Part shown: piece after piece, positions 1 to 64,000 of the stretch
Numbering within the stretch: position 1 is the first letter of the stretch
How the letters are laid out: every line of letters starts with the position of its first letter
IMG/VR virus record: IMGVR_UViG_3300026549_002453
Length of the DNA: 64,000 nucleotides
Origin: a virus
Taxonomy: Duplodnaviria; Heunggongvirae; Uroviricota; Caudoviricetes
Direction: 5' to 3' (one strand)
Translations under genes and position numbers: made by a program
The notes under the pieces: generated by a model
Told to the model about the DNA's origin: nothing
Seen by the model: only the letters and a program-made list of their open reading frames with translations
Databases searched by the model: none

Positions 1-237
1 ATGAGCTACATTATAAGAATCTTTATTGTAATAATAGGATTAGGTATGCTAGCAGCATTTATTAAATGGGCTGTAAGTGATGTGAAAGAGTATGATGGAA
101 AGCTTGACCTCAGCTTGAAAATTATTGGAATAATTCTTGGTATTAGTGTATGTTTATTTATAGTTGGTCTAGGTCTTTTGGGAGACATAGAATTAATATT
201 AGAGTTTATATATAAGTTTGTTAGATATGCTATTTAG
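1..237 (+). CDS. hypothetical small membrane protein; may start upstream of the window
   Basis: ORF at the window start; two hydrophobic helices; no recognisable motif. Confidence 0.3.
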   Translation: MSYIIRIFIVIIGLGMLAAFIKWAVSDVKEYDGKLDLSLKIIGIILGISVCLFIVGLGLLGDIELILEFIYKFVRYAI

Positions 238-685
238 AAAAATCATTAAAATAGTGGCAACACTTTTAGTACTTCTATTATGTTTAGGACTTCTTTTTTT
301 AAGATACTCTGAGCCCAAAGATAAGCTTATATCGTATTCAGAAGAAACGATAGGCTTACCGCTAGCGAGGTATGTCGAGGATGCAAGAGGCAGAATAAAT
401 GAGGAGTGCTTATATGTTGAAATGAAGATAAGTTCAAGTAAAGAGCAGGAAGTATTACAAATATTTGAAGATAAGTACAAGGGTATTGAAGCGAAAGAAG
501 AAAGGATCTTATTTGAGCACACTGGACTATCTACTTCTTTCCACAATTTCTTCAAGGTAAAAGATTTGACTGTGGATAAAACATATAATCTTCTTAAATT
601 GGGTAAATCAAATAACACTAGAGATATTTGGATTCAGTTTGTCACAGACAGTGATAATATACTTTGGCTATATATTATTGGGTAA
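218..685 (+). CDS. hypothetical protein with N-terminal TM helix
   Basis: 155-aa ORF; hydrophobic N-terminus; no motif recognised. Confidence 0.35.
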   Translation: MLDMLFRKIIKIVATLLVLLLCLGLLFLRYSEPKDKLISYSEETIGLPLARYVEDARGRINEECLYVEMKISSSKEQEVLQIFEDKYKGIEAKEERILFEHTGLSTSFHNFFKVKDLTVDKTYNLLKLGKSNNTRDIWIQFVTDSDNILWLYIIG

Positions 686-760
686 GAGAAAGAAAGGGAT
701 AGTATGCGCCTAAATCGGTATTGTAGGATTATGTAAAAAAGAAAAGGAGAATTTAGAACT

Positions 761-1759
761 ATGAAAAGAAAACTTATTAGCATTTTTATAATCATGGCTG
801 TCTTAGTGACCTCTGTTGTCCCTGTATTTGCTGCAAATAGGACAGTAAGTCAAGTAACGGCAAAAAACAAGTATGAACTTTCATACAAGATTGTAAACGA
901 TATATTTAATAATAGTAAAATTACCAATCCAAAGAAGTTAGTTGTAGTTAATGGTGAGAGTATACCTGATTTAGTATCGGGGTCAGCGTTAGCAAAAGCT
1001 ATGAAGGCACCTATAGTGTATTATAGTAAGTCGTATGAGACAAAAATTGTTAATTTAATTTCAGATAATTATCTTAAGAAACAAGAAATCTATATTATAG
1101 GCGGTACAGGCGCTATTCCATCTACTTTGGATACAAAAATTAAAAACAAAGGGTATAAAGTAACAAGATTCGCTGGAAGTAATAGATATGAAACTAATAT
1201 GAAAGTTTTAAAATATGTGAATGGCTTGTGTGAAGACTTTCTATTTGTAAATTGTGATGATTCATTATCTTTAAAATTAGCATTAAGATATCAATCTGCA
1301 CTCGACGACAACAGTAATTTTCTTATAGCTATTGTAAATAAAAATACCTTAACAGCAAGTCAAAAAACCTTCTTTAACCCTTTTGCACCTAAAGGACTTA
1401 TAAGATATACTTATGTGGTGGGTACTACTTCAAATATCACTAATAATCTTCAGAAGACGCTGCGCGCAAAAAGAGTTGTTCCCTCTGCATCAAAGTTAAC
1501 AAGTATTATGAATAAGAAAGCAACTTCTGCAGTAATAGTACCTGATAATAATCTATTCTATGCAGTATTGGGACAAGAATATAACTATTTCTTTAATAAA
1601 GGAAAAGGTGAACTTATATATGCTAATTATAATAATCACAGTCATTTAAATAAATATAAAAGTTCTAATATAACAAAAATAACACTTATCGGAAGCAATT
1701 TTTCTAAAACCGAATTAACCAAACTCAATCAATTAGTAAATCAAAAAAGTGGAAAATAG
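761..1759 (+). CDS. secreted protein with putative cell-wall-binding repeats (CWB2-like)
   Basis: AAGGAG RBS; signal peptide (MKRKLISIFIIMAVLVTSVVPVFA); recurring GGTGAIPS...TRFAGSNRYETN motifs that resemble clostridial cell-wall-binding repeat 2. Confidence 0.5.
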   Translation: MKRKLISIFIIMAVLVTSVVPVFAANRTVSQVTAKNKYELSYKIVNDIFNNSKITNPKKLVVVNGESIPDLVSGSALAKAMKAPIVYYSKSYETKIVNLISDNYLKKQEIYIIGGTGAIPSTLDTKIKNKGYKVTRFAGSNRYETNMKVLKYVNGLCEDFLFVNCDDSLSLKLALRYQSALDDNSNFLIAIVNKNTLTASQKTFFNPFAPKGLIRYTYVVGTTSNITNNLQKTLRAKRVVPSASKLTSIMNKKATSAVIVPDNNLFYAVLGQEYNYFFNKGKGELIYANYNNHSHLNKYKSSNITKITLIGSNFSKTELTKLNQLVNQKSGK

Positions 1760-1801
1760 TACCTATTCTTTTGAACAATAAATAACAATTGGAGGTATTA
1801 A

Positions 1802-2803
1802 ATGATAGGACTTATAATCACAGTAATTATATTAGTAATTTTAATCGCACTTATTGTAACTAATATCGTAATCGTGCCACAAGAGCACGCATACGTTTTA
1901 GAGTTTCTTGGAAAATACAAAACTACTTGGGGAGCAGGACTTCATATTAAAATTCCAATCGTAGAAAGAATTGTAAGAAAAATAAGCCTTAAAGAGCAAG
2001 TATTAGACTTTCCACCACAACCAGTAATTACAAAAGATAATGTAAGTGTAAGCATTGACAGCGTGGTATTTGCAAAAGTATTTGACCCAAGACTCTATAC
2101 TTATGGAGTAGAAAATCCTATTGCTGGTCTACAAAACCTTAGCGCTACTACATTAAGAAATATTATTGGTAGTATGGAACTTGACCAAACTCTTACTTCA
2201 AGAGATAAAATAAATGCTCAAATGGAAGCAATTCTTGATGAAGCAACAGATAAATGGGGAATTAAAGTCACAAGAGTAGAGCTTAAGAACATTACTCCAC
2301 CAAGAGAAATTGAAGAAGTAATGACTAAGCAGATGAGAGCAGAAAGAGAAAGGAGACAAACAGTATTAGAAGCTCAAGCTCACCAAGAAGCAGTAGTAAG
2401 TAGAGCAAAGGGTGACAAAGAAGCAAAGGTTCTTGCTGCTCAGGCAGAAAAAGAAGCAAGAATAGCTCTCGCAGAGGGTGAAGCTGAAGCGATTAGAAAA
2501 GTTGCTGAAGCGGAAGCCAGAGGAATCACATATCTTAAAGAAGCAAATGCTGATGAACAAGTTTTAAGGTTAAAGGGTTTAGAAGCACTTAAAAATGTAG
2601 CAGACGGAAATGCTACAAAGATATTCATGCCAAGTGATATAACAGGACTTGTTAGCACTTTAGGCGTAGTAGGTGAAAGCCTTTCTAAAACTCCGGTTAA
2701 CGAGAAAAAAGAAAAAGTAAAAGAAAAACCTGTTGACGATTGTGCTTCGCATCACAAGTCTGATGTAAGTAGAAACATTATCGAGGAAGATAAAACTTAT
2801 TAG
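1802..2803 (+). CDS. SPFH/band-7 (stomatin/prohibitin-like) membrane protein
   Basis: N-terminal TM helix; clear SPFH core (IVPQEHAYVLEFLGKY...DNVSVSIDSVVFAKVFDP...TRVELKNITPP); A/E/K-rich coiled-coil tail. Confidence 0.85.
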   Translation: MIGLIITVIILVILIALIVTNIVIVPQEHAYVLEFLGKYKTTWGAGLHIKIPIVERIVRKISLKEQVLDFPPQPVITKDNVSVSIDSVVFAKVFDPRLYTYGVENPIAGLQNLSATTLRNIIGSMELDQTLTSRDKINAQMEAILDEATDKWGIKVTRVELKNITPPREIEEVMTKQMRAERERRQTVLEAQAHQEAVVSRAKGDKEAKVLAAQAEKEARIALAEGEAEAIRKVAEAEARGITYLKEANADEQVLRLKGLEALKNVADGNATKIFMPSDITGLVSTLGVVGESLSKTPVNEKKEKVKEKPVDDCASHHKSDVSRNIIEEDKTY

Positions 2804-2855
2804 AACATGCAGAATATCAAAGTTGTAACAGAAGAAGATATAAAAAGAGACGCTA

Positions 2856-3293
2856 GTGTGTAGCATCTTTTACATTGGAGGGAAATTGAAAAAGAACACA
2901 AGCGCAGTTAAAGGAACAAAAGATAATAAGAATGTTATAGGGTTAGTGTTTGGTATAACATTTATTGTATTAGTTTCGGTGCTGATAATGTTCACAGGCA
3001 CAATAAAAAGCAATCAAGGGCAGGTACACCCACTTTTGGATTTACTTCTGTTGTTCATTCCGTCGTTAATTACAGGTATTGTGTATAGCGTTTACCGGAT
3101 AATGCTTTATGCTGTGGGAGTCCTTGGTTTCATTAGTATCGGAGTAAGCATATACCCCAAAACTAGACACAGTATAGGAATAGCTTTAACCATAATCGGA
3201 ATCGTTTTGTATGCTCTTGTTTTACGTATGATACTAACTGGAGAATTTGATATAGATTTCGTTCTATGGCGAAATTCAGAAAACATGATTTAG
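2856..3293 (+). CDS. multi-pass membrane protein (possible SPFH partner)
   Basis: Four hydrophobic helices; the start may instead be TTG at 2886 after GGAGG. Confidence 0.45.
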   Translation: MCSIFYIGGKLKKNTSAVKGTKDNKNVIGLVFGITFIVLVSVLIMFTGTIKSNQGQVHPLLDLLLLFIPSLITGIVYSVYRIMLYAVGVLGFISIGVSIYPKTRHSIGIALTIIGIVLYALVLRMILTGEFDIDFVLWRNSENMI

Positions 3294-3303
3294 GAGGAAT
3301 GTT

Positions 3304-3972
3304 GTGAAGAGAAAAATCGGACTAATTTTGCTCCTTGTTAACATAATATTATTAGTAGGCTGTTCCGTTTCTTGGAGGGAAGATGCCTCTAATATGCTTC
3401 AAGCAAAATATGGGGAGACTTTCACTGTAACAAAATATCTTGGAAGGGATTTTCGGTATAAGTATTACGAAGTTGAGGCTTATTCCGATAGTTATCCAGA
3501 TATGATATTTACTGCTTCGATAGAAAACAATCTAACAGGCATGTCAGATAGTTACGGAACGAAAAGACTTGGAAGAACAATTTCTAATACCCTTACGGAA
3601 GAGATTAGGGAATTAGATACTAACTGTTACGTATATACGGAGTTTGTTATTCCAGACTACCTGATAGACGATCCAAATCTTACAGTGCCGGAAATGAATA
3701 ACGAATTAGAGCAGAAATCAGTGAGCATCTATATCTTTTTAACAGAAGACTTTGGTATGGATGAGGTTATAACAACTGTAGAGAAAAGCCTATTACATAT
3801 TCCTAAATTTAAAGGAGTATTGAGAATATTCAGGCTCAGTAATCAGGAAATAGAAGAAATAAAAGAGTATCACAATAAAGGGATCAGAGAATTTGATGTA
3901 GAAGTAAAAATGTCAGATTGCGAAATAGGAAGATATAGATTTGAAAATAGCAAAATTGTGGAGGAACTTTAA
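3304..3972 (+). CDS. lipoprotein (family A)
   Basis: AGGAGG RBS; lipobox LLVGC; paralog of 6298..7014 (shared KYGETFTV / SDSYG / NCYVY motifs). Confidence 0.6.
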   Translation: MKRKIGLILLLVNIILLVGCSVSWREDASNMLQAKYGETFTVTKYLGRDFRYKYYEVEAYSDSYPDMIFTASIENNLTGMSDSYGTKRLGRTISNTLTEEIRELDTNCYVYTEFVIPDYLIDDPNLTVPEMNNELEQKSVSIYIFLTEDFGMDEVITTVEKSLLHIPKFKGVLRIFRLSNQEIEEIKEYHNKGIREFDVEVKMSDCEIGRYRFENSKIVEEL

Positions 3973-3975
3973 ATT

Positions 3976-5373
3976 ATGAGAAAAGTAATAGGTATTATAT
4001 TAATTCTTAGCTTAGTTATTTCAATCTCTTCATGTGGAACAAAGGAAGAAGCGAAAGAAGAACCGGTAACTCAAGAAAAGGAAGAACTTACTGTACCGGA
4101 AGAAATTAAAGAAGAAAAGGAAGAAGAAACCCCAGAAGAAATAAACAATACTAGTAGTACAGAATCTCTCCTTTATCCTTTTGCAGAAAATCTCGAAGAA
4201 GTAACTATGGGTGAACTTTATAAAGGTAGCGTCTATAAATACGTTACAGTAAAAGTACCTGAAAACTATGCTCTATATGGACAAGGCGTTTCTGCTAATG
4301 ATGAAAAGTATAACCTTGACAGCGGAGCATGGGGTGGAAGAAGTCTTAAGGAAATAAAAGAAAATGAAGAGAGGTATGCTGAATATCAAACAGCAATATT
4401 GAATGATATTCGGTATATGGGGTATAACGAGACTGAGGAAGAGCTAAAACACTTATTTTTCACTTGGGATATTATTGAAACAAAAAATAGAAGCGGAGAA
4501 GAATGGGATACTACTTTCGAAGAAGATAAAGCAGCAGTTCCTGGAGGTTTTACTATAGGTTCAGGGACTGAACATGAAGCATATTTTTATGACGCGAATA
4601 TTAAGCCCTTAGAACAATCTTCGTCTTTTACAGATGATTATTATGTATACATGATGTATAAACTCAATGACGAAGTGTATCTTGGAGCTGTTTTTTATTC
4701 AGATAATTTGAAGAAATACTCATTAGAAGAACTAAGTGAAGCTATATATAATTTTGTAAGTCCAATAGATAGTGAAAATGCTGAAGAATACACTTTCCAA
4801 GAAGAAGAAAGAATAATTCCTGAAGATTTATATACTTTTATCGTAGATGGTAAGGAAATCATTGTAGGCAAAACGACTTACGGAGAAATAGCAGAATCAT
4901 TTAAAGTATCAGGCTTTTTAGATGAAGAGGGGCTACCTTTAGATGAAAAGATGAAGGATAGTACTAAAGTATATAAAAAAGAGGCATCATTTGGTTCAGT
5001 TATATACGAAGACCACTGCTGGATAATATCTAATAGTTCTGATACATATTTCGCAGCAGTGCTTGAATCACCAAAACTTAATGAAGATGCTACGTGGCGT
5101 GATGCAATAATAACAGCAATTTCAGTAAGTAACAGTCTTGAAGCAAGCCATATACCTATAAACAGAAAAGATGGTATTCATTTAAAAAGAGACGTACTAA
5201 AAAATACTGTAGACGAAATAAAAGAAGCTGTTGGATTAGAAGACAAACTAGATGAAACGATAAGAGAAAACGGCCTAACAATTCTCGAATGGAGTGATAA
5301 GCTAATTGACTTAACCATATACTATGAAGATGATGAAATAACAGATTTAAGGGTGGATTACAAGCAGTGGTAG
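3976..5373 (+). CDS. acidic lipoprotein
   Basis: Signal peptide plus lipobox (ISSCG); E/K-rich linker; 465 aa. Confidence 0.55.
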   Translation: MRKVIGIILILSLVISISSCGTKEEAKEEPVTQEKEELTVPEEIKEEKEEETPEEINNTSSTESLLYPFAENLEEVTMGELYKGSVYKYVTVKVPENYALYGQGVSANDEKYNLDSGAWGGRSLKEIKENEERYAEYQTAILNDIRYMGYNETEEELKHLFFTWDIIETKNRSGEEWDTTFEEDKAAVPGGFTIGSGTEHEAYFYDANIKPLEQSSSFTDDYYVYMMYKLNDEVYLGAVFYSDNLKKYSLEELSEAIYNFVSPIDSENAEEYTFQEEERIIPEDLYTFIVDGKEIIVGKTTYGEIAESFKVSGFLDEEGLPLDEKMKDSTKVYKKEASFGSVIYEDHCWIISNSSDTYFAAVLESPKLNEDATWRDAIITAISVSNSLEASHIPINRKDGIHLKRDVLKNTVDEIKEAVGLEDKLDETIRENGLTILEWSDKLIDLTIYYEDDEITDLRVDYKQW

Positions 5374-5383
5374 GAGGAAAACA

Positions 5384-6283
5384 ATGAAAAAGATAACTAT
5401 TATTTTATTCAGCTTAATCCTTTGTCTGGCTTTAGCTGCCTGTGGCAATAAAACGACATCGAATAATGATAGTAACGGACAGAGTGAGTTCACTTCTGAG
5501 GCAACTTCTAATAGTGGCTACTTTAAGTTGGACGTGCTTGATGAAACGGTGATTGAAGGGTACACAGATGAAGGGTTAAAACAGACGGAACTTGTAATTC
5601 CAGCAGATTGTACGGCTATTAGCGGTCTTCGCGACAATGAAACAGTTGAACAAATCATTTTTAAAAACCCGGATACTGTAATCGAACCTTCAACATTTAG
5701 TGGATGCACAAACCTTAAACATATTAAGCTTCCTGACAATATGAAGGACATTGGACGAAACATGTTCAATAATTGCCAAAGCCTAAAAGACGTTTCTCTC
5801 CCGGATGGAGTGGTAAGTATTGCGCACGATGCGTTTAATAATTGCACATCACTAGAAACAATCGAGTTTGGGAATAATCTTGTTGCTATTGATAGAGATG
5901 CATTTTGGAACTGTTCATCGTTAAAAAGTCTATCTTTGCCTGACCCTGTAGAAACAATAGGCGAAAATGCATTTAAAAACTGCGAATCACTAGAAGAGGT
6001 TTCCTTTGGTACTGGATTAAAAACCATAGGAGAGGAAGCATTTGATGCATGTAAAAATCTAAAATCTGTAAAATTACAAGAAGGTGTAAAAAGTATAGAA
6101 AACTACGCTTTCTTTACTGCGGGATTAGAAGAGATTTATCTCCCTGCCAGCATTGAATCAATCTCTATACAAAGCATACCGCAGAATATAACGGTATACG
6201 TTGTTGAAGGTAGTTATGCTGATCAAACCCTAAATGGATGGGTGAGTGATATGGGAGTACGGTATAACATACAGTATCAATAA
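5384..6283 (+). CDS. lipoprotein with BspA-type leucine-rich repeats
   Basis: Lipobox LAACG; repeated ~23-aa units (IGxxAFxNCxSLxxVxLPD), typical of the LRR_5/BspA surface-protein family. Confidence 0.65.
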   Translation: MKKITIILFSLILCLALAACGNKTTSNNDSNGQSEFTSEATSNSGYFKLDVLDETVIEGYTDEGLKQTELVIPADCTAISGLRDNETVEQIIFKNPDTVIEPSTFSGCTNLKHIKLPDNMKDIGRNMFNNCQSLKDVSLPDGVVSIAHDAFNNCTSLETIEFGNNLVAIDRDAFWNCSSLKSLSLPDPVETIGENAFKNCESLEEVSFGTGLKTIGEEAFDACKNLKSVKLQEGVKSIENYAFFTAGLEEIYLPASIESISIQSIPQNITVYVVEGSYADQTLNGWVSDMGVRYNIQYQ

Positions 6284-6297
6284 ATCAAAGGTCTATC

Positions 6298-7014
6298 ATG
6301 AAAGAGAAATATGAAGATCACTTAAAAAGACGAATTTTAATTTTAATAATAGTATCTCTCATAGCCGGCTTACTTTCCGGGTGTATGGGAAATAGTATAG
6401 AAAAGCGTAAGGCAAAGGCAAAAGAATTGCTCGAAAAAGAATATAACGAGTCTTTCACTGTAACAGATTATATAGAAAGAAAAATTGGAGAAGATTTTTT
6501 TCGTGTAACAGCATACGCTGATAATTACCCAAATATTATATTTTCTGCAAGCGTGGATGTTTATGGAAAAGGAATATCAGATAGTTATGGAGCTAGACGT
6601 ATATGCGATACTATTTCAAAATATGTCAAATCAAAATTAAGTTATTTAAATAGGGATTGTTATGTATTCTCGCGAAGTCTAATAGAAGAAATGTATGTCG
6701 AGAATCCTAGTGTTGGGATTGAAGAACTAAAAAGCGAGATGCAAGATCGCACTGTGGATATATTTGTACTAATCCCGGAAGAAGCAAATAAATCAATTGT
6801 AATTAATGAATCAATGTTTGCTGATTTAGCTTCAGAATTTGATTATATGGCGGGGTTTATGAGGGCATACTTAGTGAATGATGAACTATTAAATGAAATC
6901 CAAACGCATTTAAATAAAAATGACAAACTTAGTTATGAATTAAATAAAGAATTAATAAAACTCGACGGATATGAGTATTATTACAAAAACGGGGTTTTAA
7001 CAAGAGCAGAATAA
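6298..7014 (+). CDS. lipoprotein (family A paralog)
   Basis: Lipobox LSGC; collinear similarity to the 3304..3972 product. Confidence 0.6.
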   Translation: MKEKYEDHLKRRILILIIVSLIAGLLSGCMGNSIEKRKAKAKELLEKEYNESFTVTDYIERKIGEDFFRVTAYADNYPNIIFSASVDVYGKGISDSYGARRICDTISKYVKSKLSYLNRDCYVFSRSLIEEMYVENPSVGIEELKSEMQDRTVDIFVLIPEEANKSIVINESMFADLASEFDYMAGFMRAYLVNDELLNEIQTHLNKNDKLSYELNKELIKLDGYEYYYKNGVLTRAE

Positions 7015-7017
7015 CTG

Positions 7018-7749
7018 GTGGATAAGATGAAAAAGAAAATAGTTTTAATCGTTAGTTTAATTCTTTGTTTTGTCTTAGCTTCTTGCGGATGCCTTAGAGT
7101 AAACAAAGAACAAAAGGCAGGTAATAAGGCAATCGCATATATTGAGGGTAAATACGGAAAGACCTTCACTCCTCTTAGTTATGATTTTGCAGATTATCTG
7201 TCTAATGAAGACATGGTGGAATGTTATACCGAGGGAATGGATCCCGATAAGGAACATGTCACTATTTTCATTGATAACGAAAATGGTAAAGTAAAGTATA
7301 GGGATAACTATTTCGGATTTTTAATAAGAGATGAAATGGAGGCCTATGTTAACAATATCGTAACTAAAGAGTTTCCTGAGTGCAAATCTTTCGTTGCAAT
7401 TAACATAGATAGTTTTCCAGATGAACTGGATTATGACAACCATTTGGAAGACTTGTACAGAGTGCAAAAGGACTACTGGATGACAGTTACGGTTTTTATA
7501 AAGGCAGATGAAAATATTGCTACAGAGGATTATCAAGAAAAGACAAGCCACATAGTTAGTGAACTTCAAGATAGTAAGCATAGATATACATTTGCTATTT
7601 ACGCTGTTAACCAAGATTATTACGACGGCCTAGAGAGATATAAACAAGAGGATTTTTGGAATCAGTATTTCTCTAATGAGAACCGAAAAGAAGATATTTA
7701 CATATTCGAACAACACAAAACAATTATTGATGGTGAACAAATAAGGTAA
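7018..7749 (+). CDS. lipoprotein (distant family A member); start probably ATG 7027
   Basis: Lipobox LASCGC; IEGKYGKTFT motif echoes the neighbouring lipoproteins. Confidence 0.5.
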   Translation: MDKMKKKIVLIVSLILCFVLASCGCLRVNKEQKAGNKAIAYIEGKYGKTFTPLSYDFADYLSNEDMVECYTEGMDPDKEHVTIFIDNENGKVKYRDNYFGFLIRDEMEAYVNNIVTKEFPECKSFVAINIDSFPDELDYDNHLEDLYRVQKDYWMTVTVFIKADENIATEDYQEKTSHIVSELQDSKHRYTFAIYAVNQDYYDGLERYKQEDFWNQYFSNENRKEDIYIFEQHKTIIDGEQIR

Positions 7750-7818
7750 GAAAATGGAAATAGAAGTTAACAAGAAACAAAAACCGGAATGACCAATTAA
7801 CAGAAAGAGGAGACCAAA

Positions 7819-8112
7819 ATGGAGAAAACAGAAGCGAGAAAATTACTAAAAGAGTATTCAAGAATATCTTTTGAAACAGTAAAGAAGGCTTATGCGAAAG
7901 AACCTTATGACATTAAAGTAATTGATGATATTCAGAGTACCTTGCAGGAACTTATTGATTCTGGCGTGTTTTCAAATGAGAATCCACAAGTTAAAAAGAT
8001 GCTCTCAGAAACACTTCTTGATATAAAATATGCCCATAATAGACAGAATATTACCAGTATAAGAATGGCCCAATATATAAAAAATATGGTTAATAAAAAT
8101 ATAAAAGGATAG
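7819..8112 (+). CDS. hypothetical protein
   Basis: GAGGAG RBS; 97 aa; no motif. Confidence 0.45.
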   Translation: MEKTEARKLLKEYSRISFETVKKAYAKEPYDIKVIDDIQSTLQELIDSGVFSNENPQVKKMLSETLLDIKYAHNRQNITSIRMAQYIKNMVNKNIKG

Positions 8113-8181
8113 ATTCTACATTGTAAATATTTTACAATTTAAAATACAGCTTAAATTTATATACACAATTTATATTAGAAG

Positions 8182-8207
8182 AAGATTGGAATTCCAATCT
8201 TTTTTAT
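8182..8207 (+). terminator. Rho-independent terminator
   Basis: Perfect palindrome AAGATTGGAATTCCAATCTT followed by TTTTT. Confidence 0.7.
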
Positions 8208-8318
8208 TATTCACTTATATAATCACTGTTTAGTTGTAGAATTGTTATTAAATTGTTACTGTAATTATATTTAATAATAGAGTTATTATTAGCAGCATAA
8301 CACAATAGGAGGTATATA

Positions 8319-9308
8319 GTGGAATATATGTCTGCAAGCGTAGAAAATATGTGGATTATACCTGATAATGAGGAAAAACCGATTGATGCCAGAAGTACTC
8401 GTTATGAAAGTATGCCTAGCAAAAATGTGAAGCCATTTCTGAAGTGGGCTGGAGGGAAGAGTCAGCTTCTTTCGGAGATAGAAAAATACTATCCTTTTAA
8501 TTCCGGAAAGATAACAAAGTATGCAGAGCCTTTTGTTGGTGGTGGCGCGGTGCTGTTTGATATATTAAGTAAATACAACCTAAAAGAGGTTTATATTAGC
8601 GATATAAATGCAGAACTAATCAATACCTACATAATTATACGAGACAATATTGAAGGCTTAATTAAAGAATTATGCAAAATGAGAGATGATTACATTCCGT
8701 TAGAGACAGAAGACAGAAAAACCTATTACTATGAAAAAAGAGATAGATTCAATGATTTAAAAGTTAATGGCAACGAAGAAACTAACACCGAAAAAGCTGC
8801 TCTGATGATTTTCTTAAATCGAACCTGCTTTAACGGATTGTTCCGTGTAAATATGAAAGGCCAGTTCAATGTCCCAATAGGTTCCTATAAGAATCCTCTT
8901 ATTTGCGACGAAGATAATCTTCGAGATGTCTCAGAGAAGCTTAAGAACGTAACAATTATATGTGGCGACTACCAAGAGTCGAGAGACTTTATAGATAAAA
9001 ACACCTTCGTATATTTTGATCCGCCCTATAGACCATTGACGGAAACATCAAACTTTACAGCATACACAGAAAACCTGTTTAATGATGAGGAGCAAGTTGA
9101 ATTGGCGAAATTTGTAGATGAAATGGACAAGAAGGGTGCTCGGGTAGTGGTAAGCAACTCCGACCCAAAGAATTCAAACAACCAGGATGATTTCTTTGAT
9201 GAGATATATTCAGCACACAAGATAAAAAGAGTTGAAGCAAAGAGAATGATAAATTGCAATGGCGAAGCAAGAGGGAAAATAAAAGAGCTACTCATTTCAA
9301 ATTTTTAG
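8319..9308 (+). CDS. dam: DNA adenine methyltransferase, Dam family (D12 class)
   Basis: KPFLKWAGGK motif, AEPFVGGGAV (SAM motif I) and VYFDPPY (motif IV); AGGAGG RBS. Confidence 0.9.
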   Translation: MEYMSASVENMWIIPDNEEKPIDARSTRYESMPSKNVKPFLKWAGGKSQLLSEIEKYYPFNSGKITKYAEPFVGGGAVLFDILSKYNLKEVYISDINAELINTYIIIRDNIEGLIKELCKMRDDYIPLETEDRKTYYYEKRDRFNDLKVNGNEETNTEKAALMIFLNRTCFNGLFRVNMKGQFNVPIGSYKNPLICDEDNLRDVSEKLKNVTIICGDYQESRDFIDKNTFVYFDPPYRPLTETSNFTAYTENLFNDEEQVELAKFVDEMDKKGARVVVSNSDPKNSNNQDDFFDEIYSAHKIKRVEAKRMINCNGEARGKIKELLISNF

Positions 9309-9366
9309 TAGGTATGACGCGGTAAAATATATAAATATTGTAATAACATATAAATATTATAATTTA

Positions 9367-9394
9367 TTACAAATTTCTAAATAAGACGTATAAT
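9367..9394 (+). promoter_or_regulatory. sigma-A-type promoter TTACAA-16-TATAAT
   Basis: TTACAA at 9367-9372 and TATAAT at 9389-9394 in an AT-rich intergenic region upstream of 9466/9794. Confidence 0.45.
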
Positions 9395-9465
9395 TATATT
9401 TAATTATAAGTAAGCGTACAATGTTGTTGGTAACAAATAACAAAATTTATATAAAGGAGAGAATT

Positions 9466-9759
9466 ATGGCAGCAGGAGTAATGAGAACTAGAAAAGATGG
9501 GGGTTGTAGTATATGTAAAGCTGACCCAAAAAACGTAGGAAAGAGACGATGTAACCATGTTATGGATGGGGCTGAAATTAAAGTTAGAAAAGAAGGTAGT
9601 ACTAATTTCATAAATATATCAGGTAAGGTAGATGGAAAAAATACTAAGTTTGATATCCAAGCCAGTGATGAAAAGATAAAGTCTTACATAGGAAATCTTT
9701 CTAAAGGGTTAAGCAAAAAAGAGAAAAATAATATCCTTAACGCATTGAGAGAACAATAG
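9466..9759 (+). CDS. hypothetical Cys-containing basic protein (ORF-track start 9421 is probably too far upstream)
   Basis: AAGGAG RBS 8 nt before ATG 9466; CSICK...CNH motif. Confidence 0.4.
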   Translation: MAAGVMRTRKDGGCSICKADPKNVGKRRCNHVMDGAEIKVRKEGSTNFINISGKVDGKNTKFDIQASDEKIKSYIGNLSKGLSKKEKNNILNALREQ

Positions 9760-9793
9760 GTGATAATACATCATCCAAGGTTAGGAGGGAACA

Positions 9794-12250
9794 ATGTTAA
9801 ATATTCAATCATGGGATGATTGGTTTAAAATATGTGGAGAAAAAGCTAATGAAGTAAAGGAGTATGAGGATGAGGTATTTTTATTCTTAGACAAAGTTTA
9901 TAAGAAGGATAAAAGTGCTAAAGACCAAATTTTATTCAACCCTTTACCTGCCAATTTTTATAAAAAAGAAGAAAAAAAACTTTTAACAAAATTTATAACA
10001 GGGAGAAGCCTTTTATCAGCTCTCCTTGTTTTTTTAATATTATTTTTATTCTTAACCATAAAGTTTGGCTTTAGGTATGTTAAAAAAGCGGGTTTAACTT
10101 TATTCACTTCAGGGGGTTTTTCTGCCTTTATGGATGGATTTAAATTTAAAATTTTACCCGGGTTAGTTTTGGGGTTAATTGGACTGCTTATTACTCTCAT
10201 TATATTTTATATACTCAGACAACTAACCTTAAAATCGAGTATTAATAAACTTAAAAAGAAAGAAAGCAGGTTAGAAGAATTTTTAAAGTCGGTTCCACCA
10301 AAATATAGAAATTATGAATGTCTAACATTCATATCAGCCTTGTACTTTGAATATCCATACATTACTTTTTCTCAAGCTTTAGAAAACTGTGATGATTTTA
10401 TTAGAAAAAATAGAACAAGAAATATAAAAAGTATTTTATATGATTTACCATATGAATTATCAAACTTATCTTCAACTCAAACGGTTTTAAGAGAACAATA
10501 TAAGGAGGAGTCTGAATTTGAGGAGGAGACTTTTAAGAACCCTAATCTACCTCAGGACATAACGACTAAAACATTTAGTGGTTCCGAAGATGCTCAACGG
10601 GAGTTAAACTCTATGATAGGGTTAGATTCTGTCAAACAACAAGTGGATAGATTAAAAAATAGAATATCCTTTTACGGAGATAATATAGGAAATAGTGGTA
10701 ATCACATGGTATTTTTGGGTTCTGCGGGTACAGGAAAAACAACTGTTGCCAGAGTAATAACCAGAATTCTCTATGACTTTGGGTACATAAGTAAAAATAA
10801 GTGCGTAGAGATTGACGGGGATTACCTTAAATCTCCATATGTAGGCCAAACAGGAGAAAGAACCTCTGCCATAGTAGATTACGCTATGGGAGGAGTCCTA
10901 TTTATAGATGAAGCTTATCTTTTATATGACAAAAATAATAGCACCTCCGCAGAAGCAACTGGAGTGTTGTTAAAAGCCATGGAGGACCATAGAAAGGATT
11001 TTGTGGTTATATTTGCGGGGTACGAAGAACAAATGACCAAACTTCTTGCCTCTAATGAAGGGTTTGCTAGCAGAATCAAGCACAAAATATTCTTCCCTGA
11101 TTACACTGTTGAAGAAATGTATCAAATTTTTACATCTTTCTTAAATAATTATCATAATAATACCGTATATTTAATAGATGACGACGCTAAGGAGTTATTA
11201 TTAAAAAACTTTGCACAAGAGAAAAAGAGTAAGGCATTTGGTAATGCTAGAACTATCAGAAATGCTGTAGATGGCATTATGGATTATCATGCTGATAGAA
11301 TGATAGCAGAACAACGAAAATCAGATACAAATCAAATTACTCTTACAGATGTAAAACCTTACGTTGAAATTAGAGAAAAAGAACTCAAACAAGATATAAG
11401 AAATATGTCTGCAAATAGTCAGTTAGATGAGTCCATAATTAGATTGGCAGACTTGAAAACTAGGATCAAGGAAGGTTCCAACAACGTTCAAGAAGAACTA
11501 AAAGGAATTATTGGCATAGAAGAAATAAAAGAAGAGTTAAAAATTTTACAAAAAGAAAAAGAGTTTGATGGAACCTCCAATAAACAATTTTTATTCATAG
11601 GTACAGATGACACTGTAAAAGACCAGGTGGCCTCTATATTAACTGGATTTTTATATGAGGCTGAATATATTAGAGAAAATAGGTACCTGAGTATATCAGC
11701 CGAGTTTTTAAAAGGCTCTTATGTAGGTCATACTTCAAGGAGGACCGAAGCGATTATTTCTTATGCTAACGGCGGTGTGCTGTATATTAAGAATATAGGG
11801 TTATTATCACAACTTTCGTCTGATACTTTTTCTCAAGAAGCTATATCAATGTTGTCTTCCATGTTAAGAGAAAGTGACGATTTAACTGTTATATTGTCTG
11901 ATACCCAGGATAATATTAATAGATTTATAAGTAGTTATCCTGAATTTAAGGAATATATAACCAATACTTTTGTATTCCCATCCTACACCCCTAACCAGCA
12001 ACTACAAATATTTAATAAGCTCGCTAAACAAAATGAATTTACCATACAGGAGGAGTGTTTAAAGCTTCTATTAACTCATTTTGAACAAGCTGATAAGGCT
12101 TCTGCTCAATATGTATATAATATATTTAAGGAGGTTAGAAAAACACATATTAGTGACTATGATGAAGAAAATAAGTATGTATTAATTAAAAAAGATTTTA
12201 AAAACATATTATCCTCAGAGCAACCTAAAAAATTTAAATTAAAGTTATAG
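9794..12250 (+). CDS. membrane-anchored tandem AAA+ ATPase (SpoVK/CbbX-type); second AAA domain degenerate
   Basis: TM helices near residues 70-150; canonical AAA domain with Walker A GSAGTGKTT, Walker B LFIDEAY and arginine finger; the second module (LFIGTDDTVKD...GGVLYIKNIG) lacks the GK[ST] lysine. Confidence 0.8.
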   Translation: MLNIQSWDDWFKICGEKANEVKEYEDEVFLFLDKVYKKDKSAKDQILFNPLPANFYKKEEKKLLTKFITGRSLLSALLVFLILFLFLTIKFGFRYVKKAGLTLFTSGGFSAFMDGFKFKILPGLVLGLIGLLITLIIFYILRQLTLKSSINKLKKKESRLEEFLKSVPPKYRNYECLTFISALYFEYPYITFSQALENCDDFIRKNRTRNIKSILYDLPYELSNLSSTQTVLREQYKEESEFEEETFKNPNLPQDITTKTFSGSEDAQRELNSMIGLDSVKQQVDRLKNRISFYGDNIGNSGNHMVFLGSAGTGKTTVARVITRILYDFGYISKNKCVEIDGDYLKSPYVGQTGERTSAIVDYAMGGVLFIDEAYLLYDKNNSTSAEATGVLLKAMEDHRKDFVVIFAGYEEQMTKLLASNEGFASRIKHKIFFPDYTVEEMYQIFTSFLNNYHNNTVYLIDDDAKELLLKNFAQEKKSKAFGNARTIRNAVDGIMDYHADRMIAEQRKSDTNQITLTDVKPYVEIREKELKQDIRNMSANSQLDESIIRLADLKTRIKEGSNNVQEELKGIIGIEEIKEELKILQKEKEFDGTSNKQFLFIGTDDTVKDQVASILTGFLYEAEYIRENRYLSISAEFLKGSYVGHTSRRTEAIISYANGGVLYIKNIGLLSQLSSDTFSQEAISMLSSMLRESDDLTVILSDTQDNINRFISSYPEFKEYITNTFVFPSYTPNQQLQIFNKLAKQNEFTIQEECLKLLLTHFEQADKASAQYVYNIFKEVRKTHISDYDEENKYVLIKKDFKNILSSEQPKKFKLKL

Positions 12251-12265
12251 TGGGAGGAAACTATA

Positions 12266-12868
12266 TTGAAAAAGAAATTAAGTATAATAGTACTAATCGT
12301 AATTATGTGCATGACTCTATCATCCTGTGGTTTACACACTTGGATATGGGGTGATGTAGAAGATATAGAGGCGTACAGGCAGTCCACGGAAGATATATTA
12401 AATTCAAAAGAAATAGATATTGAGAATAAAATTCAGAATGAAAATGAGTTATCCTCCCAAGAACTGTCTGATGGATTTAACTCGGAATATGAGAAGAGTT
12501 CTACCTTGTCAATTTTAGTAATTATTCCTTTTACAATACTTATTATAGGACTAACCGCATTAGGTATTCTAGCTCAATGGAAAATGTTTGTTAAAGCGGG
12601 TGAGGCTGGGTGGAAATGCCTAATTCCTTTTTACAATCTTTGGACGATGTTTAAAATAGTGTATGGGGAAGGTATAAGAATGTTTTTAACTTTTATTCCG
12701 TTTGTAGGATTTATATTTTTTATTTTATTCTCTTTTGATTTATCGGATTCATTTGGTAAACACAATATTGGATTTAAGTTGGGGTTATTATTTTTAGCTC
12801 CGGTTTTCTATTTGATGTTAGGACTAAATAAAAATATAAAATATATTGGACCTAAAAGAAAAATCTAG
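12266..12868 (+). CDS. lipoprotein/membrane protein with a GWKxLxPFYN motif
   Basis: Lipobox LSSCG; three C-terminal TM helices; shares motif GWKCLIPFYNLW with the 27060..27593 product. Confidence 0.5.
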   Translation: MKKKLSIIVLIVIMCMTLSSCGLHTWIWGDVEDIEAYRQSTEDILNSKEIDIENKIQNENELSSQELSDGFNSEYEKSSTLSILVIIPFTILIIGLTALGILAQWKMFVKAGEAGWKCLIPFYNLWTMFKIVYGEGIRMFLTFIPFVGFIFFILFSFDLSDSFGKHNIGFKLGLLFLAPVFYLMLGLNKNIKYIGPKRKI

Positions 12869-12917
12869 TAAAGTAAATGTAAATATGAAAAAGAAATAAG
12901 AAAGTAGTAGGTAATGC

Positions 12918-14486
12918 ATGACCCTAGTAAGTAGAAGAATTACAAGATATATTAGTTTATTACTAATGATAGCGTTAGTTATTGGGAACATTAGTTTTAT
13001 TTTTGCTAATGAAGGGGAACTTGTAAAAGAAAAATCCGAAATACAAAAACTCTACGACAAATATTACGAAAAGGGAGTTCTTTTACAATACGTAAATAAA
13101 GGGGAGACATACTTCTCAACTATTGATTTAGAATACCCCGAAGCACAAAATACTCAGTGTGCTCATTTTACCAATAGTTTCTATACTAATGAGTTTGGAA
13201 TTAAACTTGCAAATAGTGTAACTAAAATAAATGATCTTGAACAATCTAATGTTATTAAAACTATTCTTTATGATGATTGGAAGAAATTAGTAGAAAATGA
13301 AGAATGGAAAAAAGAATTATTATCAGACTTACAAGAGGGAGATATAATTACAGCTAGACATCCTGATTTAAATCAAAGAATTGGTCACGCTATGATGGTA
13401 TACGAAGTACTTGAAGACGACGCTATTCTTATCCATTCTACTGGTTCCAATTCTAAAACAGATTCTTGTGAGAGTGAAGTAGAAAAAGGCTTTACGGAAG
13501 GCTCTATCAGAAAAAATTATCTCTCCACTTTATTTGAAAAGAATTATGTTAATGCCGAAAGGGATATTAGAGTAGCAAGACCTTTAGCAAAAACTGTTGA
13601 GGAACCTGCAAATACTAGTAAATCTGATTCCTCTGATGAAGTTACTGTAGATACATATCAGTACAAAATTACATATAAAAATGGAATAGACAACAGTATA
13701 ATATCTGAGGAAAATGTTTCAGGAACAACTCCCATTCTTGCAATTAATGGCATAGAACCTCCTGAAATAGAGGGACACTCATTTAAAGAATGGATAAGTG
13801 ACCAAACTGTAACCCTGATTACTACAAAAGACGGTGTGAGTAAAGAAAATGAGATTGAGAGTAAAAATAGTATTAAATCTATTTTAATTTGTGTAGATAA
13901 CGAAAATGATAAAACAAATTTACTGAGTGTACAAGTTTCAGACAATACTACATTTACTGCACTGTACGAAAAATTAGAACCAATAAAAGGTAATGAAGAA
14001 AATATAAATAATATTGATAATACTACTAATGAGTCAAATTTGTACCCTAATGATGATTATCAGGGGGAAGATTTAGAAAATAATAAAACTAATAATAACA
14101 TAAAAGATGATTCTGAAGAATCTCCATTTTTAGATAAAGTAGAAAATGATAATCAAGTTAAACTAGAAGAAAAAACGGAGGACATCTCTAAAGATAATAA
14201 CAGGGAAGACACCGCAGAAGAAAAAGACCACCAAGAAACAGAGATTTTTAATATAAATGAGAATAATGATTCAAATAAGGAAAATATTGACTTAAAAAAT
14301 AATGAAAAATTAAATACAACTGAATTTATAGATAAATCCAAACAACTCACAAATACTAAGGGTGTACAAAATAACAGTACACAACCCAAAACTGGTGATA
14401 TCAATCAAATGGAACTATACTTTGTATTGATGCTGTTGAGTATTACCATAATAATAAAACTTAAATTAAATAGAAAAACTTATTAG
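12918..14486 (+). CDS. sortase-anchored surface protein with an N-terminal NlpC/P60-like cysteine peptidase domain
   Basis: Signal peptide; Cys (QCAHF) then GDIITARHPD...GHAMMVY...AILIHS matches the NlpC/P60 Cys-His-His layout; C-terminal QPKTGD sorting motif, TM helix and basic tail. Confidence 0.5.
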   Translation: MTLVSRRITRYISLLLMIALVIGNISFIFANEGELVKEKSEIQKLYDKYYEKGVLLQYVNKGETYFSTIDLEYPEAQNTQCAHFTNSFYTNEFGIKLANSVTKINDLEQSNVIKTILYDDWKKLVENEEWKKELLSDLQEGDIITARHPDLNQRIGHAMMVYEVLEDDAILIHSTGSNSKTDSCESEVEKGFTEGSIRKNYLSTLFEKNYVNAERDIRVARPLAKTVEEPANTSKSDSSDEVTVDTYQYKITYKNGIDNSIISEENVSGTTPILAINGIEPPEIEGHSFKEWISDQTVTLITTKDGVSKENEIESKNSIKSILICVDNENDKTNLLSVQVSDNTTFTALYEKLEPIKGNEENINNIDNTTNESNLYPNDDYQGEDLENNKTNNNIKDDSEESPFLDKVENDNQVKLEEKTEDISKDNNREDTAEEKDHQETEIFNINENNDSNKENIDLKNNEKLNTTEFIDKSKQLTNTKGVQNNSTQPKTGDINQMELYFVLMLLSITIIIKLKLNRKTY

Positions 14487-14499
14487 AAAGGAAATTATT

Positions 14500-14943
14500 A
14501 TGTCAGAATTTAAACAAAAAGAAAAATACACTGGGGAATGGAAAGGAAACACTATTTCGTTTAATAGAGAATGGAGTAACCATAGATTTACTGATGCGGA
14601 GTGTGAGGCTCTTTTAAAAGGACATGAAATCATTATAGAGGCAACCAGTAATAAGACAGGTAAAAAATTCAGTGTAGCTGGTAGTTTAGGGGAGGGGTTT
14701 TACGAGGGCAAGAGTTTTATAAGTTTTCAACCCAACTTTGAAAAAAAGATTATACCCATTAGTTTTTGTGGGCATGTGTTTTCTAATAAAGAAAGAAAAG
14801 ATTTAGAGGATGGTAAATCTCTAATTTTAACCGACCTTAAGTCTAAAAAAGGTACTGACTTTACTGCGAGCGTGACATTCGATTCCACAGATGGCATAGA
14901 TATGAGCTTCGATAACCTACCAAATTTAGAAAAAACCAAGTAA
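14500..14943 (+). CDS. hypothetical protein
   Basis: 147-aa ORF, well spaced from the upstream stop. Confidence 0.45.
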   Translation: MSEFKQKEKYTGEWKGNTISFNREWSNHRFTDAECEALLKGHEIIIEATSNKTGKKFSVAGSLGEGFYEGKSFISFQPNFEKKIIPISFCGHVFSNKERKDLEDGKSLILTDLKSKKGTDFTASVTFDSTDGIDMSFDNLPNLEKTK

Positions 14944-14975
14944 GATTATAAACAAAAATATAAAGAAAGGATGAA

Positions 14976-15182
14976 GTGAAATTGACAAAACAGGAAATGA
15001 TAAAAATTAAAGAAGAATTATTTTATGATAATTTTTCTATTAAAACTACCAATGTAGAAGCTCTTAAGGAGTTTTGTAGAGTTCTCACCGAGGTTACAGG
15101 TATACAATGTTGCACCTCTTTTGGGTATACCAACGAACTGCTACCCAAAATTTATAACAGCGTACTTAATACTTTAGAGTAA
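14976..15182 (+). CDS. hypothetical small protein
   Basis: 68-aa ORF. Confidence 0.3.
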   Translation: MKLTKQEMIKIKEELFYDNFSIKTTNVEALKEFCRVLTEVTGIQCCTSFGYTNELLPKIYNSVLNTLE

Positions 15183-15195
15183 GGGTGAATGTGAC

Positions 15196-16077
15196 ATGAG
15201 TAAAAAAACTAAGAAGCTTCCTGCGTTCTCTGGAAAAACTCATTTTTTTCTTAGTATGAGTTTGTTTGCCCTCTTGATGGTGGTACCTTGGTATCCATTG
15301 CAAACTACGTTTGGGTATTTAAAGGATAATATACTTTTGTTTATAGTATGTGCTGCAGTAATAGGCGGGGCATGCTTATTGCCTGATCTAGATAATCCCA
15401 CTTCCACTGCAGGTTCTACTTTAGGTCCTCTTGGCAGCATATTTACTTTATTTATGCGCAGTACAAGTTCTATTGTATGGAATATCTATCATTTTAAAGG
15501 CGACCCCAAACCAAACACTCAGCATAGATATTTATGGCATACGCCTATAGTGGGTATTGGTATGGTGCTGTTATTTTATTTTGGTTTACCTAAGGGTGAT
15601 TATACAATATTTACCAACATAAAAAACAGTATAAGTGCAGGACAATTTGGACAATTTCTTATGAATAATAGTATACTTGCTTTATTTATTATTCTTGCTT
15701 TTATGTGTGTGCTTGTTGGTAGTAATATGATAGTTTATACTCTTACTAAATTTTTGCCTATTCCATTTTTTGTAAAGTATATCTTTCCTGTAGCAGTACT
15801 TGGATATATTGCTATGGCAAATTATAGCGATTTACGAATGATAGGTATATGTATAGGAGTAGGGTATTTATTACATTGTTTAGAGGATTTCTTTGCAGAT
15901 ACAGGAATACCTTTATTATGGCCAATTCCTAAGTTTTGGGGAAGTCAAAAGAAAGTATGGTGGAGACCTTGGTTACCATTTAGAATAACTACAGGAGGAA
16001 CAATAAATACTATATTAGATTTTGTATCTGCAGTATTAGCTATTGGATTAATTATATTCGTATTTATTAAAAAGTAA
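15196..16077 (+). CDS. polytopic membrane protein, possibly a YdjM/DUF457-like metal-dependent hydrolase
   Basis: Multiple TM helices; conserved His/Asp positions and the C-terminal LWPIP motif resemble the YdjM family. Confidence 0.4.
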   Translation: MSKKTKKLPAFSGKTHFFLSMSLFALLMVVPWYPLQTTFGYLKDNILLFIVCAAVIGGACLLPDLDNPTSTAGSTLGPLGSIFTLFMRSTSSIVWNIYHFKGDPKPNTQHRYLWHTPIVGIGMVLLFYFGLPKGDYTIFTNIKNSISAGQFGQFLMNNSILALFIILAFMCVLVGSNMIVYTLTKFLPIPFFVKYIFPVAVLGYIAMANYSDLRMIGICIGVGYLLHCLEDFFADTGIPLLWPIPKFWGSQKKVWWRPWLPFRITTGGTINTILDFVSAVLAIGLIIFVFIKK

Positions 16078-16087
16078 AGGAGAAATT

Positions 16088-16315
16088 ATGAGAATATCAG
16101 AATTTAACACGCAGGTAGGGCATCTATTTACAGATGACACTAGATTTATGATTACTGGTTTTACTTTATTTGGTAAACCTCTCAGACCAGGAGAATTTCA
16201 AGCAGTAAATAAAAGAGAAATCGCCTCTGCTGGAAATGACTTTAATCCAGAAATAGAGTATATTAAACCTGCAGGTGGAGATAATATGATAGAAATTAAG
16301 CTTATTAACAACTAA
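16088..16315 (+). CDS. hypothetical small protein
   Basis: AAGGAG RBS. Confidence 0.35.
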   Translation: MRISEFNTQVGHLFTDDTRFMITGFTLFGKPLRPGEFQAVNKREIASAGNDFNPEIEYIKPAGGDNMIEIKLINN

Positions 16316-16326
16316 AGGAGATAACT

Positions 16327-16755
16327 ATGGGACAATTTTCATGGATAACATCAGATACACATCGGCCTGTAATCATAGATGGATATAAGGGTGGACCAAC
16401 GGAATGCTATTTATTAATTCCAAATGCATATATGCACATATTTGGAAAAGATGCTCTTTATGAGCCAGCATATCAAGGCTATGGTGTCTTTGGAGGCAGG
16501 GACGCTTATGCAGTATTGGCGATATGTAATCTACCAGAAGAAGAATTGAAAGACGCAAATGGAGACTATTTATCAGATGATGAATTGCGTCAACTTGGAA
16601 TTAATTTACAATTTGATGAGCCTCACAAAATTAATTTCCCAATTAAAATTGTTGAAAGAAAATGTTCATATAATGAGGTAGGTGCATCAGAGGATGACCC
16701 TAATCAAGGCTGGGGAGGCGGTGATTGGGATGATGATGAGGATGACTATTATTAA
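16327..16755 (+). CDS. hypothetical protein with acidic D/E-rich tail
   Basis: AAGGAG RBS; C-terminal GWGGGDWDDDEDDYY. Confidence 0.45.
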   Translation: MGQFSWITSDTHRPVIIDGYKGGPTECYLLIPNAYMHIFGKDALYEPAYQGYGVFGGRDAYAVLAICNLPEEELKDANGDYLSDDELRQLGINLQFDEPHKINFPIKIVERKCSYNEVGASEDDPNQGWGGGDWDDDEDDYY

Positions 16756-16775
16756 AACGTAAATGGAGGTAAATT

Positions 16776-17327
16776 TTGATAAATAAATTTTTAGATACAT
16801 ATAGAAATCTTGAAAATGAGTTACGAGCAGAAAATAAGACTGTACTAGAATATGAAAACTCATTGCAAGATACTAACATACAAGAAAAGTTAAAATTATG
16901 TAGAATAACAAGAAACTACCTTTCTCATCAAGATACGAAGTTTGCTAGTGTTAGTAAAGAGATGATAGATTTTTTAGATAAACTTGCTAAAGAGGTAAAT
17001 CTTAAAGCTCATACAGTGAAAGATGAGATGAAAAAGATTAAACCTGTATTTCTTAATGAAAGTGTAAAGAATATAGTGCCTATGTGTGCTAAATATAAAT
17101 ATGTACCGATGGTAGATAAAAAGACTAATCAAGTTATACATATTATAGATAGTGAGTTTCTTGTTGAACAATTAGCAAAGAATAATAAGAAGGTAGTACT
17201 ACCAAAGAAAAGAGAAAAGTATAATTATATAGATAAAAATAGCAGATTAGATAAATTATCTGGGTTATATATAGTTACTAGTGACGGCACAGAAAAAGGA
17301 AACTATTTAGGAGTATTAGAGGTATGA
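16776..17327 (+). CDS. hypothetical protein
   Basis: TTG start after GGAGG. Confidence 0.4.
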   Translation: MINKFLDTYRNLENELRAENKTVLEYENSLQDTNIQEKLKLCRITRNYLSHQDTKFASVSKEMIDFLDKLAKEVNLKAHTVKDEMKKIKPVFLNESVKNIVPMCAKYKYVPMVDKKTNQVIHIIDSEFLVEQLAKNNKKVVLPKKREKYNYIDKNSRLDKLSGLYIVTSDGTEKGNYLGVLEV

Positions 17328-17527
17328 AAGTAGTAGACTTTATTACGTTATCTGATGATATGGCTATTATTTTTAATATCGTAAAAGATAATCGATGTGT
17401 TTATACAGTTCAACGAAGTAATATTAATACTGTTCATCCAGACTATAGTGAATTATTAAATTGTAAGATTACTCGGTGGAATATAAGTGATGGGTATAAC
17501 TATGAGATTGATTTATATATAGATTAA
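17324..17527 (+). CDS. hypothetical small protein
   Basis: ATGA overlap with the upstream gene. Confidence 0.35.
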   Translation: MKVVDFITLSDDMAIIFNIVKDNRCVYTVQRSNINTVHPDYSELLNCKITRWNISDGYNYEIDLYID

Positions 17528-17550
17528 AATTCAATTATAAGGAGAAATAG

Positions 17551-18423
17551 ATGGCTTATGAAGATTATATAAGAGAAAACTTAAATAGTTTAGAAAATTT
17601 ATCCAGAAAAGATTTTCTATATTTGAGCGAGTACACAAATAACTATTTCTCTGAAAAATACAGTGAAATTCAAATAAACGAACTCTCTCAATTACTAAAG
17701 CTGGTAGGTTTAGACGATTTTCCAGATGGGTTTAAATCTAATGAAGTAATAATTACACTCAATCTTGATAGTTTATGTTTTAAGAATTCGTTTAATCAAT
17801 TATGTTTTAATGAGGATGGGCGGTTATATATCACCCCCATCCTACAGGAAGTAAGTCCTGAACAATTTAAAAAAGTCGCAAACAATATCATAAACGCTAA
17901 TAGTAAGAATACTTGGAAACATAAAAATTATAGTCTTGAAACATATAAACAATGTAATACATACTCATTTGATGACAAGTGTGCTGTAGCTATAAGGAAT
18001 AATGAAATCATTAATATTTTAAATGCATCAGGTTCTGAAGTAAATGATTTATCACTGATAGTAGAAACGGTCGCACAAGGTGGAAAATTAATCGAATGTT
18101 ATGCTTCAGATTTTAGTTATTACGTTAATGCTAAATTTATGCCCATATCGGTTTGTAAATGGGATGATAATAGAGCTCCAAAAGCATGGATTAGAAGTAA
18201 TAGACTTTCTCAAAATACTGATGAGTGGAAATATATTGTAGATGAAAATCTTAAATATCCACGGCAAGACATTATCTTTATGATATATATCGGAACAGAT
18301 ACTAATGTTACATTAAATGAGTGGATAAAGAACGTAGGATATAGTGATTCATATGAACAGGCTAAATCTACACAAATAAAGGTTTACAAAGAATTGGAGG
18401 GAATAAATGAATATAGTGGATGA
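17551..18423 (+). CDS. hypothetical protein
   Basis: AAGGAG RBS; 290 aa. Confidence 0.45.
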   Translation: MAYEDYIRENLNSLENLSRKDFLYLSEYTNNYFSEKYSEIQINELSQLLKLVGLDDFPDGFKSNEVIITLNLDSLCFKNSFNQLCFNEDGRLYITPILQEVSPEQFKKVANNIINANSKNTWKHKNYSLETYKQCNTYSFDDKCAVAIRNNEIINILNASGSEVNDLSLIVETVAQGGKLIECYASDFSYYVNAKFMPISVCKWDDNRAPKAWIRSNRLSQNTDEWKYIVDENLKYPRQDIIFMIYIGTDTNVTLNEWIKNVGYSDSYEQAKSTQIKVYKELEGINEYSG

Positions 18424-18772
18424 AGTTAAAAAAGAAACATTTTTATTTTCTGATAACCAAATAGAAAATACTATTACTAATATGCAGAATAATGAAACTT
18501 TGAATGAACTGCAAAAAGCTGACCCAGAGTATATCATGCTATATTGTTATAAAGATAAAGGTCAGTTGACTAAAGAAGAGTATGATATTGAAGTGCTACA
18601 ATATCTCTATCAACATGCACAAGGAACAAAAGAACACATTAATCAAGTTATAGATAAAAATAAAGATTGGTATGATAGTTATTATAAAGATGCAGAAAAC
18701 AATAATCTTACATATTATCATGCAGTTCAATGGGCTAGAGAAAATATGATGCATTTATTTTGTACTAAATAA
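18407..18772 (+). CDS. hypothetical protein, paralog 1 (KETFLFSD family)
   Basis: ~45% identical over its full length to the 19219..19581 product (KETFLFSD...LYCYK.KG..TKEEYD...IDKNK.W...YFHAV..AR.NMM). Confidence 0.5.
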   Translation: MNIVDEVKKETFLFSDNQIENTITNMQNNETLNELQKADPEYIMLYCYKDKGQLTKEEYDIEVLQYLYQHAQGTKEHINQVIDKNKDWYDSYYKDAENNNLTYYHAVQWARENMMHLFCTK

Positions 18773-18788
18773 TAATAAGGAAAAATAA

Positions 18789-19208
18789 ATGAATAAAGAA
18801 CAATTTATAGAAGAATTAAAATCATACTTATATAAAGAATGTGCCAGAGACTATTCTCCTGAGGAAATTAATGATGGCATAGATAAAAGAAGTAATGGAA
18901 TACAAGGATATTTAAATTTAGTCGAAGACAACGAATACGAATCGGTTGAAGAAGTTTTAAAACAAGCAAAGGAGGACTTTAGACTAATATTTTCTATATT
19001 AACATATGAAGAATTTAAACAGGAGGTAATTAAGCAACTACAAACGATTGAGCCCAGTATCCCAAGAACGCAAGAAGAAGTAGAAAAAATAATAGGTAAG
19101 GACCCTAAGTATATAGATATTCATTTTAAAAAAGCTAAAGAAAGTAATGATTATTTTCATGAAGTTGGGTTTGCTGTGAGTAATTATTACTATGCATTTA
19201 TGTATTAA
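18789..19208 (+). CDS. hypothetical protein
   Basis: 139 aa, lies between the two paralogs. Confidence 0.45.
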   Translation: MNKEQFIEELKSYLYKECARDYSPEEINDGIDKRSNGIQGYLNLVEDNEYESVEEVLKQAKEDFRLIFSILTYEEFKQEVIKQLQTIEPSIPRTQEEVEKIIGKDPKYIDIHFKKAKESNDYFHEVGFAVSNYYYAFMY

Positions 19209-19218
19209 GAGGAAATAA

Positions 19219-19581
19219 ATGAACTTAATAAACGGAGTTAAAAAAGAAACATTTCTATTTTCTGACGCAGAAATAAACCAAGCAATAGAAGATATGAAAA
19301 CTGATTCAGATTTAAACGATACACAAAGAGAAATGGCAAGTTATATTGCACTATACTGCTACAAAAATAAGGGAACTATAACAAAAGAAGAATATGATAA
19401 AGATGTAAAAGAGTATCTATATTCAATAAGCATGGATAGTAAAGAAGTAATTGATAAAATCATTGATAAAAACAAAGAATGGTTTAATAGTCATTATAAT
19501 GACGCTGTTGACGGTCTTATCACCTATTTTCATGCAGTTCGGCATGCCAGAAATAATATGATGAGTTTAGTTAGGTATTAA
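19219..19581 (+). CDS. hypothetical protein, paralog 2 (KETFLFSD family)
   Basis: See 18407..18772. Confidence 0.5.
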   Translation: MNLINGVKKETFLFSDAEINQAIEDMKTDSDLNDTQREMASYIALYCYKNKGTITKEEYDKDVKEYLYSISMDSKEVIDKIIDKNKEWFNSHYNDAVDGLITYFHAVRHARNNMMSLVRY

Positions 19582-19713
19582 AAGTTAGTAGAAAAATTAT
19601 GTAATTAAAATGTATAGCCGTAAGGCTCTAAATTACACTCTGTAGAGAGTATAAATACAAAATAAGTTAGTGTAAACAAATTCGGTAAAATCGTAAAGAA
19701 AGGATTACAAACC

Positions 19714-21189
19714 ATGAAAGAAGTAAAAGTATTAGCAAAAGATGGTCAAGAATTAATGCCTACAACAATTGAAAAAGCGAATAAACTAATATCAAAGGGA
19801 GAAGCAGAGATAGTAGAAACTTCCCCTATGACAATTAGAATACTAAAGAATACTAAAAGATATAAGCAAGAAACTCTCGGCGATAGTTATGATTTGCCTA
19901 TAACTTATGAGGAAAAGATTCCTATTGGTGTAACATACATAAATGAAGAAGTAGATTTATATTGGTCTCTTAAAAAATACTCTGAGGAACATTGGAATGT
20001 AGTATACTCGAATACTGTACTTGTTGCTGATGATGACCTTAATCCGAGCTTCTTCATTCATAACACTATTGCGAGTCTTAATTATACACCTAACATTAGT
20101 ATGATATATACAAGTAAACTAAATGGTAGTAAATATGCTTTTGCGAGAAATGTAAGAGGTTCTGCAGGTAATGATGTATCCATAGCGGACACCTCAGAAA
20201 GAGTGAAAAGGCTAATGATGGACCGCTTTAAGTTGCTTGAACAACATCAGGTTAATAGAATTGAACTCTTAAACGGAACGGTACTTACTAACTATAAAAT
20301 GTTTAATAGAGAATGGAATTGGGATGCATTATTTACTGTTGTGGATAATACAGACGCGCCTGAAAAGGCTTTCGGTAAAATGGGTACAGTGTGGCACAAC
20401 AGAAATTATTATACTATAACAATTAAAGAAATGTATGAAAAACTAAATAATGGCGAAATAAAGTACTTTACACTTGCAACACCAGTAAAAGGGGTACCAA
20501 GGCACATATTTAAGTTTGATATTGAAAAAACAGAGGGTGAATACGCGCCCCACAAAGTCATTCTTATCATAGATGACCTCGATGAAATAATGCTTTGCGA
20601 TAATTATAAAGCGGTACATACAGTTAAAGATTCATTAAGTGCAATCGCCAGATTAGGTAGAGCTGCAGGAGTATATCTAATACTTAAGTGTCAAAGGGCA
20701 AGTGGGTCTACTGTGTCTACAGATTTATTAAATAATTGCCTAATTAAAATAAGGACAGGTAATTCTTATGTAGGTCAAGATATTTTTATGTTTGATAAAG
20801 AATTACCGCCATTAAAAGATAATAGAGCATATGTACAATTTTATGGTAGAGAAGTATATGAAATACAGTCATACAACCCTCACAATATAGAACCTTGGGA
20901 TGACGTGTTTGATATAACAAAGACATCTATTGCAGAAATTCAAGCAAACACGGGATATGCAAAAGACTTCGACTTAACAGTAAAACCAAGTAAAGAACTG
21001 TTAGATAAAATAGAGGAAAGTAAGAAAGAGTATGCAAAGTTTGTAGAAGAAACTGAGTATGTATATCTTTCAAAAGGAGAAGTAAAAGATAGATTACTAA
21101 AGAAAATAAATAGTTTGGAAAAAGAAATAAGCTCAATAAAAGAAGATATTGATATGTTGTTTTCTGAATTAGATAATATTATAGAATAG
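19714..21189 (+). CDS. FtsK/SpoIIIE-like protein with degenerate Walker A and an N-terminal PLMP-like domain
   Basis: C-terminal half matches the FtsK motor signature (ILIIDDLDE...IARLGRAAGVYLILKCQRASGSTVSTDLLNNCLIKIRTGN). The Walker A position reads GSAGNDVS, so the Lys is lost. The first ~45 aa align with the PLMP domain of the IscB at 57156. Confidence 0.65.
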   Translation: MKEVKVLAKDGQELMPTTIEKANKLISKGEAEIVETSPMTIRILKNTKRYKQETLGDSYDLPITYEEKIPIGVTYINEEVDLYWSLKKYSEEHWNVVYSNTVLVADDDLNPSFFIHNTIASLNYTPNISMIYTSKLNGSKYAFARNVRGSAGNDVSIADTSERVKRLMMDRFKLLEQHQVNRIELLNGTVLTNYKMFNREWNWDALFTVVDNTDAPEKAFGKMGTVWHNRNYYTITIKEMYEKLNNGEIKYFTLATPVKGVPRHIFKFDIEKTEGEYAPHKVILIIDDLDEIMLCDNYKAVHTVKDSLSAIARLGRAAGVYLILKCQRASGSTVSTDLLNNCLIKIRTGNSYVGQDIFMFDKELPPLKDNRAYVQFYGREVYEIQSYNPHNIEPWDDVFDITKTSIAEIQANTGYAKDFDLTVKPSKELLDKIEESKKEYAKFVEETEYVYLSKGEVKDRLLKKINSLEKEISSIKEDIDMLFSELDNIIE

Positions 21190-21247
21190 AAATACGAGTT
21201 TGGCGGTATCTCATTAAAAACCACCCAATTAAAGAAAGGATGGTTTG

Positions 21248-21955
21248 ATGAAGAAATGTGGACATAAAGGATGCAAAACAAAAATAGACGAACAGTATAG
21301 GTTTTGCTATGAACATAGAAAGGATAAGTACCAGGATACTTGTTATATCCATGGGAAGACTCTTTTTTCTGAGGGCAAATGTTTAAAATGCTTAGATATG
21401 AAGCGTCCTATATATAGAATACATAAGAGAGATAATAATTATTATTTTAATAGAAATAGAAAACCTATAGATAAAGATAGTTTTATGTATCCATATTGTA
21501 AACAACTTACGCATAAAACAATATCCTATCAAAACAGGTATATGGGAAAAATTAGTAATTCAGCTGGGATATATGGCATATTTGTAAGGGATAAAAGGAA
21601 GAAGGACCAGTTAGGTGAGTGCCTATATGTAGGTCAAGCGACCGATATTTCTAGGAGGATTAAACAGCACAAGAAGAACTTTGCGACAGCAAGTAATCAT
21701 ATAAAAGGCTTAAAAGCAAGTAGTAAGAGTAGCGTTATAGTAATACCAAAGTATAAAGTAGAAGCCAAGTACTATATGATGGCTAAAGATTATTGGTTGA
21801 AAGATTTGAAGTTTGTTTGTTTATATAGGTTTGATGATAACTTTAAGAAACTATTGCCCAGCGAACAAAAGGTTTTGCTTACGTTAGAGGAACAATTATT
21901 TATAGATATTTATTCCAGTTCACTTAACACTTTTGCAGCAAGGCCAAGTTACTAA
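21248..21955 (+). CDS. GIY-YIG nuclease-domain protein with N-terminal Cys/His zinc-binding region
   Basis: GIYGIFV...YVGQATDISRRIKQH matches the GIY-YIG core; N-terminal CGHKGC...CYEH, CYIHG, CLKC. Confidence 0.6.
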   Translation: MKKCGHKGCKTKIDEQYRFCYEHRKDKYQDTCYIHGKTLFSEGKCLKCLDMKRPIYRIHKRDNNYYFNRNRKPIDKDSFMYPYCKQLTHKTISYQNRYMGKISNSAGIYGIFVRDKRKKDQLGECLYVGQATDISRRIKQHKKNFATASNHIKGLKASSKSSVIVIPKYKVEAKYYMMAKDYWLKDLKFVCLYRFDDNFKKLLPSEQKVLLTLEEQLFIDIYSSSLNTFAARPSY

Positions 21956-21965
21956 GGAGAAATGT

Positions 21966-22172
21966 ATGAGTAGTATAGCATTAGAACAACTATTTGATAT
22001 TTTACCTGAAGATTATGAATTAAGAATAGTTGATATGAATGACAAAGAACTAGCAAGATATGATGGTCGAAATTCTATTCCAGAAACGTTCAACAAAGAC
22101 AAAATCTATGAAATTAGAATTTTACGCGGAGACTGTCTTAAGATTATTTTAGACCTATTTTATGAAGACTAA
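21966..22172 (+). CDS. hypothetical small protein
   Basis: AAGGAG RBS then ATG 21966; the ORF-track start 21933 lies inside the upstream gene. Confidence 0.35.
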   Translation: MSSIALEQLFDILPEDYELRIVDMNDKELARYDGRNSIPETFNKDKIYEIRILRGDCLKIILDLFYED

Positions 22173-22181
22173 TGTGCAAGT

Positions 22182-23351
22182 ATGGAGGAAATAAAAGTGA
22201 AGCTTAACAAGGATAAAACAAAGAAAGAAAAAATCAAAAAAGAAAAACCTAAGAAAATAAAAGAAAAGCCTAAAAAAATAAAGGAGCCAAAGCAACCTAA
22301 GTTAAAAACAGAAGTTCCTAAACTAGATAAAGAAGTAACTTGGGAATATGCTCATGAGGCAGATTTAACTATAGGTGAAACTAAAATTAGTAATGTAGCT
22401 AAGGTTATTTTAATTTTACTTATTCTTGCTCTTATAGGTGCCGGTATATTTGGTTATTTAAAGAGAGATTATATTTCTGACTATATTAAACAGCCTGCTA
22501 TTGTGTTATCCACTAATGAAGTTACCCTAGAAGTAGGAGACGAGTTTGATTATAAAGACTATCTTACTGATGTCGAATATTTAGATAGATGGGCTCTTAC
22601 GTACCCAGATAATACAGAAGTGGATACAAGCAAATTAGGAGACTATACAGTACAATATAAATTGCAATCCTTGGCTAATGAAAGCTCTTCAGAGTTGGTC
22701 GTTCATATCGAGGATAGCACCCCTCCAACAATTAAATTAAAGGAAACTATGATTAAGTTAGAGCGTGGAGAACAAACTGAAAAATTTGATGCCAGTAAGT
22801 ATATCCAAGAAATAAAGGATAACTATGATAAAAAGGAAGATATTGAAGTAACGTACACAACGACGGTAGACTGGACCAGGGATACGGTCGAAATAGATTA
22901 TACTGTGGTAGATAAATCAGGAAATACTGGCACTGCAAAATTAAATATAGCAGTAACAGACCCTCCCAAGGAACCTGAAGTAGTATACGTTGAGGTTGAG
23001 GTTCCAGTTGAAACTCCTGCCCCATCAAATGATGTTTCCAGCAGCGGTTCATCCGGAGGTAACAGTGGAGGTAATACATCTAGTAGTAATACAGAACAAC
23101 CTTCTAGTGGTAACTCGGGTAACAGTAGTCCACCTCCCTCTCAAAATCATTATATAAATGGAGTGCACAACTTTTCGGTTAAGGTGGGGGATTTAAACAC
23201 ATTTACTGCTGAAGTACAAAGTGGAATTAGCTCAGATGAAACTATATCCGTGGACTATAGTTCTGTAAATCTTAGTGTACCTGGTAGTTATACTGTTACA
23301 TATTCAACAGCGCACGTGACTAAATCGGCCACGGTTACGGTTGTTGAATAA
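22182..23351 (+). CDS. type-II membrane-anchored surface protein with Ig-like (DUF5011-like) domains
   Basis: Lys-rich N-terminus, one TM helix, extracellular repeats, Ser/Gly-rich linker; paralog of 25724..26986; start may be GTG 22197. Confidence 0.55.
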   Translation: MEEIKVKLNKDKTKKEKIKKEKPKKIKEKPKKIKEPKQPKLKTEVPKLDKEVTWEYAHEADLTIGETKISNVAKVILILLILALIGAGIFGYLKRDYISDYIKQPAIVLSTNEVTLEVGDEFDYKDYLTDVEYLDRWALTYPDNTEVDTSKLGDYTVQYKLQSLANESSSELVVHIEDSTPPTIKLKETMIKLERGEQTEKFDASKYIQEIKDNYDKKEDIEVTYTTTVDWTRDTVEIDYTVVDKSGNTGTAKLNIAVTDPPKEPEVVYVEVEVPVETPAPSNDVSSSGSSGGNSGGNTSSSNTEQPSSGNSGNSSPPPSQNHYINGVHNFSVKVGDLNTFTAEVQSGISSDETISVDYSSVNLSVPGSYTVTYSTAHVTKSATVTVVE

Positions 23352-23461
23352 ATATATTTAATTACAGTACTATGGGGAGCAAAAGGAGTAGCTACCTATG
23401 TGAGATAAGAGTGCCTATATCACTCAGCCATAGTCGGTATATCTTATATAGGAGGATATTT

Positions 23462-25672
23462 ATGATAAGAAAAAATGAGTTAAAATATGTAAATTGTTTG
23501 ATTTGTGGGGAATCAAAATCTGTAACTGGACTACCGAATCATGTTAAACACAAACATGGCATACCGCCTGAAGAATACTATCTTAAATTTTTTAAAAAAG
23601 ATGATAATGATGGAAAATGTCTAACTTGTGGCAAACAGATGACGTTTAAAGGAATATTTAAGGGTTATAACAGATTTTGTAGTAATAGTTGCATAAGAAA
23701 AAATCCATCTATTATTGAAAAAACAAAACAAAATAATTTAGAAAAGTACGGTACAGAATGGGCAATATCTGCCCCTCAGACAAGAAGAAAGATTGAACAA
23801 ACTACATTAGAACATTATGGGGTTAAATGTAATTTGTCTTCTCAAAAAATAAGAGAAAATATAAAACAGACGTGTCAAGAAAAATATGGTGGAAATGCAC
23901 CCGCTTGTAATAAAGTAGTTAAAGACAAGATGATAAGTACTAATCGAGAAAGATATGGTGTCGATTTCTATAACAATATAGATAAAACACGTGAAACTAA
24001 TTTAGATAGATATGGCGTTACATGCACTTTACAGGCTAAAGAAGTAAAAGAAAAAATTAAAAAGACAAACTTAGAGAAGTATGGAGCAGAAAATGTATTT
24101 GCCTCAGAAGAAGTAAAAGAAAAAATTAAAAATACTAACATAGAAAAATATGGCTTTGAATATAGTATACAATCAAAAGAGGTTCAAAATAAATGTAGAA
24201 ATACCATGATTAAAAATCATGGAGTTGAATATACTTGGCAGTCTCCAAAATTATTTAAAAAAGTTGTTGATACTAAGATAGAAAGGTATGGACAAAACTA
24301 TAAAGTAAAAGAACGGGAAAAACAGAAAGAGACACTGCTTCAAAGGTATGGAGTAGAAAATCCTATGCAGTGTGCGGAAATTAAGGCTAAAGCAAAAAAT
24401 ACTAACATAGAAAAATATGGAGCTGAATTTTATGCACAAACAGCTGAATTTCATAAAAATAAACTGACAAAATATTGGTACAATAACGTAACCTTTGACT
24501 CTTCTTATGAGCTTTGCTTTTATAGATATTGTCTTGACCACAATATAGATATTGTTAGAAATACAGATTCATTTAAATATGTGTTTCACAATAAAACACA
24601 CTTATATTTCCCTGATTTTGTAGTAGAAGGAGAGTATGTAGAAATTAAAGGTGCCCAATTTTTTGAGGATGGGAAAATGATAAACCCATATGATAGGTCT
24701 CAGGATGCTTTTTATGAAGCTAAACATCAATGTATGATAGAGAATGGTGTAAAAATTATAACTGATTGTACAAGATATATAGAATATATTAATTCTATTG
24801 ATAAAAACTTTTTAGATAAGTGCAGTTTAAAAAGAAAATTAAACCTAGATTGTTTAGAGTGGAAAAAGTTAACAGATGGAAAACAGAGAGTAATAGATAT
24901 TGCTAAAAGGGCAACCGGTGAGGAATTTTATAAAAGAGAATTATCTTTCTGGGAGCAAAATCCAGAGCAAAGAAAGATATTATTTGAAAATAGACTAAAA
25001 TATATACATAAACAACCAAACGAACTCTCCGATTTAGAAATTCTTAGAGGGATAAGCATTTCTGGTAAGGTTAGAGCTTATTCACATTTTGACAACGCTG
25101 GAATGAAAAAATTTATAGAAAAATACAATATTCATTCAATATATGATCCCTGTGCAGGTTGGGGTGAGCGATTGATTACTTGTGCCGCATTAGGCATTGA
25201 ATATAAAGGGATAGATATAAATCCGAATGTTGTAGAAGGGCATAAAAGAATAATTAAGCACTATAATTTAGATAAAAATAAGTACCAAGTATATTGCTGT
25301 GATTCTGGTAGCCAAAGTACAGAAGATAATTTAACTAACGAATATGATGCTACATTTACTTGCCCTCCATATTGGAATGAGGAAATTTATACAGATGCAG
25401 GTGCAGAAAACTTGTCATATAAAGAGTTTTTAGACTGGTGGAAACAAGTAATCATAAATTCAAACACAGATTTATTTGCATACCAAATAAATCAAAAATA
25501 TAAAGAAGATATGAATAAGGTTTTAAAGGATTTGGGGTATGAATTCATTGAAGAAATTATCTTACCTCAAAAAAGTAGTCATTTTACAAGAGAAAAAAAT
25601 GGTGTAAATAAGAAAAAAGAGTATGAAAGTATTCAAGTTTTTAAACTACCTACAGCAAAACCTCGAGTTTAA
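23462..25672 (+). CDS. multidomain protein: zinc fingers + 11 tandem ~30-aa KYG repeats + PD-(D/E)xK nuclease-like core + N6A/N4C DNA methyltransferase
   Basis: GGAGGA RBS then ATG 23462. Two Cys/His clusters at the N-terminus. Eleven repeats of the form K.K.TN[LI]EKYG.E....S.EVKEKI. A nuclease-like core (YFPDFVVEGEYVEIKG). SAM motif I (IYDPCAGWGERL) and motif IV (FTCPPYW). Confidence 0.75.
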   Translation: MIRKNELKYVNCLICGESKSVTGLPNHVKHKHGIPPEEYYLKFFKKDDNDGKCLTCGKQMTFKGIFKGYNRFCSNSCIRKNPSIIEKTKQNNLEKYGTEWAISAPQTRRKIEQTTLEHYGVKCNLSSQKIRENIKQTCQEKYGGNAPACNKVVKDKMISTNRERYGVDFYNNIDKTRETNLDRYGVTCTLQAKEVKEKIKKTNLEKYGAENVFASEEVKEKIKNTNIEKYGFEYSIQSKEVQNKCRNTMIKNHGVEYTWQSPKLFKKVVDTKIERYGQNYKVKEREKQKETLLQRYGVENPMQCAEIKAKAKNTNIEKYGAEFYAQTAEFHKNKLTKYWYNNVTFDSSYELCFYRYCLDHNIDIVRNTDSFKYVFHNKTHLYFPDFVVEGEYVEIKGAQFFEDGKMINPYDRSQDAFYEAKHQCMIENGVKIITDCTRYIEYINSIDKNFLDKCSLKRKLNLDCLEWKKLTDGKQRVIDIAKRATGEEFYKRELSFWEQNPEQRKILFENRLKYIHKQPNELSDLEILRGISISGKVRAYSHFDNAGMKKFIEKYNIHSIYDPCAGWGERLITCAALGIEYKGIDINPNVVEGHKRIIKHYNLDKNKYQVYCCDSGSQSTEDNLTNEYDATFTCPPYWNEEIYTDAGAENLSYKEFLDWWKQVIINSNTDLFAYQINQKYKEDMNKVLKDLGYEFIEEIILPQKSSHFTREKNGVNKKKEYESIQVFKLPTAKPRV

Positions 25673-25723
25673 CTAAACTATAACTGTTACCGTAACAGAG
25701 TATTATTATTGAAAGGAGGTAAT

Positions 25724-26986
25724 ATGGATAAATATCCCATGAACTGGAAGTATGCGGGCAAAGCTGAAGTAAATATGAAGGAAAAAAAGAGCCTTAACAT
25801 AAAAGTAATAATTTTAATATGCGTGTTGATTCTTTTTATTGTATTGGGGTCCTTAGGGTTTATATACAGACACTATATTATAGACAAGTTTACTAACCCA
25901 TACTTTGTTCTTACTACTGAGGAAACAGAGATTGAAGTAAACTCAGAGTTTGACTATTCTATATATGTAGGGGATAACTCTTGGCCAACTAGATACGAAG
26001 TGATATACCCAGACTCTTCTCAAGTAGATACCTCAAAACTAGGTGAATATAACTTAGAGTTTATATTAAAGACCGAGGCTACCGAAAATGTATCCAACCT
26101 ATTGGTGAAGGTGGTAGATACCACTCCGCCGGTTCTAGAGCTTACTGCTGAAGAAATATCATTGACTAAGGGGGAGGAAACTATGGAATTTAACCCCGAG
26201 ACCTACGTTAAATCTATGACTGATAATTATGATAAGAGGGACAACCTAACTCTAAATTATTCTAATATTTTAGATTGGAGTGGTAGTGAGGTATGGGTGG
26301 ATTACACCTTGGCTGACACTTCAGGCAACAATAGTAAGGCTAAACTTAAAGTACTAGTACTAGACGAAGAAAAGGACTTTGGGACAGTAGTGGTTGAATA
26401 TGTAAACACTGAAGGAACACCTATAATTGAGGATGGTGTGGTATTTAAAGCAAAGATAGGCACTCCCTATAAAACAGAGCAAAAAGATATTCCTGGATAC
26501 ACTTTTAAAGAATTGGGTAAAAATTCTGCCCCAAAAGAAGGTGAAATAGAGAGAGGAGAACTGAAGGTTGTTTACGTGTATGAAAAGGTTGAGGAAGAAA
26601 AAAAGGAAGAGGTTCCTAAGGTAGAGGAAAGCAAGCCCAAGGAGGATAACCCTAGTACTGAAGGAGAGTCAACAAGCGCCTCTCAAGACTCCCAAAATGT
26701 TCAAAATTCCCAAGAATCATCCTCATCTACAGAACAAAGTAGTTCTTCTTCAACATCCGCCGCACCCAGAGGCCATTATATAGATGTAGATAATATTACT
26801 GTAAAAAAAGGAACTTCCTTAGACCAGTTTATATCTATCCTACAATCTAGTATAAAGTCAGATGAAGAGGTACAAGTACTGTTCGGTGCAGTGTCTCAAG
26901 AGTCACTTAATACTCCTGGCAAGTATACTATAACTTGCCAATCTGCCAATGTGACCAAGGATGTCATTGTAACTGTCACCAACTAG
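25724..26986 (+). CDS. membrane-anchored surface protein with Ig-like and MucBP-like domains
   Basis: AGGAGG RBS; one TM helix; region collinear with 22182..23351; VVVEYVNTEGTPI...GYTF...VVYVYEK fits a MucBP domain; Ser-rich linker. Confidence 0.6.
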   Translation: MDKYPMNWKYAGKAEVNMKEKKSLNIKVIILICVLILFIVLGSLGFIYRHYIIDKFTNPYFVLTTEETEIEVNSEFDYSIYVGDNSWPTRYEVIYPDSSQVDTSKLGEYNLEFILKTEATENVSNLLVKVVDTTPPVLELTAEEISLTKGEETMEFNPETYVKSMTDNYDKRDNLTLNYSNILDWSGSEVWVDYTLADTSGNNSKAKLKVLVLDEEKDFGTVVVEYVNTEGTPIIEDGVVFKAKIGTPYKTEQKDIPGYTFKELGKNSAPKEGEIERGELKVVYVYEKVEEEKKEEVPKVEESKPKEDNPSTEGESTSASQDSQNVQNSQESSSSTEQSSSSSTSAAPRGHYIDVDNITVKKGTSLDQFISILQSSIKSDEEVQVLFGAVSQESLNTPGKYTITCQSANVTKDVIVTVTN

Positions 26987-27059
26987 TAAAAATTTATTTA
27001 GAGGTTACATAAATCTAATTATAATTATACTGAATAAGTATACTGATTTGAGGTAAAGT

Positions 27060-27593
27060 ATGGATGTAATAATAGTACTATGGTTAGTGTGCGTAGGTTG
27101 TCGCATTAAATTGTTTGTTGATAGATACGAAAAAGGTTGGAAAGCTCTAGTACCCTTTTATAATAAGTATATATTGGGAAAGACCATTAACGAAGTAAAA
27201 TGTGGTAAACTTACCGCTTTAACCAACTTTTTATTTATAACTGCGTTTTGGATTTGCGTAGGAGTGGAGTGGGCTATTTGGTCGAGTCTTCCTTCTGAAA
27301 TAGTTGATATAGAAAATTTTAATATAAATGACTATGTTTCCACTTCCCTTCTTACTAGTGATGTTGTGTGTAAGGTTATATTACTAATTACTGCAATATT
27401 GTATTATGTGAGTTGGGTAATTCTTACGTACAAATTTAGTGACAAACAAGGTACTTCTACTTGGTGGATGGTAGGATGGGGAATTTGTCCTCTTTTACCT
27501 TATATTTATTATGCTTTTATATATAAACCGGTTTACCTACCATCCAAAGGTTTGGTAGAGTATCAGAAAATAGAAGTAAAAATTAAAAGTTAA
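27060..27593 (+). CDS. membrane protein with a GWKxLxPFYN motif (paralog of 12266..12868)
   Basis: GWKALVPFYNKYILGK motif; four TM helices. Confidence 0.45.
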   Translation: MDVIIVLWLVCVGCRIKLFVDRYEKGWKALVPFYNKYILGKTINEVKCGKLTALTNFLFITAFWICVGVEWAIWSSLPSEIVDIENFNINDYVSTSLLTSDVVCKVILLITAILYYVSWVILTYKFSDKQGTSTWWMVGWGICPLLPYIYYAFIYKPVYLPSKGLVEYQKIEVKIKS

Positions 27594-27715
27594 CCTACAT
27601 CACGTATAAAATCATTTAATTATAAGAATATCTAGAGAAGATATATCTGTTTAATAGAAAATATAACAATAGAAGAAGTTGAAGATAACAACTAATTGAG
27701 AAAGAAGGATAATTT

Positions 27716-30700
27716 ATGCGAAAAATATTGAGTAAATTTTTAATGATTATTATGCTATTTACATTATTTCCAACTAGTGTATTGGCACAAACAATTACTG
27801 CTATTACGAATGATTATAATGATTTAGCAATTAACTATGTCCAATTTGATAGGTTAGACTTAACAAAAGCCGAAATTAGTACTACAGGAAACATAAAAGT
27901 GTCTAGGGGGACATTTCCTCAAGTACAAAATGGTAAGACTCCTGAAGATGGGTTAGTATATCCCCATGTCGTAATATATTATGAGGGTCCATTAACTTGG
28001 GGAACAGCAAATAGAACAGCCACAGAAAATGCAAAATTAGGAATTACATCTGTGAATGGTTCTATAACTATGAGATTTCCTAAAATGGCCACATTATCCG
28101 ACGGTACAAAGGCTGATATTTTAATAGATATTAGTGATATTAAGGTTGGGGCATCAGCGAAACCTGAAACTATAGATAATAATACAAAGGTATTTTTTCC
28201 ATTAATCAACAGTGGTATTGTTGTAGAAAATCCTCCAAATTTTCAATATATTTGCGGAGGACCTAGAACAGTTTTAGATGATGTCACATCAACTCTTACA
28301 AGAGCTCAATTCACGCACACTAACAATACTACTATCAAAGTGGTCAAGCCAGGAACTACTACTCCAATTGATACATCTAAATATCCAACTATGCTATTCG
28401 GCGCATATGACTTAGACGTACAAAGCGCAGATATTGCAACAGGTAAGGAGTCTTCTGAACAATATGCTGGATTGTATAGTGAGGGATTTGAACTATTATC
28501 AGGGTTCAATAGTCCACTTTATCTTACTGAAAATACTCTCTGTGTAGTTGAAACAGTAAATGGCAACACAAAAATCAGAGGTACAATGATTGATGGATCA
28601 ACTACCAATAGCGGATTTGTGGCATCCGCCAACCCAGCTGGATTTTCTGTTAAATGGAGTGGTTCGCAGAATTCAAGTGCAACAATTATCGGATCAACAA
28701 TGGGAACTACTTTATCTAATTTTGCAAATGTTGCTGTAACTGCGACATCTGGTGAAGGTGGTTCGATAGAAAAGTCTGGGAATACCTCTTATTTAATAAA
28801 TTCTCAAATTTAATAAATTCTCAAACAACATATGATTATACTCCTTCAGAGGGATATAAAGTAAAATCATTAAAAGTAGACGGTACCGATATAGATTTCG
28901 ATAAAAATGGTGGTACATATACTTTTGAAAAATTAGTACCTAAGACAGATAAACAACCATATACTATTGATGTACAGTTTGAAAGAAAAGATTATCATGT
29001 AGTATATAAGAGTGATGAGGGTGGCTCTATTACGGGTAAAATAGAAGAATATAAAGACCCAAATGAAACTACCACCGGTACAACTCAACAAGATAAAGAA
29101 GACTATAGATTTACTCATTATATAGCAGATAAGGATATTACCCTTACTGATGGAACTACTATTGATAAGGGTGAACCCATTACAGAAGAACAAATTTCAA
29201 AAGTGGTAGTTAATTCAGATTTAGAATTTACTGCTATTCACGAAAAATTGCATAATGTATATTATGTAGCAGAAGATGGCGGAGTTATCACTGGTAAAGA
29301 GCATGAAGTGAGGTCAGAAAATGAAACTTCTACCGGCTCAAGTCAAGAACCAAATGAAGGTTATAGATTCCTCAACTGGAAGGTTGATAGTGATATTACT
29401 CTTAAAGACGGTACAACTATTACAGCAGGTAGCATCGTTACTATGGAAGACATGGAAAATGCTATAGTTGACCACGATATTACATTTACTGCCCATTATG
29501 AAAAAATTCCTAAGTTGGTTGTTGAAAAAATAGCAGATAAGGAAAAATATGGTGTAGATGAAGACATACTATACACCATTACCCTAAATCAAACTGTAGA
29601 AAATGCGGTGGCAAAAAATGTAGTTATTACTGATACCCTACCTGATGGTGTTGAAATAGTCAGTGAACTCACAGTAACTGCGGATATAACAGATATGATT
29701 ACAGATGTTCAATTTAATGAGAAGAGCTTTACGGTAAAAGTTAAGGAATTGGCAGATGCTAATAAGATAACAATTTCATTTACAGCTAAAGCTAATAAAG
29801 AGGTCGTAGTGACACCAGAAGTATTAAATACTGTAGGAGTAGAAGCAAGTAATGCAGAATCTGTAGAGGATGAAGTAGTTGTAGCTAGAGTTGTTAATAT
29901 ATTTACAAAAATAACAAATGGAACTATTGATGAAGACCTCATAGATACTCCGGTAGGAACTACTGTAGCTAGAACCTATACTCCAAATGAAGGATATTAC
30001 ATCAAAGAAATAAGAGTTAATGGGGTACCCGTAAATGTAGAGGACCATCCTGCTTCATATGTATTTGAAGATGTCACTGACGACCAAGATATAGAAGTTA
30101 TATGTGAAAAAATTTCTTATGAAATTACTACTGAAGTAAAAAATGGTACTATCGACAGTGGTGGCAAGGTATTTGTAGGAGATGACTCTACTATAACTTA
30201 TGAACCACAAAAAGGATATAAACTTAAATCTATTGAAGTAGATGGCGTAGAAGTAGATATTAATGAATTTGCTTCTTCTTATAGCTTCTTAGATATACAG
30301 GAAAATCACCATATTAAAGTGGTTTATGAACCAATTCCAGTTGAACCAGAACCACTTCCAGACCCAGTAGACCCTGAAACCTATACTGTAACATTTGTGG
30401 ATGGATATGGTGCTACCCTTAAAGTACAGGATGGCATTCCTTTACACGGAAGTGCAATAGCACCCGAAAATCCGGTTCACGATGGAATGACGTTTAAAGG
30501 ATGGGACATTGCTTTTGATGATATTACTAAAAATATTACAGTTACGGCTCAATGGGAACCGCTTCCTACTGAAGTAACTTATAAGGTAACAACAGAAGTA
30601 GAAAATGGTACTATTGACCCAAGTGTAGTTGTAAAAAAGGGTGATGACGTTACTATTAAGTTCAGCCCTAAAGATGGATATAAATTATCAAAAGTAATTA

Positions 30701-30918
30701 TTGATGGTAAAGAGATTGAACTTAAGGGTGATGAAAAAGAATATACATTCAAAGCTCTTGATAAGGATCATACAATAAAGGTAGTATATGACAAACCAGC
30801 AGTTCCAACCCCTTCAACACAGGTACCAGTAAAAACAGGAGATACCTCAAGTATAATGGGGTGGATGGTAATATTGGTTCTTTCTACCTTGGCTGTTGTT
30901 AAATTAAAAAGATTATAA
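27716..30918 (+). pseudogene. large sorted surface protein (~1061 aa if intact) split by a 17-bp tandem duplication
   Basis: Signal peptide at 27716. Stop at 28811 falls inside the perfect tandem duplication TTTAATAAATTCTCAAA x2 (28792-28825). Removing one copy joins the frame to the downstream repeat-containing ORF, which ends with PVKTGD plus a TM helix and basic tail. The region 28814-29202 is open in the downstream frame and has the same domain pattern. Confidence 0.7.
28792..28825 (+). repeat. perfect 17-bp tandem duplication (2 copies)
   Basis: TTTAATAAATTCTCAAA occupies 28792-28808 and again 28809-28825. Confidence 0.95.
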
Positions 30919-31014
30919 GAATGTAAATGTGGAGAATGGAGGTCTTAGATCCCATTCTCCCTACTGACTAACTATAAGTATGGATAAACCTAGCGGAAAG
31001 GAAAATTGATTGTT

Positions 31015-33840
31015 ATGCAATGGAAAAAGTATGTATGTTTGCTATTAAGTGTTATAATAGCAACCATGCCTATAATTTCTTTAGCAGAGGATGAGAAAAA
31101 TATAGCTGAACCAACTACAGCAGAAGAAACAGTTTCAAATGAAGAAACGAAAACTGAACCTCCAACTGTTAAAGAAACAGAGGAAGTTAAAGAAGAAACT
31201 TCAAATGAACAAGTGAATAATGAAGAAGCTAAAACTGAAAACGAGACTACAAAAGCAGAAGAACAAAAGAAATTAGAGGAACAGGAAGCCCAACAAAGGG
31301 CTGAGGAGGAAGCGAAACAAAAAGCCGACGCAGAAGCCAAAAAGAAAGCTGAAGAAGCACAGAAAAAAGCAGAAGAGGAAAAGGCTAAAGCTGAGGCGGA
31401 TAAAAAAGCAGAGGAAGAAGCTAAAAAGAAAGAAGAACAGCAAAAAGCTGAGGAAGCTAGTGCTACTCCTAATATAGAATCTTCTACAGTAGTTGTTACA
31501 AGTAATAATGGGGATACATCAGCATATAGATATGATGAAGCACAATACAACCCAGAAGTAGGAACAACTTTAAGATACCCTCTTTCAATGCAAGGGACTC
31601 TTACGTCATATTTTGGTAAAAGAACACCGGTTGATACCCCAATGGGGCAGAGTTCATCCGACCATATGGGAATTGATATTGCCATATCAGCTGGAACTCC
31701 AGTAATAGCAGCTGAAACAGGTGTTATTATAAGAGCATCTTGGTATGGCGGGTATGGCAATTGTATTGATATCGAACATAAAGATGGTATGGTTACTAGA
31801 TATGGGCATTTGTCTGAAATTAATGTTAAAGTTGGAGATAATGTGCTTAGAGGTCAACTTATTGGCAAAGTAGGGTCAACTGGGAGAAGTAGCGCTCCGC
31901 ATTTACATTTTGAAGTTATGCCGGACGGTAGAACACCAGTAAATCCACTTCCATTTTTAGAAGAGCCTGCTACAGATAGAGATACTCAATATTCTAATGT
32001 AAAATTTCTATTAGTAAAGAAAGATAATCTAGAAACCATTATGGACAATCTTATTTTATTTCTAGAGTCAGAAATTGAGGCAGATGCAAATCTTGAGGAT
32101 AATACCAAAATAGATGAAATATCTTTAGCAGATGAAAAAAAATCTATTAAAGAAGCAGAAAATAAAGAAATTCTAGATGAAAGTACATCCAGATATCTAG
32201 GTGAAGACATAGTAGCTTATGGCAAAATATATGCTTCTATTGGAAATGATAATTCTTCCAATTATACCATTACCACACCGTATGTTCTTGGTGGACATGA
32301 TTTAGATGTAGCAGTAGATTGTGGCGGGTTTGTAACAGAAGTATATAAACATTTTGGATATGATATAAAGTTTGGAAATGTTGGCTCTATTTATAATGAA
32401 GTTATGAATAATCATAATGGACAAGTTATATCTGAAAATTTAGGTACAACATATAACAAGGCTGAAATAGATAAATGGCTTCCTGGAGATATTATCTTCT
32501 TTAGTGATTCTGAGTGGGCATGGTCTCACGTAGCTTTATATGCCGGAAACGGACAAATCGTACACTCTAAGTGGGAAAAATCAGGAGTAATATTAGAAAA
32601 TCTATATTCTAACAACCATGTGTATAGTGGAAAAAGTGTTAAATATGTAGTGAGAATACTCACTCCAGAAGATAAAGTTCAAAATAACTTTAAGAAAACT
32701 GAAAAATCTGTATCAACAAAGTCATATGCGGGCCGTGCAGTTAATACAGGCGATATCCTATTCCAGCTAAATGAAAGATTACCGATAGAAATCAAAGATG
32801 GAAAAACACTCATAGATATTTCTAAGTATTATAATACTGGTTTACTAAAAGATGAACCAATTCTTATACAAACAAAAGAGGGTTATAATGTTGATTTTAG
32901 AATTAATAACACAGTGGAAGATATAAATGACCCAGAATTACATGAAATTAAAAACGAGTTACTTAGAAAGTATGAATTAGTTATTGATGAAGAAGTACCT
33001 CAATCTGAAATTCAACTTATCATCCCAAGTGAAAATATATCTAAAACTAAGGTAATCACTCGAATTAATAGTGAATTTGATACCTTACCATCAGATATAT
33101 ATGAATTTAATCCACTGTTTGGAATGAATCTTAACTTAGGCATAAAAGATATTACTAAAGAAAATATTACTGTTTCAGTAAATGGTAAAGAATTGCCACA
33201 TAATTATTATAGTTATAATAATGAAGTATTAACTATAAATTATTCAGCATTGTACGTAGAGACCCTTGAAATCAAAGTTACAAAAGAAAAGCATCAGCTA
33301 GAAGATTTACCAATTATCAGCAGTGTACATGGTATATCAACATGGCTCAACATAGAGGGAGATATTGATTTGATTGGACTTAATTCTTCTATAGAGGGAT
33401 GCTATTTTGTAAACTCTATGCTTGATAATAATATTCAAAGTGAGTATAGAGTACTTCCGTACAATAGGTACAACTTTACTGTAAATAAGGAAAACAATAT
33501 AGAGTCTAACCTACTTATAGATAATGAATTGGCCGACGGATATATAAGTATTCCAATTAAACAATTCTTGTCAGACTTCAAGTATACTTCTAAACTTGAC
33601 CCTCTAACTTATAGTGATGAGTCAATGTTACAAGAACTTAAGATTAATGATAAGAATTATAATATCTTTATATATGGTGAGCAGCTTAATTTGTTAGATA
33701 ATATCGACCTTGAGGATGGAGAAAAAGAGGTAAACTTCAAGGTACTAGACTATTATGAACAAGGTAGTGACAATTATTTCATAGTTTCCTATGAAGTAGA
33801 AGGGATAGGTGGATACTTTGGCATTAACATCAAAGATTAA
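31015..33840 (+). CDS. secreted bifunctional peptidoglycan hydrolase: M23 (LytM) peptidase + NlpC/P60 domain with a long E/K/A-rich linker
   Basis: Signal peptide; KAEE-type charged repeats; M23 motifs HMGIDIA...YGHL...SAPHLHFEV; NlpC/P60 Cys (VDCGGFV) and His (WSHVALYAG...IVHS). Confidence 0.85.
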   Translation: MQWKKYVCLLLSVIIATMPIISLAEDEKNIAEPTTAEETVSNEETKTEPPTVKETEEVKEETSNEQVNNEEAKTENETTKAEEQKKLEEQEAQQRAEEEAKQKADAEAKKKAEEAQKKAEEEKAKAEADKKAEEEAKKKEEQQKAEEASATPNIESSTVVVTSNNGDTSAYRYDEAQYNPEVGTTLRYPLSMQGTLTSYFGKRTPVDTPMGQSSSDHMGIDIAISAGTPVIAAETGVIIRASWYGGYGNCIDIEHKDGMVTRYGHLSEINVKVGDNVLRGQLIGKVGSTGRSSAPHLHFEVMPDGRTPVNPLPFLEEPATDRDTQYSNVKFLLVKKDNLETIMDNLILFLESEIEADANLEDNTKIDEISLADEKKSIKEAENKEILDESTSRYLGEDIVAYGKIYASIGNDNSSNYTITTPYVLGGHDLDVAVDCGGFVTEVYKHFGYDIKFGNVGSIYNEVMNNHNGQVISENLGTTYNKAEIDKWLPGDIIFFSDSEWAWSHVALYAGNGQIVHSKWEKSGVILENLYSNNHVYSGKSVKYVVRILTPEDKVQNNFKKTEKSVSTKSYAGRAVNTGDILFQLNERLPIEIKDGKTLIDISKYYNTGLLKDEPILIQTKEGYNVDFRINNTVEDINDPELHEIKNELLRKYELVIDEEVPQSEIQLIIPSENISKTKVITRINSEFDTLPSDIYEFNPLFGMNLNLGIKDITKENITVSVNGKELPHNYYSYNNEVLTINYSALYVETLEIKVTKEKHQLEDLPIISSVHGISTWLNIEGDIDLIGLNSSIEGCYFVNSMLDNNIQSEYRVLPYNRYNFTVNKENNIESNLLIDNELADGYISIPIKQFLSDFKYTSKLDPLTYSDESMLQELKINDKNYNIFIYGEQLNLLDNIDLEDGEKEVNFKVLDYYEQGSDNYFIVSYEVEGIGGYFGINIKD

Positions 33841-34702
33841 AGTAAAGTTAGTTGTTATATTGGTACTAGTATGTTTAATACTAGGATTATTGAGCACTTT
33901 AAATGTATCTATTTCATCCCTTTTACAGGGGGTAGATCTGGACAATGTAAAGGTTGAAACGGCTATTAATGGGGATGTAAAAATCTTAGATAATTCCGAA
34001 AACATTAGGGCAAAAACCTCTACGTCTGACATATCGAACACTATATTAGAGTTAGAAAACCCTGAATTAACGGAAACAGACAGTCAACTACTGGTATCTG
34101 GAGAAGTGGACTCCAATTTAATAGATAATGCTCTTAATGGTAAAGTTGGAGTTACTCATATATTTAATAAGGAAACAAAAGAGTACCTCAGGTCACAAAT
34201 TGAGTTAGAAGATAAGATGAATGATAAAATTTCAGAAGTAGTGGTAAATGAACTATCCACTACAAACTCTTCTCTCGATGAAGGTATGGTTGATGTCAGT
34301 TCTAACTCAGTAATAACAGTGTCTCCAGCTGAACAGACTACCACAGTTACACTGGAGGAGGAACTAAAGTCAAAGCTCGATTATTTACAACCTGTATCAA
34401 TTAGTGATAAGGTAAAAGAAATAACTGTAAATAATAACAAGTATGTGTTAGGAACTACAAAATTTACTGAAGATGCAAAGGCTCAAGAAAATGTGAAATT
34501 TATTGTAGATGATGGGATTATTTATGGAGTACGGGGAAAATCGGGCGACGTAAAGTATCTGGCAGAAGAAGACCTAAAAAAGGAGTTGGGGGAACCTACC
34601 GTAATTCATGATACAAAATATTGGAAGGTAGCGGTTGACAACGAAGAAATAAATATAGCTTTAACAAAGGATTCAATTGATGTATTATATAAACACAATT
34701 AA
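33809..34702 (+). CDS. secreted/membrane-anchored hypothetical protein
   Basis: N-terminal hydrophobic segment; overlaps the upstream gene end. Confidence 0.45.
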   Translation: MDTLALTSKIKVKLVVILVLVCLILGLLSTLNVSISSLLQGVDLDNVKVETAINGDVKILDNSENIRAKTSTSDISNTILELENPELTETDSQLLVSGEVDSNLIDNALNGKVGVTHIFNKETKEYLRSQIELEDKMNDKISEVVVNELSTTNSSLDEGMVDVSSNSVITVSPAEQTTTVTLEEELKSKLDYLQPVSISDKVKEITVNNNKYVLGTTKFTEDAKAQENVKFIVDDGIIYGVRGKSGDVKYLAEEDLKKELGEPTVIHDTKYWKVAVDNEEINIALTKDSIDVLYKHN

Positions 34703-34725
34703 GAAAATAAGAAAGGATGTACAAA

Positions 34726-34890
34726 ATGGATTTTAGTTATAAAGATGCACTTAGAGAAGATATTAAGTTATCAGAGATGGAAGAATCTATGGAAACCAAC
34801 CCAAGGGGTCAAACCCAAATTACGGAGTTAAAGGCCTTCTGTGAAAATTTTCCCATAGATACCTATCTTGGAAAGGAGAATAATGTATAA
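34726..34890 (+). CDS. hypothetical small protein (54 aa)
   Basis: GAAAGGA RBS then ATG 34726; below the ORF-track length cutoff. Confidence 0.3.
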   Translation: MDFSYKDALREDIKLSEMEESMETNPRGQTQITELKAFCENFPIDTYLGKENNV

Positions 34891-35797
34891 ACTACAATCC
34901 TCAGACAAGACTAATGGTCACTTTGTGGCTGCCTTAGAAACCAATCCTGAATTTTTAAAAGAACTCTCTTCAAAGTGGACCCCTGACATGCTTAGATATT
35001 TTATTTTTCATGAAGAAGTAAATGAAAAACAATTTAAAATTTTAGGGTCCACTCTAAGTTGTGGAGATAACTTGGGGACGCCTCTTCTGGAGAGTGAAGC
35101 GAGATTCTTATGGTTCGTGTTATGTGTCAATTTTGCACATTATAACAAGGAAATTGGATTAAAAATTTCAACACCTGTTCATGCTAAATATTTATATGAC
35201 CTGTGCGAAGGCGAGTATAAAAATTTAGATTTGGAAAATGACCATAGTGAGAAAAAGCACCGTGAGGCATACTGCAGGTTTTTAGCTAGACATACTTGTC
35301 TCTATCCAGAGAAAAATATATACTGGGAAATTCCTGTTAGCTTCTATAAAAATCATTGTATGGTGGCGGGAGCGTGGGCAACATTTGCCATTGCTACTAT
35401 TGGAGATACTAAAGTCAAAATTCCTCGCAGTATATTTTTGAAATTTTTTGCATCTTCCATTTCAGAAGGTAAGGTTGTGGCTAACGACTCAAAAGAGATT
35501 AGGCTGTTCTTTGATGAATCTATAAGTGAACCTGTATGGGACACCCTTAAGTATATGGGGTACAACCTTCATAGTAAAATAATTATGCACGACGGTGTGG
35601 ACTACTATTATGATGATAACATGGACAAGGGTTTGTGTGCTCACCTTCTTAATAAAACTGCAGTATTATGGCAAAACGAAGAAGAAAAAGTATATTGGAA
35701 CGAAATTCAGCCCAACACCTATCATTATCTAAGGAGAGATGAAGAGTATGTTCCTACCAAACCTATAGGCAATATTATTTATGTTTATAAAAATTAG
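34883..35797 (+). CDS. hypothetical protein
   Basis: AAGGAG RBS before ATG 34883. Confidence 0.45.
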   Translation: MYKLQSSDKTNGHFVAALETNPEFLKELSSKWTPDMLRYFIFHEEVNEKQFKILGSTLSCGDNLGTPLLESEARFLWFVLCVNFAHYNKEIGLKISTPVHAKYLYDLCEGEYKNLDLENDHSEKKHREAYCRFLARHTCLYPEKNIYWEIPVSFYKNHCMVAGAWATFAIATIGDTKVKIPRSIFLKFFASSISEGKVVANDSKEIRLFFDESISEPVWDTLKYMGYNLHSKIIMHDGVDYYYDDNMDKGLCAHLLNKTAVLWQNEEEKVYWNEIQPNTYHYLRRDEEYVPTKPIGNIIYVYKN

Positions 35798-35811
35798 TGA
35801 AAGGAGAATAT

Positions 35812-36531
35812 ATGGATTTTAGATTTTTAAGGCAACCTGTAGAAGGATTGGACCCTTTACGAGCTAACTCCCGATATTTTACGGAAGCAGACGAAGGGTA
35901 CAGTTATACGGATTTTTATAAATATAAAATGGCCCGTTCAGCTGCAGAGTACTTTAAGGCTCTAGTCTTTAAGCTGGATAATAGGAGTACTGATGGTAAA
36001 GGACTATACTCTTATGATAAGGAAGATGACTATATAGACCAGGAGGCCACTAGTAAAAATAGAGGCCCTTATGCAGACAAGTTCCTATTGTTCGAAGAAC
36101 AATGGCAGGCATATAAAAAACAGAATTTAGACCAAGAGTTTAAGCCTCAGGAGAGCATAGAAAATACCGACTCAGAAGAACTAGGATTGAGTGAATTTAA
36201 TCCATCAATTTCTTGCTCATTGGATGAAGCCATTCAGGCTTATTATTGTGCTTCTGAAATTCTTGCAAGGTATGATAAGAAAAAGGGGGACAGATATGAC
36301 TCTCTTCCTAAGTCCACTAAATACGTATCTAAGGATGAATACAAGGAGAAGCATGAAATATTTAGAAAACAGCTGAGAGAAAAATTAGGTCTCCCTGAGG
36401 ATGATACCTTTAAGGTATATAAACATGAAATAAGGCCCAGAATGAAACCCGGTAAGCGTCCAGAGGCTACAGATGACTCTAAGTTCCAGGAATATTCCAA
36501 GGAATTTACGAAGTTTATTATTAATGACTAA
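35812..36531 (+). CDS. hypothetical protein
   Basis: AAGGAG RBS before ATG 35812. Confidence 0.45.
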   Translation: MDFRFLRQPVEGLDPLRANSRYFTEADEGYSYTDFYKYKMARSAAEYFKALVFKLDNRSTDGKGLYSYDKEDDYIDQEATSKNRGPYADKFLLFEEQWQAYKKQNLDQEFKPQESIENTDSEELGLSEFNPSISCSLDEAIQAYYCASEILARYDKKKGDRYDSLPKSTKYVSKDEYKEKHEIFRKQLREKLGLPEDDTFKVYKHEIRPRMKPGKRPEATDDSKFQEYSKEFTKFIIND

Positions 36532-36598
36532 ATTATAATTATATTTAATAATAATGAATATAAATTGAAGGTAATTTTTAACAGAAAGGAAATTTATT

Positions 36599-36814
36599 AT
36601 GACACTTAATGAAACAAAATTTGGAAAAATCGTAGTAGAGCTTAACAATTTTACTAATCTTATCAATCCAGAAGCTATTATGCAATTTGACAATATGACA
36701 GACAGTCAGCTTAATGCTTTGGCAGATTCTGATTCTCTTACTGGTAAGATTGCTAGTCTCTATCTTGATTTACTCGCTCAGATGAGGGAGGTTTCTGCTC
36801 CAAGAGAAGACTAA
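36599..36814 (+). CDS. hypothetical small protein
   Basis: AAAGGAA RBS. Confidence 0.35.
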   Translation: MTLNETKFGKIVVELNNFTNLINPEAIMQFDNMTDSQLNALADSDSLTGKIASLYLDLLAQMREVSAPRED

Positions 36815-36835
36815 TTTTTAAAGAAAGGAGAAATA

Positions 36836-37258
36836 ATGAAGATAAACCCCAATCTAATACAAAGTAGAGATATGGAAAATCAGTTATCTAATCTACCAGA
36901 AAATATAGAGGAATTTGATGAAAAAGATTGGAGGACTTTTATTGCAGAAGTTTTTCTTCCCATCATCAATTCATTCCATTCTGAAGAATTGGATAAAGAT
37001 GCTACAAGCTTTGATTTATCTTTTCCTCGCGTTCTATCTACTAACAAAAAAGGGGCATCAGAGTTTACTTTAAAAGCTTACAATAAAAATAAAAGCGATT
37101 TTAACCCAATTATAATTGTAACTCCAACATTAGTGGATGCAATTGAAGAATTTAATATACCATTTAGGGGTACTGAAGATAAAGTAAATTTTGAAGAAAC
37201 TATGTCTTATTTAAAAGATAAGATAACAATTTATTATCCCGCTGGAGAAATAGAATGA
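36836..37258 (+). CDS. hypothetical protein
   Basis: AAGGAG RBS. Confidence 0.4.
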   Translation: MKINPNLIQSRDMENQLSNLPENIEEFDEKDWRTFIAEVFLPIINSFHSEELDKDATSFDLSFPRVLSTNKKGASEFTLKAYNKNKSDFNPIIIVTPTLVDAIEEFNIPFRGTEDKVNFEETMSYLKDKITIYYPAGEIE

Positions 37259-37276
37259 AGAAAAGAGGTGAGTAGA

Positions 37277-37657
37277 ATGTTTGACATTGTAGCAAGAAAA
37301 GATTTTAGACAGTTGTTTGATGAGATGTTCGACACAACTAGAAAATCAATAACAACAGATTTTAAAGAAAAAGACGGAAAGTGTACATTAGTTTCTCAAT
37401 TGGCAGGATTTGATAAAGATGACATTAAGATTACTCTTAATGGTGGATATTTGACAATCCTTGCTGAAAAGAAAGAGGATAACTCAGACGAGTATTCTCA
37501 TAAAGAAAGTTATAGTAAAATGAGCAGAAGTTTCTATGTAGGTAGGGATTTCTCAGAAGAAGACTTTACTGCTAAATTTGAAAATGGCTTACTCACAATA
37601 GAATTTGATAAAAAAGAGCCGAAGCAGATTGAAGTGAAAACAATCGAAGTAGAATAA
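37277..37657 (+). CDS. small heat-shock protein, Hsp20/alpha-crystallin family
   Basis: The alpha-crystallin domain pattern (DIKITLNGGYLTILAEKKEE...SYSKMSRSFYVG...ENGLLTIEFDKKEP) matches Hsp20 proteins. Confidence 0.6.
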   Translation: MFDIVARKDFRQLFDEMFDTTRKSITTDFKEKDGKCTLVSQLAGFDKDDIKITLNGGYLTILAEKKEDNSDEYSHKESYSKMSRSFYVGRDFSEEDFTAKFENGLLTIEFDKKEPKQIEVKTIEVE

Positions 37658-37670
37658 GAAAGGATAATGT

Positions 37671-39089
37671 ATGAAAAGAAAACTTATTAGTCTAATGATG
37701 TGTATGGCATTAGTATTCGGCATGGCAGTTCCTACTTTCGCTGATACTTTTAACTATACACCAATCAATGGCCCAGCAGCAGGCGCAGATGATGGTTTTG
37801 AATTTGAGAAGGATTTAGTAATTCCTGCTGATGCTGAAGTGCCAGAAGCAACATTTAGTTATTCTGTAGCGCCAGGAACAGCTGTAGACGCTGGAACAGG
37901 TACAGCTAAAGTGCTTGCTGGCGTGGGTACTCCTACTATTGAGGATGTAGAGTATGCCGCAGGTGAAACAGCAAGTGCTGACATGACTCTCACGACTGAG
38001 GGTGAAAACAAGGTAGCTACAAAGAAGGCTCAAGTAGATTTTTCCGCTTGTGAATTCACAGAGCCTGGTATCTATCGTTACATCGTTACTGAAAGTGGCG
38101 ACAATCAAGGTATTACAAATGACCCAATTCTCACAAGAACACTTGATGTATATGTAGAAAATGATGAAGATGCAACTGGTTCTCCTGCTGTTCTTTATAC
38201 ACAGGAAGATGTAGATGCATGGGTAGCAGCTAATCCTGACGAAGACCCAGCAGATTGCCCATTTGCAGCAGGTGATGTTAAGACTCCTGTGGTTCCTGCT
38301 GGTAGAGGTCTTAAGGTAACTGGTTATGTATTCTATGAAGGAACAAAGACTGATGCTCCTAGTACAACAGCTACTGAAGCAACAGGAAAGAGTGAAGGAT
38401 ACAGAAATACTTATGAAACAGCTAACCTTGAATTTGGTAAAGAAGTAAAAGGTAACTTTGGTTCTCTTGACCAGTATTTCGAATTCACTGTAGTTCTTGG
38501 CAATATGCCTGAAGGCACTGTTCTTAATGTAGACCTTACAGATGCTGACGCAACTCCGCATGCAAGTGATGCTAACGAAGTAACTACTGCGGCTAACCCA
38601 ACTAAGTTAACAGTTGGCGCTGATGGAACTATTACTCAGAAGTTCTATATTCATGATGGTCAATACATTATAATTAAGGGACTTCCTGTAGATGCAACAT
38701 ATGCTATTACAGAAGAAGCACACGATTATACGAGTGCAGAAGGTATTGAAGCTGCTGATAATGATGAGAGCGTAGCACATATAGATGCAGTGTCTGGAAC
38801 AATTGGTTCTAAGGAAGGCGAAATTACAGGATATAAGAACACCCAAACTGAAGAAGAAATCACAGTTGAAGAATATGAAGAACTTTCTGACGAAGGAAAG
38901 CTCGGATATGAACCTGTAAGAGGAACAGATGACCAGAATGTAAAGACAGGTTATACTAATACAAAGGACGTAGTAACTCCTACAGGTATTGCTAACGCTC
39001 TTACAACATTTGGTCCTGCAGTTCTTATTGCTCTTGTAGCAGTTGCAGGTATTGTAGTTTTCTCTAGAAAAAAGAGAACTAATGAGTAA
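37671..39089 (+). CDS. pilin-like surface protein (SpaA/isopeptide-type) with a C-terminal sorting signal
   Basis: Signal peptide; pilin-like PGIYRYIVTE box; codon usage more GC-rich than the neighbours, as for a highly expressed gene; C-terminal VTPTG motif, TM helix and RKKR tail. Confidence 0.55.
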   Translation: MKRKLISLMMCMALVFGMAVPTFADTFNYTPINGPAAGADDGFEFEKDLVIPADAEVPEATFSYSVAPGTAVDAGTGTAKVLAGVGTPTIEDVEYAAGETASADMTLTTEGENKVATKKAQVDFSACEFTEPGIYRYIVTESGDNQGITNDPILTRTLDVYVENDEDATGSPAVLYTQEDVDAWVAANPDEDPADCPFAAGDVKTPVVPAGRGLKVTGYVFYEGTKTDAPSTTATEATGKSEGYRNTYETANLEFGKEVKGNFGSLDQYFEFTVVLGNMPEGTVLNVDLTDADATPHASDANEVTTAANPTKLTVGADGTITQKFYIHDGQYIIIKGLPVDATYAITEEAHDYTSAEGIEAADNDESVAHIDAVSGTIGSKEGEITGYKNTQTEEEITVEEYEELSDEGKLGYEPVRGTDDQNVKTGYTNTKDVVTPTGIANALTTFGPAVLIALVAVAGIVVFSRKKRTNE

Positions 39090-39204
39090 GTGTGAACATT
39101 AGGTACTCTGGCCTAAAGAGTTTAAATAATGCAGTCCGCCGACGGTTAGCCTAATTTCATATATGAGTTTAGCAGTATCTCATTAAAAACTGCCTCCCCT
39201 TTCT

Positions 39205-39275
39205 GGCGGGATGATGCAATGGTAGCAAAAGAGACTCATTCTCTCTTAGTTTTGGTTCAAGTCCAAATCCCGCAA
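39205..39275 (+). tRNA. tRNA-Met/Ile(CAT)-like element, atypical
   Basis: Hand-folded cloverleaf: acceptor stem GGCGGGA/TCCCGCA (one mismatch), D-arm with GG, anticodon stem AGAGA/TCTCT with loop CTCATTC (anticodon CAT but T at position 37), T-arm TTTGG-TTCAAGT-CCAAA; no encoded CCA. Confidence 0.4.
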
Positions 39276-39355
39276 GACTTATGTGTATACAACCTTGACG
39301 TGGTATAAGTCCTTTAAACTAATAGTATACAATTATTTTAAAAAGGAGAAGTATA

Positions 39356-39825
39356 TGAATATTCTACAAATCAAAGATAAATTAGATAATGATAAGAACT
39401 TAAAAGATACTGAAATCTACAATTTATATTTTAACCTTACTGAATTAGATATAGATAGTACAGAAATCATTGAAAACCCTAAATTGATTTTTAAACCTTT
39501 AGAGGAACTGGATGAAAAATACGGGCAATTCGATGAGTTTATTCTTCCTATGGCTCAACTACTAGAAATTAAAAGAAGAGAATTAACAGAGTTTTTAAAT
39601 CAACTAGGTAGTATGTATGCAGAAGATAAATTAGAGGCATTTGCAAGAAAACATCTATTAATTATAAAAGAGGAAGAAGAATATAAGGTATACTATCCTA
39701 CAAACAATAGAGAAGAACTGATTAATAAGTTATTATATAGTAACTATGCTAAAATGAGATTGAGCGAAGAATATTCTATAGTAGAAAAAGAATGGTATAA
39801 ATTATTTGCTTGGACATTGGAGTAA
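39356..39825 (+). CDS. hypothetical protein
   Basis: AAAGGAG RBS before ATG 39356; the ORF-track start 39283 abuts the tRNA-like element. Confidence 0.4.
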
Positions 39826-39827
39826 GT

Positions 39828-40475
39828 ATGATAAATTTAGGAAAAATAAAAAAAGGAACAAGAAATTTAAAATTTGAGTGGGGGCACTCTGATTTTTCTA
39901 ATAAAAATTTTATTCCGAGTACCACTACCCTTATTATATCTAAAAATTATAATAAAAGAAAGAGTATTATAGATAAACTCACTTGTACAGAAGAACCTTG
40001 TGAAATATTAAATCTTAATGGTTTAGATATAGATAATCTAGCAAAAGAATTAAGAGGGTATAAAGATTTAATAAACAAGCGATTAAATAATCAAGAAAAT
40101 GATAAAAAATACATACTGTGTTTAGATGATTATGATTTGTTGTTATATAAGGATTATAGCACTCAAATTAAAGATATAAAAGAAAGTATAAATTATATAA
40201 ATGATTATGGTAAAAGAGTAAATATATTTTTGTTACTGGGCTGTAATGAAATGACTGAAAGATTTATTGATAGTGTAGATAACATTTTATTACTTCCACC
40301 ATATAATATTCAGTATCTAATTTACATATTTAACAATTCGACATATAATATAATTAATAATATAGACCCCATTGGTCAATTTCAAACAGCTAATGGGATA
40401 AAGATAGACCAGGCCGAAAATGAACCAGCTATAATAAAGAATGGAAATAATATATACTTGTGGTTTGAAAAATAG
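39828..40475 (+). CDS. hypothetical protein
   Basis: ATGA overlap with the upstream gene. Confidence 0.4.
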   Translation: MINLGKIKKGTRNLKFEWGHSDFSNKNFIPSTTTLIISKNYNKRKSIIDKLTCTEEPCEILNLNGLDIDNLAKELRGYKDLINKRLNNQENDKKYILCLDDYDLLLYKDYSTQIKDIKESINYINDYGKRVNIFLLLGCNEMTERFIDSVDNILLLPPYNIQYLIYIFNNSTYNIINNIDPIGQFQTANGIKIDQAENEPAIIKNGNNIYLWFEK

Positions 40476-40487
40476 GGAGCAAAATTT

Positions 40488-41384
40488 ATGAAAAAGTTAA
40501 TGCCAATACTTATATCTTTAATCTTAGTATTACAAGCTGCGCCTGTTTTTGCAGAGGAACTTAACTTTAAAGAGGTTAATCCTAATGAAACAAGTGTTAC
40601 TATTAATATTGATGTATCACTTCCTTCTACTGTAGAAATAACAGGAGATGGGTATTTACCTGAGCAATCAAAAGTGGACATTGAAACTTCACATAGTTTT
40701 ATATTAACCTACACAGATGTTGGTGAATATACCTATCAGATTAAACAAATTCCAAAAGAAGATGGAATAGAATACGATAGTACAATCTATGATATTCATG
40801 TTAGTGTCGTTAGGGAGAATGGTTGTTTAATAGCAAGAATGTCAGTAAATATTAGCGGAGAAAAAGAAAAAGAAACTAATATATCATTTAATAACACTAA
40901 GCCAAGAGAAAATGAACTAATCATTAAGAAGGTAAATGAAGAGGGACAGCCTCTTGAAAATGCCAAGTTAGTTATTTTTAATGGCAGCAAGATAATTGAT
41001 AGTTGGACAACAGATGGAACTGACCATAAAATTAGCTTACTTAACGGTACTTACACTATACACGAAGAATTTGCTCCCGAAGGATATATAAAAATTAAAG
41101 ATTTTGAATTAAAGGTTACTGAAAGCAGTTTTTCTATTGAAGAAATAGAAAATGTAAAGTTAGAAGGAAATATTCTTACCATTACTGACTCTATAGAAGA
41201 AAAGCCTGAAGAACCACAGACTCCTCCTAAACCAGAGGAACCAAAAACACCAGAGCAGCCTAATAAACCACATACTCCTATAAAAACAGGAGATAATACT
41301 AATATAATTGTGCCTATAGTTGTATTCGGTACAACAGGAATTGCTCTTTTAATTATGTTGTTGCTAAAAAGAAAGGATAAATAA
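40488..41384 (+). CDS. sortase-anchored surface protein with CnaB-type domain(s)
   Basis: Signal peptide; CnaB-like signature (LENAKLVIFNGSKII...TTDGTDHKISLLNGTYTIHEEFAPEGY); C-terminal PIKTGD motif, TM helix and KRKDK tail. Confidence 0.7.
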   Translation: MKKLMPILISLILVLQAAPVFAEELNFKEVNPNETSVTINIDVSLPSTVEITGDGYLPEQSKVDIETSHSFILTYTDVGEYTYQIKQIPKEDGIEYDSTIYDIHVSVVRENGCLIARMSVNISGEKEKETNISFNNTKPRENELIIKKVNEEGQPLENAKLVIFNGSKIIDSWTTDGTDHKISLLNGTYTIHEEFAPEGYIKIKDFELKVTESSFSIEEIENVKLEGNILTITDSIEEKPEEPQTPPKPEEPKTPEQPNKPHTPIKTGDNTNIIVPIVVFGTTGIALLIMLLLKRKDK

Positions 41385-41387
41385 CAC

Positions 41388-44300
41388 ATGAAGAAACTAC
41401 TAAGTTTACTATTATGTTTAACAATAGTATTTTCTTCTATGCCAATAGGCGTAATTGCAGAGGATACTCAAAGCGAGGAATCCTCTGCTTTTTCTCTTTC
41501 TGAACATCAAGAGGAATCTATGGAAGAAGAGACTGAAGAATCTGTAGAAGAAAACCAGGAAGAGAGTATCGAGGAAGAAGAACCTCAAGAGGAGGTAATT
41601 GAAGACACTATTCAGGAAGAGGCAGAAGAAAAACTTCCAGAAGAAAATATTCAAGTTAATCAAAATAGCGAAAATGATAAAATTGAAGAGGAAAATGAAC
41701 AAATTGAACTTGTTCAATTAGTAGAAAGTCAAGTAATAGACAATATCAAGATTACTGTAAATGGAGCTTTTGCTGAAGAAGGAACTCTTTCTATTCAAAA
41801 AGTAGAAAGTCAAGAACTTTCTGAAAATAATATAGCAGAAAGCCATAGTTTTGATATTAAAGTACTAAATAGCGACAATCAAGAAATTCAGCCTATAGAT
41901 AAAATTCATGTAAGTTTTGAATTCGAGTCTATTAGTGAGAATGTTGACATAGAAGTATATCACGAAGAAGAACAGTTAGAAGCAGAAACAAAAGAAAATG
42001 TTGTTACTGTGGAAAGTGATGGTTTTTCTATTTATACAGTGGAATTTACTTACAACGATAAAGAATATGTATTGGAAGGCGATACTTATGTAAAACTTTC
42101 TGATATTCTTGATTTTGTAGGTCTTGCAGGAGAAGTAGAATCTTGGGAAATTTCTAATAATGAGTTATTTACAGTCTTAAAAGGAGATGAATATGGAATT
42201 TCTTATGATATAGAGTATATTGATGAAATAGAATATGCTACTCCTATAGATAATCCTGATGGAAATATTCTTTATATGGCCGCTCTTCAAATGTTTGATA
42301 CGGAAGAATGGCTTGATATAACTATAGACGGAATTACATATCATATTATCGTAACAGATGATGCTTATGTTAATGGTCAGTCGCAAAATAAAATAACAGA
42401 TAACAGAGTAGTGCAAGGCGGTAATGAAACTAACTTTACTGCTACTATGCCTTTAGCAACTATCTTTATTGACGAAGATATAGTTAATATGGATGCGTAT
42501 AAGTTACTTCCGCCAACTATAAAAACACAAGAACAGTACGATGTGTATGTTGCAGAACACGGAGAAAATCCTTCATGGAATGTCGGGGATATCGATTATG
42601 ACAACCCCGAAAATACAGGAAAAATGGTGGCAAGACTTGTTTACGATACAACACAAACAGGTGCAAGAACTGGTATGAAAGTTAATACTTCGCCTGATGC
42701 TGGAGATGCATATGGTCAACTTTACTTTGATTTTGCAGATGGTGATTGGGATAAAGGAACTACTGCAAATAACCATGTAATAAATACTTGGAATGGTCCT
42801 GTTGTTGAATATAGGTTCATAAATGCTGCTGAAAGATTTAATACAGAAACTCAACAGTATGAAAGAATGGATGTCATTATTACATATTCTAATGTTAATA
42901 TTAGTATGCAATATAATTTTAACATGGATAATTATAGTAAGTTAACAAAATATGATATCTTAGATGCAAATAAGATTCAACCAAAATTATTTGCAAGCTC
43001 TGATTTAGGCGGAAACGCTAATGATAGAACAGGTCTTAAATTAGATGTCAATATTCAAGTAGTAGATAAGAATGATAATCGTATTCCTGGTTCATACTAT
43101 TTTCCATTGGTTGACGCGGATATTGGTAGAAGTGGAGCTTTTGGAAATCTTTATAAAGGAACAAATACTGAAAATAACTATTATTCAGAACAGTTCGTTC
43201 TTTTAGATAATTATGGTCAACCTACATCTGCTGGTGAATGGGAACAAAAAATTTGGATTCCTGGTGGAGACTATGATAAAACTAAAGCGGCTTCACAAAC
43301 AAGTAATATGCCGTACTTATCTAATATAGATAGTATTAATGGTAACTTGAGAATTAAACCTGGTGCAAGTTATAGTAGTATACCAGCTAATGGATATGAA
43401 CATCCAGTGACAGGAAACACTGGTAGAGACGAAGATTTTTACACAGGTTTTGCTACACTTGCTAATAACACTGACGGCGGAGTTAAGTTCCGTTATTGGG
43501 GAAATTCTGCATATAGAGCTACCCCAAGCGGTTCCGGTACGGTAACATCTTATGTCCTTGCAGGAACACAAAGAATTAACCATAAATTAGATGCTTCTTC
43601 TGATGAAGGAGGCACAATTTATACTACAACCACAGGTAACTCCGACGGTTCACTTTCGGGTGGCGAGCTTATGGGTAATAATTTAGTTAATTCTCCTCAC
43701 CAAATTTCTACTGCTACGGGTCAGCATACTACATACACAATGACACCAAAAGGTGGTTATAGAATTAAGAGTGTATATGTAAAGAGCGGAGATATTGATG
43801 TTCTCGAACAAGTAGAAGGTGGTAACGGAGCAACTTATAATGTTCCTATCAGCGATTTAACAAGCAAGGGTCATGGTATTTATACCTACACATTTACTGA
43901 TATTCAAGAAGATAGCTCCATCCATGTGGAGTGGGAAAAGACAGAGTTAAGTGTAACTAAAAATATAACTCCAGCAGACCCAAATGAAACCCACAAATTT
44001 AATTTCCAAATTAGACTATGGGATACAAGTACAGAAGACTCTATTTGGAGAGTGAGGGCAAGAAAATATAATGGTACTCTCATTAGGGATTATGGAATAG
44101 AAGACGGAACTCCTTATTATATGACTTATAGTGAGTCCCATAATGAGGAAGGTGAAATCGAGAGGTATACTGAGGTACCAGCTAGTGAAATCACAGATGA
44201 GACTAATCCTTCTGAGAATGGTTGGTATGAATCTGTGAGATATTTAGCACAAGCTGCAACACAAAATTTATATATGACAAGATATTTCTTAACAGAGGAT

Positions 44301-47300
44301 ACTGAACCTTATGTAGAAATAGATGATATTACAGGACTTGTTAATTCAAGAAAAACATACTATACAAGAGAAGTCGTAGAGGGAAATATTGAAAGATATT
44401 ATCAACATATTCTTGGTTACAATGAAGAAACCAATACGTGGACAAGTTATGATGTTCGTTCTGATGTAGATAATAGTGTTGTAGCCGATTTAGGTTTGAC
44501 CAATATAGACGAAACTCTTTCTGATAATTATCGCTTTGTCGAAGAGGAAGGGAAAGTATATTTAAAATCATCCTTTGATACAGAATCCCAGACTTACACA
44601 AAATATTTGATGTGGGTGTCTGATGACCAAATTACTAGAGATGTTTTAGTCGTCGGAAATGAAGAACTTTATCCAGAAGGAACCCCGTTTGAAGCAATGG
44701 GAGTATATAATGATTATATATATCTTTGGAAAGATGATGAAAGAGAGTGGTTGCCGTATAATAAGATTATAAGGTCTGAACATTATATGTATATATATCT
44801 GCAACTATGTTTTCCAAGCGCTTCTCATAATAAGTATAAATACGAAAGAGACACTAATAATCCAGTTCATTATGATTTTGTAAGTAACCCAGATGGATTT
44901 GCATTACAAGACGGATATACAAAGCTTACTGGTGAAACAGGTATGTATATTATCAATCTTCCTGCAGGTCAGTCTCCTGATTTAAGTGCTTTTGAAGGAA
45001 CAGATTGGGATTTACTTGTAAGTAGAGTAGGTGCAATTCAAGATGACTTTGATATGGATGCTGAATTTATAGCGAAAGGAGCTACTCCTGCTGCTGGTGC
45101 TAATACTTATACATTTAGTCTTGCTCCTGGTGAAACCATTGACTTTGAAGGTTGCGTCCCTATGGGTTGGAACTACGAAATTATAGAGACGGGTCTCGAA
45201 GGAACAATATGGCAAGAAGTAAGTCACACGACTAATGCTAATATATCAGATTTTGATGGGGAAGAAGCAGTAGAATTTGTCAATCAAAAAAGACTTTATG
45301 ATTTAGATATTACAAAAGAAACTGTAAATGATGCTCCAGGAACATTTGAGTTCAAGGTTAAAGTCTGGCATGAAAGTGCTGAAGAGTTTAAACCTACAAC
45401 TCTAGATGAATCGGGTGCAGGTGGAAACTGGTATGAGAACGACCTCCCTGTTAACCTTATAGAGGATGTTTTTTCTTGGGGGTCTTCTGAAACCATATCA
45501 GGTGAATTTAATAAACCTGTAAATTTAACTGTGCGTCCACATCCTTACGGTATAGAAAAGTTTATACCTGAGCCATGTGCAGTAAAATTATTTAAGGTGG
45601 CAGAAATTAATGATAATGGCACTATAGCTACAATTTCTCCATTTAATCCACCAAACGGGGATAGCACATTTGCAAATATCATTTCTGCTCTTGAGCCTAC
45701 TCAAATAAAGTATATGAGCAGTACTAATGACGCGGTATTTTTAGATGTAGAACCTGGTTTTTATCTTGTTGAATTTAATGAAAATTGGGTTTCTTCAGCT
45801 TGGATTTTACCTCAACAGGATTGGGATTCAGGTGAAATTGTAACGGACTCAATTCTTGATTGTGGAGCGGTGTACCAAATTATACAGCCAATCATAACTG
45901 AAATACCAATGGATTTATCTGAACAATTTGGTGAACCGGATAGTGATGGATATTATCATTTTACTCTATCAGAAGGAAGTGGTATAAAGATAGAAGATAT
46001 TCTTTATGGATACCATTATGAGGTTATAGAAGTACCTCAAGAAGGATGGACTCTTGAAAGTTCTGAAAACACTACAGGTATGATGAGTAAAGACACTACT
46101 GCTAAGTTTACTAACAAGAAAGATATTTCTTTAACGGTTAAAAAAGAAACTGATGCAGATACTGATGAAGAATTTGAGTTTGAAATAGTATTTCCAAGTA
46201 ATAATAGTACATATATATATGCATGGTCATATATAGAACCGATGCAATATGCACTATTACAGGAGGATGCACTGTCTTACTCATATCAGTCTGCTATTAT
46301 GGGTATAAATTTATATATTTGGAATAAATCAGGGTGGCCACCAGATAATTGGGCATATGAAAAGGTCAAAATTCCAGGGATTACTGCAACAGCATACCAA
46401 TATGGTACTGGCGACGAAATAGAAATTATAGATGCAGATTCTTTTTGGCTAAATGATTGGACACAAATAGAACTTTATGATGACAGTAATAATTTACTTA
46501 GAACTCATAATAGAGATGATTTACAGTTTAACTCACTTGATAGTGGAGAACAATTTATCTGTACGGAGTCTAATGGTGCATCTATAAATAGTGTTAATTT
46601 TATTAAAAATAATGAATCAGGTACACTTGATTTAACTGAACAAGATGATGTATATGTAGGAACATTTAAACTTAAAAAAGATGAAGAAATTAAGTTTACA
46701 GATATCCCATATAGCATTGAGTATGAAATATATGAAATAGACCAATTCGGAAATAGGGTTGCTATAGGAGACATTTTTAATACAAAATGGGAACTTAAAT
46801 CCAAAACTAATGATTCGGGTACTTTAACAGAAAACACAACTTCAGTATTTACCAATAAAATGAAAAAAGGTTCTATCAATGTAAAGAAAGAAACCAAAGG
46901 TGATGAAGCTGGTGAATTTAAGTTTAAAGTAAAAGTTTGGAAAGATGTGGTTGGATACGATTATAATAATTTAACACTTGTAACAGAAATGTATGAAGAA
47001 CCAAGTGATGATTTTTATAATTGGGGCGTTGGTTCGTATCGTGAATGTATTGATGAAGAGGCTGGTGAACTCATAAATCATGATATTTATTGGAACGGAA
47101 CTTGTGTCTCAGGGCTCGAATTGGCAACCTGCTCTTCTTCAGGAGCATGGGATTATATGGGGTATGAATATAATACTCACCCATTTACACAAGAATATTT
47201 ACACGGAGATTTTGAATTAATCCCGTTTTTAAAAACTTTTGTGTATTATATTGACGAAAACAACATTGAGCACAATACAGAAACGTACAACCACAAAGAT

Positions 47301-48476
47301 ACTGGCGAAAAAATTACAATCGACGGGATAGAATACCCATTAATCGTTAGTGGGTATGGACATGGAGCGGAGCACAATTATCAGTTGTTTATTCCGAAAT
47401 TAATAACAGAAAATATATCTTTGGATTTATCTGAACAGCTTGGAGAAATTGGTGACGATAGATATTATGAGTTCACTCTTAAAAATGGAGAAAACCTAAA
47501 AATAGAAGATATACCATTTGGACATAAATACGAAGTATACGAAGAAACTCCTGATGGTTGGGAGCTTGTATCTATTGACGAATTGACTCCAAGAGATAAA
47601 GCTGAGGGAACTATCGAGTCAGAAACTCCTTATGAACACACCTTCCTTAATGCCAAAAAGAAGACCCTCACATTTGGTAAAGAAGTAACTGGTAATATGG
47701 GAGATAAGACAAAAGAGTTTGAGTTTGAGGTGAAGGTTCATGGTTGGAAACTTCTCTTTGCAGATGAGGTAGGGCAGTATCTCGCAGCAAATAGTTATTT
47801 TGGTGGCACAGCGGGAATCTTATTTAAATATCCAGAACTTAATCAGCCGCCATTTGAAGCATATTTTGATAAGTTTGAGAGTGGAAACCTTAGAGATTTG
47901 AAGGAATATGTTGGAACACACACTTATTGTCGTTTTGATACTGGACTTGAGTATGATTCGCCAGGAGGCTATGAAGGTAATAGTTTGAATAATGGGGATG
48001 CTTATTGGCAAGAAATATCTGGACGCGGAGTAGGGAATATAGGAGAGTCACATTACTCTATAGATTATCCTCAACCTATTGAAGGGATTGAAAATACTAA
48101 ACAGGGTGAGGTATATTCCCCAGATTGGATAGATTTAGAAGAATATGGTGGTAAATATATAGGTAATGGCGTTTTCAAGTTTAATCTCAAACATGGTGAA
48201 ACAGTTACTATTCCAGACCTCCCTTATGGATACTCCTATGAAATCATAGAAAAGGATTACTCAGAAGAAGGATATGAACAAAAAGTAGATGGTGCAGCTG
48301 GAAGAAGGGTAAGTGGCACCTTAACAGAAGATAAAGAGCACAAATTTGAAAATAGACTTCAAGTATCGGTTCCGACAAAAATATCATTATATAATAATTA
48401 TATGTATATAATTATACTATTAATTAGTATAATGGGTTTATCAACTATAATTATTAGAAGAAAATTGAAAAAGTAA
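41388..48476 (+). CDS. giant (2362 aa) surface adhesin with multiple CnaB/SpaA-like repeat domains and a C-terminal membrane anchor
   Basis: Signal peptide; E-rich acidic N-region; recurring modules (e.g. TFGKEVTG...EFEFEVKV and YxYEIIE..EGW); C-terminal hydrophobic helix and RRKLKK tail. Confidence 0.8.
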   Translation: MKKLLSLLLCLTIVFSSMPIGVIAEDTQSEESSAFSLSEHQEESMEEETEESVEENQEESIEEEEPQEEVIEDTIQEEAEEKLPEENIQVNQNSENDKIEEENEQIELVQLVESQVIDNIKITVNGAFAEEGTLSIQKVESQELSENNIAESHSFDIKVLNSDNQEIQPIDKIHVSFEFESISENVDIEVYHEEEQLEAETKENVVTVESDGFSIYTVEFTYNDKEYVLEGDTYVKLSDILDFVGLAGEVESWEISNNELFTVLKGDEYGISYDIEYIDEIEYATPIDNPDGNILYMAALQMFDTEEWLDITIDGITYHIIVTDDAYVNGQSQNKITDNRVVQGGNETNFTATMPLATIFIDEDIVNMDAYKLLPPTIKTQEQYDVYVAEHGENPSWNVGDIDYDNPENTGKMVARLVYDTTQTGARTGMKVNTSPDAGDAYGQLYFDFADGDWDKGTTANNHVINTWNGPVVEYRFINAAERFNTETQQYERMDVIITYSNVNISMQYNFNMDNYSKLTKYDILDANKIQPKLFASSDLGGNANDRTGLKLDVNIQVVDKNDNRIPGSYYFPLVDADIGRSGAFGNLYKGTNTENNYYSEQFVLLDNYGQPTSAGEWEQKIWIPGGDYDKTKAASQTSNMPYLSNIDSINGNLRIKPGASYSSIPANGYEHPVTGNTGRDEDFYTGFATLANNTDGGVKFRYWGNSAYRATPSGSGTVTSYVLAGTQRINHKLDASSDEGGTIYTTTTGNSDGSLSGGELMGNNLVNSPHQISTATGQHTTYTMTPKGGYRIKSVYVKSGDIDVLEQVEGGNGATYNVPISDLTSKGHGIYTYTFTDIQEDSSIHVEWEKTELSVTKNITPADPNETHKFNFQIRLWDTSTEDSIWRVRARKYNGTLIRDYGIEDGTPYYMTYSESHNEEGEIERYTEVPASEITDETNPSENGWYESVRYLAQAATQNLYMTRYFLTEDTEPYVEIDDITGLVNSRKTYYTREVVEGNIERYYQHILGYNEETNTWTSYDVRSDVDNSVVADLGLTNIDETLSDNYRFVEEEGKVYLKSSFDTESQTYTKYLMWVSDDQITRDVLVVGNEELYPEGTPFEAMGVYNDYIYLWKDDEREWLPYNKIIRSEHYMYIYLQLCFPSASHNKYKYERDTNNPVHYDFVSNPDGFALQDGYTKLTGETGMYIINLPAGQSPDLSAFEGTDWDLLVSRVGAIQDDFDMDAEFIAKGATPAAGANTYTFSLAPGETIDFEGCVPMGWNYEIIETGLEGTIWQEVSHTTNANISDFDGEEAVEFVNQKRLYDLDITKETVNDAPGTFEFKVKVWHESAEEFKPTTLDESGAGGNWYENDLPVNLIEDVFSWGSSETISGEFNKPVNLTVRPHPYGIEKFIPEPCAVKLFKVAEINDNGTIATISPFNPPNGDSTFANIISALEPTQIKYMSSTNDAVFLDVEPGFYLVEFNENWVSSAWILPQQDWDSGEIVTDSILDCGAVYQIIQPIITEIPMDLSEQFGEPDSDGYYHFTLSEGSGIKIEDILYGYHYEVIEVPQEGWTLESSENTTGMMSKDTTAKFTNKKDISLTVKKETDADTDEEFEFEIVFPSNNSTYIYAWSYIEPMQYALLQEDALSYSYQSAIMGINLYIWNKSGWPPDNWAYEKVKIPGITATAYQYGTGDEIEIIDADSFWLNDWTQIELYDDSNNLLRTHNRDDLQFNSLDSGEQFICTESNGASINSVNFIKNNESGTLDLTEQDDVYVGTFKLKKDEEIKFTDIPYSIEYEIYEIDQFGNRVAIGDIFNTKWELKSKTNDSGTLTENTTSVFTNKMKKGSINVKKETKGDEAGEFKFKVKVWKDVVGYDYNNLTLVTEMYEEPSDDFYNWGVGSYRECIDEEAGELINHDIYWNGTCVSGLELATCSSSGAWDYMGYEYNTHPFTQEYLHGDFELIPFLKTFVYYIDENNIEHNTETYNHKDTGEKITIDGIEYPLIVSGYGHGAEHNYQLFIPKLITENISLDLSEQLGEIGDDRYYEFTLKNGENLKIEDIPFGHKYEVYEETPDGWELVSIDELTPRDKAEGTIESETPYEHTFLNAKKKTLTFGKEVTGNMGDKTKEFEFEVKVHGWKLLFADEVGQYLAANSYFGGTAGILFKYPELNQPPFEAYFDKFESGNLRDLKEYVGTHTYCRFDTGLEYDSPGGYEGNSLNNGDAYWQEISGRGVGNIGESHYSIDYPQPIEGIENTKQGEVYSPDWIDLEEYGGKYIGNGVFKFNLKHGETVTIPDLPYGYSYEIIEKDYSEEGYEQKVDGAAGRRVSGTLTEDKEHKFENRLQVSVPTKISLYNNYMYIIILLISIMGLSTIIIRRKLKK

Positions 48477-48527
48477 CATTGCTCTAAGTTATTATGGGAG
48501 TAGTATACTGTATCATAGTAAGAAAGA

Positions 48528-48567
48528 GATTAGGACAAAGATAATTCCTTTGGCCTAATTCTTTATT
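48528..48567 (+). terminator. Rho-independent terminator candidate after the giant adhesin gene
   Basis: Interrupted hairpin ATTAGG-ACAAAG...CTTTGG-CCTAAT followed by a T-rich run. Confidence 0.5.
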
Positions 48568-48671
48568 TACAAGAGATAACTTTTGTGATATAATAAAATA
48601 ATAAGAAGATGTATTATGTAAGTGTAAGATAGAAAGGCCCAGTAAATAAACATACTTTTTGGAGGGATAAT

Positions 48672-49301
48672 TTGAGTATAGAAAAAATTTTAGAATATTT
48701 AGAGCAGGAGGGAATACACCCTCATGGAATATATCAGTTACAGGACGGAACTACTTTTGTAATATCTATGTTCCCAAATGGCAGGGTATACATCTATAAT
48801 AATATTCCAGACTATGAGCTAAGTGGACCTTATCAAACTATTGAGGAAGCTAGGACAAAATTGCAGGATTGTATTGAGGTATGGAAGGAGGAGGCACCTC
48901 CTTCAAAAGAAAAGGTTGATGAAATCACAGAAGTTGTGTATGAAATCACTTTTATTCTTACTCATGATACTAATGATAGAAAAAAGGCCCAAGCCTACCT
49001 CAATGAAGATAACTTCACCCCTTATATACAAGACAAGGTTTCAGAGAGCACCTCTTCTAAACTAAAAAAAGTACAATATAAACTTAAGGGTTCTCGTTAC
49101 GGAGGTATCTATATTACAACTAATTCAATTTTAGAAGACACGGAGAAAAAAGAACTAAAATCAGCTCTCAGTGACTTTCAGACTAATGAATTGAATGATG
49201 GCTGGTCTGAACAAGAGTTTGCTATTGTTGGTTGTAATATTAGTGAGTTTAAGCCACTAAGCACCTACGGAGAGTTAAAGGTTATACGGGAAGGAATGTA
49301 A
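48672..49301 (+). CDS. hypothetical protein
   Basis: GGAGGG RBS, TTG start. Confidence 0.45.
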   Translation: MSIEKILEYLEQEGIHPHGIYQLQDGTTFVISMFPNGRVYIYNNIPDYELSGPYQTIEEARTKLQDCIEVWKEEAPPSKEKVDEITEVVYEITFILTHDTNDRKKAQAYLNEDNFTPYIQDKVSESTSSKLKKVQYKLKGSRYGGIYITTNSILEDTEKKELKSALSDFQTNELNDGWSEQEFAIVGCNISEFKPLSTYGELKVIREGM

Positions 49302-49304
49302 AGA

Positions 49305-50087
49305 ATGTCATATATATCAAAATTAAAAACTAAATTTACATTATTCTATATAGAAAATAAGCAATTTAATAGAAGTGTATTAATTAATTCAATTCCACTA
49401 ATTAAGCCAAGTCTCATTATATGGGCTGGTATTTCTCTCTATTTACTAGTTCAGGCGGTGATGACTCAACTATTACTTGTTGATTTAGCCATAGCTCTTA
49501 GTGCTGTTGTCACTACAGTGTTATGCATTCCTTTTATACAAAAGGGTCCTTCTAAGACGAGTGAACCTGACCCAATACTTTATGGCGCAGGCATATCTCT
49601 GGGCATGATAATGATAGGGGCCTATTTATCACAAGTGATCAATGACCCTAATATGGTGGAGTATACCAATGCCCTTCAGAGGTTATCACCTGTAACCCTA
49701 GTTGTTAATTTACTAATTTTTGCCCCCGTATCGGAAGAACTCTTCTTTAGAGGTTTTTTATATACCAAACTCCAAGACCTCTCTATAGGTAAATATTTGG
49801 CTATGATAATAAGTTCAATAATGTTTGTAATAGTACACGGCACTTTTGTACATATCATCCCAGCCTTTATTATGGGTATAACTTTCTGCCTGGTATATGA
49901 GTATACAAACAACATATTGTATGGAATAGTGTGCCACAGTTTATATAACTTGCTAACCATACTACTAGGTTTTGTTATTAAGGAAGTAAACCTTTTAACC
50001 CTGGTGTTATCTATTATACTAGTAGGTTGGGTACTTTGGAAATTTTCTCAATATATGAGTGCCCCTAGGAAAGGAGAATTATGTTAG
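49305..50087 (+). CDS. CPBP-family intramembrane metalloprotease (CAAX protease/Abi-like)
   Basis: Motif 1 SEELFFRGF, motif 2 FVIVHG, motif 3 HSLYN; multiple TM helices. Confidence 0.75.
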   Translation: MSYISKLKTKFTLFYIENKQFNRSVLINSIPLIKPSLIIWAGISLYLLVQAVMTQLLLVDLAIALSAVVTTVLCIPFIQKGPSKTSEPDPILYGAGISLGMIMIGAYLSQVINDPNMVEYTNALQRLSPVTLVVNLLIFAPVSEELFFRGFLYTKLQDLSIGKYLAMIISSIMFVIVHGTFVHIIPAFIMGITFCLVYEYTNNILYGIVCHSLYNLLTILLGFVIKEVNLLTLVLSIILVGWVLWKFSQYMSAPRKGELC

Positions 50088-50323
50088 GGTACATATTATT
50101 AGGTTCTCTACTGTTGGTCGCAGTACTGTTTATATCTTTGGTTCAGGCTACAAGAGGGACTACTTTAAGAGGAAGGGAAGAATTATTAACTTCTGATGTA
50201 GTTGACGATGATACTGATGACCCTTATCTAGAGAACGATTGGCATGATATAGCATATAATGACAACGATTTTGCGGAGGATGACTACAATAGAGAAATAG
50301 AAATGTTTGATGATATGTTGTAA
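50081..50323 (+). CDS. small protein with one TM helix and an acidic tail
   Basis: AAGGAG RBS; overlaps the CPBP gene end. Confidence 0.4.
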   Translation: MLGYILLGSLLLVAVLFISLVQATRGTTLRGREELLTSDVVDDDTDDPYLENDWHDIAYNDNDFAEDDYNREIEMFDDML

Positions 50324-50416
50324 GTATTAACAACTTATATAAAACTATATACAAAAATATACTTTTGTTAATACTTTTTAATAAAATTTAATAGAAAGAT
50401 AGAAAGGAGGTACAAA

Positions 50417-51640
50417 TTGTTAGTACAAAGAACTGAACAACACATCATAGATAGACAGTCCAAGTGGTACAAAATGCTTAAGGAATTGTGTTATAAAGCT
50501 AAAAACACTTATAATCAAGGCAACTATATTATCAGGCAAGAATTTATTAAAAATGGTAAGTGGTTAAGGTATAATGACGTAGATAAACTGCTTAAGTATG
50601 ACCCTCAAAATGATAACTATTACTCTTGGTACGCTCATGCAAATCAACAAGTGCTTAGAAGACTTGATAAAAACTGGAAAAGCTTCTTCGCAAGTATAAA
50701 AGATTGGAAGAAAAATCCCTCTAAGTATAACGGCGTGCCAAAATTACCTAAGTATCTTAAAAAAGATGGTCTAACTGAATGGGGCATTACGGCGGGTGAA
50801 CTTAGGTTAGATTATACCGAAGGATTAATATATTTTCCTAAAGTGATGCAAGGTTTTAATATTCAACCACAATTTATCTATGATGAAAGATTTGTTCAAT
50901 TTAATCATTGTAGAATTGTTCCTAAGAATGATAGAATTATTGTCGAATTAATTTATACTATCTCAATCCCTGATTTTGTTAAAGAGCAAGGCTCTATAGG
51001 AAGTATTGACCTTGGTTTAGATAACTTTGTAACCTTTGTTGATAATCTTGGAAATCGTCCAATTATCATCAACGGTAAAGGTCTAAAGTCCTGTAATCAA
51101 TACTATAACAAGTTAATCGCTCAAATAAAATCAGAGCTTGATAAAAACGGTAATTCAGGATATAGTCACTTGCTATATTCAATTACAAACAAGCGAAATG
51201 ATAAAATTAAGCATTTCATGGATAAAGCATCTAAATATATTGTTGAAAATTGTCTTGATTTAGGAATAAAAACTATCGTGATTGGTAAAAATGATAATCA
51301 AAAACAAAATAGCAGAATGAAAAACTTTGTGCAAATTCCATATAACTTGTTTATTCAAAAACTTGCGTATAAGTGTCAAGAAGTAGGAATTGAACTAATT
51401 CTTACTGAAGAAAGTTATACAAGTGGTACAAGTTTTCTTGATGATGAACTACCAACTAAAGAAAATTATAATATTTCAAGAAGAGTAAAACGAGGGTTAT
51501 TCAAAAGCAATGACGGCAAGTTAATAAACGCAGATGTAAACGCTGCATACCAGACAATAAAAAAGGTATTCTCCGATGCTGTAAAGCCAGGAGATATAGG
51601 GTTAGTAATGAACCCAGTTCGGGTAAACTTTAGTTTCTGA
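50417..51640 (+). CDS. tnpB: TnpB-like (IS200/IS605 OrfB family) protein lacking the C-terminal zinc finger
   Basis: RuvC-I GSIDLGLDNF; YTSG segment; RuvC-III NADVNAAYQ. There are no CxxC pairs where the zinc finger should be. The residue expected for the RuvC-II Glu aligns to IVIGKND, so a Gly or Lys may sit there. GGAGG RBS, TTG start. Confidence 0.75.
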   Translation: MLVQRTEQHIIDRQSKWYKMLKELCYKAKNTYNQGNYIIRQEFIKNGKWLRYNDVDKLLKYDPQNDNYYSWYAHANQQVLRRLDKNWKSFFASIKDWKKNPSKYNGVPKLPKYLKKDGLTEWGITAGELRLDYTEGLIYFPKVMQGFNIQPQFIYDERFVQFNHCRIVPKNDRIIVELIYTISIPDFVKEQGSIGSIDLGLDNFVTFVDNLGNRPIIINGKGLKSCNQYYNKLIAQIKSELDKNGNSGYSHLLYSITNKRNDKIKHFMDKASKYIVENCLDLGIKTIVIGKNDNQKQNSRMKNFVQIPYNLFIQKLAYKCQEVGIELILTEESYTSGTSFLDDELPTKENYNISRRVKRGLFKSNDGKLINADVNAAYQTIKKVFSDAVKPGDIGLVMNPVRVNFSF

Positions 51641-51790
51641 GGTTGATAGAACAAAAAAGACTAAAAACTATAAACAAGGGTGTATTTTTGTATATGCTTT
51701 TATATAGTTGTTAACAGTTTTTATATTATATGTTGTAAAGTGTTGAAATTTTAATATTATAAAAAATTTATGGATGTATGTAAAAAATTA

Positions 51791-51819
51791 TTTACAGCAT
51801 CCATTTTTTTATATATAAT
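51791..51819 (+). promoter_or_regulatory. sigma-A promoter TTTACA-17-TATAAT with upstream A-tract, driving the MoxR-type ATPase gene
   Basis: Perfect consensus hexamers with a 17-nt spacer; near-duplicate of the promoter at 52981. Confidence 0.6.
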
Positions 51820-51871
51820 AATATTGTAATCAAATTGAAAATTATTTTAATCAAGTTAAGGAGAAATCAAA

Positions 51872-52831
51872 ATGAAAATTAACAAAAAGTACAACATTAA
51901 AAAAGAAAACAGAACTAATGACATTATTACTAATCTAATGACAGGGTACCGCCTCGAACGATACAGACCTGGGGACACTAGATACTCTGAACTTTACAGA
52001 ATCTTGAAGATTATGAAGAGACGTTCTATAACTGTTTCTTTGAAAAATAAACTTCTTGAAAGAGCTCTTGAAAGAATTTTTACTGACCCAGAAGACATTC
52101 AGAAGAGACTCATTCAGGTTGAACCTGAACCTGAGGTTGTTTATACTCAAACTTCTGTACCGGAATCTTCTTCCCCAGAGGTTGAGACTAATCCCGAGGA
52201 ACTAAAAAAGCGTACAGTTGAAAAACTTATGGACTTCTTTAGTGAATTTAACTTTTCACCCTCATTTAGATTTACCAATACTCTTGCTTTTGTAACAGAT
52301 GCTAATGAGTATGTAGCAAACTATTTTGCAATTCAAGACCATCAGTATGCTGGTGAGATTGCAGAAAAAATTAAGTCATTGGAGTTTACAGATATTATAT
52401 CCAAGATTAAGAACTTCAATAAACCTAGTAATGAAATTAATTCCCGTATGAAAATATATTATGGGGAACCCGGAACAGGTAAGACCACTCAGGCTATTAC
52501 AGAAGCCGACAGGTGCGTGGTGTGTAGTTCCGATATGCTTCCCACGGATCTCATGCAGAATTTTGCATTTAGTGAAGGTAAGGCAGAGTTCCAGAAGAGT
52601 GACCTTTGGAAGGCTATGGAGAATGGAGAAGTAATAGTTCTTGATGAAATTAATATGCTTCCATTTGAAAGTCTCCGCTTCCTTCAGGGTATTACAGATG
52701 GTAAAAACGAACTTGACTACAAGGGTTTCCATATTGAGATTAAGAAAGGTTTCCAGATTATTGGAACTATGAACCTCAATGTGGGGGGGAGCAGTAATGA
52801 GTGTTCCTTCACCTCTTGCAGACAGATGTAG
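51872..52831 (+). CDS. MoxR/AAA_5-type AAA+ ATPase, truncated at a poly-G tract
   Basis: Walker A YYGEPGTGKTT, Walker B VIVLDEINM, sensor-1 region IIGTMNLN. The ORF ends 13 codons after a G7 run; the -1 frame continues with PSPLADRCSEIVEF, which resembles the sensor-2 region. Confidence 0.75.
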   Translation: MKINKKYNIKKENRTNDIITNLMTGYRLERYRPGDTRYSELYRILKIMKRRSITVSLKNKLLERALERIFTDPEDIQKRLIQVEPEPEVVYTQTSVPESSSPEVETNPEELKKRTVEKLMDFFSEFNFSPSFRFTNTLAFVTDANEYVANYFAIQDHQYAGEIAEKIKSLEFTDIISKIKNFNKPSNEINSRMKIYYGEPGTGKTTQAITEADRCVVCSSDMLPTDLMQNFAFSEGKAEFQKSDLWKAMENGEVIVLDEINMLPFESLRFLQGITDGKNELDYKGFHIEIKKGFQIIGTMNLNVGGSSNECSFTSCRQM

Positions 52832-52918
52832 TGAAATCGTAGAATTTAAATTGACAGCTGATAATCTTATGGCCGCACTAGCGTAGCCTTGATTATAAAT
52901 GATTTCTCCTTTTAGAAG

Positions 52919-52948
52919 AGTGCCACTTGAAATACAGTGGCATTTTTC
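52919..52948 (+). terminator. Rho-independent terminator
   Basis: TGCCACT-tgaaatac-AGTGGCA followed by TTTTT. Confidence 0.65.
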
Positions 52949-52980
52949 ATATAAAAAATTGCAGTTCTATGAAAAAATTA

Positions 52981-53009
52981 TTTACAAAAGGTTCCCTCCG
53001 TGATATAAT
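52981..53009 (+). promoter_or_regulatory. sigma-A promoter TTTACA-17-TATAAT driving the vWA/metallopeptidase gene
   Basis: Perfect hexamers, 17-nt spacer and upstream A-tract; duplicate of the 51791 promoter, including the downstream leader TAAGGAGAAATCAAA. Confidence 0.6.
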
Positions 53010-53044
53010 ATATATGTAATTAATAAGAATAAAGGAGAAATCAA

Positions 53045-54619
53045 ATGTTAAACTACAATATTGTAAATGAAATTTTTAAAACTCTTCCTGTAGGTTATTA
53101 TCTTGGTAGAAAGATTGAGTGTGAGCTGTCTGAAACAGAATCAGGAAGTTACTACAATCCCGCCAAGGATGTCATAGTAGTAAGTTACCCTATGGTCAAA
53201 AAAGCTCTTAGTTCTGTTGAATATACTAGAGAAGGTCTTGAAGAACTTGTTAGAACTATTCTTTATCATGAAATTTCTCATGTTATTCTTACTCCTAAAA
53301 ATTGGAGAATGAGTAGAATCCATAATATAGTAGAAGACGAGAGAATTGAAACCATCTTTAGAACCTACTATATGAACACAAACTTTAGAAAAACAGTTAA
53401 ATTAATAAATAACTTTGAAGGTGTGTCCGTTATTAGCTCAACCCCCATTAGTATGGATAGTGCGTTTTATCATCTCGTAAGATATAGAATTGGAGAAGAA
53501 AAGTGGTTGGAAAGACTTTCTTCCCTTATTTACAAGTATAGAACTCTTAATGCAAATGATAACTATCGTGATTACCAATGGGATATTGATGATTTTTACA
53601 GAGATTTCTGTAGAGAGTGGAGAACCAAAGAAACTGATGAAGCTAGGTCTGATGAAGGGGACAAAGAATCTGGTTCTTCCACTGAACCCTCTCCTGACGT
53701 AACGGAGATGGATGAAAGCTCAGAAACGGCAGAAGAATCTGAAGAACCCTCTGAATACATTTCTAAAACATCCTCCGAGACAGCAGAAGAACTTGATGAC
53801 GCTGATGATGTAGAACAGGATAATAGTGATAACCCTGGTTGTGGTGATGAGAGCGACTTTGAAGATACAATAGAGGATGCTACTAATATCATTAAAAAAG
53901 CAATTAAATCCACCATTGACAAATATAATGATGAAACTCTTACAGCTAGACTCATTCAAATAGTTGACAGAAAACTTAAGCAAAATAAAAAGACAGGTTC
54001 CGCAATAAATAGTTACAGTGGTCAACTTAATAAAAGAGCAATAGCCACTAGAGATGATTACCGTTGGTGGACAACACAGAATAGAGAAGGCAATATCAGA
54101 AGATACTCCAATGTTCACTTTAATCTTTTTATTGACAACAGTGGAAGCTTCTCTCATAATGATACTCTTATGAATACTTTTATTAAGAGTCTTGATAAGA
54201 TTTCTAAAATGAACAAGCAGTTTACCTTTGATGTCATTACTATCAATCACGAAGTAGTAGAATGGGAAGACCACAATAGAGAGTTTGATTCTTGTGGAGG
54301 TAACGAACTTACTGATGATATTGCCAAAGTAATTAAGAGACATACAAAGGTCAATTCAAATAATTACAATATAGTACTCTTTGATGGAGACGCTCATAGT
54401 GATGATTTTAGAAACTACACACCCGAGCAACACATGGCTAAGGGTACAGCTATGGACCCATTCAGGCATTTTGATGGGCCTAACACAATCATTATTTCAG
54501 ACCCCTATAACAAAAAGTATATTACGGCATCAGTAAAAAAGGCAAGAACGATATACACCTATGACTATTGTAATACTTTTGCTGATAATATCTGTAACCT
54601 TCTTGAAAAGGTAATATAA
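53045..54619 (+). CDS. HExxH metallopeptidase-like + acidic linker + von Willebrand factor A (MIDAS) domain protein (partner of the MoxR ATPase)
   Basis: HEISH motif at residue ~75; D/E/S-rich linker; vWA MIDAS motif DNSGSFS. Confidence 0.7.
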   Translation: MLNYNIVNEIFKTLPVGYYLGRKIECELSETESGSYYNPAKDVIVVSYPMVKKALSSVEYTREGLEELVRTILYHEISHVILTPKNWRMSRIHNIVEDERIETIFRTYYMNTNFRKTVKLINNFEGVSVISSTPISMDSAFYHLVRYRIGEEKWLERLSSLIYKYRTLNANDNYRDYQWDIDDFYRDFCREWRTKETDEARSDEGDKESGSSTEPSPDVTEMDESSETAEESEEPSEYISKTSSETAEELDDADDVEQDNSDNPGCGDESDFEDTIEDATNIIKKAIKSTIDKYNDETLTARLIQIVDRKLKQNKKTGSAINSYSGQLNKRAIATRDDYRWWTTQNREGNIRRYSNVHFNLFIDNSGSFSHNDTLMNTFIKSLDKISKMNKQFTFDVITINHEVVEWEDHNREFDSCGGNELTDDIAKVIKRHTKVNSNNYNIVLFDGDAHSDDFRNYTPEQHMAKGTAMDPFRHFDGPNTIIISDPYNKKYITASVKKARTIYTYDYCNTFADNICNLLEKVI

Positions 54620-54629
54620 GGAGTAAAAT

Positions 54630-55238
54630 ATGATATATAAAAAAGATGATAATAACTTTATTCTCAGTTGTAGTTGTGGATGTGGCGAAGCTCTTTCTTT
54701 TGTTATCCCAGATTTTTACGAAGGTTATGGTGATTATTGCTTCATTAATCCTGTTTGTTACGGTACAAATAAAGATAAAACAAGCGTTTGGTATAACATC
54801 AAGGAAACTTTTACTAATATCGTTAAACTTATAACAGGTAAAAATGTATATAGAGTAGGTATCTGTCTTACACCTGGGGATATTGAAACATTGGTCAAAT
54901 GGTTTGAAAAGCAACTTGTCAAAGCTAAGAAAAACAATCTAGTACCTAAAGAAGATAGTTTTATAAGTATATTTAATAGTGATATAATTGAGTATAGAGA
55001 CGGTGAAGAAATTTATATAGGAGTGGATGGTGACTATTCGGACATTTTTGAACTATACTTTTATTCTACAAGAGTACATAATTATAAACTAATGCAAACT
55101 ATTAGGCAGATATTTAGAGAGTTTAGAAGAAATAAATATATGCTTCCTGAAATAGTATTTAATCGTATTAGTTTTATTCATTTTTGTGAATATATGATAG
55201 ATACTATTAGACCATACATAGAAAAGGAGAAATGTTAA
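54630..55238 (+). CDS. hypothetical protein with N-terminal Cys cluster
   Basis: CSCGCGE motif; 202 aa. Confidence 0.45.
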   Translation: MIYKKDDNNFILSCSCGCGEALSFVIPDFYEGYGDYCFINPVCYGTNKDKTSVWYNIKETFTNIVKLITGKNVYRVGICLTPGDIETLVKWFEKQLVKAKKNNLVPKEDSFISIFNSDIIEYRDGEEIYIGVDGDYSDIFELYFYSTRVHNYKLMQTIRQIFREFRRNKYMLPEIVFNRISFIHFCEYMIDTIRPYIEKEKC

Positions 55239-55239
55239 T

Positions 55240-56241
55240 ATGATTAAAACAGGTCAATATGGTAGATACTATGAATATGAACAAGATGGGCAAACTAAGA
55301 GGTTGAGTTTGCCTTCAAAAGAAATCACTGAACAGCTAGCAGAACAATTAATAATGGGTAAGCAAGTTCAATATGAAAAAAAGTTTACCACATATAAAAA
55401 GATAATTACAGCAAAAACGGTCCCATATACAAATAAAAAGGGTAAGAACACTATCATTGTTAAAGAGGAGGAGCTTGAAACCATTTTTGATAGTGACCTT
55501 ATTCTTGGGGCTGTTTCTAATATCCGTCCTGTTTTGGAGCAGGATACTATTGAAAGCCTTGCCCAGAAGTTCAAGAAGGTCATAACTGAACTAGAACTCG
55601 TTGCCTCTTGGGGAGTTAGACATTTTCATCACAGTGAACGTGCAGGTGATAAAATTATATATTATATAGGCATAGAACAGAATATGCCTATATCTCGCAG
55701 CAGGTATGGTGAAAGTTTGCCAAATAAGGCATACATAATAGACAACTCGCTGTCAGGCTGCATCTTAGAAGAACCCGATGAACAAAGGTTAGAACAGTTC
55801 AGAGCTGAAGTTAGGGTTTGGCGCGAAAAGGAGAGTGAGCGTAGGGCTGCAGAGGCTACTAAGGCTAGGGAAAAAGCTATAAAAGAAGAGGAAGAAAGAA
55901 TTAGGGCCATTCCATGGAAAGAAAGGTATCTTGAAGACTATAAGGACAGCGAAAATCAGTATAATGAACTCCTAGCTGTCCTGCAGGACAAATATCCAGA
56001 TAAGGACCCTTCTACTCTGATATTATACAAATATAAGTATTATAACAGAATTGAACATGATATCCACAATTCACGCCCAGGGTATGTAGACAGTTGGATG
56101 CTTGTAACGGAAATGCTCCCAGGACTAAACCCTAAAGATGTTCTCTTTGATACATTCTTTTTAGTAGATACCGGTATTTCGGAAACAACGGAATACGGGG
56201 CTGAATACAAAGTAAAGTATAGACGTCACAACGCAGATTAA
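55240..56241 (+). CDS. hypothetical protein with a charged coiled-coil segment
   Basis: TAATATG overlap; R/E-rich helix. Confidence 0.45.
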   Translation: MIKTGQYGRYYEYEQDGQTKRLSLPSKEITEQLAEQLIMGKQVQYEKKFTTYKKIITAKTVPYTNKKGKNTIIVKEEELETIFDSDLILGAVSNIRPVLEQDTIESLAQKFKKVITELELVASWGVRHFHHSERAGDKIIYYIGIEQNMPISRSRYGESLPNKAYIIDNSLSGCILEEPDEQRLEQFRAEVRVWREKESERRAAEATKAREKAIKEEEERIRAIPWKERYLEDYKDSENQYNELLAVLQDKYPDKDPSTLILYKYKYYNRIEHDIHNSRPGYVDSWMLVTEMLPGLNPKDVLFDTFFLVDTGISETTEYGAEYKVKYRRHNAD

Positions 56242-56260
56242 AAAAAAAGGAGAAAATACA

Positions 56261-56524
56261 ATGCCTAAAAAAGAAATCACGCAAGAAATGATTGATAATC
56301 TCAACAACGAACTCAATGACTCTATAATTATGTGTAAGTTGAGACCAGATAATTTTGGACCTACCATTGATTTTGTTCTTAGAAATGAAACAAGGATAAG
56401 TTCTTATATTATCAATCTTGAGGAAGATACTCACAAGATGATTGAAAACTTCTTTGAAAAACAAGGGATTAAAATTAAGTATAACAACACACGCTCATGT
56501 TTCTGGGCGTCTGTAAGTGATTAA
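56261..56524 (+). CDS. hypothetical small protein
   Basis: AAGGAG RBS. Confidence 0.4.
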   Translation: MPKKEITQEMIDNLNNELNDSIIMCKLRPDNFGPTIDFVLRNETRISSYIINLEEDTHKMIENFFEKQGIKIKYNNTRSCFWASVSD

Positions 56525-56539
56525 AAGGAGTAAAAAGAA

Positions 56540-56809
56540 ATGAAAACATTAAAAGAAGATTGGCAAGCTCAACAAGATTGTGACCCTAAGGCTCACGGAG
56601 TAAATCCATTAGAAATTAAAGGAGTAACTATAACTCTCACCCATTCGGATAGCGGCGGATTTATGATTGGGTTTAATGTACCCGGCAGAGGTACTTGGTC
56701 AGAGCCTGTGTCTGATTATAAAGATTTTTATGATGCTCTTGGACACATATTTGTAGAAGAGGGAGGTATAATGGATAACTTATTGTGTAAAGGAACTCTA
56801 TTAGAGTGA
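56540..56809 (+). CDS. hypothetical small protein
   Basis: AAGGAG RBS. Confidence 0.4.
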   Translation: MKTLKEDWQAQQDCDPKAHGVNPLEIKGVTITLTHSDSGGFMIGFNVPGRGTWSEPVSDYKDFYDALGHIFVEEGGIMDNLLCKGTLLE

Positions 56810-57155
56810 ACGAGTGCACACCCTGAAAGTGCCACTTTCACAAGCATAGCTTGAAGTGTATGCACCTTCGGGTACAAGACGTTCACAAGACTTAGGTTGG
56901 AGAAATCCTACCTACGTTAAATAGGTTATGACACCCATGGATGTTGGGCAAGACCATTGCTCTGTCGATTAGTTTTAAGTTGAATGCTAGTGTACAGATA
57001 GTTCTGTGAACTAATTATGTAAGCCTATTTAACATTGTCGATGCCAAGTCCGACACTTATTATGGTAATATTAGTAAGTTAGGCACTACAGTCATTAGAA
57101 GTACTGGTTTATAGCGTAAAACTTCTAAAATATCTACAGAAAGGAGCTAAAGCGT
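56810..57155 (+). ncRNA. candidate IscB omega RNA / structured 5' leader
   Basis: 346-nt non-coding stretch, more GC-rich than the surroundings, directly upstream of iscB. Contains several local hairpins, e.g. GAAAGTG-C-CACTTTC and ACC-TTCG-GGT (a UUCG tetraloop). IscB omega RNAs lie 5' of iscB. Confidence 0.5.
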
Positions 57156-58439
57156 ATGTTTGTATATGTTTTAGATAGTAATGGACAACCACTTATGCCA
57201 ACATCTCGTTTTGGCAAGGTTCGTAGATTACTTAATTTAAAACAAGCTAAAGTAGTACGGAGTTGTCCATTCACTATACAGTTGTTGTATGAACCTAAAA
57301 CAACTGTAGTACAAGAAATTGTCTTAGGAGTAGATACAGGTTCAAAACGTATTGGCACAGCTTGTGTTGCTAATGACAAAGTTCTATATCAATCACAGAT
57401 TGAATTGAGAACTGATATCAAATCTAAAATGGACAGTCGTAGACAAGCTCGTAGGTTTAGACGAAATCGTAAAACTAGATACAGAAAAGCAAGATTCCTA
57501 AACAGAGCTAATTCTACAAAGAAAGACAGATTACCACCAAGTGTAAGACATAAGGTACAAGCTCACATTGATGAGGTAGAATTTTGTAAGAAAATACTAC
57601 CAATTTCAAAAATTGTACTTGAGGTAAGTCAATTTGATACCCACTTAATGAAAAATCCTGCATTAATAAGCGAAAAATTAAAACATTGGGCTTATCAAAA
57701 GGGTTTCAATTATGAATTTAGTTCAAGAAGAGAAGCAGTGTTACACAGAGATAACTATACTTGTCAAATATGTGGTAAAAAACATACAAAATTAGAAGTA
57801 CATCATATCATTTATAGAAGTCAAGGTGGTACGGATGATGAGGATAATCTCATAACTCTATGTAAAGATTGTCATGATGCACTACACGATGGACAAATAA
57901 TATTGACTAAAAAACCTCGTAGGATGAATCTTAAACATGCAACTCACATGAGCATTATTAGAAGTCAATTACTTAAAGTCTATCCTGAAGCTACAGAAAC
58001 ATTTGGATTTGTAACTAAAGAGAATAGAAATCATCTTGATTTGCCAAAGGACCACTATATAGATGCTTGTGTAATAGCATCAGGTGGAGAAGGGTTTAAA
58101 CTTAATAATGAGATATTTTACAAAAGAAGAGTAGCTTATGCAGATAGAAAACTATGTAGAGGTATTCGAGGAGAAGAAAGAATACCAACGGGTAAAATAC
58201 ATGGTTTTAAGAGATATGACAAAGTTAGATATTTTAACAAAGAGTATTTTATCAAGGGCAGAATGAGTAATGGATATGTAGTATTGATGGACATATTTAA
58301 TAATAAGGTAGATTTTAGTTACATGCCAAAAGGCATGAAAACGCCTAAATTGGCAAATTGTAAAAGATTAAATTCAAGAAAAAGTGTAATAGTGGATAGG
58401 CAAGAAAGGTATGTAATTTTCTTGCCTAAGATTGTATAA
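57156..58439 (+). CDS. iscB: IscB, OMEGA-system RNA-guided nuclease (PLMP, split RuvC, HNH)
   Basis: PLMP domain with the literal PLMP motif; RuvC-I VLGVDTGSKRIG; Arg-rich bridge helix RRQARRFRRNRKTRYRKARF; HNH CQICGKK...HHIIYRSQGG...DNLITLCKDCHDALH; RuvC-III HYIDACVIASGG. Confidence 0.85.
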   Translation: MFVYVLDSNGQPLMPTSRFGKVRRLLNLKQAKVVRSCPFTIQLLYEPKTTVVQEIVLGVDTGSKRIGTACVANDKVLYQSQIELRTDIKSKMDSRRQARRFRRNRKTRYRKARFLNRANSTKKDRLPPSVRHKVQAHIDEVEFCKKILPISKIVLEVSQFDTHLMKNPALISEKLKHWAYQKGFNYEFSSRREAVLHRDNYTCQICGKKHTKLEVHHIIYRSQGGTDDEDNLITLCKDCHDALHDGQIILTKKPRRMNLKHATHMSIIRSQLLKVYPEATETFGFVTKENRNHLDLPKDHYIDACVIASGGEGFKLNNEIFYKRRVAYADRKLCRGIRGEERIPTGKIHGFKRYDKVRYFNKEYFIKGRMSNGYVVLMDIFNNKVDFSYMPKGMKTPKLANCKRLNSRKSVIVDRQERYVIFLPKIV

Positions 58440-58451
58440 AGGAGAAAAAGT

Positions 58452-58733
58452 ATGATATTAGATATAGACAATGCTTGTTATGGAACTTTGTCTCTTGACT
58501 CTATGGATGATGAAGTAAGTAAGGATACTTACTTTGTTAATGGTGACACGGCGGACAGTGTATCTTTTAAGATTGGGTATGAAGTTTTACTTTCAAGCGG
58601 AAAGAAGGTTGGAAAATTATATTCAGGTGTGGTACAAAGTGTAGATGTAGATAGTGGAACAATTAGTGTTGATGGAAACGACTTAAAGGTTTCCAATTTC
58701 GAATATTTTGCCAGAGTTGGACATTACTCATAA
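58452..58733 (+). CDS. hypothetical protein
   Basis: AAGGAG RBS. Confidence 0.4.
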   Translation: MILDIDNACYGTLSLDSMDDEVSKDTYFVNGDTADSVSFKIGYEVLLSSGKKVGKLYSGVVQSVDVDSGTISVDGNDLKVSNFEYFARVGHYS

Positions 58734-58745
58734 GAGGGAGGTACA

Positions 58746-58949
58746 ATGGCTGATTATACAAACAATGATTTTATAAAGTGTGCAAAGTGTGCTTCTAAAA
58801 ATATACGAATTAAAAACAAAGACTTTGATATAATAGAAGACTATATAGAATTATATTTAGATTTTAAGTGCAATGATTGCGGTGCAAGTACTAGGATTTC
58901 ACTAGTTAATCCCTATAAACCAGAAAGAGTAAACGTATTTAGCGATTAA
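58746..58949 (+). CDS. C4 zinc-ribbon small protein
   Basis: CAKCAS...CNDCGAS. Confidence 0.4.
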   Translation: MADYTNNDFIKCAKCASKNIRIKNKDFDIIEDYIELYLDFKCNDCGASTRISLVNPYKPERVNVFSD

Positions 58950-58960
58950 GGAGGATAGTT

Positions 58961-59215
58961 ATGACTCTGAAAAATTTTTTAGATACTTGTAGTTCCAATG
59001 CAATAAATATTGGGGTGTTTGATGCTCATGATAACCTATTGTATGATGGATTACTCTATTTAATAGGATATCTGAGTGAGAGAACTACCGATAGTGAAAA
59101 TCAAAATAAAGCATACTTTTCTGAAGAAGAGACCGATGCAATCCTTAATTCAACCGTGCAGGTATGGTACCTAGATGATGATAGTATAGGTATAGGTACT
59201 GATTACGAGAGATAA
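58961..59215 (+). CDS. hypothetical small protein
   Basis: AAGGAG RBS. Confidence 0.4.
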   Translation: MTLKNFLDTCSSNAINIGVFDAHDNLLYDGLLYLIGYLSERTTDSENQNKAYFSEEETDAILNSTVQVWYLDDDSIGIGTDYER

Positions 59216-59218
59216 TTT

Positions 59219-59259
59219 TGTAAATAATTATTTACAGTTTAGAGAATATAATATATAAT
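59219..59259 (+). promoter_or_regulatory. perfect 18-bp palindrome TGTAAATAATTATTTACA overlapping a TTTACA-17-TATAAT promoter
   Basis: Palindrome 59219-59236; -35 TTTACA 59231-59236; -10 TATAAT 59254-59259; upstream of the 59304/recombinase module. Confidence 0.55.
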
Positions 59260-59303
59260 AATATTATATATAATACTGAAAGAAAGGAGGCAAGGTCTAA
59301 AAT

Positions 59304-59807
59304 ATGGCAAGAACATTTCAAGAGGCTCAGAAAGATGTAAATGTTATGTATAAAAATCTTGTTCAAATCGCAGATGATATAATCAAGAAAAATACAGAGC
59401 ACCTAGATAAAACGATTAAGCAAATTGAGAATAATGTAGAAAATCTAACAGACAGCGATTTGAGAAATTACATATTGAAGTTAGCATCTTTGGCCTATGC
59501 ACTTGGAGATAAGGTAGAACACGCAGATTTCAAACGTGATTGTGCTAATGCTCTTTTAAAGGAGACTAATGCTAGAGAATTCAACCTAGCGGCAGGTCCT
59601 GTTGCAACAAAACAGAATGTTGCTTTGCTTAATACTAGTCAAGAAACAGCGGTTAATATTCTTTACAACGTGGTTGCTGACAGTATGAAAAGTAAGTTAC
59701 AATTGACAAACAGGATGTTGGATAGTATTAAAAATGTACTTATATCCAGAAGTGCTGAAGCAAAAATCCAAAATCAATTGGGATTTGGAACCAAAGAAGA
59801 ACTTTAA
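59304..59807 (+). CDS. hypothetical protein (first gene of the recombination module)
   Basis: AAGGAGG RBS; 167 aa. Confidence 0.45.
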   Translation: MARTFQEAQKDVNVMYKNLVQIADDIIKKNTEHLDKTIKQIENNVENLTDSDLRNYILKLASLAYALGDKVEHADFKRDCANALLKETNAREFNLAAGPVATKQNVALLNTSQETAVNILYNVVADSMKSKLQLTNRMLDSIKNVLISRSAEAKIQNQLGFGTKEEL

Positions 59808-59833
59808 TCGATTACAGAAAGGAAACACAACTT

Positions 59834-61027
59834 ATGGCTAGTGTATTAGATATTGCTAAACAAATAAATAAAAAATATAAAGATGGTAAAGTTATTGTCG
59901 CAGGAGACATACTACCAGATGTAAAGAAGGTGCCTTTTGGAACTCTCGGTGCTGATTATGCTACTTGGGGAGGAGTTCCTTACGGAGCGATCTCAGTTTT
60001 TGCAGGTGACTACGGTTCTGGTAAGACTACCGCAGCAGCTCTCGTAATGGCAAACTATCAGAGAGCAAACCCAGATAAGACTTGTGTATATGTAGATGTA
60101 GAAGGTGTTTTACCTCTTCAGTTACCATATTTAGTAAAGATGACAGGTTTACAGACAGATGAGGACCATTTTGTAAGATACGACTGTTACGGAAAATCCT
60201 CTAAATCAATATTTGAGGACCTTCTTGACCTTCAAACCGGTTCAGATAATATTGGTATGATTATAATTGATAGCGTTGCTTCCCTGGTGTCGGATAACGA
60301 CATGGAAAGTGATTTTAGTAAGGATAACGGTATGAGAGCGAGTACGGCTAGTGACTCTCATAAATTCTGTAGAATGGTAATTCCACAACTTCAGAAAAAA
60401 GGCAATATTATTCTTGCAATTAATCAAGTAAGAACAGTAGGCAAAACCTTTACAGGAGCACCCATTCTCAAAGAACCTGGTGGAGACGCTTGGAACTATT
60501 ATAGTTCATTTAAAGTAAGGTTCGGTACCAGGACTTTCGTCAAGGATGATAAGACAGACATTGCAGCATCCAAAGCAGAAGATACTACTGGATTTAGACT
60601 TAAGTTTAGTATTACAAAGTCTAGAGTATGTCCCATTAATAGAGGCGGCGGATTTATTACTTTTGACTTAGAGGAAGGTCTTGACCTTATTAATGATACT
60701 CTTGAGGCGGCCATTAAATTCGAATTTATTGAAAGACCTAATCTTCAGACTTACATTCCTGTTAATTTGACCACGGGAGAGTACTACAAGGATAAAGACG
60801 GGTCAGACCTTAAGTTTATAGGCAAGGCTAAACTGGTGTCTTATATGCAAGAAAACGAAGACTTTACCAAGGAATACTTTAATATGCTGTTAAATCATGT
60901 TAATGGAACAAATCCTTCAGGAGTATCACTACTTAACCCTGAGGAGTTGGCTGAAATTCTTGAAGAAGAAGCAAGCATTGAATCTCCCAAAACCAAAAGA
61001 AAAAAGTCAGCTGAGGTAGAAGAGTAA
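59834..61027 (+). CDS. RecA-family recombinase (phage RecA/UvsX-like)
   Basis: Walker A GDYGSGKTT, IIIDSVASLV, AINQVRT, EPGGDAWNYYSSFKVRF; collinear with RecA core motifs. Confidence 0.85.
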   Translation: MASVLDIAKQINKKYKDGKVIVAGDILPDVKKVPFGTLGADYATWGGVPYGAISVFAGDYGSGKTTAAALVMANYQRANPDKTCVYVDVEGVLPLQLPYLVKMTGLQTDEDHFVRYDCYGKSSKSIFEDLLDLQTGSDNIGMIIIDSVASLVSDNDMESDFSKDNGMRASTASDSHKFCRMVIPQLQKKGNIILAINQVRTVGKTFTGAPILKEPGGDAWNYYSSFKVRFGTRTFVKDDKTDIAASKAEDTTGFRLKFSITKSRVCPINRGGGFITFDLEEGLDLINDTLEAAIKFEFIERPNLQTYIPVNLTTGEYYKDKDGSDLKFIGKAKLVSYMQENEDFTKEYFNMLLNHVNGTNPSGVSLLNPEELAEILEEEASIESPKTKRKKSAEVEE

Positions 61028-61401
61028 TGGCCTCCTTATTTAAGCAGTCAATAAAAAAAGAAGCTAAACCTAAAACGACTAGGGAAGCCTCTTCAAAACA
61101 AGAACACAGTGTAGCAAAAGCTGTTGGTGGTAGAACAACTGCCAACAGCGGAGCTTCTGCATTTAGTAAGGGTGACATTTTAACAGAACAGTGGCTCATT
61201 GAAGCTAAAACAAAAATGACAGATAGTCAATCTATCTCTATAAAAAAAGAATGGATAGAAAAAAATAAGCAGGAAGCAGTATTTATGAATAAGGATTATC
61301 ACTGCATAGCCTTTAATTTTGGTCCCAATCAGCCTAACTATTTTATTATTGATGAACTAACCTTTCAAGAGTTACTAAGTCATCAAAAGGAGAACCAATG
61401 A
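61027..61401 (+). CDS. PD-(D/E)xK Holliday-junction resolvase-like protein (Hjc-type)
   Basis: E...GGRTTANSGAS...GDIL...IEAKTK matches the Hjc E/SGxG/D/ExK layout; ATGGCC overlap with the recA stop. Confidence 0.5.
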   Translation: MASLFKQSIKKEAKPKTTREASSKQEHSVAKAVGGRTTANSGASAFSKGDILTEQWLIEAKTKMTDSQSISIKKEWIEKNKQEAVFMNKDYHCIAFNFGPNQPNYFIIDELTFQELLSHQKENQ

Positions 61402-61565
61402 AAATTATGGAAAAGTTAAACATAGATTTTGCAGAAAGAGAAATTATAGACAATATGGTAAAATTCTGTTGGAACATCCAATCAAATTGTAGAGATGAGG
61501 AATTGGTAGATATTGCAACAGAAGTCTTAGAAAAGATAGAAAAGTTAGAGGAGTATATAGTATAA
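61398..61565 (+). CDS. hypothetical small protein (55 aa)
   Basis: AAGGAG RBS; ATGA overlap with the upstream gene; ends 1 nt before the next start. Confidence 0.35.
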   Translation: MKIMEKLNIDFAEREIIDNMVKFCWNIQSNCRDEELVDIATEVLEKIEKLEEYIV

Positions 61566-62144
61566 ATGAAACTGGTTATAGGAATATCAGGTAAAGCTCA
61601 ACACGGTAAAGACACTATTGCAACTTATCTTCAATCTAGGCTAGGAGGCTCCATTGTACATTTTACAGATCTACTTAAGGAGCAGGCTCAATACTTGGGT
61701 TGGGATGGTACTAAAGATATTGGAGGACGTACATTTCTGCAAACTTTATCGGAACCTATCAGGAAGTACGGTAATTGGTTAGCTGAAAAGTATCCAGAAT
61801 ATAGAGATTTTTCAGGAGGTAACTATTATTCCGCTTCTTTATACAACGCAATTTTAGAGGGAGAGTCCGATATATACTATATAGCTGATATGAGAATGAT
61901 GCAGGAGTATAAATTTTTCCTCGATAAGGGTAATGAAGGTAAAATAAAATTTATTACTTTACGAGTAGATAGATTAGAAGAGGGGGCTCCATTTGATAAT
62001 GGACTAACACCTTCTCAAAAACTAGATAAAACAGAAACAGAGTTAGACACTACTCAGATGGATTATCACATTATCAACGATGGGGATATCTCAGCCCTGG
62101 AGACTAATTTGGAAGGAATAGTAAAAGACTTATGCGAACTATAA
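61566..62144 (+). CDS. deoxynucleoside monophosphate kinase-like P-loop kinase
   Basis: N-terminal P-loop IGISGKAQHGKDT, typical of phage dNMP kinases. Confidence 0.7.
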   Translation: MKLVIGISGKAQHGKDTIATYLQSRLGGSIVHFTDLLKEQAQYLGWDGTKDIGGRTFLQTLSEPIRKYGNWLAEKYPEYRDFSGGNYYSASLYNAILEGESDIYYIADMRMMQEYKFFLDKGNEGKIKFITLRVDRLEEGAPFDNGLTPSQKLDKTETELDTTQMDYHIINDGDISALETNLEGIVKDLCEL

Positions 62145-62614
62145 ACATTAGTTGGGATAGAACTTGGATGAACATAGCGGAAGAGATAGCTACCCGCAGT
62201 AAGGATACAACTAGACAGGTAGGAGCAGTTATAGTCAAGAATAAAAAATTGTTATCATTGGGGTACAACGGAGCTCCAAAAGGTTTTAATGATAACGAAA
62301 TTCCTGACTCTAAAGATAGAAATGACCTTCCTATAAAGCGCAAGACCACTTATATGCTTCATGCTGAGGTAAATGCAGTATTAAATTATGGAGGTTCTCT
62401 TCAAGATTTAGAGGGGGCTTCTATCTATGTAACCACCTCACCGTGTTTTGAGTGTGCTAAAGTTTTGGCTCAGGTAGGAATAAAAAGAGTTATCTATAAG
62501 ACTGAATACAATAAACCCGAACTTTGGGAACCTAGTAAAGTAATTTTGTCAAAATGCGGCGTACAACTACAAAAGTTTGAGGATATCTTACAGGAGGAGA
62601 GTAGTGCGAACTAA
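62132..62614 (+). CDS. dCMP/cytidine deaminase (zinc-dependent)
   Basis: HAEVNAV and SPCFECAK zinc-binding motifs. Confidence 0.85.
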   Translation: MRTINISWDRTWMNIAEEIATRSKDTTRQVGAVIVKNKKLLSLGYNGAPKGFNDNEIPDSKDRNDLPIKRKTTYMLHAEVNAVLNYGGSLQDLEGASIYVTTSPCFECAKVLAQVGIKRVIYKTEYNKPELWEPSKVILSKCGVQLQKFEDILQEESSAN

Positions 62615-63167
62615 GGAAATTATTGAGGGATTATTATACATAACTCCTTACAAAGATATATTGACCAAGTGCCTTACTACCTGCCATATTCTCAATGAAA
62701 GTGACCGTTCTTGGAAGGCGACGCATCATCCTGAATTTCATTTTTTAGATGATTTCAAGTATTGCAGCTTCCTTATGATAATAGACAAACAATTGCATGT
62801 GTACCTTATAGGTGAAAAATCAAAAAACCGTAGTTATCATATATTAAATATTGAAGGACACACTACAGAACTATTGAACTTACCCAAAAGTTTACTCATT
62901 GAATATATAGAAACTCAATCTAAAGAAACAGATAAACTTTATTTACCAGAGTTATTTGGAAAAAGAATTATATTTATCAAACCTGATTATGTTAATGGCT
63001 TATTAGGTGAGGAAGACGTGTATGTATTTAATAATCAATCTTTAGAAGGAAACTTGTTTAGGAAGACAAACTGGAGCATTGGGACAGATGTTTATAAGGT
63101 AGACCAACCTTCATTTAGACTATCTGCTAAAAAGATTCTTCAGGAATGTTTAAAAGAAATTGTATAA
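62577..63167 (+). CDS. hypothetical protein
   Basis: Overlaps the deaminase gene end; 196 aa. Confidence 0.45.
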   Translation: MRISYRRRVVRTKEIIEGLLYITPYKDILTKCLTTCHILNESDRSWKATHHPEFHFLDDFKYCSFLMIIDKQLHVYLIGEKSKNRSYHILNIEGHTTELLNLPKSLLIEYIETQSKETDKLYLPELFGKRIIFIKPDYVNGLLGEEDVYVFNNQSLEGNLFRKTNWSIGTDVYKVDQPSFRLSAKKILQECLKEIV

Positions 63168-63192
63168 TATAACTTATTAAGCGGAGGAACTT

Positions 63193-63561
63193 ATGTATCG
63201 TAAAAATGTGGAAGAAATAAAAGTATATTTTAAAGATTTGTCACCTAGGGTACAAAATAAACTGTTAAATCTTAGAGACATTAGTCAAGATATAATTGAA
63301 AATAATTATCCAGTTACCATTATTTTCCCTGAAGAAGTAACTAACTATTTAGATGATTGGGATATGGAAGAGTTTGATGACGAGTTTACAGACTATGGAA
63401 AGTATAATAGTTTGGATTTAGATAACTTAGATGATGACTACGAGGATGATTATGATGAAGATTATGACTATGATTTAAGCTACTGTGATGATGATTGCGA
63501 AACTTGTAAGAAAGTTAGATGTGAAGAGCGTGGTTTTCATGGTCACGACTTAGATTGGTAG
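63193..63561 (+). CDS. acidic Cys-rich small protein
   Basis: D/E/Y-rich; CDDDCETCKKVRCEERGFHGH. Confidence 0.4.
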   Translation: MYRKNVEEIKVYFKDLSPRVQNKLLNLRDISQDIIENNYPVTIIFPEEVTNYLDDWDMEEFDDEFTDYGKYNSLDLDNLDDDYEDDYDEDYDYDLSYCDDDCETCKKVRCEERGFHGHDLDW

Positions 63562-63565
63562 TAGT

Positions 63566-64000
63566 ATGATGAGTAATATTTTAGAAGTACACACTAATAT
63601 GCATAAAGCTATTAATGGAGGTCCACAAACTAAATTAGAGCAGTTAATTTCTGACTGCTTTGACTATAAAATCTTTTTAAGAAAACCTACTAAAAAGCAC
63701 AGAATGTGGTTCAAGTCCTACTATGGAGTTGACTATCCTACAGAAGTGTCAGAGTTGACAAAGTCCTTACAAAAAGAATTACGTCGTACTATTAAACTAC
63801 GTAAACAGGATAGACTATTTGAAGAAAAAATGACTGAACAGCGTAAAAAGAATGGATATTGCGACACAGACGTATGGAACTTCAACTCTTGGCTAGCAGA
63901 AATGACTCATAAAATTCTTAGTCAAATGGCAAAACATCATATGGGGCATCCACTTATTGACGGAGAAGGTAATTATTTAAAGAATAATTACGATGTTAAA
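63566..64000 (+). CDS. hypothetical protein, 3'-truncated by the window end
   Basis: ATG at 63566; open to the window end. Confidence 0.4.
   Translation, partial: MMSNILEVHTNMHKAINGGPQTKLEQLISDCFDYKIFLRKPTKKHRMWFKSYYGVDYPTEVSELTKSLQKELRRTIKLRKQDRLFEEKMTEQRKKNGYCDTDVWNFNSWLAEMTHKILSQMAKHHMGHPLIDGEGNYLKNNYDVK

Follow-up and report, generated by a model that had tools for sequence, protein, structure and literature searches.

The window, i.e., the whole 64-kb stretch of DNA that was analyzed, carries an intact tnpB gene within an insertion element that comprises a left end (LE) with a hairpin, the coding sequence and a right end (RE). A predicted omega-RNA scaffold covers the last part of the gene as well as the RE, and it is followed by a predicted guide in the right flank. 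The positions of all features are given in Table 1. The 12-bp perfect inverted repeat that had been listed upstream of the gene in the preliminary description is present and was located inside the LE. The hairpin with a T-run listed downstream is present as well, but lies in the flank, about 40 nt outside the element, and is not conserved in the flanks of relatives. Matches to PHROG and Pfam families in the window (methyltransferase, UvsX-like recombinase, FtsK, M23/NlpC-P60 hydrolase and a giant surface protein) were not diagnostic as to whether the host replicon is a phage or a conjugative plasmid, and blastn against phage records returned TnpB-internal matches only.

Table 1. Features of the tnpB-carrying element and of its flanks (positions refer to the window).
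Feature	Position	Strand	Remarks
Insertion element carrying tnpB	about 50313-51729	+	~1.42 kb; DNA similarity to relatives confined here
Putative TAM, TGAT	50311-50314	+	AT at 50313-50314 is the candidate crossover dinucleotide of the left junction
Left end (LE)	50313-50416	+	similarity to relatives in unrelated contexts starts here
Exact 11-nt direct repeat ATATGTTGTAA	left copy 50313-50323, right copy 51728-51738	+	
LE hairpin, 12-bp perfect stem	50322-50376 (arms 50322-50333 and 50365-50376)		fold z -2.7
tnpB CDS	50417-51640	+	407 aa; intact; TTG start; RBS AAGGAGG at 50404-50410
D198 codon (RuvC-I)	51008-51010	+	
G290 codon (canonical RuvC-II position)	51284-51286	+	
E332 codon (alternative Glu)	51410-51412	+	
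Zinc-finger-equivalent segment S339-A372, Cys-free	51431-51532	+	alignment, AF2 model
D373 codon (RuvC-III)	51533-51535	+	
Predicted omega-RNA scaffold	51599-51729	+	~130 nt; three stem-loops and pseudoknot; ends at RE boundary 51729
SL1	51599-51615	+	
SL2	51617-51652	+	across the tnpB stop codon
SL3	51656-51722	+	
Pseudoknot	SL1 loop 51605-51610 (GUAAUG) with 3′ tail 51724-51729 (UAUUAU)	+	
Predicted guide ATGTTGTAAAGTGTTG	51730-51745	+	first ~16 nt of the right flank
Terminator-like hairpin and T-run	hairpin 51770-51804, T-run 51805-51811	+	-13.7 kcal/mol, z -3.9
Promoter-like site for the next gene	51791-51819	+	promoter scan

The gene product was confirmed at the sequence level as a TnpB homolog. 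The NCBIfam model guided_TnpB (NF040570) matched residues 18-379 of the protein with 151.7 bits (cutoff 100; 3e-44), and the Pfam families OrfB_IS605 (PF01385, 1e-16) and TNB (PF07282, 2e-9) both exceeded their cutoffs. The TnpB hallmarks named in the preliminary description were located at residues 195-201 (GSIDLGL), 330-337 (TEESYTSG) and 371-379 (NADVNAAYQ). In a Foldseek search with an AF2 model of the protein (pLDDT 85.3) the best matches were Cas12f, TnpB and Fanzor2, including AsCas12f, ISFba1 TnpB and ISDra2 TnpB, with E-values between 1e-17 and 1e-12 for the Cas12f and TnpB structures. A sequence search of the PDB with the single protein gave weak Cas12f matches only; ISDra2 and ISFba1 were recovered once a profile was used as the query. 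Both in sequence and in fold (WED/REC plus a split RuvC domain) the protein belongs to TnpB.

The segment IVIGKND, which had been noted as standing where the RuvC-II Glu is expected, occupies residues 287-293. Profile and sequence alignments placed G290 on the canonical RuvC-II Glu of AsCas12f; in the alignment with ISDra2 TnpB, E278 falls on N292 and not on G290. Neither residue is acidic, and the adjacent D293 is variable among homologs (D/E/K/N/G). The canonical Glu is thus absent, as had been suspected. The further suspicion that the catalytic Glu had been lost was not borne out, since E332 is conserved. This residue lies 42 residues past G290 and is separated by six residues from S339, which is aligned to the first zinc-finger Cys of AsCas12f. 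In the AF2 model G290 forms the end of strand 284-291, and E332 directly follows strand 326-331. The alternative Glu (Ealt) is defined by its place six residues ahead of the first Cys of the zinc finger (PMC10711439), and a relocation of the RuvC-II Glu from strand beta4 to beta5 has been described (PMC10691335). Due to the agreement in position and strand, E332 was identified as Ealt: an inert residue replaces the RuvC-II Glu, and the alternative Glu is found downstream on the next beta-strand. The residues D198, G290, E332 and D373 are invariant in all 114 homologs compared, and the active-site signature is kept in 219 of 226 loci, down to 35% identity. RuvC-I reads D198-L-G200, with L, I or M at position 199 in each of the 114 homologs, and the C-terminus including RuvC-III is complete. 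An acidic RuvC triad (D-E-D) is therewith predicted, with the Glu at the alternative rather than the canonical position.

The claim that a CxxC...CxxC zinc finger is missing agrees with the inventory of cysteines and histidines. Cys occurs at residues 25, 165, 226, 279 and 320 only, no His is present past residue 266, and residues 321-407 contain neither. Since there is no Cys or His between the YTS and NAD motifs, the segment between RuvC-II and RuvC-III where a C4 zinc finger would lie is without zinc ligands. Among the homologs, 110 of 114 likewise have no Cys in the equivalent segment, and the conserved motif SFLD-E-P...RR-RGLF-S-G-IN stands in place of CxxC...CxxC. In the AsCas12f alignment S339 and S364 fall on Cys positions; in the AF2 model the strands of the beta-hairpin are kept, at a pLDDT of 60-73. 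As the zinc ribbon has given way to a conserved Cys-free motif, the fold is presumably held without zinc, and this TnpB may be zinc-independent; the loss of the finger could also impair or change activity. The C4 zinc finger is typical for TnpB, but not universal, having been “lost in some large branches” (PMC10691335). Surveys document its conserved loss; an experimental or biochemical test of the zinc-finger-less lineage was not found in the literature. The zinc-finger-less lineage with Ealt is large and abundant, its carriers being gut and rumen Bacillota together with their large phages or plasmids, as well as cyanobacteria. With the usual zinc finger and the usual Glu absent and a known alternative Glu kept, the window TnpB is an unusual-looking member of a class that has been described already.

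The boundaries of the element were derived from comparison with relatives (78-84% amino acid identity) in unrelated contexts, in which the likeness at the DNA level is limited to the element. Neighboring genes vary between loci. The element family is mobile, as judged by these comparisons, and mobility of the window copy is putative, no TnpA being present in the 64 kb. The LE segment 50336-50380 is 84% complementary to the RE segment 51662-51706. In seven related left junctions T(A/G)AT (or ATAT) directly precedes the conserved left end, and the right end of the element finishes in TTAT. CboIStron has TGGG as its TAM and UCGG as the end of its scaffold (PMC10690162). By this parallel and from the small sample of seven junctions, TGAT is the putative TAM. 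Both junctions of the window element, like those of six relatives, show an AT dinucleotide, as would be expected under the IS607 mechanism, with the boundary defined to ±2 nt and AT being palindromic. An empty site was not recovered: the 24-mer of the left flank is absent from IMG/VR, and exact-protein look-ups of both neighboring genes led to occupied loci only.

A search for a reRNA or omega-RNA structure at the 3′ end of the ORF and in the ~200 nt downstream had been proposed, and a structure was found there. It consists of three stem-loops and a pseudoknot, with fold z-scores of -3.0 and -3.5 for the scaffold. According to RNAalifold, 11 of 14 scaffold pairs show compensatory changes. In the scaffold 96% of cells are paired, compared with 35-48% in slid controls. 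The pseudoknot is 99.4% paired with four of six pairs compensatory, and none of 500 shuffles reached such pairing. The covariation of the pseudoknot involves codons inside tnpB. Tail and SL1 loop are fully complementary in 67 of 68 elements (0 of 2000 permutations). In the window copy every helix and the pseudoknot are intact. Sequence conservation among relatives stops at 51729 and gives way to divergence. The 3′ end of the element is accordingly predicted to have the known omega-RNA architecture (cf. PMC10690162), i.e., stem-loops and pseudoknot formed by the last part of the gene together with the RE, a defined boundary and a variable guide. The predicted guide was placed immediately after the conserved end of the scaffold, in sequence that differs between relatives, and its length is likewise a prediction. 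A guide-like segment matching a promoter elsewhere, which had also been proposed for search, was not obtained: with up to three mismatches allowed, the guide is matched nowhere else in the 64-kb window.

The statement that no TnpA is nearby held for the entire window, in which tblastn with the TnpA of the family gave no hit. Among about 226 related loci, however, an ORF with resolvase and MerR-HTH domains, i.e., an IS607-type serine-recombinase TnpA, abuts tnpB in 61 loci, joined end-to-start, and it is the only recurrent neighbor. As TnpA(Ser) is present in relatives and absent from the window, the window copy is regarded as a TnpA-less derivative. In a different reading, the element would be of the IS200/IS605 type (IS1341-like), and a Y1 HUH TnpA would recognize the hairpins in LE and RE and mobilize it in single-stranded form; the imperfect palindromes at both ends, resembling each other, had spoken for this. 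This reading of the end hairpins was dropped because neighbor clustering gave serine recombinases only and no Y1-like cluster in the ~226 loci. Moreover, the hairpin in the RE belongs to the covarying omega-RNA as its SL3 and the AT seen at both junctions would fit IS607, which leaves movement by Y1 TnpA highly improbable. An Rfam search of 49800-52300 gave no match to any family, group I introns and RAGATH-18 included, either at the gathering threshold or at E<=5. An IStron was rejected on the missing intron match and on the distance of only ~100 nt between left boundary and start codon, and a RAGATH-18-guided IS607 TnpB of the ISFba1 type on the missing RAGATH-18 match.

Taken as a whole, the region from about 50313 to 51729 is likely a TnpA-less element of the IS607 family that encodes an intact, probably active Ealt TnpB together with its own omega-RNA. 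Catalytic activity is probable by analogy, in view of the conserved triad and of active Ealt enzymes elsewhere. The preliminary description had offered a choice between a nuclease-dead, TldR-like protein and an unusual active TnpB. The second alternative is favored, with the qualification that the class is known already. A TldR-like protein would bind DNA under RNA guidance and repress or regulate a target gene, as might be suspected from G290 in place of the canonical Glu, the missing zinc-finger cysteines, the lack of TnpA in the window and the presence of a SpoIIE gene ~1 kb downstream of one relative (L005/L006). The TnpB fold and the occurrence of relatives in phages are indeed shared with TldRs. 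However, D198, E332 and D373 are invariant, and the position of E332 is the one validated as Ealt in TvTnpB and ApmFanzor, which are active nucleases; the E467A mutation abolishes activity (PMC10530073). TldRs have truncated or mutated RuvC domains (PMC10705468), are immobile, are tied to fliC or oppF and carry promoter-matching guides. None of this applies to the window TnpB, which has kept its RuvC residues and a full-length C-terminus. Its family has conserved element ends across unrelated contexts that differ between loci and no recurrent partner gene other than TnpA(Ser), and nothing else in the window matches its guide. Exaptation as SpoIIE-TnpB was rejected, since a single relative lies near SpoIIE and the inactivated site and lid insertion of the published clade (PMC10691335) were not seen. 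The conserved Glu at the Ealt site, the complete C-terminus, the mobility, the lack of a host-gene partner and the omega-RNA together leave a nuclease-dead protein unsupported and hardly credible.

The element might also be a decaying, non-functional relic that was stranded without transposase and is heading to pseudogenization. Such decay would fit the absence of TnpA, of a second copy and of solo ends from the 64-kb window, the dN/dS of 0.16-0.20, a somewhat faster evolution than among relatives (0.06-0.10), and the TTG start at the position where homologs have ATG. Nevertheless, a dN/dS well below 1, an uninterrupted ORF with all conserved residues, a strong RBS and intact omega-RNA helices and pseudoknot argue against decay. 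Additionally, the identical protein was found in several samples and the same insertion in four other assemblies. A relic was therefore considered very unlikely.

As an Ealt TnpB of an IS607-family element, the window protein resembles several characterized systems in part. RuvC-II-rearranged TnpBs (TnpB2, e.g., TvTnpB of Thermoplasma volcanium; RIIr) likewise have Gly for the canonical Glu (PMC10691335, PMC10530073), a Glu-to-Gly exchange being reported for the clade RIIr-5 (Altae-Tran et al. 2023; PMC10691335), and an alternative Glu on the next strand, ~45 residues downstream compared with 42 here. They also share the RuvC-III motif NADxN, mobile elements and a 3′ omega-RNA. In contrast to the CxxC that follows Ealt in its definitions, the window TnpB has Ser at this place and has lost the whole C4 finger. 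TvTnpB is archaeal and Y1-associated, whereas the present clade is from Bacillota, phages and cyanobacteria and associated with TnpA(Ser). RIIr-5, Ser-2 and Ser-5 are the candidate names for this clade. Fanzor1, Fanzor2 and the cyanobacterial pro-Fanzor IS607 TnpBs have the Ealt site and IS607 ancestry in common with it, and the Fanzor2 structure 9b0l matched with a Foldseek TM of 0.62. However, pro-Fanzors and Fanzors are defined by D-P-G in RuvC-I (PMC10711439), and assignment to them was rejected on the D-L-G found here; unlike Fanzors, the window TnpB has no zinc finger and a prokaryote or phage as host. CboIStron and ISXfa1 carry TnpA(Ser) immediately upstream of tnpB (PMC10690162, PMC10711439), as do the full elements of the present clade. 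They share the three-stem-loop omega-RNA with a pseudoknot between SL1 (“nexus”) and the scaffold 3′ end, possibly also the same dinucleotide at both junctions, and a scaffold end that resembles, yet differs from, the TAM. They differ from the window element in that the latter has no group I intron, an LE of ~100 nt and no TnpA; compared with CboIStron, its ends and putative TAM are A/T-rich (TRAT) instead of G-rich (TGGG). ISFba1 TnpB (PDB 8iaz), an IS607-family protein of similar size (387 aa) from Firmicutes, is a structural match, but has the canonical E290 (D194/E290/D371), a RAGATH-18-containing reRNA located entirely past the end of the gene, and the TAM AGGAG (PMC11061315). ISDra2 TnpB (PDB 8exa/8h1j) is alike in fold (TM about 0.6-0.7 on the target) and in its pseudoknotted omega-RNA, which overlaps the gene at its 3′ end; it differs by the canonical E278, a C4 zinc finger, DRDxN in RuvC-III and a Y1 TnpA.

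In the proposed mechanism TnpB would cleave DNA under RNA guidance by means of a RuvC-type endonuclease site that is rearranged, with E332 taking over the role of the canonical Glu. The 3′ end of the transcript (at least 51599-51729) would fold so that its first loop forms a pseudoknot with the last six nucleotides of the element, and read-through into the flank from 51730 onward would supply the guide. By analogy with characterized IS605 and IS607 systems, copies that lack the element may be cut by the RNP at the empty site, which consists of the TAM (probably TGAT) and the flank. Repair would then re-copy the element, which would thereby home or be retained. For transposition as such, a serine-recombinase TnpA would have to be provided in trans.

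The standard IS607 model does not account for the 11-nt direct repeat at the junctions, which is absent in relatives. Its left copy supplies the last three codons and the stop codon of the upstream ORF (50081-50323), so that the repeat restores the C-terminus of this ORF, and it equals the guide seed. A target-site duplication was rejected, as the repeat is found in the window only and the 9 nt past the left AT are element DNA in the related loci L052/L082. The uninterrupted site is expected to join the left flank ...TTTGATGAT to the right flank ATGTTGTAAAGTG; if it carries one copy of ATATGTTGTAA, the repeat would be explained. It is a rather doubtful idea that the zinc-finger-less Ealt lineage is a distinct, zinc-independent type of miniature nuclease and that the junction repeat records an unrecognized target-templated or ORF-preserving insertion. 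If a distinct type were true, traits such as a lack of collateral activity, a TAM rich in A/T and a metal-free TNB domain would be unlike those of all characterized TnpBs.

The biological value of the finding is modest. A large lineage combines Ealt, total loss of the zinc finger, IS607 TnpA partners and a canonical guide RNA of three stem-loops and a pseudoknot, and its members, if active, would be compact editors, possibly independent of a metal finger, with an A/T-rich TAM. For annotation, a TnpB in which the canonical RuvC-II Glu and the CxxC pairs are missing does not equal a dead TnpB. Before such a protein is called TldR-like, it should be checked for a covarying omega-RNA and for a Glu that has been relocated to the place E-x6 ahead of what was the first Cys.

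The tnpB ORF is a real gene, its TTG start codon lying eight bases behind an AAGGAGG ribosome-binding site, and the TnpB hallmark motifs named in the preliminary description were all located in the 407-aa translation (see table). The NCBIfam model guided_TnpB was matched at 151.7 bits (cutoff 100) over residues 18-379, the Pfam domains OrfB_IS605 and Cas12f1-like TNB were found above their curated thresholds, and PHROG 506 (transposase) was also matched. An AlphaFold2 model built from an alignment of 47 homologs (pLDDT 85.3, pTM 0.80) was grouped by Foldseek with AsCas12f, ISFba1 TnpB, ISDra2 TnpB and Fanzor2.

Features of the tnpB element and of the surrounding window (LE and RE, left and right end of the element; SL, stem-loop)
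Feature	Position	Details
ORF	19714-21189 (+)	491 aa
Surface protein gene	41388-48476 (+)	2362 aa
Putative mobile unit	about 50313-51729	~1.42 kb
11-nt repeat, left copy	50313-50323	ATATGTTGTAA
LE hairpin	50336-50380	stretch complementary to part of SL3
tnpB	50417-51640 (+)	407 aa
GSIDLGL	TnpB residues 195-201
IVIGKND	TnpB residues 287-293
TEESYTSG	TnpB residues 330-337
NADVNAAYQ	TnpB residues 371-379
Predicted omega-RNA	51593-51729	137 nt
SL1	51599-51615	within tnpB coding sequence
SL2	51617-51652	spans tnpB stop codon
SL3	51656-51722
SL3 part complementary to LE hairpin	51662-51706
11-nt repeat, right copy	51728-51738	ATATGTTGTAA
Predicted guide	from 51730	ATGTTGTAAAGTGTTG...
HEARO RNA (Rfam RF02033)	56806-57053 (+)
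Putative IscB ORF	57156-58439 (+)	427 aa

The reported lack of a glutamate at the canonical RuvC-II site (IVIGKND) was upheld by alignments with two characterized folds: G290 aligns to the catalytic Glu of AsCas12f (TIVIG against TIQME), while ISDra2 TnpB instead puts N292 on E278. Because both residues are non-acidic and the nearby D293 is variable among homologs (D/E/K/N/G), the canonical residue is truly missing. D198, G290, E332 and D373 are each invariant in 114/114 full-length homologs (49-100% identity), and the signature D198/G290/N292/E332/S339/D342/D373 is present in 219 of 226 loci drawn from phage contigs, metagenomes, Bacillota, Cyanobacteria and Chloroflexota, at identities down to 35%. 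E332 lies 42 residues downstream of G290 and aligns to the Pro of '(D)PxYTSxxC' in AsCas12f, six residues ahead of the first finger Cys; thus placed, it exactly matches the alternative glutamate Ealt, defined by Yoon et al. as E-x6-CxxC (PMC10711439). Large RIIr clades, with Gly in place of the RuvC-II Glu and a compensating Glu on beta-5 and not beta-4, were described by Altae-Tran et al. (PMC10691335). TvTnpB performs RNA-guided DNA cleavage specific for its target-adjacent motif (TAM), and the E467A mutant of ApmFanzor is dead (PMC10530073). In the AlphaFold2 model, strand 284-291 terminates at G290/K291 and is followed by helix 309-323 and strand 326-331, with E332 immediately after, a predicted layout that agrees with a relocated Glu; we infer that the D198/E332/D373 triad clusters in three dimensions. 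A conserved RuvC-II Glu, named beforehand as an observation that would speak against an aberrant TnpB, was in this sense observed, as a conserved Glu that has been relocated.

The segment expected to hold the zinc finger is free of Cys, as first described, and no cryptic finger exists: Cys occurs at residues 25, 165, 226, 279 and 320 only and His is absent beyond residue 266, so that zinc ligands are lacking where CxxC...CxxC would be expected. The segment is without Cys in 110 of the 114 homologs, across which a substitute is strongly conserved (E-S-Y-T-S-G-T-S-F-L-D-x-E-x-P ... R-R-x-x-R-G-L-F-x-S-x-x-G-x-x-I-N-A-D-x-N). S339 and S364 align to Cys positions of AsCas12f, and short beta-hairpin strands are retained in the model at lower pLDDT (60-73). 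As judged from these alignments, finger loss is a conserved trait of the lineage and not decay. Such loss in TnpBs is already on record in surveys; a paper testing a finger-less enzyme of this type was not found in our literature search.

Relatives with 78-84% protein identity occupy unrelated gene neighbourhoods, and DNA similarity between their loci and the window is limited to the interval tabulated as a putative, discrete mobile unit. Clustering of all ORFs ≤1.2 kb from tnpB at ~226 loci gave one dominant cluster (61 loci), a ~200-aa ORF that is co-oriented with tnpB and ends at its start, and which from its MerR-type HTH and resolvase catalytic domains is identified as the IS607 TnpA, the transposase partner. 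No Y1/HUH cluster was found among these neighbours, and the TnpB family is therefore assigned to the IS607 type. The absence of TnpA noted near tnpB holds for TnpA-like genes throughout the 64-kb window, which likewise contains neither another copy of tnpB nor solo ends; the copy is a TnpA-less IS607-type derivative, mobilisable in trans only. Members of the family are common both among 100-340-kb IMG/VR contigs and in rumen, gut and digester metagenomes, and occur, frequently in multiple copies, in genomes of Lachnospiraceae, Clostridia, Anoxybacillus/Parageobacillus and Nostocales. Upstream of tnpB the 12-bp inverted repeat was confirmed, as was the hairpin with T-run downstream. Across 45 nt the LE hairpin shows 84% complementarity to part of SL3, which makes the pair a subterminal inverted repeat; RE may therefore combine two roles, as a transposase site at the DNA level and as a stem-loop at the RNA level.

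AT is found at both junctions in the window and six relatives, T(A/G) preceding the left AT and the right end finishing in TTAT; from these few junctions the TAM is tentatively T(A/G)AT. The same logic applies in CboIStron, whose TAM TGGG compares with a UCGG scaffold end (PMC10690162). The two junctions additionally carry an exact 11-nt direct repeat. Its left copy consists of the left AT and the first nine bases of the element and supplies the last three codons and stop of an upstream 80-aa ORF (..FDDML-stop), and its right copy consists of the right AT and the first nine flank bases, i.e. the start of the predicted guide. The repeat was not seen in relatives, whose nine LE bases mismatch their own flanks and vary between copies; since two related loci (L052 and L082) share these bases in unrelated contexts, the bases are element DNA. 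The repeat is not predicted by the standard IS607 model, and its candidate origins are insertion at a site similar to the circle junction and selection favouring insertions that preserve the ORF. The empty site is unreadable because every other assembly of the locus carries the insertion. In a related ~250-kb contig (L004/L010/L075), the element lies between two copies of a ~24-nt direct repeat (ATAGACCAAATyGTTTTTCAAT), one left of LE and one ~45 nt right of RE, the right copy immediately preceding the RBS of the next gene; the RE there is without the usual ATTAT end. At L005/L006/L007 and L009 the element adjoins tRNA-gene-end-like sequence (e.g. GGTTCGAGTCC...CCA-like 3' ends just upstream), which suggests insertion within tRNA arrays.

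The 3' part of the element folds into three consecutive stem-loops and a free 7-nt tail (fold z -3.0). SL1 and SL2 were recovered by RNAalifold from 28 diverse relatives, 11 of their 14 pairs showing compensatory changes. The SL1 loop is complementary to the last six nt of the element, with which it covaries: GUAAUG pairs with (C/U)AUUAU in the window subgroup, and GGGUUA with UAACCU, GCGUUA with UAACGU and GUGUUA with UAACAU in relatives. Pairing is 6/6 in 67 of 68 elements, and permuting tails among elements gave none as good in 2000. A caveat is that each RE was placed with the help of a terminal motif close to the end given by BLAST, although the motif left the covarying position free. When SL1, SL2 and this pseudoknot were scored jointly on a MAFFT alignment, 96% of cells were paired, against 35-48% with partners slid one to three columns. 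For the pseudoknot helix the figure was 99.4% (compensatory changes in 4/6 pairs), and 0/500 shuffles equalled any pairing measure. The same architecture, three stem-loops and a pseudoknot from SL1 ('nexus') to the 3' end, is reported as universal for IS605 and IS607 TnpB omega-RNAs (PMC10690162), and also for ISXfa1 (PMC10711439). The predicted omega-RNA is thus well supported. Conservation ends at 51729, so the guide should start at the next base; no second site in the window matches its 16-mer ATGTTGTAAAGTGTTG at ≤3 mismatches.

About 5 kb downstream of tnpB, a HEARO RNA (83.9 bits, gathering score 83) directly precedes an ORF with RRXRR (1e-58) and HNH domains, together identified from these matches as a putative IscB with its omega-RNA, a second OMEGA-type element. 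Oddly, the 491-aa ORF pairs an FtsK/SpoIIIE ATPase domain with a short N-terminal RRXRR match (residues 4-53, E 1e-7). The surface protein has acidic repeats and a C-terminal membrane anchor; FtsK-like, DUF7487, M23 and NlpC/P60 hydrolase, AAA and UvsX-like genes are also encoded, and gene-like ORFs of ≥120 aa all lie on the + strand. The replicon, also recovered elsewhere as a 253,880-bp contig, is a candidate jumbo phage or conjugative megaplasmid.

In the preliminary description it was suggested that the protein could be TldR-like, a nuclease-dead RNA-guided DNA binder, or an unusual active TnpB. Regulators of the TldR type are immobile, lie beside a fixed partner gene with a promoter matched by the guide, and either lack RuvC residues or are missing the C-terminal portion of that domain (PMC10705468, PMC10691335). 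In contrast, the triad is conserved in the present family, whose protein retains its full length and whose element is mobile; the transposase is the sole recurrent neighbour, and dN/dS is 0.16-0.20 between the window copy and relatives and 0.06-0.10 among relatives. The earlier observation was correct, and the nuclease-dead interpretation drawn from it over-reached. The product is probably an active Ealt-type (TnpB2/RIIr) TnpB of the IS607 family, which with its Ealt site, zinc-finger loss and omega-RNA belongs to an already described class.

Follow-up and report, generated by a model that had tools for sequence, protein, structure and literature searches.

The locus described here encodes, on a reading that we hold to be slightly better than even, a MoxR-vWA machine of the phage type in two parts, an ATPase and a protease-vWA co-factor, each as its own transcription unit. 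It lies within a 64,000-nucleotide stretch of viral DNA (Caudoviricetes), referred to as the window, and all features are on its + strand unless stated otherwise. The pair is a divergent representative of the viral MoxR + metallopeptidase-vWA (cobST-like) pair, a known type in which the partnership with the ATPase as well as the catalytic and MIDAS residues are conserved and which occurs both in phages and in giant plasmid-like elements. It is fairly ordinary, because a pair of an ATPase and a protease-vWA protein is already known from many phages, often as CobS/CobT. New here are a one-base frameshift in the ATPase gene and a conserved anti-ribosome-binding-site in the tail of the separate ATPase mRNA, and none of the findings alone is surprising enough to change the field.

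The second ORF starts with ATG at 53045 and ends at 54619, giving a 524-aa product. An N-terminal zincin-like domain (residues 1-204; 53045-53656) is followed by a disordered D/E/S-rich acidic linker (residues 205-269; 53657-53851), which is present in every homologue without conservation of its sequence, and then by a conserved helical segment (residues 270-350) and a vWA domain (about 350-524; together 53852-54619). HEISH, the acidic linker and DNSGS are all present where the original prediction had put them. HEISH is at residues 75-79 (nt 53267-81) inside helix 62-82, and H75, E76 and H79 of this HExxH motif are invariant. E97, E99 and E102 sit in the next helix, 18-23 residues past HExxH, in a block (N94..E97-D98-E99-R100-I101-E102) that is invariant apart from E99, a residue retained by 90% or more of homologues; one of these three glutamates would be the third ligand. 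DNSGS (residues 364-368; nt 54134-48) belongs to a set of MIDAS residues, D364-x-S366-x-S368, G418-G419-N420 and D447, of which D364, S366, S368 and D447 are invariant; at the GG(N/T/S)420 position, the window protein has N.

No sequence profile recognises this protein, so that the domain calls rest on AlphaFold models and motifs. The predicted structure shows a zincin fold and a vWA (Rossmann-like) fold; the vWA domain has fold matches in NorD and BchD, the nearest folds of the N-domain include SprT/Spartan, Wss1 and ArdC, and the latter domain is a putative HExxH metallopeptidase. In profile searches (Pfam including VWA, DUF2201 and CobT; PHROGs; NCBIfam), no vWA or peptidase family was found for the window protein at E<=1, and none of the Pfam VWA-type families reached this level with it or with 30 homologues. 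PDB sequence-profile searches with the full-length or N-domain profile gave only acidic-linker or spurious Dcp2 matches. A DUF2201-type metallopeptidase module had been proposed for this gene, and the Pfam pair DUF2201_N + DUF2201 (putative metallopeptidase + VWA-like) is indeed similar in the order of domains and in its usual MoxR neighbour. However, its profiles (PF13203, PF09967) do not match the window protein; among the 30 homologues, DUF2201_N was touched by one (E 0.039), DUF4344 by six and DUF2201 by none, and membership in DUF2201/DUF2201_N was thus not borne out. Of the profile check that had been proposed with it, AAA_5 was recovered for the first protein, but vWA or peptidase similarity of the second was not, which is the very outcome named beforehand as refuting the idea, and its domains are rescued only by the structure models.

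The first gene (51872-52886) is of the MoxR/AAA_5 type and is broken by a +1G frameshift, which was overlooked in the original prediction. From the ATG at 51872, frame 0 runs to a stop at 52831 (51872-52831, 319 aa), and its product terminates with ...GGSSNECSFTSCRQM. The frameshift site is a G7 homopolymer at 52783-52789, the sole G7 or C7 run within the window; deletion of one G gives a 337-aa AAA_5/midasin-like protein with its end at 52886. The +1 frame encodes AVMSVPSPLADR, and the arginine-finger motif PxPLxDR is encoded only in this frame, past G7, and is missing from the frame-0 ORF. Walker A (G198-T206; 52463-86), Walker B (D258-E259; 52643-48), sensor 1 (T299-M-N301, TMN) and PxPLxDR are all invariant among 19 relatives. 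The predicted AAA_5/MoxR-like identity was confirmed: the repaired protein matches Pfam AAA_5 over residues 197-319 with 53.7 bits (cutoff 22; E 2.9e-14), and a PDB profile search gives the midasin AAA at 1e-17 and CbbQ/NorQ at 0.0018. The family has a specific N-terminal region of 190 residues and ends about 19 residues after R318, the arginine finger, which would leave no room for a canonical AAA+ alpha-helical lid. Because the +1G slip truncates the protein before the arginine finger, the copy in the window is probably ATPase-dead unless the frame is restored, as far as the sequence tells.

The loss of five invariant ATPase residues by the frameshift would also fit a locus in decay, with the ATPase gene reduced to a pseudogene and the conserved non-coding features surviving as functionless leftovers. 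The truncated form is found and the intact 337-aa form is absent in a 15-billion-protein collection, and IS200/605-type insertions (TnpB and IscB) flank the locus. On the other hand, the ATPase frame is otherwise intact, with 68% identity to the closest relative (A3 alignment; 67% by BLASTP) and the extra G as the only lesion, and the vWA gene, both promoters, the terminator and the anti-Shine-Dalgarno described below are all intact, so that decay is improbable. With no further lesion in the frame and these other parts intact, the extra G must have arisen very recently, be reversible, or perhaps reflect a homopolymer error at the level of the assembly. Intact relatives have NLN(V/I)GG(A/V) at this position, with interrupted G runs. 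The G7 run was also considered as a site of programmed +1 frameshifting or of transcriptional slippage; both were judged unlikely, since it comes with no known slippery or stall motif and is shared by no homologue. Phase variation at G7 is likewise unsupported, since the intact G6 variant is missing from the protein collection.

Separate transcription of the two genes, as had been suggested, is supported by a promoter for each and a terminator in between, an arrangement conserved in relatives. The ATPase promoter (51782-51819) comprises an A-tract, a -35 TTTACA (51791-96) inside the palindrome TGTAAA-N6-TTTACA (51778-96), a 17-nt spacer, a -10 TATAAT (51814-19) and N6-GTAAT. The zincin-vWA promoter (52972-53009) has the 15-mer AAAAAATTATTTACA, an extended -10, TGATATAAT, and N6-GTAAT. 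The TTTACA-17-TATAAT promoter-like sites at 51791-51819 and 52981-53009 show 11/12 matches each, and the identical 15-mer stands upstream in both promoters, at 51782 and 52972. The twin promoters with their A-tract are therefore as first described, but they are not unique to the pair, as the same promoter class is present elsewhere in the window (48566, 59231). Conservation of the duplicated promoter in related elements, which had been put forward as a check, was seen at all loci examined (8/8 for the ATPase and 9/9 for the vWA gene). The leaders with their Shine-Dalgarno sequences, TAAGGAGAAATCAAA for the ATPase (51857-51871) and AAAGGAGAAATCAAA for the vWA gene (53031-53045), share an identical stretch of 14 nt, AAGGAGAAATCAAA, at 51858 and 53032, in line with the claim of a common leader/RBS. 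Behind the ATPase gene, where a terminator had been placed at 52919-52948, an intrinsic terminator hairpin with a U-run extends over 52915-52948 (-18.5 kcal/mol and z -3.2 on folding). It covaries among relatives, with compensatory changes in 6 of 12 pairs; a pattern scanner did not call it, and an Rfam search of the intergenic regions found no known RNA.

Directly before this terminator, the ATPase 3' UTR, which is only about 60 nt long, contains an anti-Shine-Dalgarno stretch, TGATTTCTCCTTT (52900-52912). It is complementary to the ATPase leader over 12 nt and to the vWA leader over 13 nt, and CTCCTT has just 10 occurrences on the + strand of the 64-kb window. In 6/6 adjacent-type loci, the duplex of this element with the leader is outdone by only 0-11 of 500 shuffles. 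The element is conserved in the clade of the window, weak in L020 and absent in L021. Pairing with the ATPase's own ribosome binding site probably throttles translation or controls the stability of the ATPase mRNA. An antisense gene using the SD-like sequence on the minus strand (52912-52900) was considered and rejected, as there is no ATG/GTG/TTG start and the equivalent in L002 runs into a stop codon. Base pairing between the 5' and 3' UTRs masks the Shine-Dalgarno sequence in Staphylococcus aureus icaR (PMC3868564) and Bacillus subtilis hbs (PMC5737220). These cases are similar to the present one in having a C/U-rich anti-SD in the 3' UTR against their own SD, in the monocistronic mRNA and in the low-GC Gram-positive setting. 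In contrast to them, the 3' UTR here is very short with the anti-SD abutting the terminator, the pairing is a predicted one, and the element can pair just as well with the leader of the following gene. The monocistronic ATPase unit with its covarying terminator and anti-SD would be a compact case of 5'-3' UTR control beyond model bacteria.

The AAA_5 and vWA genes are adjacent in nine loci (the window, L002, L006, L008, L013-L016 and L019). The AAA_5 gene lies upstream in L002 and L013-L016, with 45-57% identity, as well as in L006 and L019, with 22-26% identity, and downstream in L008. In two further loci both genes are retained on the same contig though 4 kb or about 70 kb separate them. The carriers are 72-kb gut phages and giant plasmid-like elements of 145-512 kb. 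The genes neighbouring the pair are unrelated and differ between loci, and its usual setting is among genes for replication, RNA repair and nucleotide metabolism; in the giant elements, these include a clamp loader, PolA, RecA, ligase, Thg1 and RNA ligase. The window itself looks plasmid-like, with a coupling ATPase, a cell-wall hydrolase and adhesins, and the ORFs scanned with Pfam gave no match to a virion protein family.

This setting bears on a role in particle assembly, in which the pair would be a chaperone-protease that processes structural proteins. Processing of this kind has been proposed for the same architecture in jumbo phages (PMC7824862), and there is a precedent for assembly in Acidianus two-tailed virus (ATV), where a function in tail development was shown; ATV ORF892 is among the Foldseek matches of the vWA protein. 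The pair is also about 2.4 kb from the portal gene in L019, a 72-kb phage. It is, however, on the strand opposite to the structural genes there, among small early-type genes, and the replication-type neighbours in giant elements, the plasmid-like window and a sigma-70-type promoter common to non-structural genes all make this role unlikely.

MoxR-vWA couples are the core of known conflict systems (PMC7159879), in which a metallopeptidase is sometimes in the effector position. With TnpB and IscB on its flanks, the pair might accordingly be anti-phage or conflict cargo of a mobile element, the couple controlling a protease effector as a threshold switch, and it had been put forward as a candidate of this kind. 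PADLOC gave no significant match, its sole one being IetA for the ATPase (E 0.0035, 14.8 bits), and none of the third components VMAP, iSTAND, FtsH and beta-propeller is adjacent. Moreover, the pair is kept across hundreds of clusters at 50% identity beside replication, RNA-repair and nucleotide genes, a distribution more like that of a core gene than of a variable island, and the zincin domain is N-terminal and invariant, unlike a variable C-terminal effector. Such a role is very doubtful, and defence as such has no support.

Among known systems, one of the nearest is the pair of a MoxR AAA+ ATPase and an (N-terminal metallopeptidase)-vWA protein in group 2.2 jumbo phages, for which a function has been predicted (Iyer et al. 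2021, PMC7824862). There too, in large viral or mobile genomes, an AAA_5/MoxR ATPase adjoins a vWA co-chaperone that carries an HExxH peptidase at its N-terminus. The differences are that a tblastn search of 50,697 phage records gives no detectable similarity for the vWA protein and, for the ATPase, similarity in the AAA core only, that the context in the window is replication- or plasmid-like instead of virion genes, and that the window genes have a promoter each and a terminator between them. The cellular MoxR-vWA and chelatase couples (NorQ-NorD, CbbQ-CbbO, RavA-ViaA, BchI-BchD, and midasin, which has a MIDAS domain of its own) share an AAA_5/helix-2-insert ATPase, with midasin and CbbQ/NorQ as the best PDB matches, and NorD and BchD share the vWA fold. 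Midasin, BchD and CobT have a D/E-rich linker ahead of the MIDAS domain, as does the window protein. Unlike the latter, the co-factors of the cellular couples have no peptidase domain, and the window ATPase differs in its family-specific N-terminal region and in having no recognisable lid.

The viral cobST two-gene cluster (CobS/CobT-like; Liu et al. 2021, PMC8651126) is likewise related. Its members BFVD A0A8S5SI35 and A0A8S5NNQ0 are full-length Foldseek matches paired with an AAA_5 ATPase; in BFVD, the vWA protein has full-length matches to phage CobT-like/VWFA proteins (E 2.5e-34 to 1e-7, 560-760 alignment columns), the best with 32% identity at E 2.5e-34. A viral cobaltochelatase module (CobS + CobT), hijacking the host CobN and raising cobalamin synthesis, is a further reading, and a cobalamin role has been put forward for viral cobST clusters (PMC8651126). 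In UniProt, a distant branch of the family goes by the name 'cobalamin biosynthesis protein' or 'CobT', the ATPase matches phrog_249 'porphyrin biosynthesis' at 1.2e-12, and the acidic linker of the vWA protein aligns with CobT 9uka. The CobT-type names are, however, labels by homology transfer, and the CobT/CobT_C profiles do not match, TIGR01651 reaching just E 0.025, in the linker of one distant relative. Among the window ORFs scanned, there was neither CobN nor any other cob gene, and the invariant HExxH of the zincin N-domain, which a chelatase does not need, argues for proteolysis instead of chelation. A chelatase is thus hardly probable.

The viral 'cobST' or MoxR-peptidase-vWA pair occurs widely and belongs to the core genes of cyanophages, and the published predictions for it conflict between a chelatase and a chaperone-protease. 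The invariant zincin site of the present divergent family weighs toward the protease. In the MoxR-vWA machine that we favour, the first protein would be a presumably ring-forming AAA_5/midasin-like ATPase. Through its MIDAS site, the C-terminal vWA domain of the co-factor would hold a client protein by an acidic residue, and the N-terminal HExxH zincin, connected by the acidic disordered linker, would cut the client, or the co-factor itself, after remodelling by the ATPase. The genes would be expressed as separate units, each from the standard strong promoter of the element; the ATPase mRNA would stop at the conserved terminator, and in the clade of the window its 3' UTR anti-SD would pair with its own ribosome binding site. 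The co-factor may have an activity independent of the ATPase, as the ATPase is broken and the vWA gene intact here and the genes are about 70 kb apart in some elements.

A more specific proposal, quite unlikely as it stands, is that the pair is a self-contained ATP-driven protease whose targets are nucleoprotein or replication complexes, either of the element or of the host, a bacterial-virus analogue of Cdc48-Wss1/Spartan or midasin, with the anti-SD setting the dosage and the G-tract as a possible on/off switch. The SprT/Spartan, Wss1 and ArdC folds nearest to the N-domain and the replication and RNA-repair neighbours have been cited for it. If it were true, the anti-SD would close the ATPase mRNA on its own ribosome binding site or couple it to the co-factor mRNA, which is previously undescribed.

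The vWA-protein family comprises 647 clusters at 50% identity without a Pfam, PHROG or NCBIfam model, and is worth modelling. Searches of the locus and the vWA protein by blastn/tblastn in phage and plasmid collections gave no match. The AAA-core matches of the ATPase are in actinophages and one Ralstonia jumbo phage, and the large proteins beside them have no significant A1-profile match; GodonK gp105 has a suggestive HETGH...FEELRCED (E 0.17 against the A1 profile), and the Pumpernickel neighbour is a HATPase_c_3 protein. A scan of genome contigs yielded only four distant loci. The family connects 72-kb gut phages with the giant plasmid-like elements, and the identification of the window element as an Inocle is only a lead.

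The ATPase gene and the vWA gene start at 51872 and 53045, respectively, and the latter ends at 54619, in agreement with the original prediction. The vWA gene product, the second protein of the pair, contains HEISH (residues 75–79), a disordered acidic linker (205–269) and DNSGS (364–368), all as described there. The vWA or metallopeptidase similarity expected from a profile search did not appear, with zero matches in Pfam, PHROGs, NCBIfam and PADLOC. Nevertheless, H75-E76-x-x-H79, D364-x-S366-x-S368 and F446-D447-G448 are invariant among 30 homologues (40–57% identity), as is a block N94..E97-D98-E99-R100-I101-E102 save E99 (kept in at least 90%), and G418-G419 is conserved. Six of the 30 touch Pfam DUF4344 'putative metallopeptidase' (best E 5e-5). 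Given these motifs and the DUF4344 touches, the proposed zincin-vWA architecture is right despite the failed profile search, although membership in DUF2201 was not borne out, DUF2201_N being touched by a single homologue (1/30, E 0.039). Full-length matches of the second protein by Foldseek against BFVD are phage 'CobT-like/VWFA/metallopeptidase' proteins and ATV ORF892.

The ATPase belongs to Pfam AAA_5 (E 2.9e-14), and in a sequence-profile search of solved structures its best relatives are midasin (1e-17) and CbbQ/NorQ (0.0018). Walker A, Walker B and sensor 1 do not vary in the alignment with its relatives, a family-specific region (FFSEFxFxPSxRFVNTL...) lies N-terminal to the AAA core, and the C-terminus appears too short for a canonical lid. 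The ORF is frameshifted at the sole G7 or C7 run in the 64-kb window (52783–52789), and frame 0 stops 13 codons on, at 52831. Deletion of one G gives a 337-aa ATPase ending ...NLNVGGAVMSVPSPLADRCSEIVEFKLTADNLMAALA at 52886, whose tail aligns with the C-terminal end of each homologue. Among the top 120, many cover this repaired query completely (100%), and 18 of 18 aligned relatives are in frame through to its C-terminus. Five invariant residues forming the arginine-finger box (P312, P314, L315, D317 and R318) lie downstream of the shift. The frameshift is present in assemblies of three sources: the window, a Logan assembly (L001) with 100% identity over 7,940 bp including G7, and a JGI fragment (P0121) with the identical out-of-frame tail. 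The truncated ATPase, but not the intact 337-aa form, was found in a collection of 15 billion proteins. In relatives the G runs at this site are interrupted, and the ancestral sequence was probably GTG GGG GGA. The lesion is read as a recent +1G slip, and the ATPase partner is broken in the window. No evidence supported recoding or phase variation at G7.

TTTACA-17-TATAAT is present upstream of both ORFs (51791–51819 and 52981–53009; 11/12 consensus positions each), as predicted. Both promoters contain the exact 15-mer AAAAAATTATTTACA (at 51782 and 52972) and GTAAT six bases past the –10, and the genes share a leader with an exact 14-nt match, AAGGAGAAATCAAA. The idea of a duplication private to this pair did not stand, in that the same class occurs also at 48566 and 59231; it is the standard promoter of the element. 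Every ATPase gene (8 loci) and vWA gene (9 loci) examined has its own promoter of this class, laid out as an A-tract, a TTTACA-like –35, 17 nt, TGnTATAAT, N6 and (G/A)TAA. Within an element, both promoters share a –35 variant: TTATTTACA in the window, TTGTTTACAGATTA in L013, CATTGACAGAT in L015 and GTATACA in L002 and L016, where a third nearby promoter of the class has a different –35. The predicted hairpin with a U-run between the genes was found at 52915–52948 (–18.5 kcal/mol, z –3.2); such a hairpin is always located 3' of the ATPase gene, with compensatory changes in 6 of 12 pairs. A palindrome, TGTAAA-N6-TTTACA, encloses the –35 box at 51778–51796 and 59219–59236. The former creates a promoter-like mirror site on the minus strand (51784–51756) and is flanked on both sides by a 7-bp inverted repeat, ATGGATG...CATCCAT (51770–51803). 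These repeats at the ATPase promoter may serve as an operator or mark divergent promoters.

In six loci of the adjacent type (the window, L002 and L013–L016), the stretch right after the ATPase stop is complementary to the ATPase leader and its Shine-Dalgarno (SD) sequence. This anti-SD is TGATTTCTCCTT(T) in the window (52900–52912, 12–13 nt), 12 nt long in L013, 10–11 in L015 and 9 in L014, and in L002 and L016 it consists of TAACTCC(T) and a second block (–23.5 and –20.4 kcal/mol). Its flanks covary with the leader. The duplex energies at the six loci were equalled or beaten by 11, 0, 3, 1, 4 and 1 of 500 dinucleotide shuffles. On the window's plus strand CTCCTT occurs just 10 times, and 52904 is the single site of TTCTCCTT. 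Significant pairing with the vWA leader is limited to loci whose two leaders are alike. The anti-SD is specific to the window's clade, because L020 has it only weakly and L021 lacks it. The closest precedents of such 5'–3' UTR pairing are icaR (PMC3868564) and hbs (PMC5737220), the former resembling the ATPase mRNA in that the 3' UTR is complementary to its own 5' leader. By analogy with Listeria, where a factor is coupled with its chaperone by mRNA–mRNA pairing (PMC8722363), coupling between two mRNAs would be an alternative in this clade.

At 90% identity, the branch of the window protein comprises >500 clusters, none of them showing a Pfam domain; the contigs that carry them reach 512 kb. 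A profile of its N-domain matched 647 clusters at 50% identity with E<=1e-3 (383 with E<=1e-30), N-terminally in all listed hits; nearly all matched proteins are ~450–650 aa, and the remainder are shorter fragments or, in a few cases, longer proteins. The closest loci (L002, L013–L016) conserve the order ATPase, a gap of 120–180 nt and the vWA gene. The ATPase can also be distant on the same contig, by 4.3 kb (L011/L020) or ~70 kb (L009/L021), or directly downstream of the vWA gene, as in an Acutalibacteraceae contig (L008). A distant branch (22–26% identity, >1000 clusters) occurs on ~72-kb contigs with portal and Dit genes; in two of its loci (L006 and L019) an AAA_5 gene is directly upstream of the vWA gene, and a UniProt member is named 'Cobalamin biosynthesis protein, Myoviridae sp.'. 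Elsewhere among the giant elements, HD, Thg1, RNA ligase, Tpt1, clamp loader and PolA genes surround the vWA gene. Five contigs of 145–512 kb (L009, L010, L011, L016 and L002) carry it amid Thg1, T4-type RNA ligase, Tpt1, NADAR, HD-OB, clamp loader and PolA, with NAD-dependent ligase, a HECT-domain protein, SecA and adhesins >4000 aa as further neighbours; these elements look like plasmids, yet their genes for replication and RNA repair form a phage-like set. The neighbouring genes and the promoter class suggest that the pair acts early or in connection with replication instead of having a structural role. The suggested defence role gained no supporting data from a PADLOC scan, and no third component was found.

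MoxR-vWA-type couples have been summarised (PMC7159879). On the model of midasin, NorQ-NorD, CbbQ-CbbO and BchI-BchD, it is proposed that the ATPase ring would engage the second protein as a co-factor, whose MIDAS site would hold a client by an acidic residue; the client would be remodelled through ATP hydrolysis, and the zincin domain would then cut the client or the co-factor. An essentially identical mechanism has been predicted for jumbo phages (Iyer et al., PMC7824862). On the other hand, a viral cluster has been interpreted as cobaltochelatase (Liu et al., PMC8651126). We favour a chaperone-protease, because the zincin site is invariant, CobT profiles gave no matches and CobN was not found among the window ORFs scanned. 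The locus is a divergent, unmodelled member of an already known viral gene pair; its conserved layout of transcription adds something interesting but unproven. In Gordonia phage GodonK, gp105 (L018; a 755-aa hypothetical protein with AAA-ATPase gp107 nearby) has HETGH followed by FEELRCED, resembling HEISH...VEDERIE of the window in a match that is not significant (E 0.17). The resemblance hints that actinophage 'porphyrin biosynthesis' ATPases may have the same kind of zincin partner.

The window (33% GC) looks plasmid-like. Every ORF >260 aa, all family-matched ones included, is on the plus strand, and its genes encode an FtsK/SpoIIIE-type ATPase, an M23+NlpC/P60 hydrolase, a 2362-aa DUF7601 adhesin, an Rce1-like protein, RecA and dCMP deaminase. 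GC skew climbs steadily, and LPXTG-type adhesins and an IS load are present. A lead is the resemblance to 'Inocle' giant extrachromosomal elements of oral Streptococcus (395 kb, 32% GC; PMC12340149) in low GC, one-strand gene bias, rising GC skew, LPXTG-type adhesins and IS load. An inserted TnpB gene (OrfB_IS605 + Cas12f1-like TNB; 50417–51640) separates the Rce1-like gene from the ATPase promoter, a position taken in L015 by two minus-strand genes. A HEARO RNA (56806–57053; Rfam RF02033, 83.9 bits) directly upstream of a gene for an IscB-type protein (57156–58439; RRXRR + HNH, N-terminal PLMP motif) forms with it a complete IscB/omega-RNA unit, and an N-terminal RRXRR is fused to an FtsK/SpoIIIE domain in another ORF (19714–21189).

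Follow-up and report, generated by a model that had tools for sequence, protein, structure and literature searches.

MoxR ATPases carry their signature motifs in a defined order, namely Walker A, the helix-2 insert, Walker B, sensor I, the arginine finger and sensor II, the last of these within an all-alpha subdomain (PMC9976466 Fig. 1). Jumbo phages of group 2.2 have been described as pairing a MoxR AAA+ ATPase with a vWA cochaperone that bears a fused N-terminal metallopeptidase domain, and a role in virion assembly has been proposed for the pair (PMC7824862). A separate set of precedents concerns short homopolymeric G/C tracts, as in the poly-G tracts of Campylobacter phages (Sorensen et al. 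2021, as cited in PMC11868660) and the 7C tract of M. tuberculosis glpK (bioRxiv 10.1101/717272; PMC10334774). The locus examined here involves elements of both: it is a gene pair of the kind already described in jumbo phages, and its ATPase gene is interrupted at a run of seven Gs. The phenomenon and the gene pair are thus both of known kinds, and the most economical account of the interruption, which we regard as probable, is a recent and real +1 slippage insertion (G6 to G7) that was captured as the population consensus.

The window, by which is meant the whole 64-kb stretch of DNA that was analysed, belongs to a 253,880-bp contig with phage genes, which include those for an M23 peptidase-bearing virion protein, a UvsX-like recombinase and HNH endonucleases. 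A 319-codon ORF on the plus strand (51872..52831), matched by Pfam AAA_5, contains a seven-G homopolymer at 52783..52789 (+), read in the sequence as GTGGGGGGGAGC. A sequence-only reading had correctly recognized the run within this ORF but had placed it 3 nt too far to the right (52786-52792), in a genome that it took to be about 30% GC, the measured GC content of the window being 33.1%. As that reading had also observed, the ORF stops 13 codons past the two GGG codons of the run, and these last 13 codons, which read SSNECSFTSCRQM up to the stop, are out of frame. With six Gs, the frame ends exactly as had been stated, in NLNVGGAVMSVPSPLADRCSEIVEFKLTADNLMAALA followed by a TAG stop at 52884..52886, generating a product of 337 aa in which 31 residues take the place of 13; the net gain is 18 residues, and not the approximately 21 first estimated. 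Seven Gs (319 aa) and eight Gs (308 aa) both yield truncated proteins, and a one-base change in tract length therefore switches the ATPase product, the sequence across the run being ...NLNVGGAVMSVPSPLADR in the full-length product and ...NLNVGGSSNECSFTSCR in the truncated one. The in-frame codons of the G6 version, as deduced from homologs, would be GTG GGG GGA, specifying Val-Gly-Gly, while an interrupted version of the G7 run would be of the GGAGGTGG type.

This run is the only G/C run of at least six nucleotides in the 64-kb window. As a bare sequence feature it is nevertheless within chance for 64 kb, given that at least one G7 or C7 occurs in 65 of 100 dinucleotide-preserving shuffles of the window (mean 1.45). 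G6 matches are depleted, with two (overlapping) observed versus 6.3 expected from the shuffles, and the codons at the site are uncommon in the window: GGG is the rarest Gly codon (12%, GGA being common at 36%), GTG accounts for 13% of Val codons and AGC for 9% of Ser codons, and none of the other 43 Gly-Gly pairs employs GGG-GGR. Runs of A of at least six nucleotides number 111, versus 19 for T, a strand bias that fits the location of nearly all genes on the plus strand. Two further possibilities were considered and rejected. A 35-codon ORF in the shifted frame (52779..52886, +; MWGGAVMSV...AALA), whose ATG lies two codons before the G run, spans the displaced C-terminus, but its ATG at 52779 is preceded by no Shine-Dalgarno sequence, and as an in-trans source of the tail it would have to supply a core beta-strand as a separate peptide. 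Reassignment of stop codons was likewise discarded, since genes fill the window densely when it is read with the standard code, and each of the two stops concerned is at once backed by a further one (TAG TGA; TAG CCT TGA).

The evidence that the frame is broken comes from comparison with the ATPase family. The displaced C-terminal coding segment (52790..52886, +), which amounts to 31 codons and a TAG stop read in the +1 frame, encodes AVMSVPSPLADRCSEIVEFKLTADNLMAALA and holds the arginine-finger motif residues P314, L315, D317 and R318, the core strand beta5 and the terminal helix; the four motif residues are invariant in 36 of 36 aligned sequences. When scored with a family HMM from which the window sequence had been left out, the G7 product reaches 450.9 bits over positions 1-302 of the 332 in the model, whereas 503.0 bits (positions 1-331) are obtained for the G6 product, a gain upon repair of 52 bits. 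In the same manner, the Pfam AAA_5 match, which has an E value of 1.2e-13 for the unrepaired ORF, covers profile positions 5-129 of 139 as the gene stands and 5-139 after repair. A search of 5.8 billion protein clusters identified 938 relatives; among the matches listed, lengths are 313-377 aa and the coverage of the repaired query includes its C-terminal end, with 64-67% identity for the closest. Homologs of 313-345 aa, which number in the hundreds, are colinear with the G6 frame up to its final residue. The frameshift relative to the family is thus well beyond chance. The earlier claim that the G run truncates the ATPase, and that another frame restores a conserved C-terminus, is upheld by these results, and the comparison with homologs proposed for locating full-length versions showed the repaired frame to be matched to its last residue.

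The G7 ORF leaves intact Walker A (GEPGTGKTT), Walker B (IVLDEIN) and sensor 1 (TMNL), while the arginine finger that should follow sensor 1 (PLxDR, the counterpart of MoxR LDRF) is absent from it and is found in the +1 frame only. Structural context was provided by an AF2 model (pLDDT 93.1) of P0005, which is 64% identical and is the nearest full-length homolog to share the local sequence. Past the sensor-1 strand (KIIGTMN), the model displays a loop, a short helix at 311-314 (PLVD), R316, a strand at 317-323 that is the fifth of the core, and lastly a helix at 327-334. Since it follows the sensor-1 Asn (TMNL) and precedes the last core strand, as expected from the MoxR motif order, the restored motif PLADRC (PLxDR) is placed by this model in the arginine-finger region and not in sensor 2. 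The sensor-2 label that had been given to this PLPEAxLDRF-like region from the sequence alone is therefore wrong, and the whole family in fact lacks a sensor-2 lid: the C-terminal all-alpha lid and sensor II are absent, a single short helix follows beta5, and the proteins end approximately 20 residues past the arginine-finger Arg. Because a core strand and the arginine finger are both missing from it, the G7 product is expected to be inactive, being unable to fold or to hydrolyse ATP in a ring.

The gene encodes a MoxR-like AAA+ ATPase, and the MoxR label given to it by the sequence-only reading is a fair one, in view of the Pfam AAA_5 match, the nearest folds and the adjoining VWA partner. 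The top PDB folds for the P0005 model are NorQ, CbbQ2 and the MoxR protein CHU_0153 (Foldseek E ~1e-9, prob 1.00), the alignment to NorQ/CbbQ extending over approximately 155 columns that correspond to the alpha/beta subdomain only; by sequence, the nearest proteins are the AAA_5 modules of midasin. The N-terminus of the family, as seen in the P0005 model, comprises approximately 190 confidently modelled residues that form a small beta sheet and a helical bundle and are joined on by a disordered linker. It might be speculated, on the basis of the model, that these N-terminal helices act in place of the lid. Members of the family (P0002-P0120) reside on contigs of up to 532 kb. A megablast of positions 51600..54700 against 50,697 phage records gave no match, and the INPHARED cultured phages contain no close homolog, the best being a partial match at 29-31% identity.

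The partner gene (53045..54619, +; 524 aa) is intact and has its own promoter (52981..53009). Its product displays an N-terminal HExxH...EDERIE metallopeptidase-like domain, an acidic disordered linker (residues 205-268) and a C-terminal VWA domain. The HExxH and EDERIE motifs are invariant among homologs, as is the MIDAS motif DxSGS in 45 homologs. The assignment of the C-terminal domain derives from structure prediction alone, in which it matches VWA, integrin I and MDN1 MIDAS domains (prob 1.00, TM ~0.5), sequence searches of Pfam, NCBIfam and PDB having returned no significant match; a marginal match to CobT (E = 0.62) was lost on re-alignment. The partner family (homologs P0122-P0241) numbers 482 members or more, and neither Pfam, NCBIfam nor PHROG provides a model for it, which makes it a candidate for a new family definition. 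The pairing of ATPase and partner is kept in most relatives for which downstream sequence is available.

The signals that flank the ATPase gene are in place. Upstream of it lies a promoter-like site, TTTACA-N17-TATAAT (51791..51819, +), that has 11 of 12 matches and is part of a repeated motif, AAAAAATTATTTACA. The motif, which includes the TTTACA -35 element, occurs at 51782..51796, 52972..52986 and 59222..59236, in each case with TATAAT 17 nt later; at up to two mismatches, six matches are observed versus 2.3 expected, and it probably represents a phage promoter class. A Shine-Dalgarno sequence, AAGGAG (51858..51863, +), is located 8 nt before the ATPase ATG, and the ATPase and VWA partner genes are introduced by an identical ribosome-binding string, AAGGAGAAATCAAA-ATG. 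Just past the stop of the repaired frame, a terminator hairpin (52915..52948, +) with a 13-bp stem (-18.5 kcal/mol, z = -3.7) is followed by a U run. With a promoter-like site for each gene and this strong hairpin and U run after the repaired stop, no polarity of the frameshift on the partner gene is to be expected.

The surroundings of the pair also harbor mobile elements. Directly upstream of the ATPase gene is a 407-aa TnpB (50417..51640, +; OrfB_IS605 plus a Cas12f1-like TNB domain), and a Logan contig of the same phage begins at window position 51598, within the tnpB 3' end, suggesting a repeated or polymorphic IS; in one relative (L046), the slot between an Rce1-like gene and the ATPase is filled not by tnpB but by two minus-strand genes. 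A HEARO RNA (Rfam RF02033; 56806..57053, +), which scores 83.9 bits and is thus barely over the gathering score of 83, is immediately followed by a 427-aa HNH-endonuclease ORF (57156..58439, +), and the two form an IscB-like (HEARO) element located about 4 kb from TnpB. Elsewhere in the window, a giant 2362-aa ORF (41388..48476, +) has no PHROG match at E <= 1e-5.

The G7 allele is present in three public records, namely ENA ERZ27252065 k141_147859 (253,880 bp), Logan SRR7971122_47868 and JGI 3300039431 Ga0395993_163832, which match the window at 100% identity over 952 to 6,960 bp and may derive from overlapping read sets. All three carry G7, with no heterogeneity in tract length. The exact G6 product is absent from a collection of 15 billion proteins, and scans of IMG/VR, JGI metagenome contigs and GTDB genomes for the exact flanks, with 4-10 bases permitted in between, found no further copy. 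The 524-aa partner protein, looked up as a route to more samples of the phage, is not on record, and a literature search on the run, sample and assembly accessions returned nothing.

Relatives of the gene were read at the same site in 39 IMG/VR loci and in four loci of the closest homologs, where the G run measures 1-5 (for example GTA GGG GGA; GTG GGT GGG GCA; GGT GGT; AAT GGT). A scan that adds six metagenome loci shows that G/C runs anywhere in the gene reach no more than six in all 49 related genes, and coding is in a single frame in all 49 loci and in approximately 120 homologous proteins among the matches listed. Identity to the closest homologs is 58-74% after the shift versus 58-68% before it, an equality that would be expected if the lesion were recent, bypassed or not real. 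A one-base change was also simulated at every A/T run of at least six and every G/C run of at least five nucleotides. On the coding strand, the G7 run is the top site at which such an edit lengthens an ORF, and none of the other 130 coding-strand runs, including A8 and A9, breaks a gene, which makes the window unlike data prone to homopolymer errors.

These observations bear on whether the seventh G exists at all. A sequencing or assembly indel, in which the phage is truly G6 and the extra G is a consensus error, would account for the perfectly preserved downstream frame, and homopolymers are the classic site of such errors. Short-read consensus errors are, though, rare at runs of 7 nt, and an artefact of this type would have to have arisen in a window whose other coding-strand runs, A8 and A9 included, present no platform-wide error signature across 64 kb. 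The same G7 also emerged from three pipelines (a k141-named, MEGAHIT-style ENA contig, Logan and JGI), which weighs against an error to the extent that the three records do not share reads, as they could. A consensus error is thus unlikely, and a single-error artefact is less likely than a real allele; the G7 allele accordingly appears to be real in the phage population.

If the allele is real, the tract could be an evolved contingency locus, with poly-G retained as a site of slipped-strand mispairing that turns the ATPase ON (G6) or OFF (G7) in the phage population. The ability of a one-base change in an ORF tract to switch the product, the rare codons employed, the standing of the run as the window's lone G/C run of at least six nucleotides, such runs being otherwise avoided there, the intact downstream frame and the precedents of the Campylobacter phage and glpK tracts are all in line with such a locus. 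Six or seven Gs are, however, at the low end of hypermutable lengths, the three records show no variation, a single G7 per 64 kb is within chance, a second tract is absent from the window, and the tract is conserved in none of the 49 relatives, at the site or elsewhere in the gene, all of which renders this explanation quite unlikely. Programmed recoding, in which G7 is the norm and the full-length protein is made through +1 ribosomal frameshifting, with a slip from GGG to GGG or GGA on G_GGG_GGA, or through transcriptional slippage that drops one G, must be regarded as very improbable. A +1 slip on the run would yield exactly the conserved V-G-G-A product, in a gene that otherwise looks fully functional; rare GGG (12%) next to common GGA (36%) makes a hungry-codon slip mechanically conceivable, and the G-rich run followed by AG resembles a Shine-Dalgarno element. 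These candidate stimulators, the rarity of GGG and AGC and the SD-like run, are suggestive only; against recoding stand a slippery site that is not conserved, relatives that are all single-frame, the lack of significant RNA structure in 52760..52900 (z = -0.73), a 0-frame A site without a stop codon, unlike prfB, the absence from the window of a frameshift-suppressor tRNA (tRNA-Met is its only tRNA gene) and a 319-aa 0-frame product that has no conserved tail. A broader reading, in which the lone poly-G tract is a device that toggles or throttles a MoxR-VWA assembly chaperone through slipped-strand switching or low-level +1 slippage, is quite unlikely as well. A switch, a programmed frameshift and an artefact were the options offered by the sequence-only reading; the tests count against each of them, and the best-fitting explanation, a recent and ordinary slippage mutation, was not on its list.

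According to the slippage account, the G run would have arisen by chance from a rare codon choice, GTG-GGG-GGA, for Val-Gly-Gly, and a +1 slippage insertion would then have shifted the ATPase frame after residue 306. The resulting G7 product would retain Walker A, Walker B and sensor 1 and would have lost the PLxDR arginine finger together with beta5 of the core and the terminal helix, while the VWA partner gene, with its own promoter, would be unaffected by the lesion. Being in a homopolymer, the lesion could be reverted by the same type of slippage, and slips of the polymerase or ribosome may now and then yield a little full-length protein; this reversibility and leakiness are generic properties of homopolymers and no sign of an evolved device. 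The change appears to be recent, given the equal identity before and after the shift and the intact promoter, ribosome-binding site and terminator. Two points count against this account: with the ATPase gene intact in every other relative examined, the prevalence of a null allele in a well-assembled 254-kb phage genome implies that the gene is dispensable or that there is some rescue, and the nearest relative for comparison is 67% identical, a G6 allele of the same phage not being on record.

In terms of annotation, the gene should be described as a frameshifted MoxR-like ATPase that is intact with one G fewer, and not as a short 319-aa ATPase, and the motif that follows the shift should be labelled as the arginine finger. 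Should G7 be fixed, the MoxR half of a conserved MoxR/peptidase-VWA pair could be lost, at least transiently; should a mixture of G6 and G7 exist, the gene would offer an uncommon instance of a phage chaperone switched through a homopolymer. If the tract were a device after all, poly-G contingency would extend from the receptor-binding genes of Campylobacter phages to a non-structural chaperone gene in an uncultured gut/rumen jumbo phage. The pair itself, a large and well-conserved jumbo-phage family without a Pfam model, may outweigh the frameshift in interest.

Comparison with the systems introduced above, and with the recoded gene prfB, indicates where this locus stands. As in prfB, a +1 shift is needed for the conserved protein and a G-rich, SD-like sequence is found at the site; what sets the locus apart from prfB is that the site is not conserved, that the shift codon carries no in-frame stop, that an upstream SD at the proper spacing is missing and that homologs are single-frame. 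The likeness to the Campylobacter phage poly-G tracts and to the glpK 7C tract is that a one-base indel in a short G/C run switches a product off in a manner that is reversible in principle. Those tracts display length heterogeneity, recurrence across isolates and phenotypic consequences, of which the G7 run described here gives no sign, and the run is absent from relatives. With NorQ/NorD and CbbQ/CbbO, the ATPase family shares Walker A and B, the sensor-1 Asn and the Arg finger, as well as a MIDAS-bearing VWA partner; it differs from NorQ and CbbQ in having a ~190-aa N-terminal domain instead of an all-alpha lid and sensor II, and its partner differs from NorD and CbbO in its peptidase-like N-domain. 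The likeness to the pair from jumbo phages of group 2.2 (Iyer et al. 2021, PMC7824862; published examples ASV44729.1 and ASV44728.2) is one of architecture: although the ATPase here, unlike theirs, is frameshifted, an AAA_5/MoxR-like ATPase adjoins a fusion of an HExxH metallopeptidase-like domain and a vWA domain, and here too the carrier is a jumbo phage (254-kb contig).

Follow-up and report, generated by a model that had tools for sequence, protein, structure and literature searches.

The window, a stretch of 64,000 nt from an IMG/VR virus record (IMGVR_UViG_3300026549_002453), contains on its + strand an iscB gene (57156–58439, 427 amino acids with an ATG start in the list of open reading frames) that is preceded by a structured leader and carries a hairpin in its own 3' tail. 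This unit is flanked on the same strand by two small phage ORFs, one of unknown function upstream (56540–56809, 89 amino acids) and one downstream (58452–58733, 93 amino acids; homologues P0122–P0125 on contigs L116–L121). An earlier note on this DNA had described the locus as an intact IscB with its omega RNA, and below we follow the protein, the RNA, the ends of the element and its likely role.

The product of the iscB gene shows the full IscB layout claimed for it. Pfam RRXRR (PF14239) matches residues 3–183 over profile positions 1–174 of 174 (E = 1.1e-58) and Pfam HNH (PF01844) matches residues 203–245 (E = 2.5e-15). All motifs that had been quoted are found: the PLMP motif (12–15), RuvC-I (GVDTGS, 58–63, with D60), the Arg-rich bridge helix (95–114), RuvC-II (VLEVSQFD, 154–161, with E156) and RuvC-III (KDHYIDACV, 298–306, with H300 and D303, followed by SGG). 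The HNH domain sits between RuvC-II and RuvC-III and contains EVHHII (214–219) and the residues C203, C206, H216, H217, N231, C236, C239, H240 and H244. Using phmmer against the PDB, the top matches are OgeuIscB and other IscB chains (E = 3e-41 to 3e-38). The alignment to OgeuIscB that had been proposed as a check (E ∼2e-39, residues 2–310) superimposes the RuvC-I, RuvC-II, RuvC-III and HNH residues; in particular, D60, E156, H216/H217, H300 and D303 align with the catalytic motifs of the solved chains, where the counterparts of RuvC-I, RuvC-II and RuvC-III are VLGIDPG, VVLELNRF and PKDHYLDAY. The RuvC and HNH catalytic positions are invariant or nearly so among 60 homologues. These alignments confirm the product of 57156–58439, at the level of sequence, as an intact IscB with all RuvC and HNH catalytic residues retained.

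The C-terminal 121 amino acids (residues 307–427) have no relevant sequence match in the PDB. An AlphaFold2 model built with 60 close homologues has a mean pLDDT of 52 and is confident only for residues 1–50 and 350–410, the latter forming a β-rich domain within this overall poor model. We presume this predicted domain to be the TAM-interacting domain. A Foldseek search with the same model puts IscB structures on top at TM-scores of 0.2 or less, and in view of the mean pLDDT of 52 this outcome was excluded as independent evidence of IscB identity. The C-terminal tip has been changed by an ∼45-nt deletion relative to L001, a related copy with 87% nucleotide identity.

The region 56810–57155 between the upstream ORF and iscB measures 346 nt and contains no + strand ORF of at least 40 amino acids. 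The earlier note had taken it for the omega RNA and had suggested a covariance-model scan, which is in agreement with that reading: cmscan matches the Rfam family HEARO (RF02033) at 56806–57053 over model positions 1–211 (83.9 bits, E = 9e-17). This score exceeds the gathering score of 83 by a marginal 0.9 bit, and confirmation of the HEARO assignment leans mainly on covariation in related loci, where HEARO scores at the equivalent position are 83.9–93.1 bits and each match stops ∼100 nt 5' of the ATG. Among 50 non-redundant relatives, compensatory changes are seen in 52 of the 64 consensus base pairs. In the leader alignment 96.5% of the cells are paired, compared with 33–44% when partners are slid, and the covariation score of 0.557 lies far from the 0.06–0.085 of the controls and is reached by 0 of 500 shuffles. 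Together, model match and covariation confirm, as far as comparison of sequences can, that the upstream leader is an IscB omega RNA.

The first helix of the scaffold, P1, pairs GUGAACG (56806–56812) with CGUUCAC (56881–56887) and is also obtained when the single sequence is folded. The UUCG tetraloop that had been noted is present as a C(UUCG)G loop near 56866 within ...GCACCTTCGGGTAC..., and the leader folds more stably than its shuffles (z = −2.7). The GC-richness that had been attributed to the entire leader holds for its first ∼200 nt (0.43 at 56800–56999 against ∼0.30–0.35 nearby) and not for the rest. The RNA is also longer than the Rfam-covered part, since covarying hairpins continue to 57106. 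This 3' extension (57048–57106) corresponds to helices 10–12 of the alignment structure: helix 10 pairs 57048–57051 with 57082–57084, helix 11 pairs 57055–57063 with 57071–57079 (two-sided changes in 9 of 9 pairs) and helix 12 pairs 57089–57095 with 57101–57106 (two-sided changes in 4 of 5 pairs), with 96–98% of the cells of helices 11 and 12 being paired. The clade has additional 3' hairpins that are absent from the HEARO model, and extra 5' hairpins in the subgroup formed by the window copy, L001 and L122. All helices are intact in the window copy. A linker containing the Shine–Dalgarno sequence of iscB (GAAAGGAG) follows at 57107–57155; in 50 relatives, sequence conservation extends through it as far as the ATG.

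The scaffold begins at 56806, 4 nt further 5' than the start at 56810 that had been assigned to the RNA, and it takes in the stop codon TGA (56807–56809) of the upstream ORF, which places the candidate guide inside that ORF. According to Meers et al. 2023 (PMC10055086), an IscB guide is encoded by DNA 5' of the scaffold that is not part of the transposon. The guide had been placed at the 5' end of the RNA; it would come before 56810 and within the preceding gene. The putative guide AAGGAACTCTATTAGA (56790–56805) is directly 5' of the first conserved scaffold base, its length of 16 nt being assumed by analogy with IscB systems that have been characterised. At 49 of 50 related loci the 16-mer in this position is unique, and that of the window copy has no second match in the window at ≤2 mismatches. 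From this arrangement we infer that the last 16 nt of the upstream ORF before the element are the source of the guide. In insertion-free contigs the orthologues of this ORF (L116–L119) are 87–88 amino acids long and each has its own stop codon, and the element's 5' G-TGA or G-TAA supplies the stop of the upstream ORF at about 9 of 50 related loci.

The comparison with insertion-free relatives that the earlier note had called for points to a discrete insertion. In L116–L121 the two flanking genes are adjacent, 13–96 nt apart and IscB-free, and because of this we conclude from the aligned sequences that the IscB locus is a discrete insertion of ∼1.63 kb between two phage genes. These relatives are diverged phages, with flanking proteins that are 55–85% identical. 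Their empty sites have a 2-nt offset from the guide beside the junction and hence provide no exact guide match; a currently cleavable guide target was not identified among them.

The 5' end of the element is the structured omega RNA scaffold. Near the other end, a subterminal hairpin (TAGGCAAGAAA/TTTCTTGCCTA, inverted repeat I1, 58397–58428) consists of 11 perfect base pairs and a 10-nt loop; in IS200/IS605 terms it would be the transposon 'left end'. It lies within the tail of the iscB ORF, which reaches across the hairpin as a result of the ∼45-nt deletion relative to L001. Many relatives have analogous covarying hairpins after iscB or tnpA, and related elements have the same CTNAGCTAAAGACNNA motif at both ends. 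When viral contigs were searched for exact occurrences of the 3' hairpin motif, there were 0 matches.

The right boundary zone together with the candidate TAM (58429–58444) was delimited by aligning the window flanks to insertion-free sites (...CTCTATTGTAGAAGGAGAAAAATAATG in L117 and ...ATATTGTGAAAGGAGAAAGATATG in L116). The right end falls somewhere within 58430–58439, and a 3-nt ATT ambiguity at the junction allows two alignments, giving the alternative empty joints ...CTATTAGA|AAGGAG... and ...CTATT|GTATAAAGGAG.... AAGGAG (58439–58444), which is the Shine–Dalgarno sequence of the next gene, is our favoured TAM candidate. Directly past their conserved end, related copies have ATGAA, ATGGA or AAGAA, and the TTCAT TAM of Geobacillus stearothermophilus IscB reads ATGAA on the iscB strand (PMC10055086). 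A TAM logo drawn from the relatives is confounded by A-rich element ends, start codons and Shine–Dalgarno sequences.

Two other ways of placing the right end were considered and rejected. In the first, the element would extend to 58451, bring the AAGGAG ribosome-binding site with it and be inserted into an ATGA stop/start overlap. Against this, the two genes in insertion-free relatives are already separated by an (A)AGGAGAAA...ATG of their own, and no second ribosome-binding site is seen in the left flank. In the second, L001 would serve as an independent insertion that sets the boundary. L001 carries ∼45 nt of window-type flank (the ribosome-binding site, the ATG and four codons), which continues in frame into an unrelated gene, and relative to its own empty sites (L135 and L136) 27 nt of the target are replaced.

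The absence of an adjacent TnpA is borne out: tblastn with the family's own TnpA finds nothing in the window better than E = 1.3, and Y1_Tnp is not among the 25 listed of the 36 Pfam families matched by the 64 + strand ORFs of the window. In L122, L140 and L142, where IscB is 80–85% identical, a Y1 transposase gene lies directly 3' of iscB. It is also directly downstream of iscB in L087 and L090, tnpA is further present in L101, L104, L106 and L107, and many related copies contain remnants of a tnpA deletion. Because TnpA is not in the window but is found downstream of iscB in close relatives, sequence comparison identifies the window copy as a non-autonomous IS200/IS605 (ISC) derivative and not an autonomous IS. 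The description as a solo OMEGA element thus remains correct in that no TnpA is present in the window, and is refined to a tnpA-deleted derivative of the autonomous IscB+TnpA elements in related contigs. Its transposition without TnpA in the window would need a transposase in trans.

The phage-like context that had been proposed is likewise upheld, and the host genome is probably an ∼254-kb jumbo phage. The neighbouring ORFs are all co-oriented with iscB, no terminator-like sites were found in 55200–59300, and a UvsX-like recombinase is encoded 1.4 kb downstream of the element. A megablast of 53000–62000 against INPHARED phages gave no match and IMG/VR searches with both small flanking proteins gave no relatives. 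The IscB clade of the window copy has thousands of members and occurs on large viral contigs, with up to four copies on a single 248-kb contig; a set of 185,579 bacterial species genomes contains almost none of it. Some members of the family are decayed and have premature stops (L017, L018, L020 and L041). The locus is a clear but ordinary, expected new member of the described IscB family.

We consider it probable that the element, from 56806 to ∼58439, is a tnpA-less ISC insertion in which an omega RNA gene and iscB are combined with a subterminal hairpin, and that it serves homing or retention by RNA-guided cleavage. By analogy with studied systems, its most likely function is to cut element-free alleles under RNA guidance, with homing or retention of the element as the outcome. 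Transcription, guide length, TAM, cleavage and homing of the element are all inferred along the lines of Meers et al. 2023 (PMC10055086) and a review (PMC13565253), from which the mechanistic model is drawn. Read-through from the co-oriented upstream phage genes would yield an RNA whose 5' part derives from the final ∼16 nt of that upstream gene next to the element, and the next ∼300 nt would fold into the omega RNA scaffold. IscB and this RNA would cut guide-matching DNA followed by a TAM. Such DNA would be the element-free version of the locus, present in a genome copy after loss of the element or in a related phage that infects the same cell. Repair by recombination from an element-bearing copy would then restore or spread the element. 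The resident copy would escape cleavage, since it has the scaffold (GTGAAC...) in place of the TAM.

A wider reading is possible but, taken in full, doubtful. Here, the window copy would belong to an IscB/ISC lineage that is essentially confined to large phages and spreads in them as an RNA-guided homing element. For the tnpA-less copies, movement may occur through break repair in which flanking DNA is carried over, as in L001. The ends of the element may be adapted to phage operons, with the 5' G-TGA or G-TAA terminating the upstream gene and some ends carrying an outward-facing Shine–Dalgarno sequence for the downstream gene. Insertion sites may be translation-initiation signals (a Shine–Dalgarno sequence or ATG-AAN) that also function as the TAM.

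Among the alternatives to homing or retention, the one that survives best, although we think it unlikely, is that the window holds a recently immobilised tnpA-less copy without a cleavable target. IscB and omega RNA would be made but useless, and the persistence of the copy would reflect nothing more than its young age and its harmless position between genes. The lack of TnpA, the decayed family members, the deletion that altered the C-terminal tail and the insertion-free relatives without an exact guide match are all compatible with such a relic. Against it, the 427-amino-acid ORF is intact with every catalytic and family-invariant residue kept, every omega RNA helix is intact, and homing requires only IscB, omega RNA and recombination and not TnpA (PMC10055086).

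Less probable still is that the phage itself gains, cleavage of the element-free allele of co-infecting relatives having been exapted to exclude competitors. This would parallel marker exclusion by the Seg and Mob endonucleases of phage T4, a concept discussed in PMC13565253. The abundance of the clade on large viral contigs (≤4 copies on the 248-kb contig) and its near absence from the 185,579 bacterial genomes fit such a role, as do guides that each target conserved phage gene ends and the nearby UvsX-like recombinase. The mechanism is, however, identical to homing and sequence alone cannot separate the two, and the variation in copy number, the decayed copies and the tnpA-bearing relatives look more like the marks of selfish spread than of a function fixed in the phage. 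That the protein is an HNH homing endonuclease acting on its own, with the structured 5' leader as a mere regulatory UTR, would suit the labels 'HNH endonuclease' or 'McrA' given to such proteins by PHROGs and some other sources, but is extremely improbable given the full RRXRR/RuvC architecture around the HNH domain, a leader that matches HEARO and covaries as a known omega RNA, and the sequence 5' of the scaffold, which is hypervariable as expected for a guide.

Homing or retention by RNA-guided cleavage remains our preferred reading. Cas9 descends from IscB–omega RNA systems, which are now being developed into compact genome editors. An intact 427-amino-acid enzyme with a defined RNA, together with a clade of several thousand naturally occurring variants, is a usable entry for the catalogue of such systems. 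Biologically, the context is more informative, with multiple copies on large viral contigs and near absence from bacterial reference genomes. Autonomous and tnpA-less copies at gene boundaries offer a natural setting in which to test RNA-guided homing, or 'gene drive', between co-infecting phages, an idea for which discussion to date has relied mostly on the parallel with protein homing endonucleases.

Compared with OgeuIscB (PDB entries 7xht, 7utn and 8csz), the window IscB has the same domain order and catalytic motifs, and the guide RNA is likewise located directly upstream with a 5' guide. The candidate TAM AAGGAG is purine-rich, as is the NWRRNA TAM reported for OgeuIscB (PMC12660989). 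OgeuIscB is longer (496 versus 427 amino acids) and only part of it aligns, its C-terminal TAM-interacting domain being without detectable sequence similarity in the window protein. The conserved RNA region of the window is ∼300–350 nt, with two hairpins outside the Rfam model. The HEARO match is full-length (1–211) and immediately upstream of the HNH/RuvC ORF, and HEARO has previously been annotated in phages, for example in Staphylococcus Silviavirus (PMC13346280).

The ISGst5-type IS200/IS605 elements of G. stearothermophilus (PMC10055086) share the layout in which the scaffold forms one end and flanking DNA supplies the guide. Past the other end comes the TAM, as modelled for the window element, co-oriented neighbouring genes permit read-through in both cases, and cleavage of the element-free joint for homing or retention has been proposed as their role, as we propose here. 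They differ in that the TTCAT TAM corresponds to the ATGAA flank of related copies on the iscB strand and not to the AAGGAG flank of the window, that the window copy has no TnpA, and that they reside in a bacterial chromosome whereas the window copy is in a phage-like genome.

The free-standing homing endonucleases of the T4 Seg and Mob type provide the other comparison, their genes being located between conserved phage genes as is the case here. Like them, the window element would be expected to cut the allele that lacks it and to enter that allele through recombination, the flanks being co-converted (PMC13565253), and the ∼45 nt of window-type flank in L001 would fit such co-transfer. Target recognition by the window element would rely on a guide RNA instead of on the protein, and the element has transposon ends and tnpA-bearing relatives.

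The 427-aa ORF at 57156..58439 (+ strand) encodes an IscB. Pfam RRXRR (PF14239) matches with E 1.1e-58 over all 174 model positions and HNH with E 2.5e-15, and the IscB motifs quoted in an earlier note are all found in the ORF in the order given there. When all PDB chains are searched with phmmer, IscB structures come out on top (11hr, 11hx and OgeuIscB 7xht/7utn; E 3e-41 to 2e-39), followed by IsrB and small Cas9s. In these alignments VLGVDTGS (D60), IVLEVSQF (E156), EVHHII (H216/H217) and PKDHYIDACVIAS (H300/D303) align with the equivalent motifs in the enzymes of known structure, and these catalytic-motif positions are invariant or nearly so across 60 homologues. The last ∼120 residues find no sequence match among the solved structures and presumably form the domain that interacts with the target-adjacent motif (TAM). 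About 8,000 proteins match this IscB at E < 1e-10, the best with 89% identity. The AlphaFold model obtained from a shallow alignment is poor (mean pLDDT 52; confident only at residues 1–50 and 350–410), and a Foldseek search with it, which ranks IscB structures first with TM-scores of at most 0.2, is not counted as independent support.

The 346-nt leader (56810–57155) is preceded by an 89-aa ORF ending at 56809 and contains no + strand ORF of at least 40 aa. Its fold as a single sequence has an energy of −95.4 kcal/mol (z = −2.7 versus shuffles), a CUUCGG loop is visible near 56866, and the GC content at 56800–56999 is 0.43 compared with about 0.30–0.35 nearby. The sole Rfam match at gathering level across the 64-kb window is HEARO (RF02033), the model of the IscB omega RNA, which aligns end to end at 56806–57053 (+ strand) with 83.9 bits (gathering score 83, E 9e-17). 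As this score is marginal, the structure was tested on relatives, for which roughly 100 related loci were fetched from viral and metagenomic collections. HEARO scores 84–93 bits at the same place in these relatives, every match stopping some 100 nt short of the ATG. When 50 non-redundant upstream regions were aligned, RNAalifold gave a consensus of 64 pairs, with compensatory changes in 52 of them. In this structure 96.5% of cells are paired, against 33–44% when the partners are slid by 1–3 columns, and the covariation score is 0.557 versus 0.06–0.085 in the slid controls; none of 500 shuffles reached any observed pairing or covariation measure. Helices 10–12 of the consensus (57048–57106, + strand) lie 3′ of the Rfam model end, and beyond them sequence conservation in the relatives runs on to the Shine–Dalgarno sequence and the ATG. 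The conserved RNA-coding region therefore spans essentially the whole leader, as the earlier note had guessed.

At its 5′ end the scaffold opens with helix P1, in which GUGAACG (56806–56812) pairs with CGUUCAC (56881–56887, + strand); the helix is seen in the HEARO match, in the conservation and in the single-sequence fold. Conservation among relatives starts exactly at GT(G/A)A, the 5′ strand of P1, so that the scaffold contains the stop codon TGA (56807–56809) of the upstream ORF. The blastn alignment with the closest relative, L001, begins at 56805, and the G-TGA or G-TAA of the element also closes the upstream ORF in about nine of 50 related loci. In 49 of 50 loci the 16 nt directly 5′ of the scaffold form a unique sequence, in agreement with the origin of IscB guides from flanking DNA (Meers et al., PMC10055086). 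The predicted guide, AAGGAACTCTATTAGA (56790–56805, + strand), is the 3′ end of the upstream gene and has no second near match within the window. No terminator-like site was found between 55200 and 59300, which would allow the RNA to be transcribed by read-through from the phage genes lying upstream.

The downstream 93-aa protein has homologues in a few contigs. In the insertion-free relatives L116, L117–L119 and L120/L121 its gene directly follows the upstream-gene orthologue after a gap of 13–96 nt, without IscB. The empty joint of L117 reads ...GGAACTCTATTGTAGAAGGAGAAAAATAATG, while in the window ...GGAACTCTATTAGA is followed by GTGAAC at the left junction and the right junction reads ...CCTAAGATTGTATAAAGGAGAAAAAGTATG. 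The insertion is discrete and measures about 1.63 kb, and the ribosome-binding site before the downstream gene is native to the phage. Two junction alignments are about equally good: 56806–58438/9, with a 2-nt left-flank difference, and 56803–58433, with a 3-nt ATT ambiguity. We lean slightly towards 56806–58438/9 because its left end is where family-wide conservation of the scaffold begins and because the flanking motif that it leaves, AAGGAG, resembles both the motifs after related copies and the Geobacillus TAM. In many related copies the conserved end is directly followed by ATGAA, ATGGA or AAGAA, and the Geobacillus IscB TAM is TTCAT (= ATGAA; Meers et al., PMC10055086). AAGGAG is a candidate TAM, the right end probably lying within 58430–58439. 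The insertion-free relatives are diverged and, beside the junction, shifted by 2 nt relative to the guide, so their empty sites are not demonstrably cleavable targets. In L116 the 96-nt spacer at this site (4905–5000) repeats the upstream-gene 3′ end (KDFYDVLGH...) in degenerate form, downstream of a different, functional one; the IscB target region itself is thus locally mosaic.

No Y1 transposase was found in the window, where the family's own TnpA gives a best tblastn E of 1.3, and Y1_Tnp is not among the 25 of 36 matched Pfam families listed for 64 + strand ORFs. In L122, L140 and L142 (IscB 80–85% identical) iscB is directly followed by a co-oriented tnpA, with a covarying hairpin after it; tnpA is also present in L087, L090, L101, L104, L106 and L107, and in many other relatives all that survives of tnpA is remnants of its first and last codons, fused together. 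Related elements carry CTNAGCTAAAGACNNA in both the 5′ scaffold region and the 3′ hairpin, and are in this respect like IS200/IS605, where the left and right ends are similar. The window copy has an 11-bp perfect hairpin (58397–58428, + strand; inverted repeat), over which a ∼45-nt deletion relative to L001 stretched the IscB reading frame. This hairpin, the tnpA genes of relatives and the lack of TnpA in the window together make the locus a non-autonomous ISC derivative.

L001 sits at an unrelated locus, yet ∼45 nt at its right flank are of the window type (ribosome-binding site, ATG and four codons; 7266–7360 versus window 58429–58470); they are joined in frame to a different gene and stand in place of 27 nt of target, as judged from its empty sites L135/L136. 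This points to break repair or imprecise mobilisation as the route of transfer, in preference to clean transposition. Loci with examined 3′ ends include L071, L081, L063, L080, L083, L077, L038, L045 and others. In one subgroup the next-gene ATG lies 5–8 nt past the terminal hairpin with no Shine–Dalgarno sequence between (14 of 14 loci); a GAGAGG/AGGAAAGG stretch lies just 5′ of the hairpin, and folding could bring it beside that ATG. The end of the element is itself AAGGAGGTATAAAC in L087 and L140. The L017 locus (1500–9722; IMGVR_UViG_3300008490_000240), from a 168-kb viral contig, has an IscB copy that a premature stop cuts short (331 codons) and that is embedded in a tRNA array of more than 25 genes; L079 shares this insertion.

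All non-nested ORFs of at least 150 aa in the window are on the + strand, and PHROG matches include a UvsX-like recombinase, dCMP deaminase, dNMP kinase, Holliday-junction resolvase, endolysins, homing endonucleases and a minor head protein. An identical downstream protein occurs on a 253,880-bp contig, and IscB relatives lie on IMG/VR contigs of 160–285 kb; one of 248 kb holds four copies. A pattern-based search of bacterial and archaeal genomes (one per species) found one close relative only; the 3.6-kb MAG contig that carries it has an identical counterpart among the metagenome contigs. A 407-aa ORF (50417–51637, + strand; OrfB_IS605 E 1.2e-16, Cas12f1-like TNB domain E 2.3e-9), 5.5 kb upstream of the IscB element, is a TnpB-type OMEGA nuclease; its closest PHROG label is 'transposase' and no Rfam RNA lies beside it at gathering level. 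A 491-aa ORF (19714–21186, + strand) begins with ∼50 residues that match the start of RRXRR, where the PLMP domain lies (E 1.2e-7), and continues into an FtsK/SpoIIIE ATPase region (E 7.9e-6); PLMP-like domains are unusual outside IscB. Unusual as phage cargo is the run of very large surface-protein-like ORFs at 22182–48476 (one of 2,362 aa), whose LRR_5/BspA, MucBP, Flg_new, CWB2, SpaA and DUF11 domains are typical of Gram-positive cell surfaces and hint at a Firmicute host. ARAGORN finds a single tRNA-Met (CAT) gene at 39204–39276 (+ strand), absent from the whole-window Rfam gathering scan.

A cut-and-reinstate model has been demonstrated for Geobacillus elements (Meers et al., PMC10055086), and a recent review (PMC13565253) carries it over, as a concept, to co-infecting phages. 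For the window element we infer the mechanism from its family. Guide and scaffold would derive from read-through transcripts, and IscB–omega RNA would cut the same locus when element-free, where the guide match is followed by the TAM. The element would then be restored or spread by recombination with an element-bearing genome, the occupied locus being spared because the scaffold replaces the TAM.

IscB with its omega RNA (HEARO) is a well-characterised system. HEARO has previously been annotated in phage genomes (PMC13346280), and IscBs usually occur solo, without TnpA (PMC9755519). Our literature search found no paper on IscB in jumbo phages specifically, and the clade-level picture of phage-restricted, multi-copy elements with gene-boundary insertions, and with flanking-DNA transfer in L001, may deserve a separate look.
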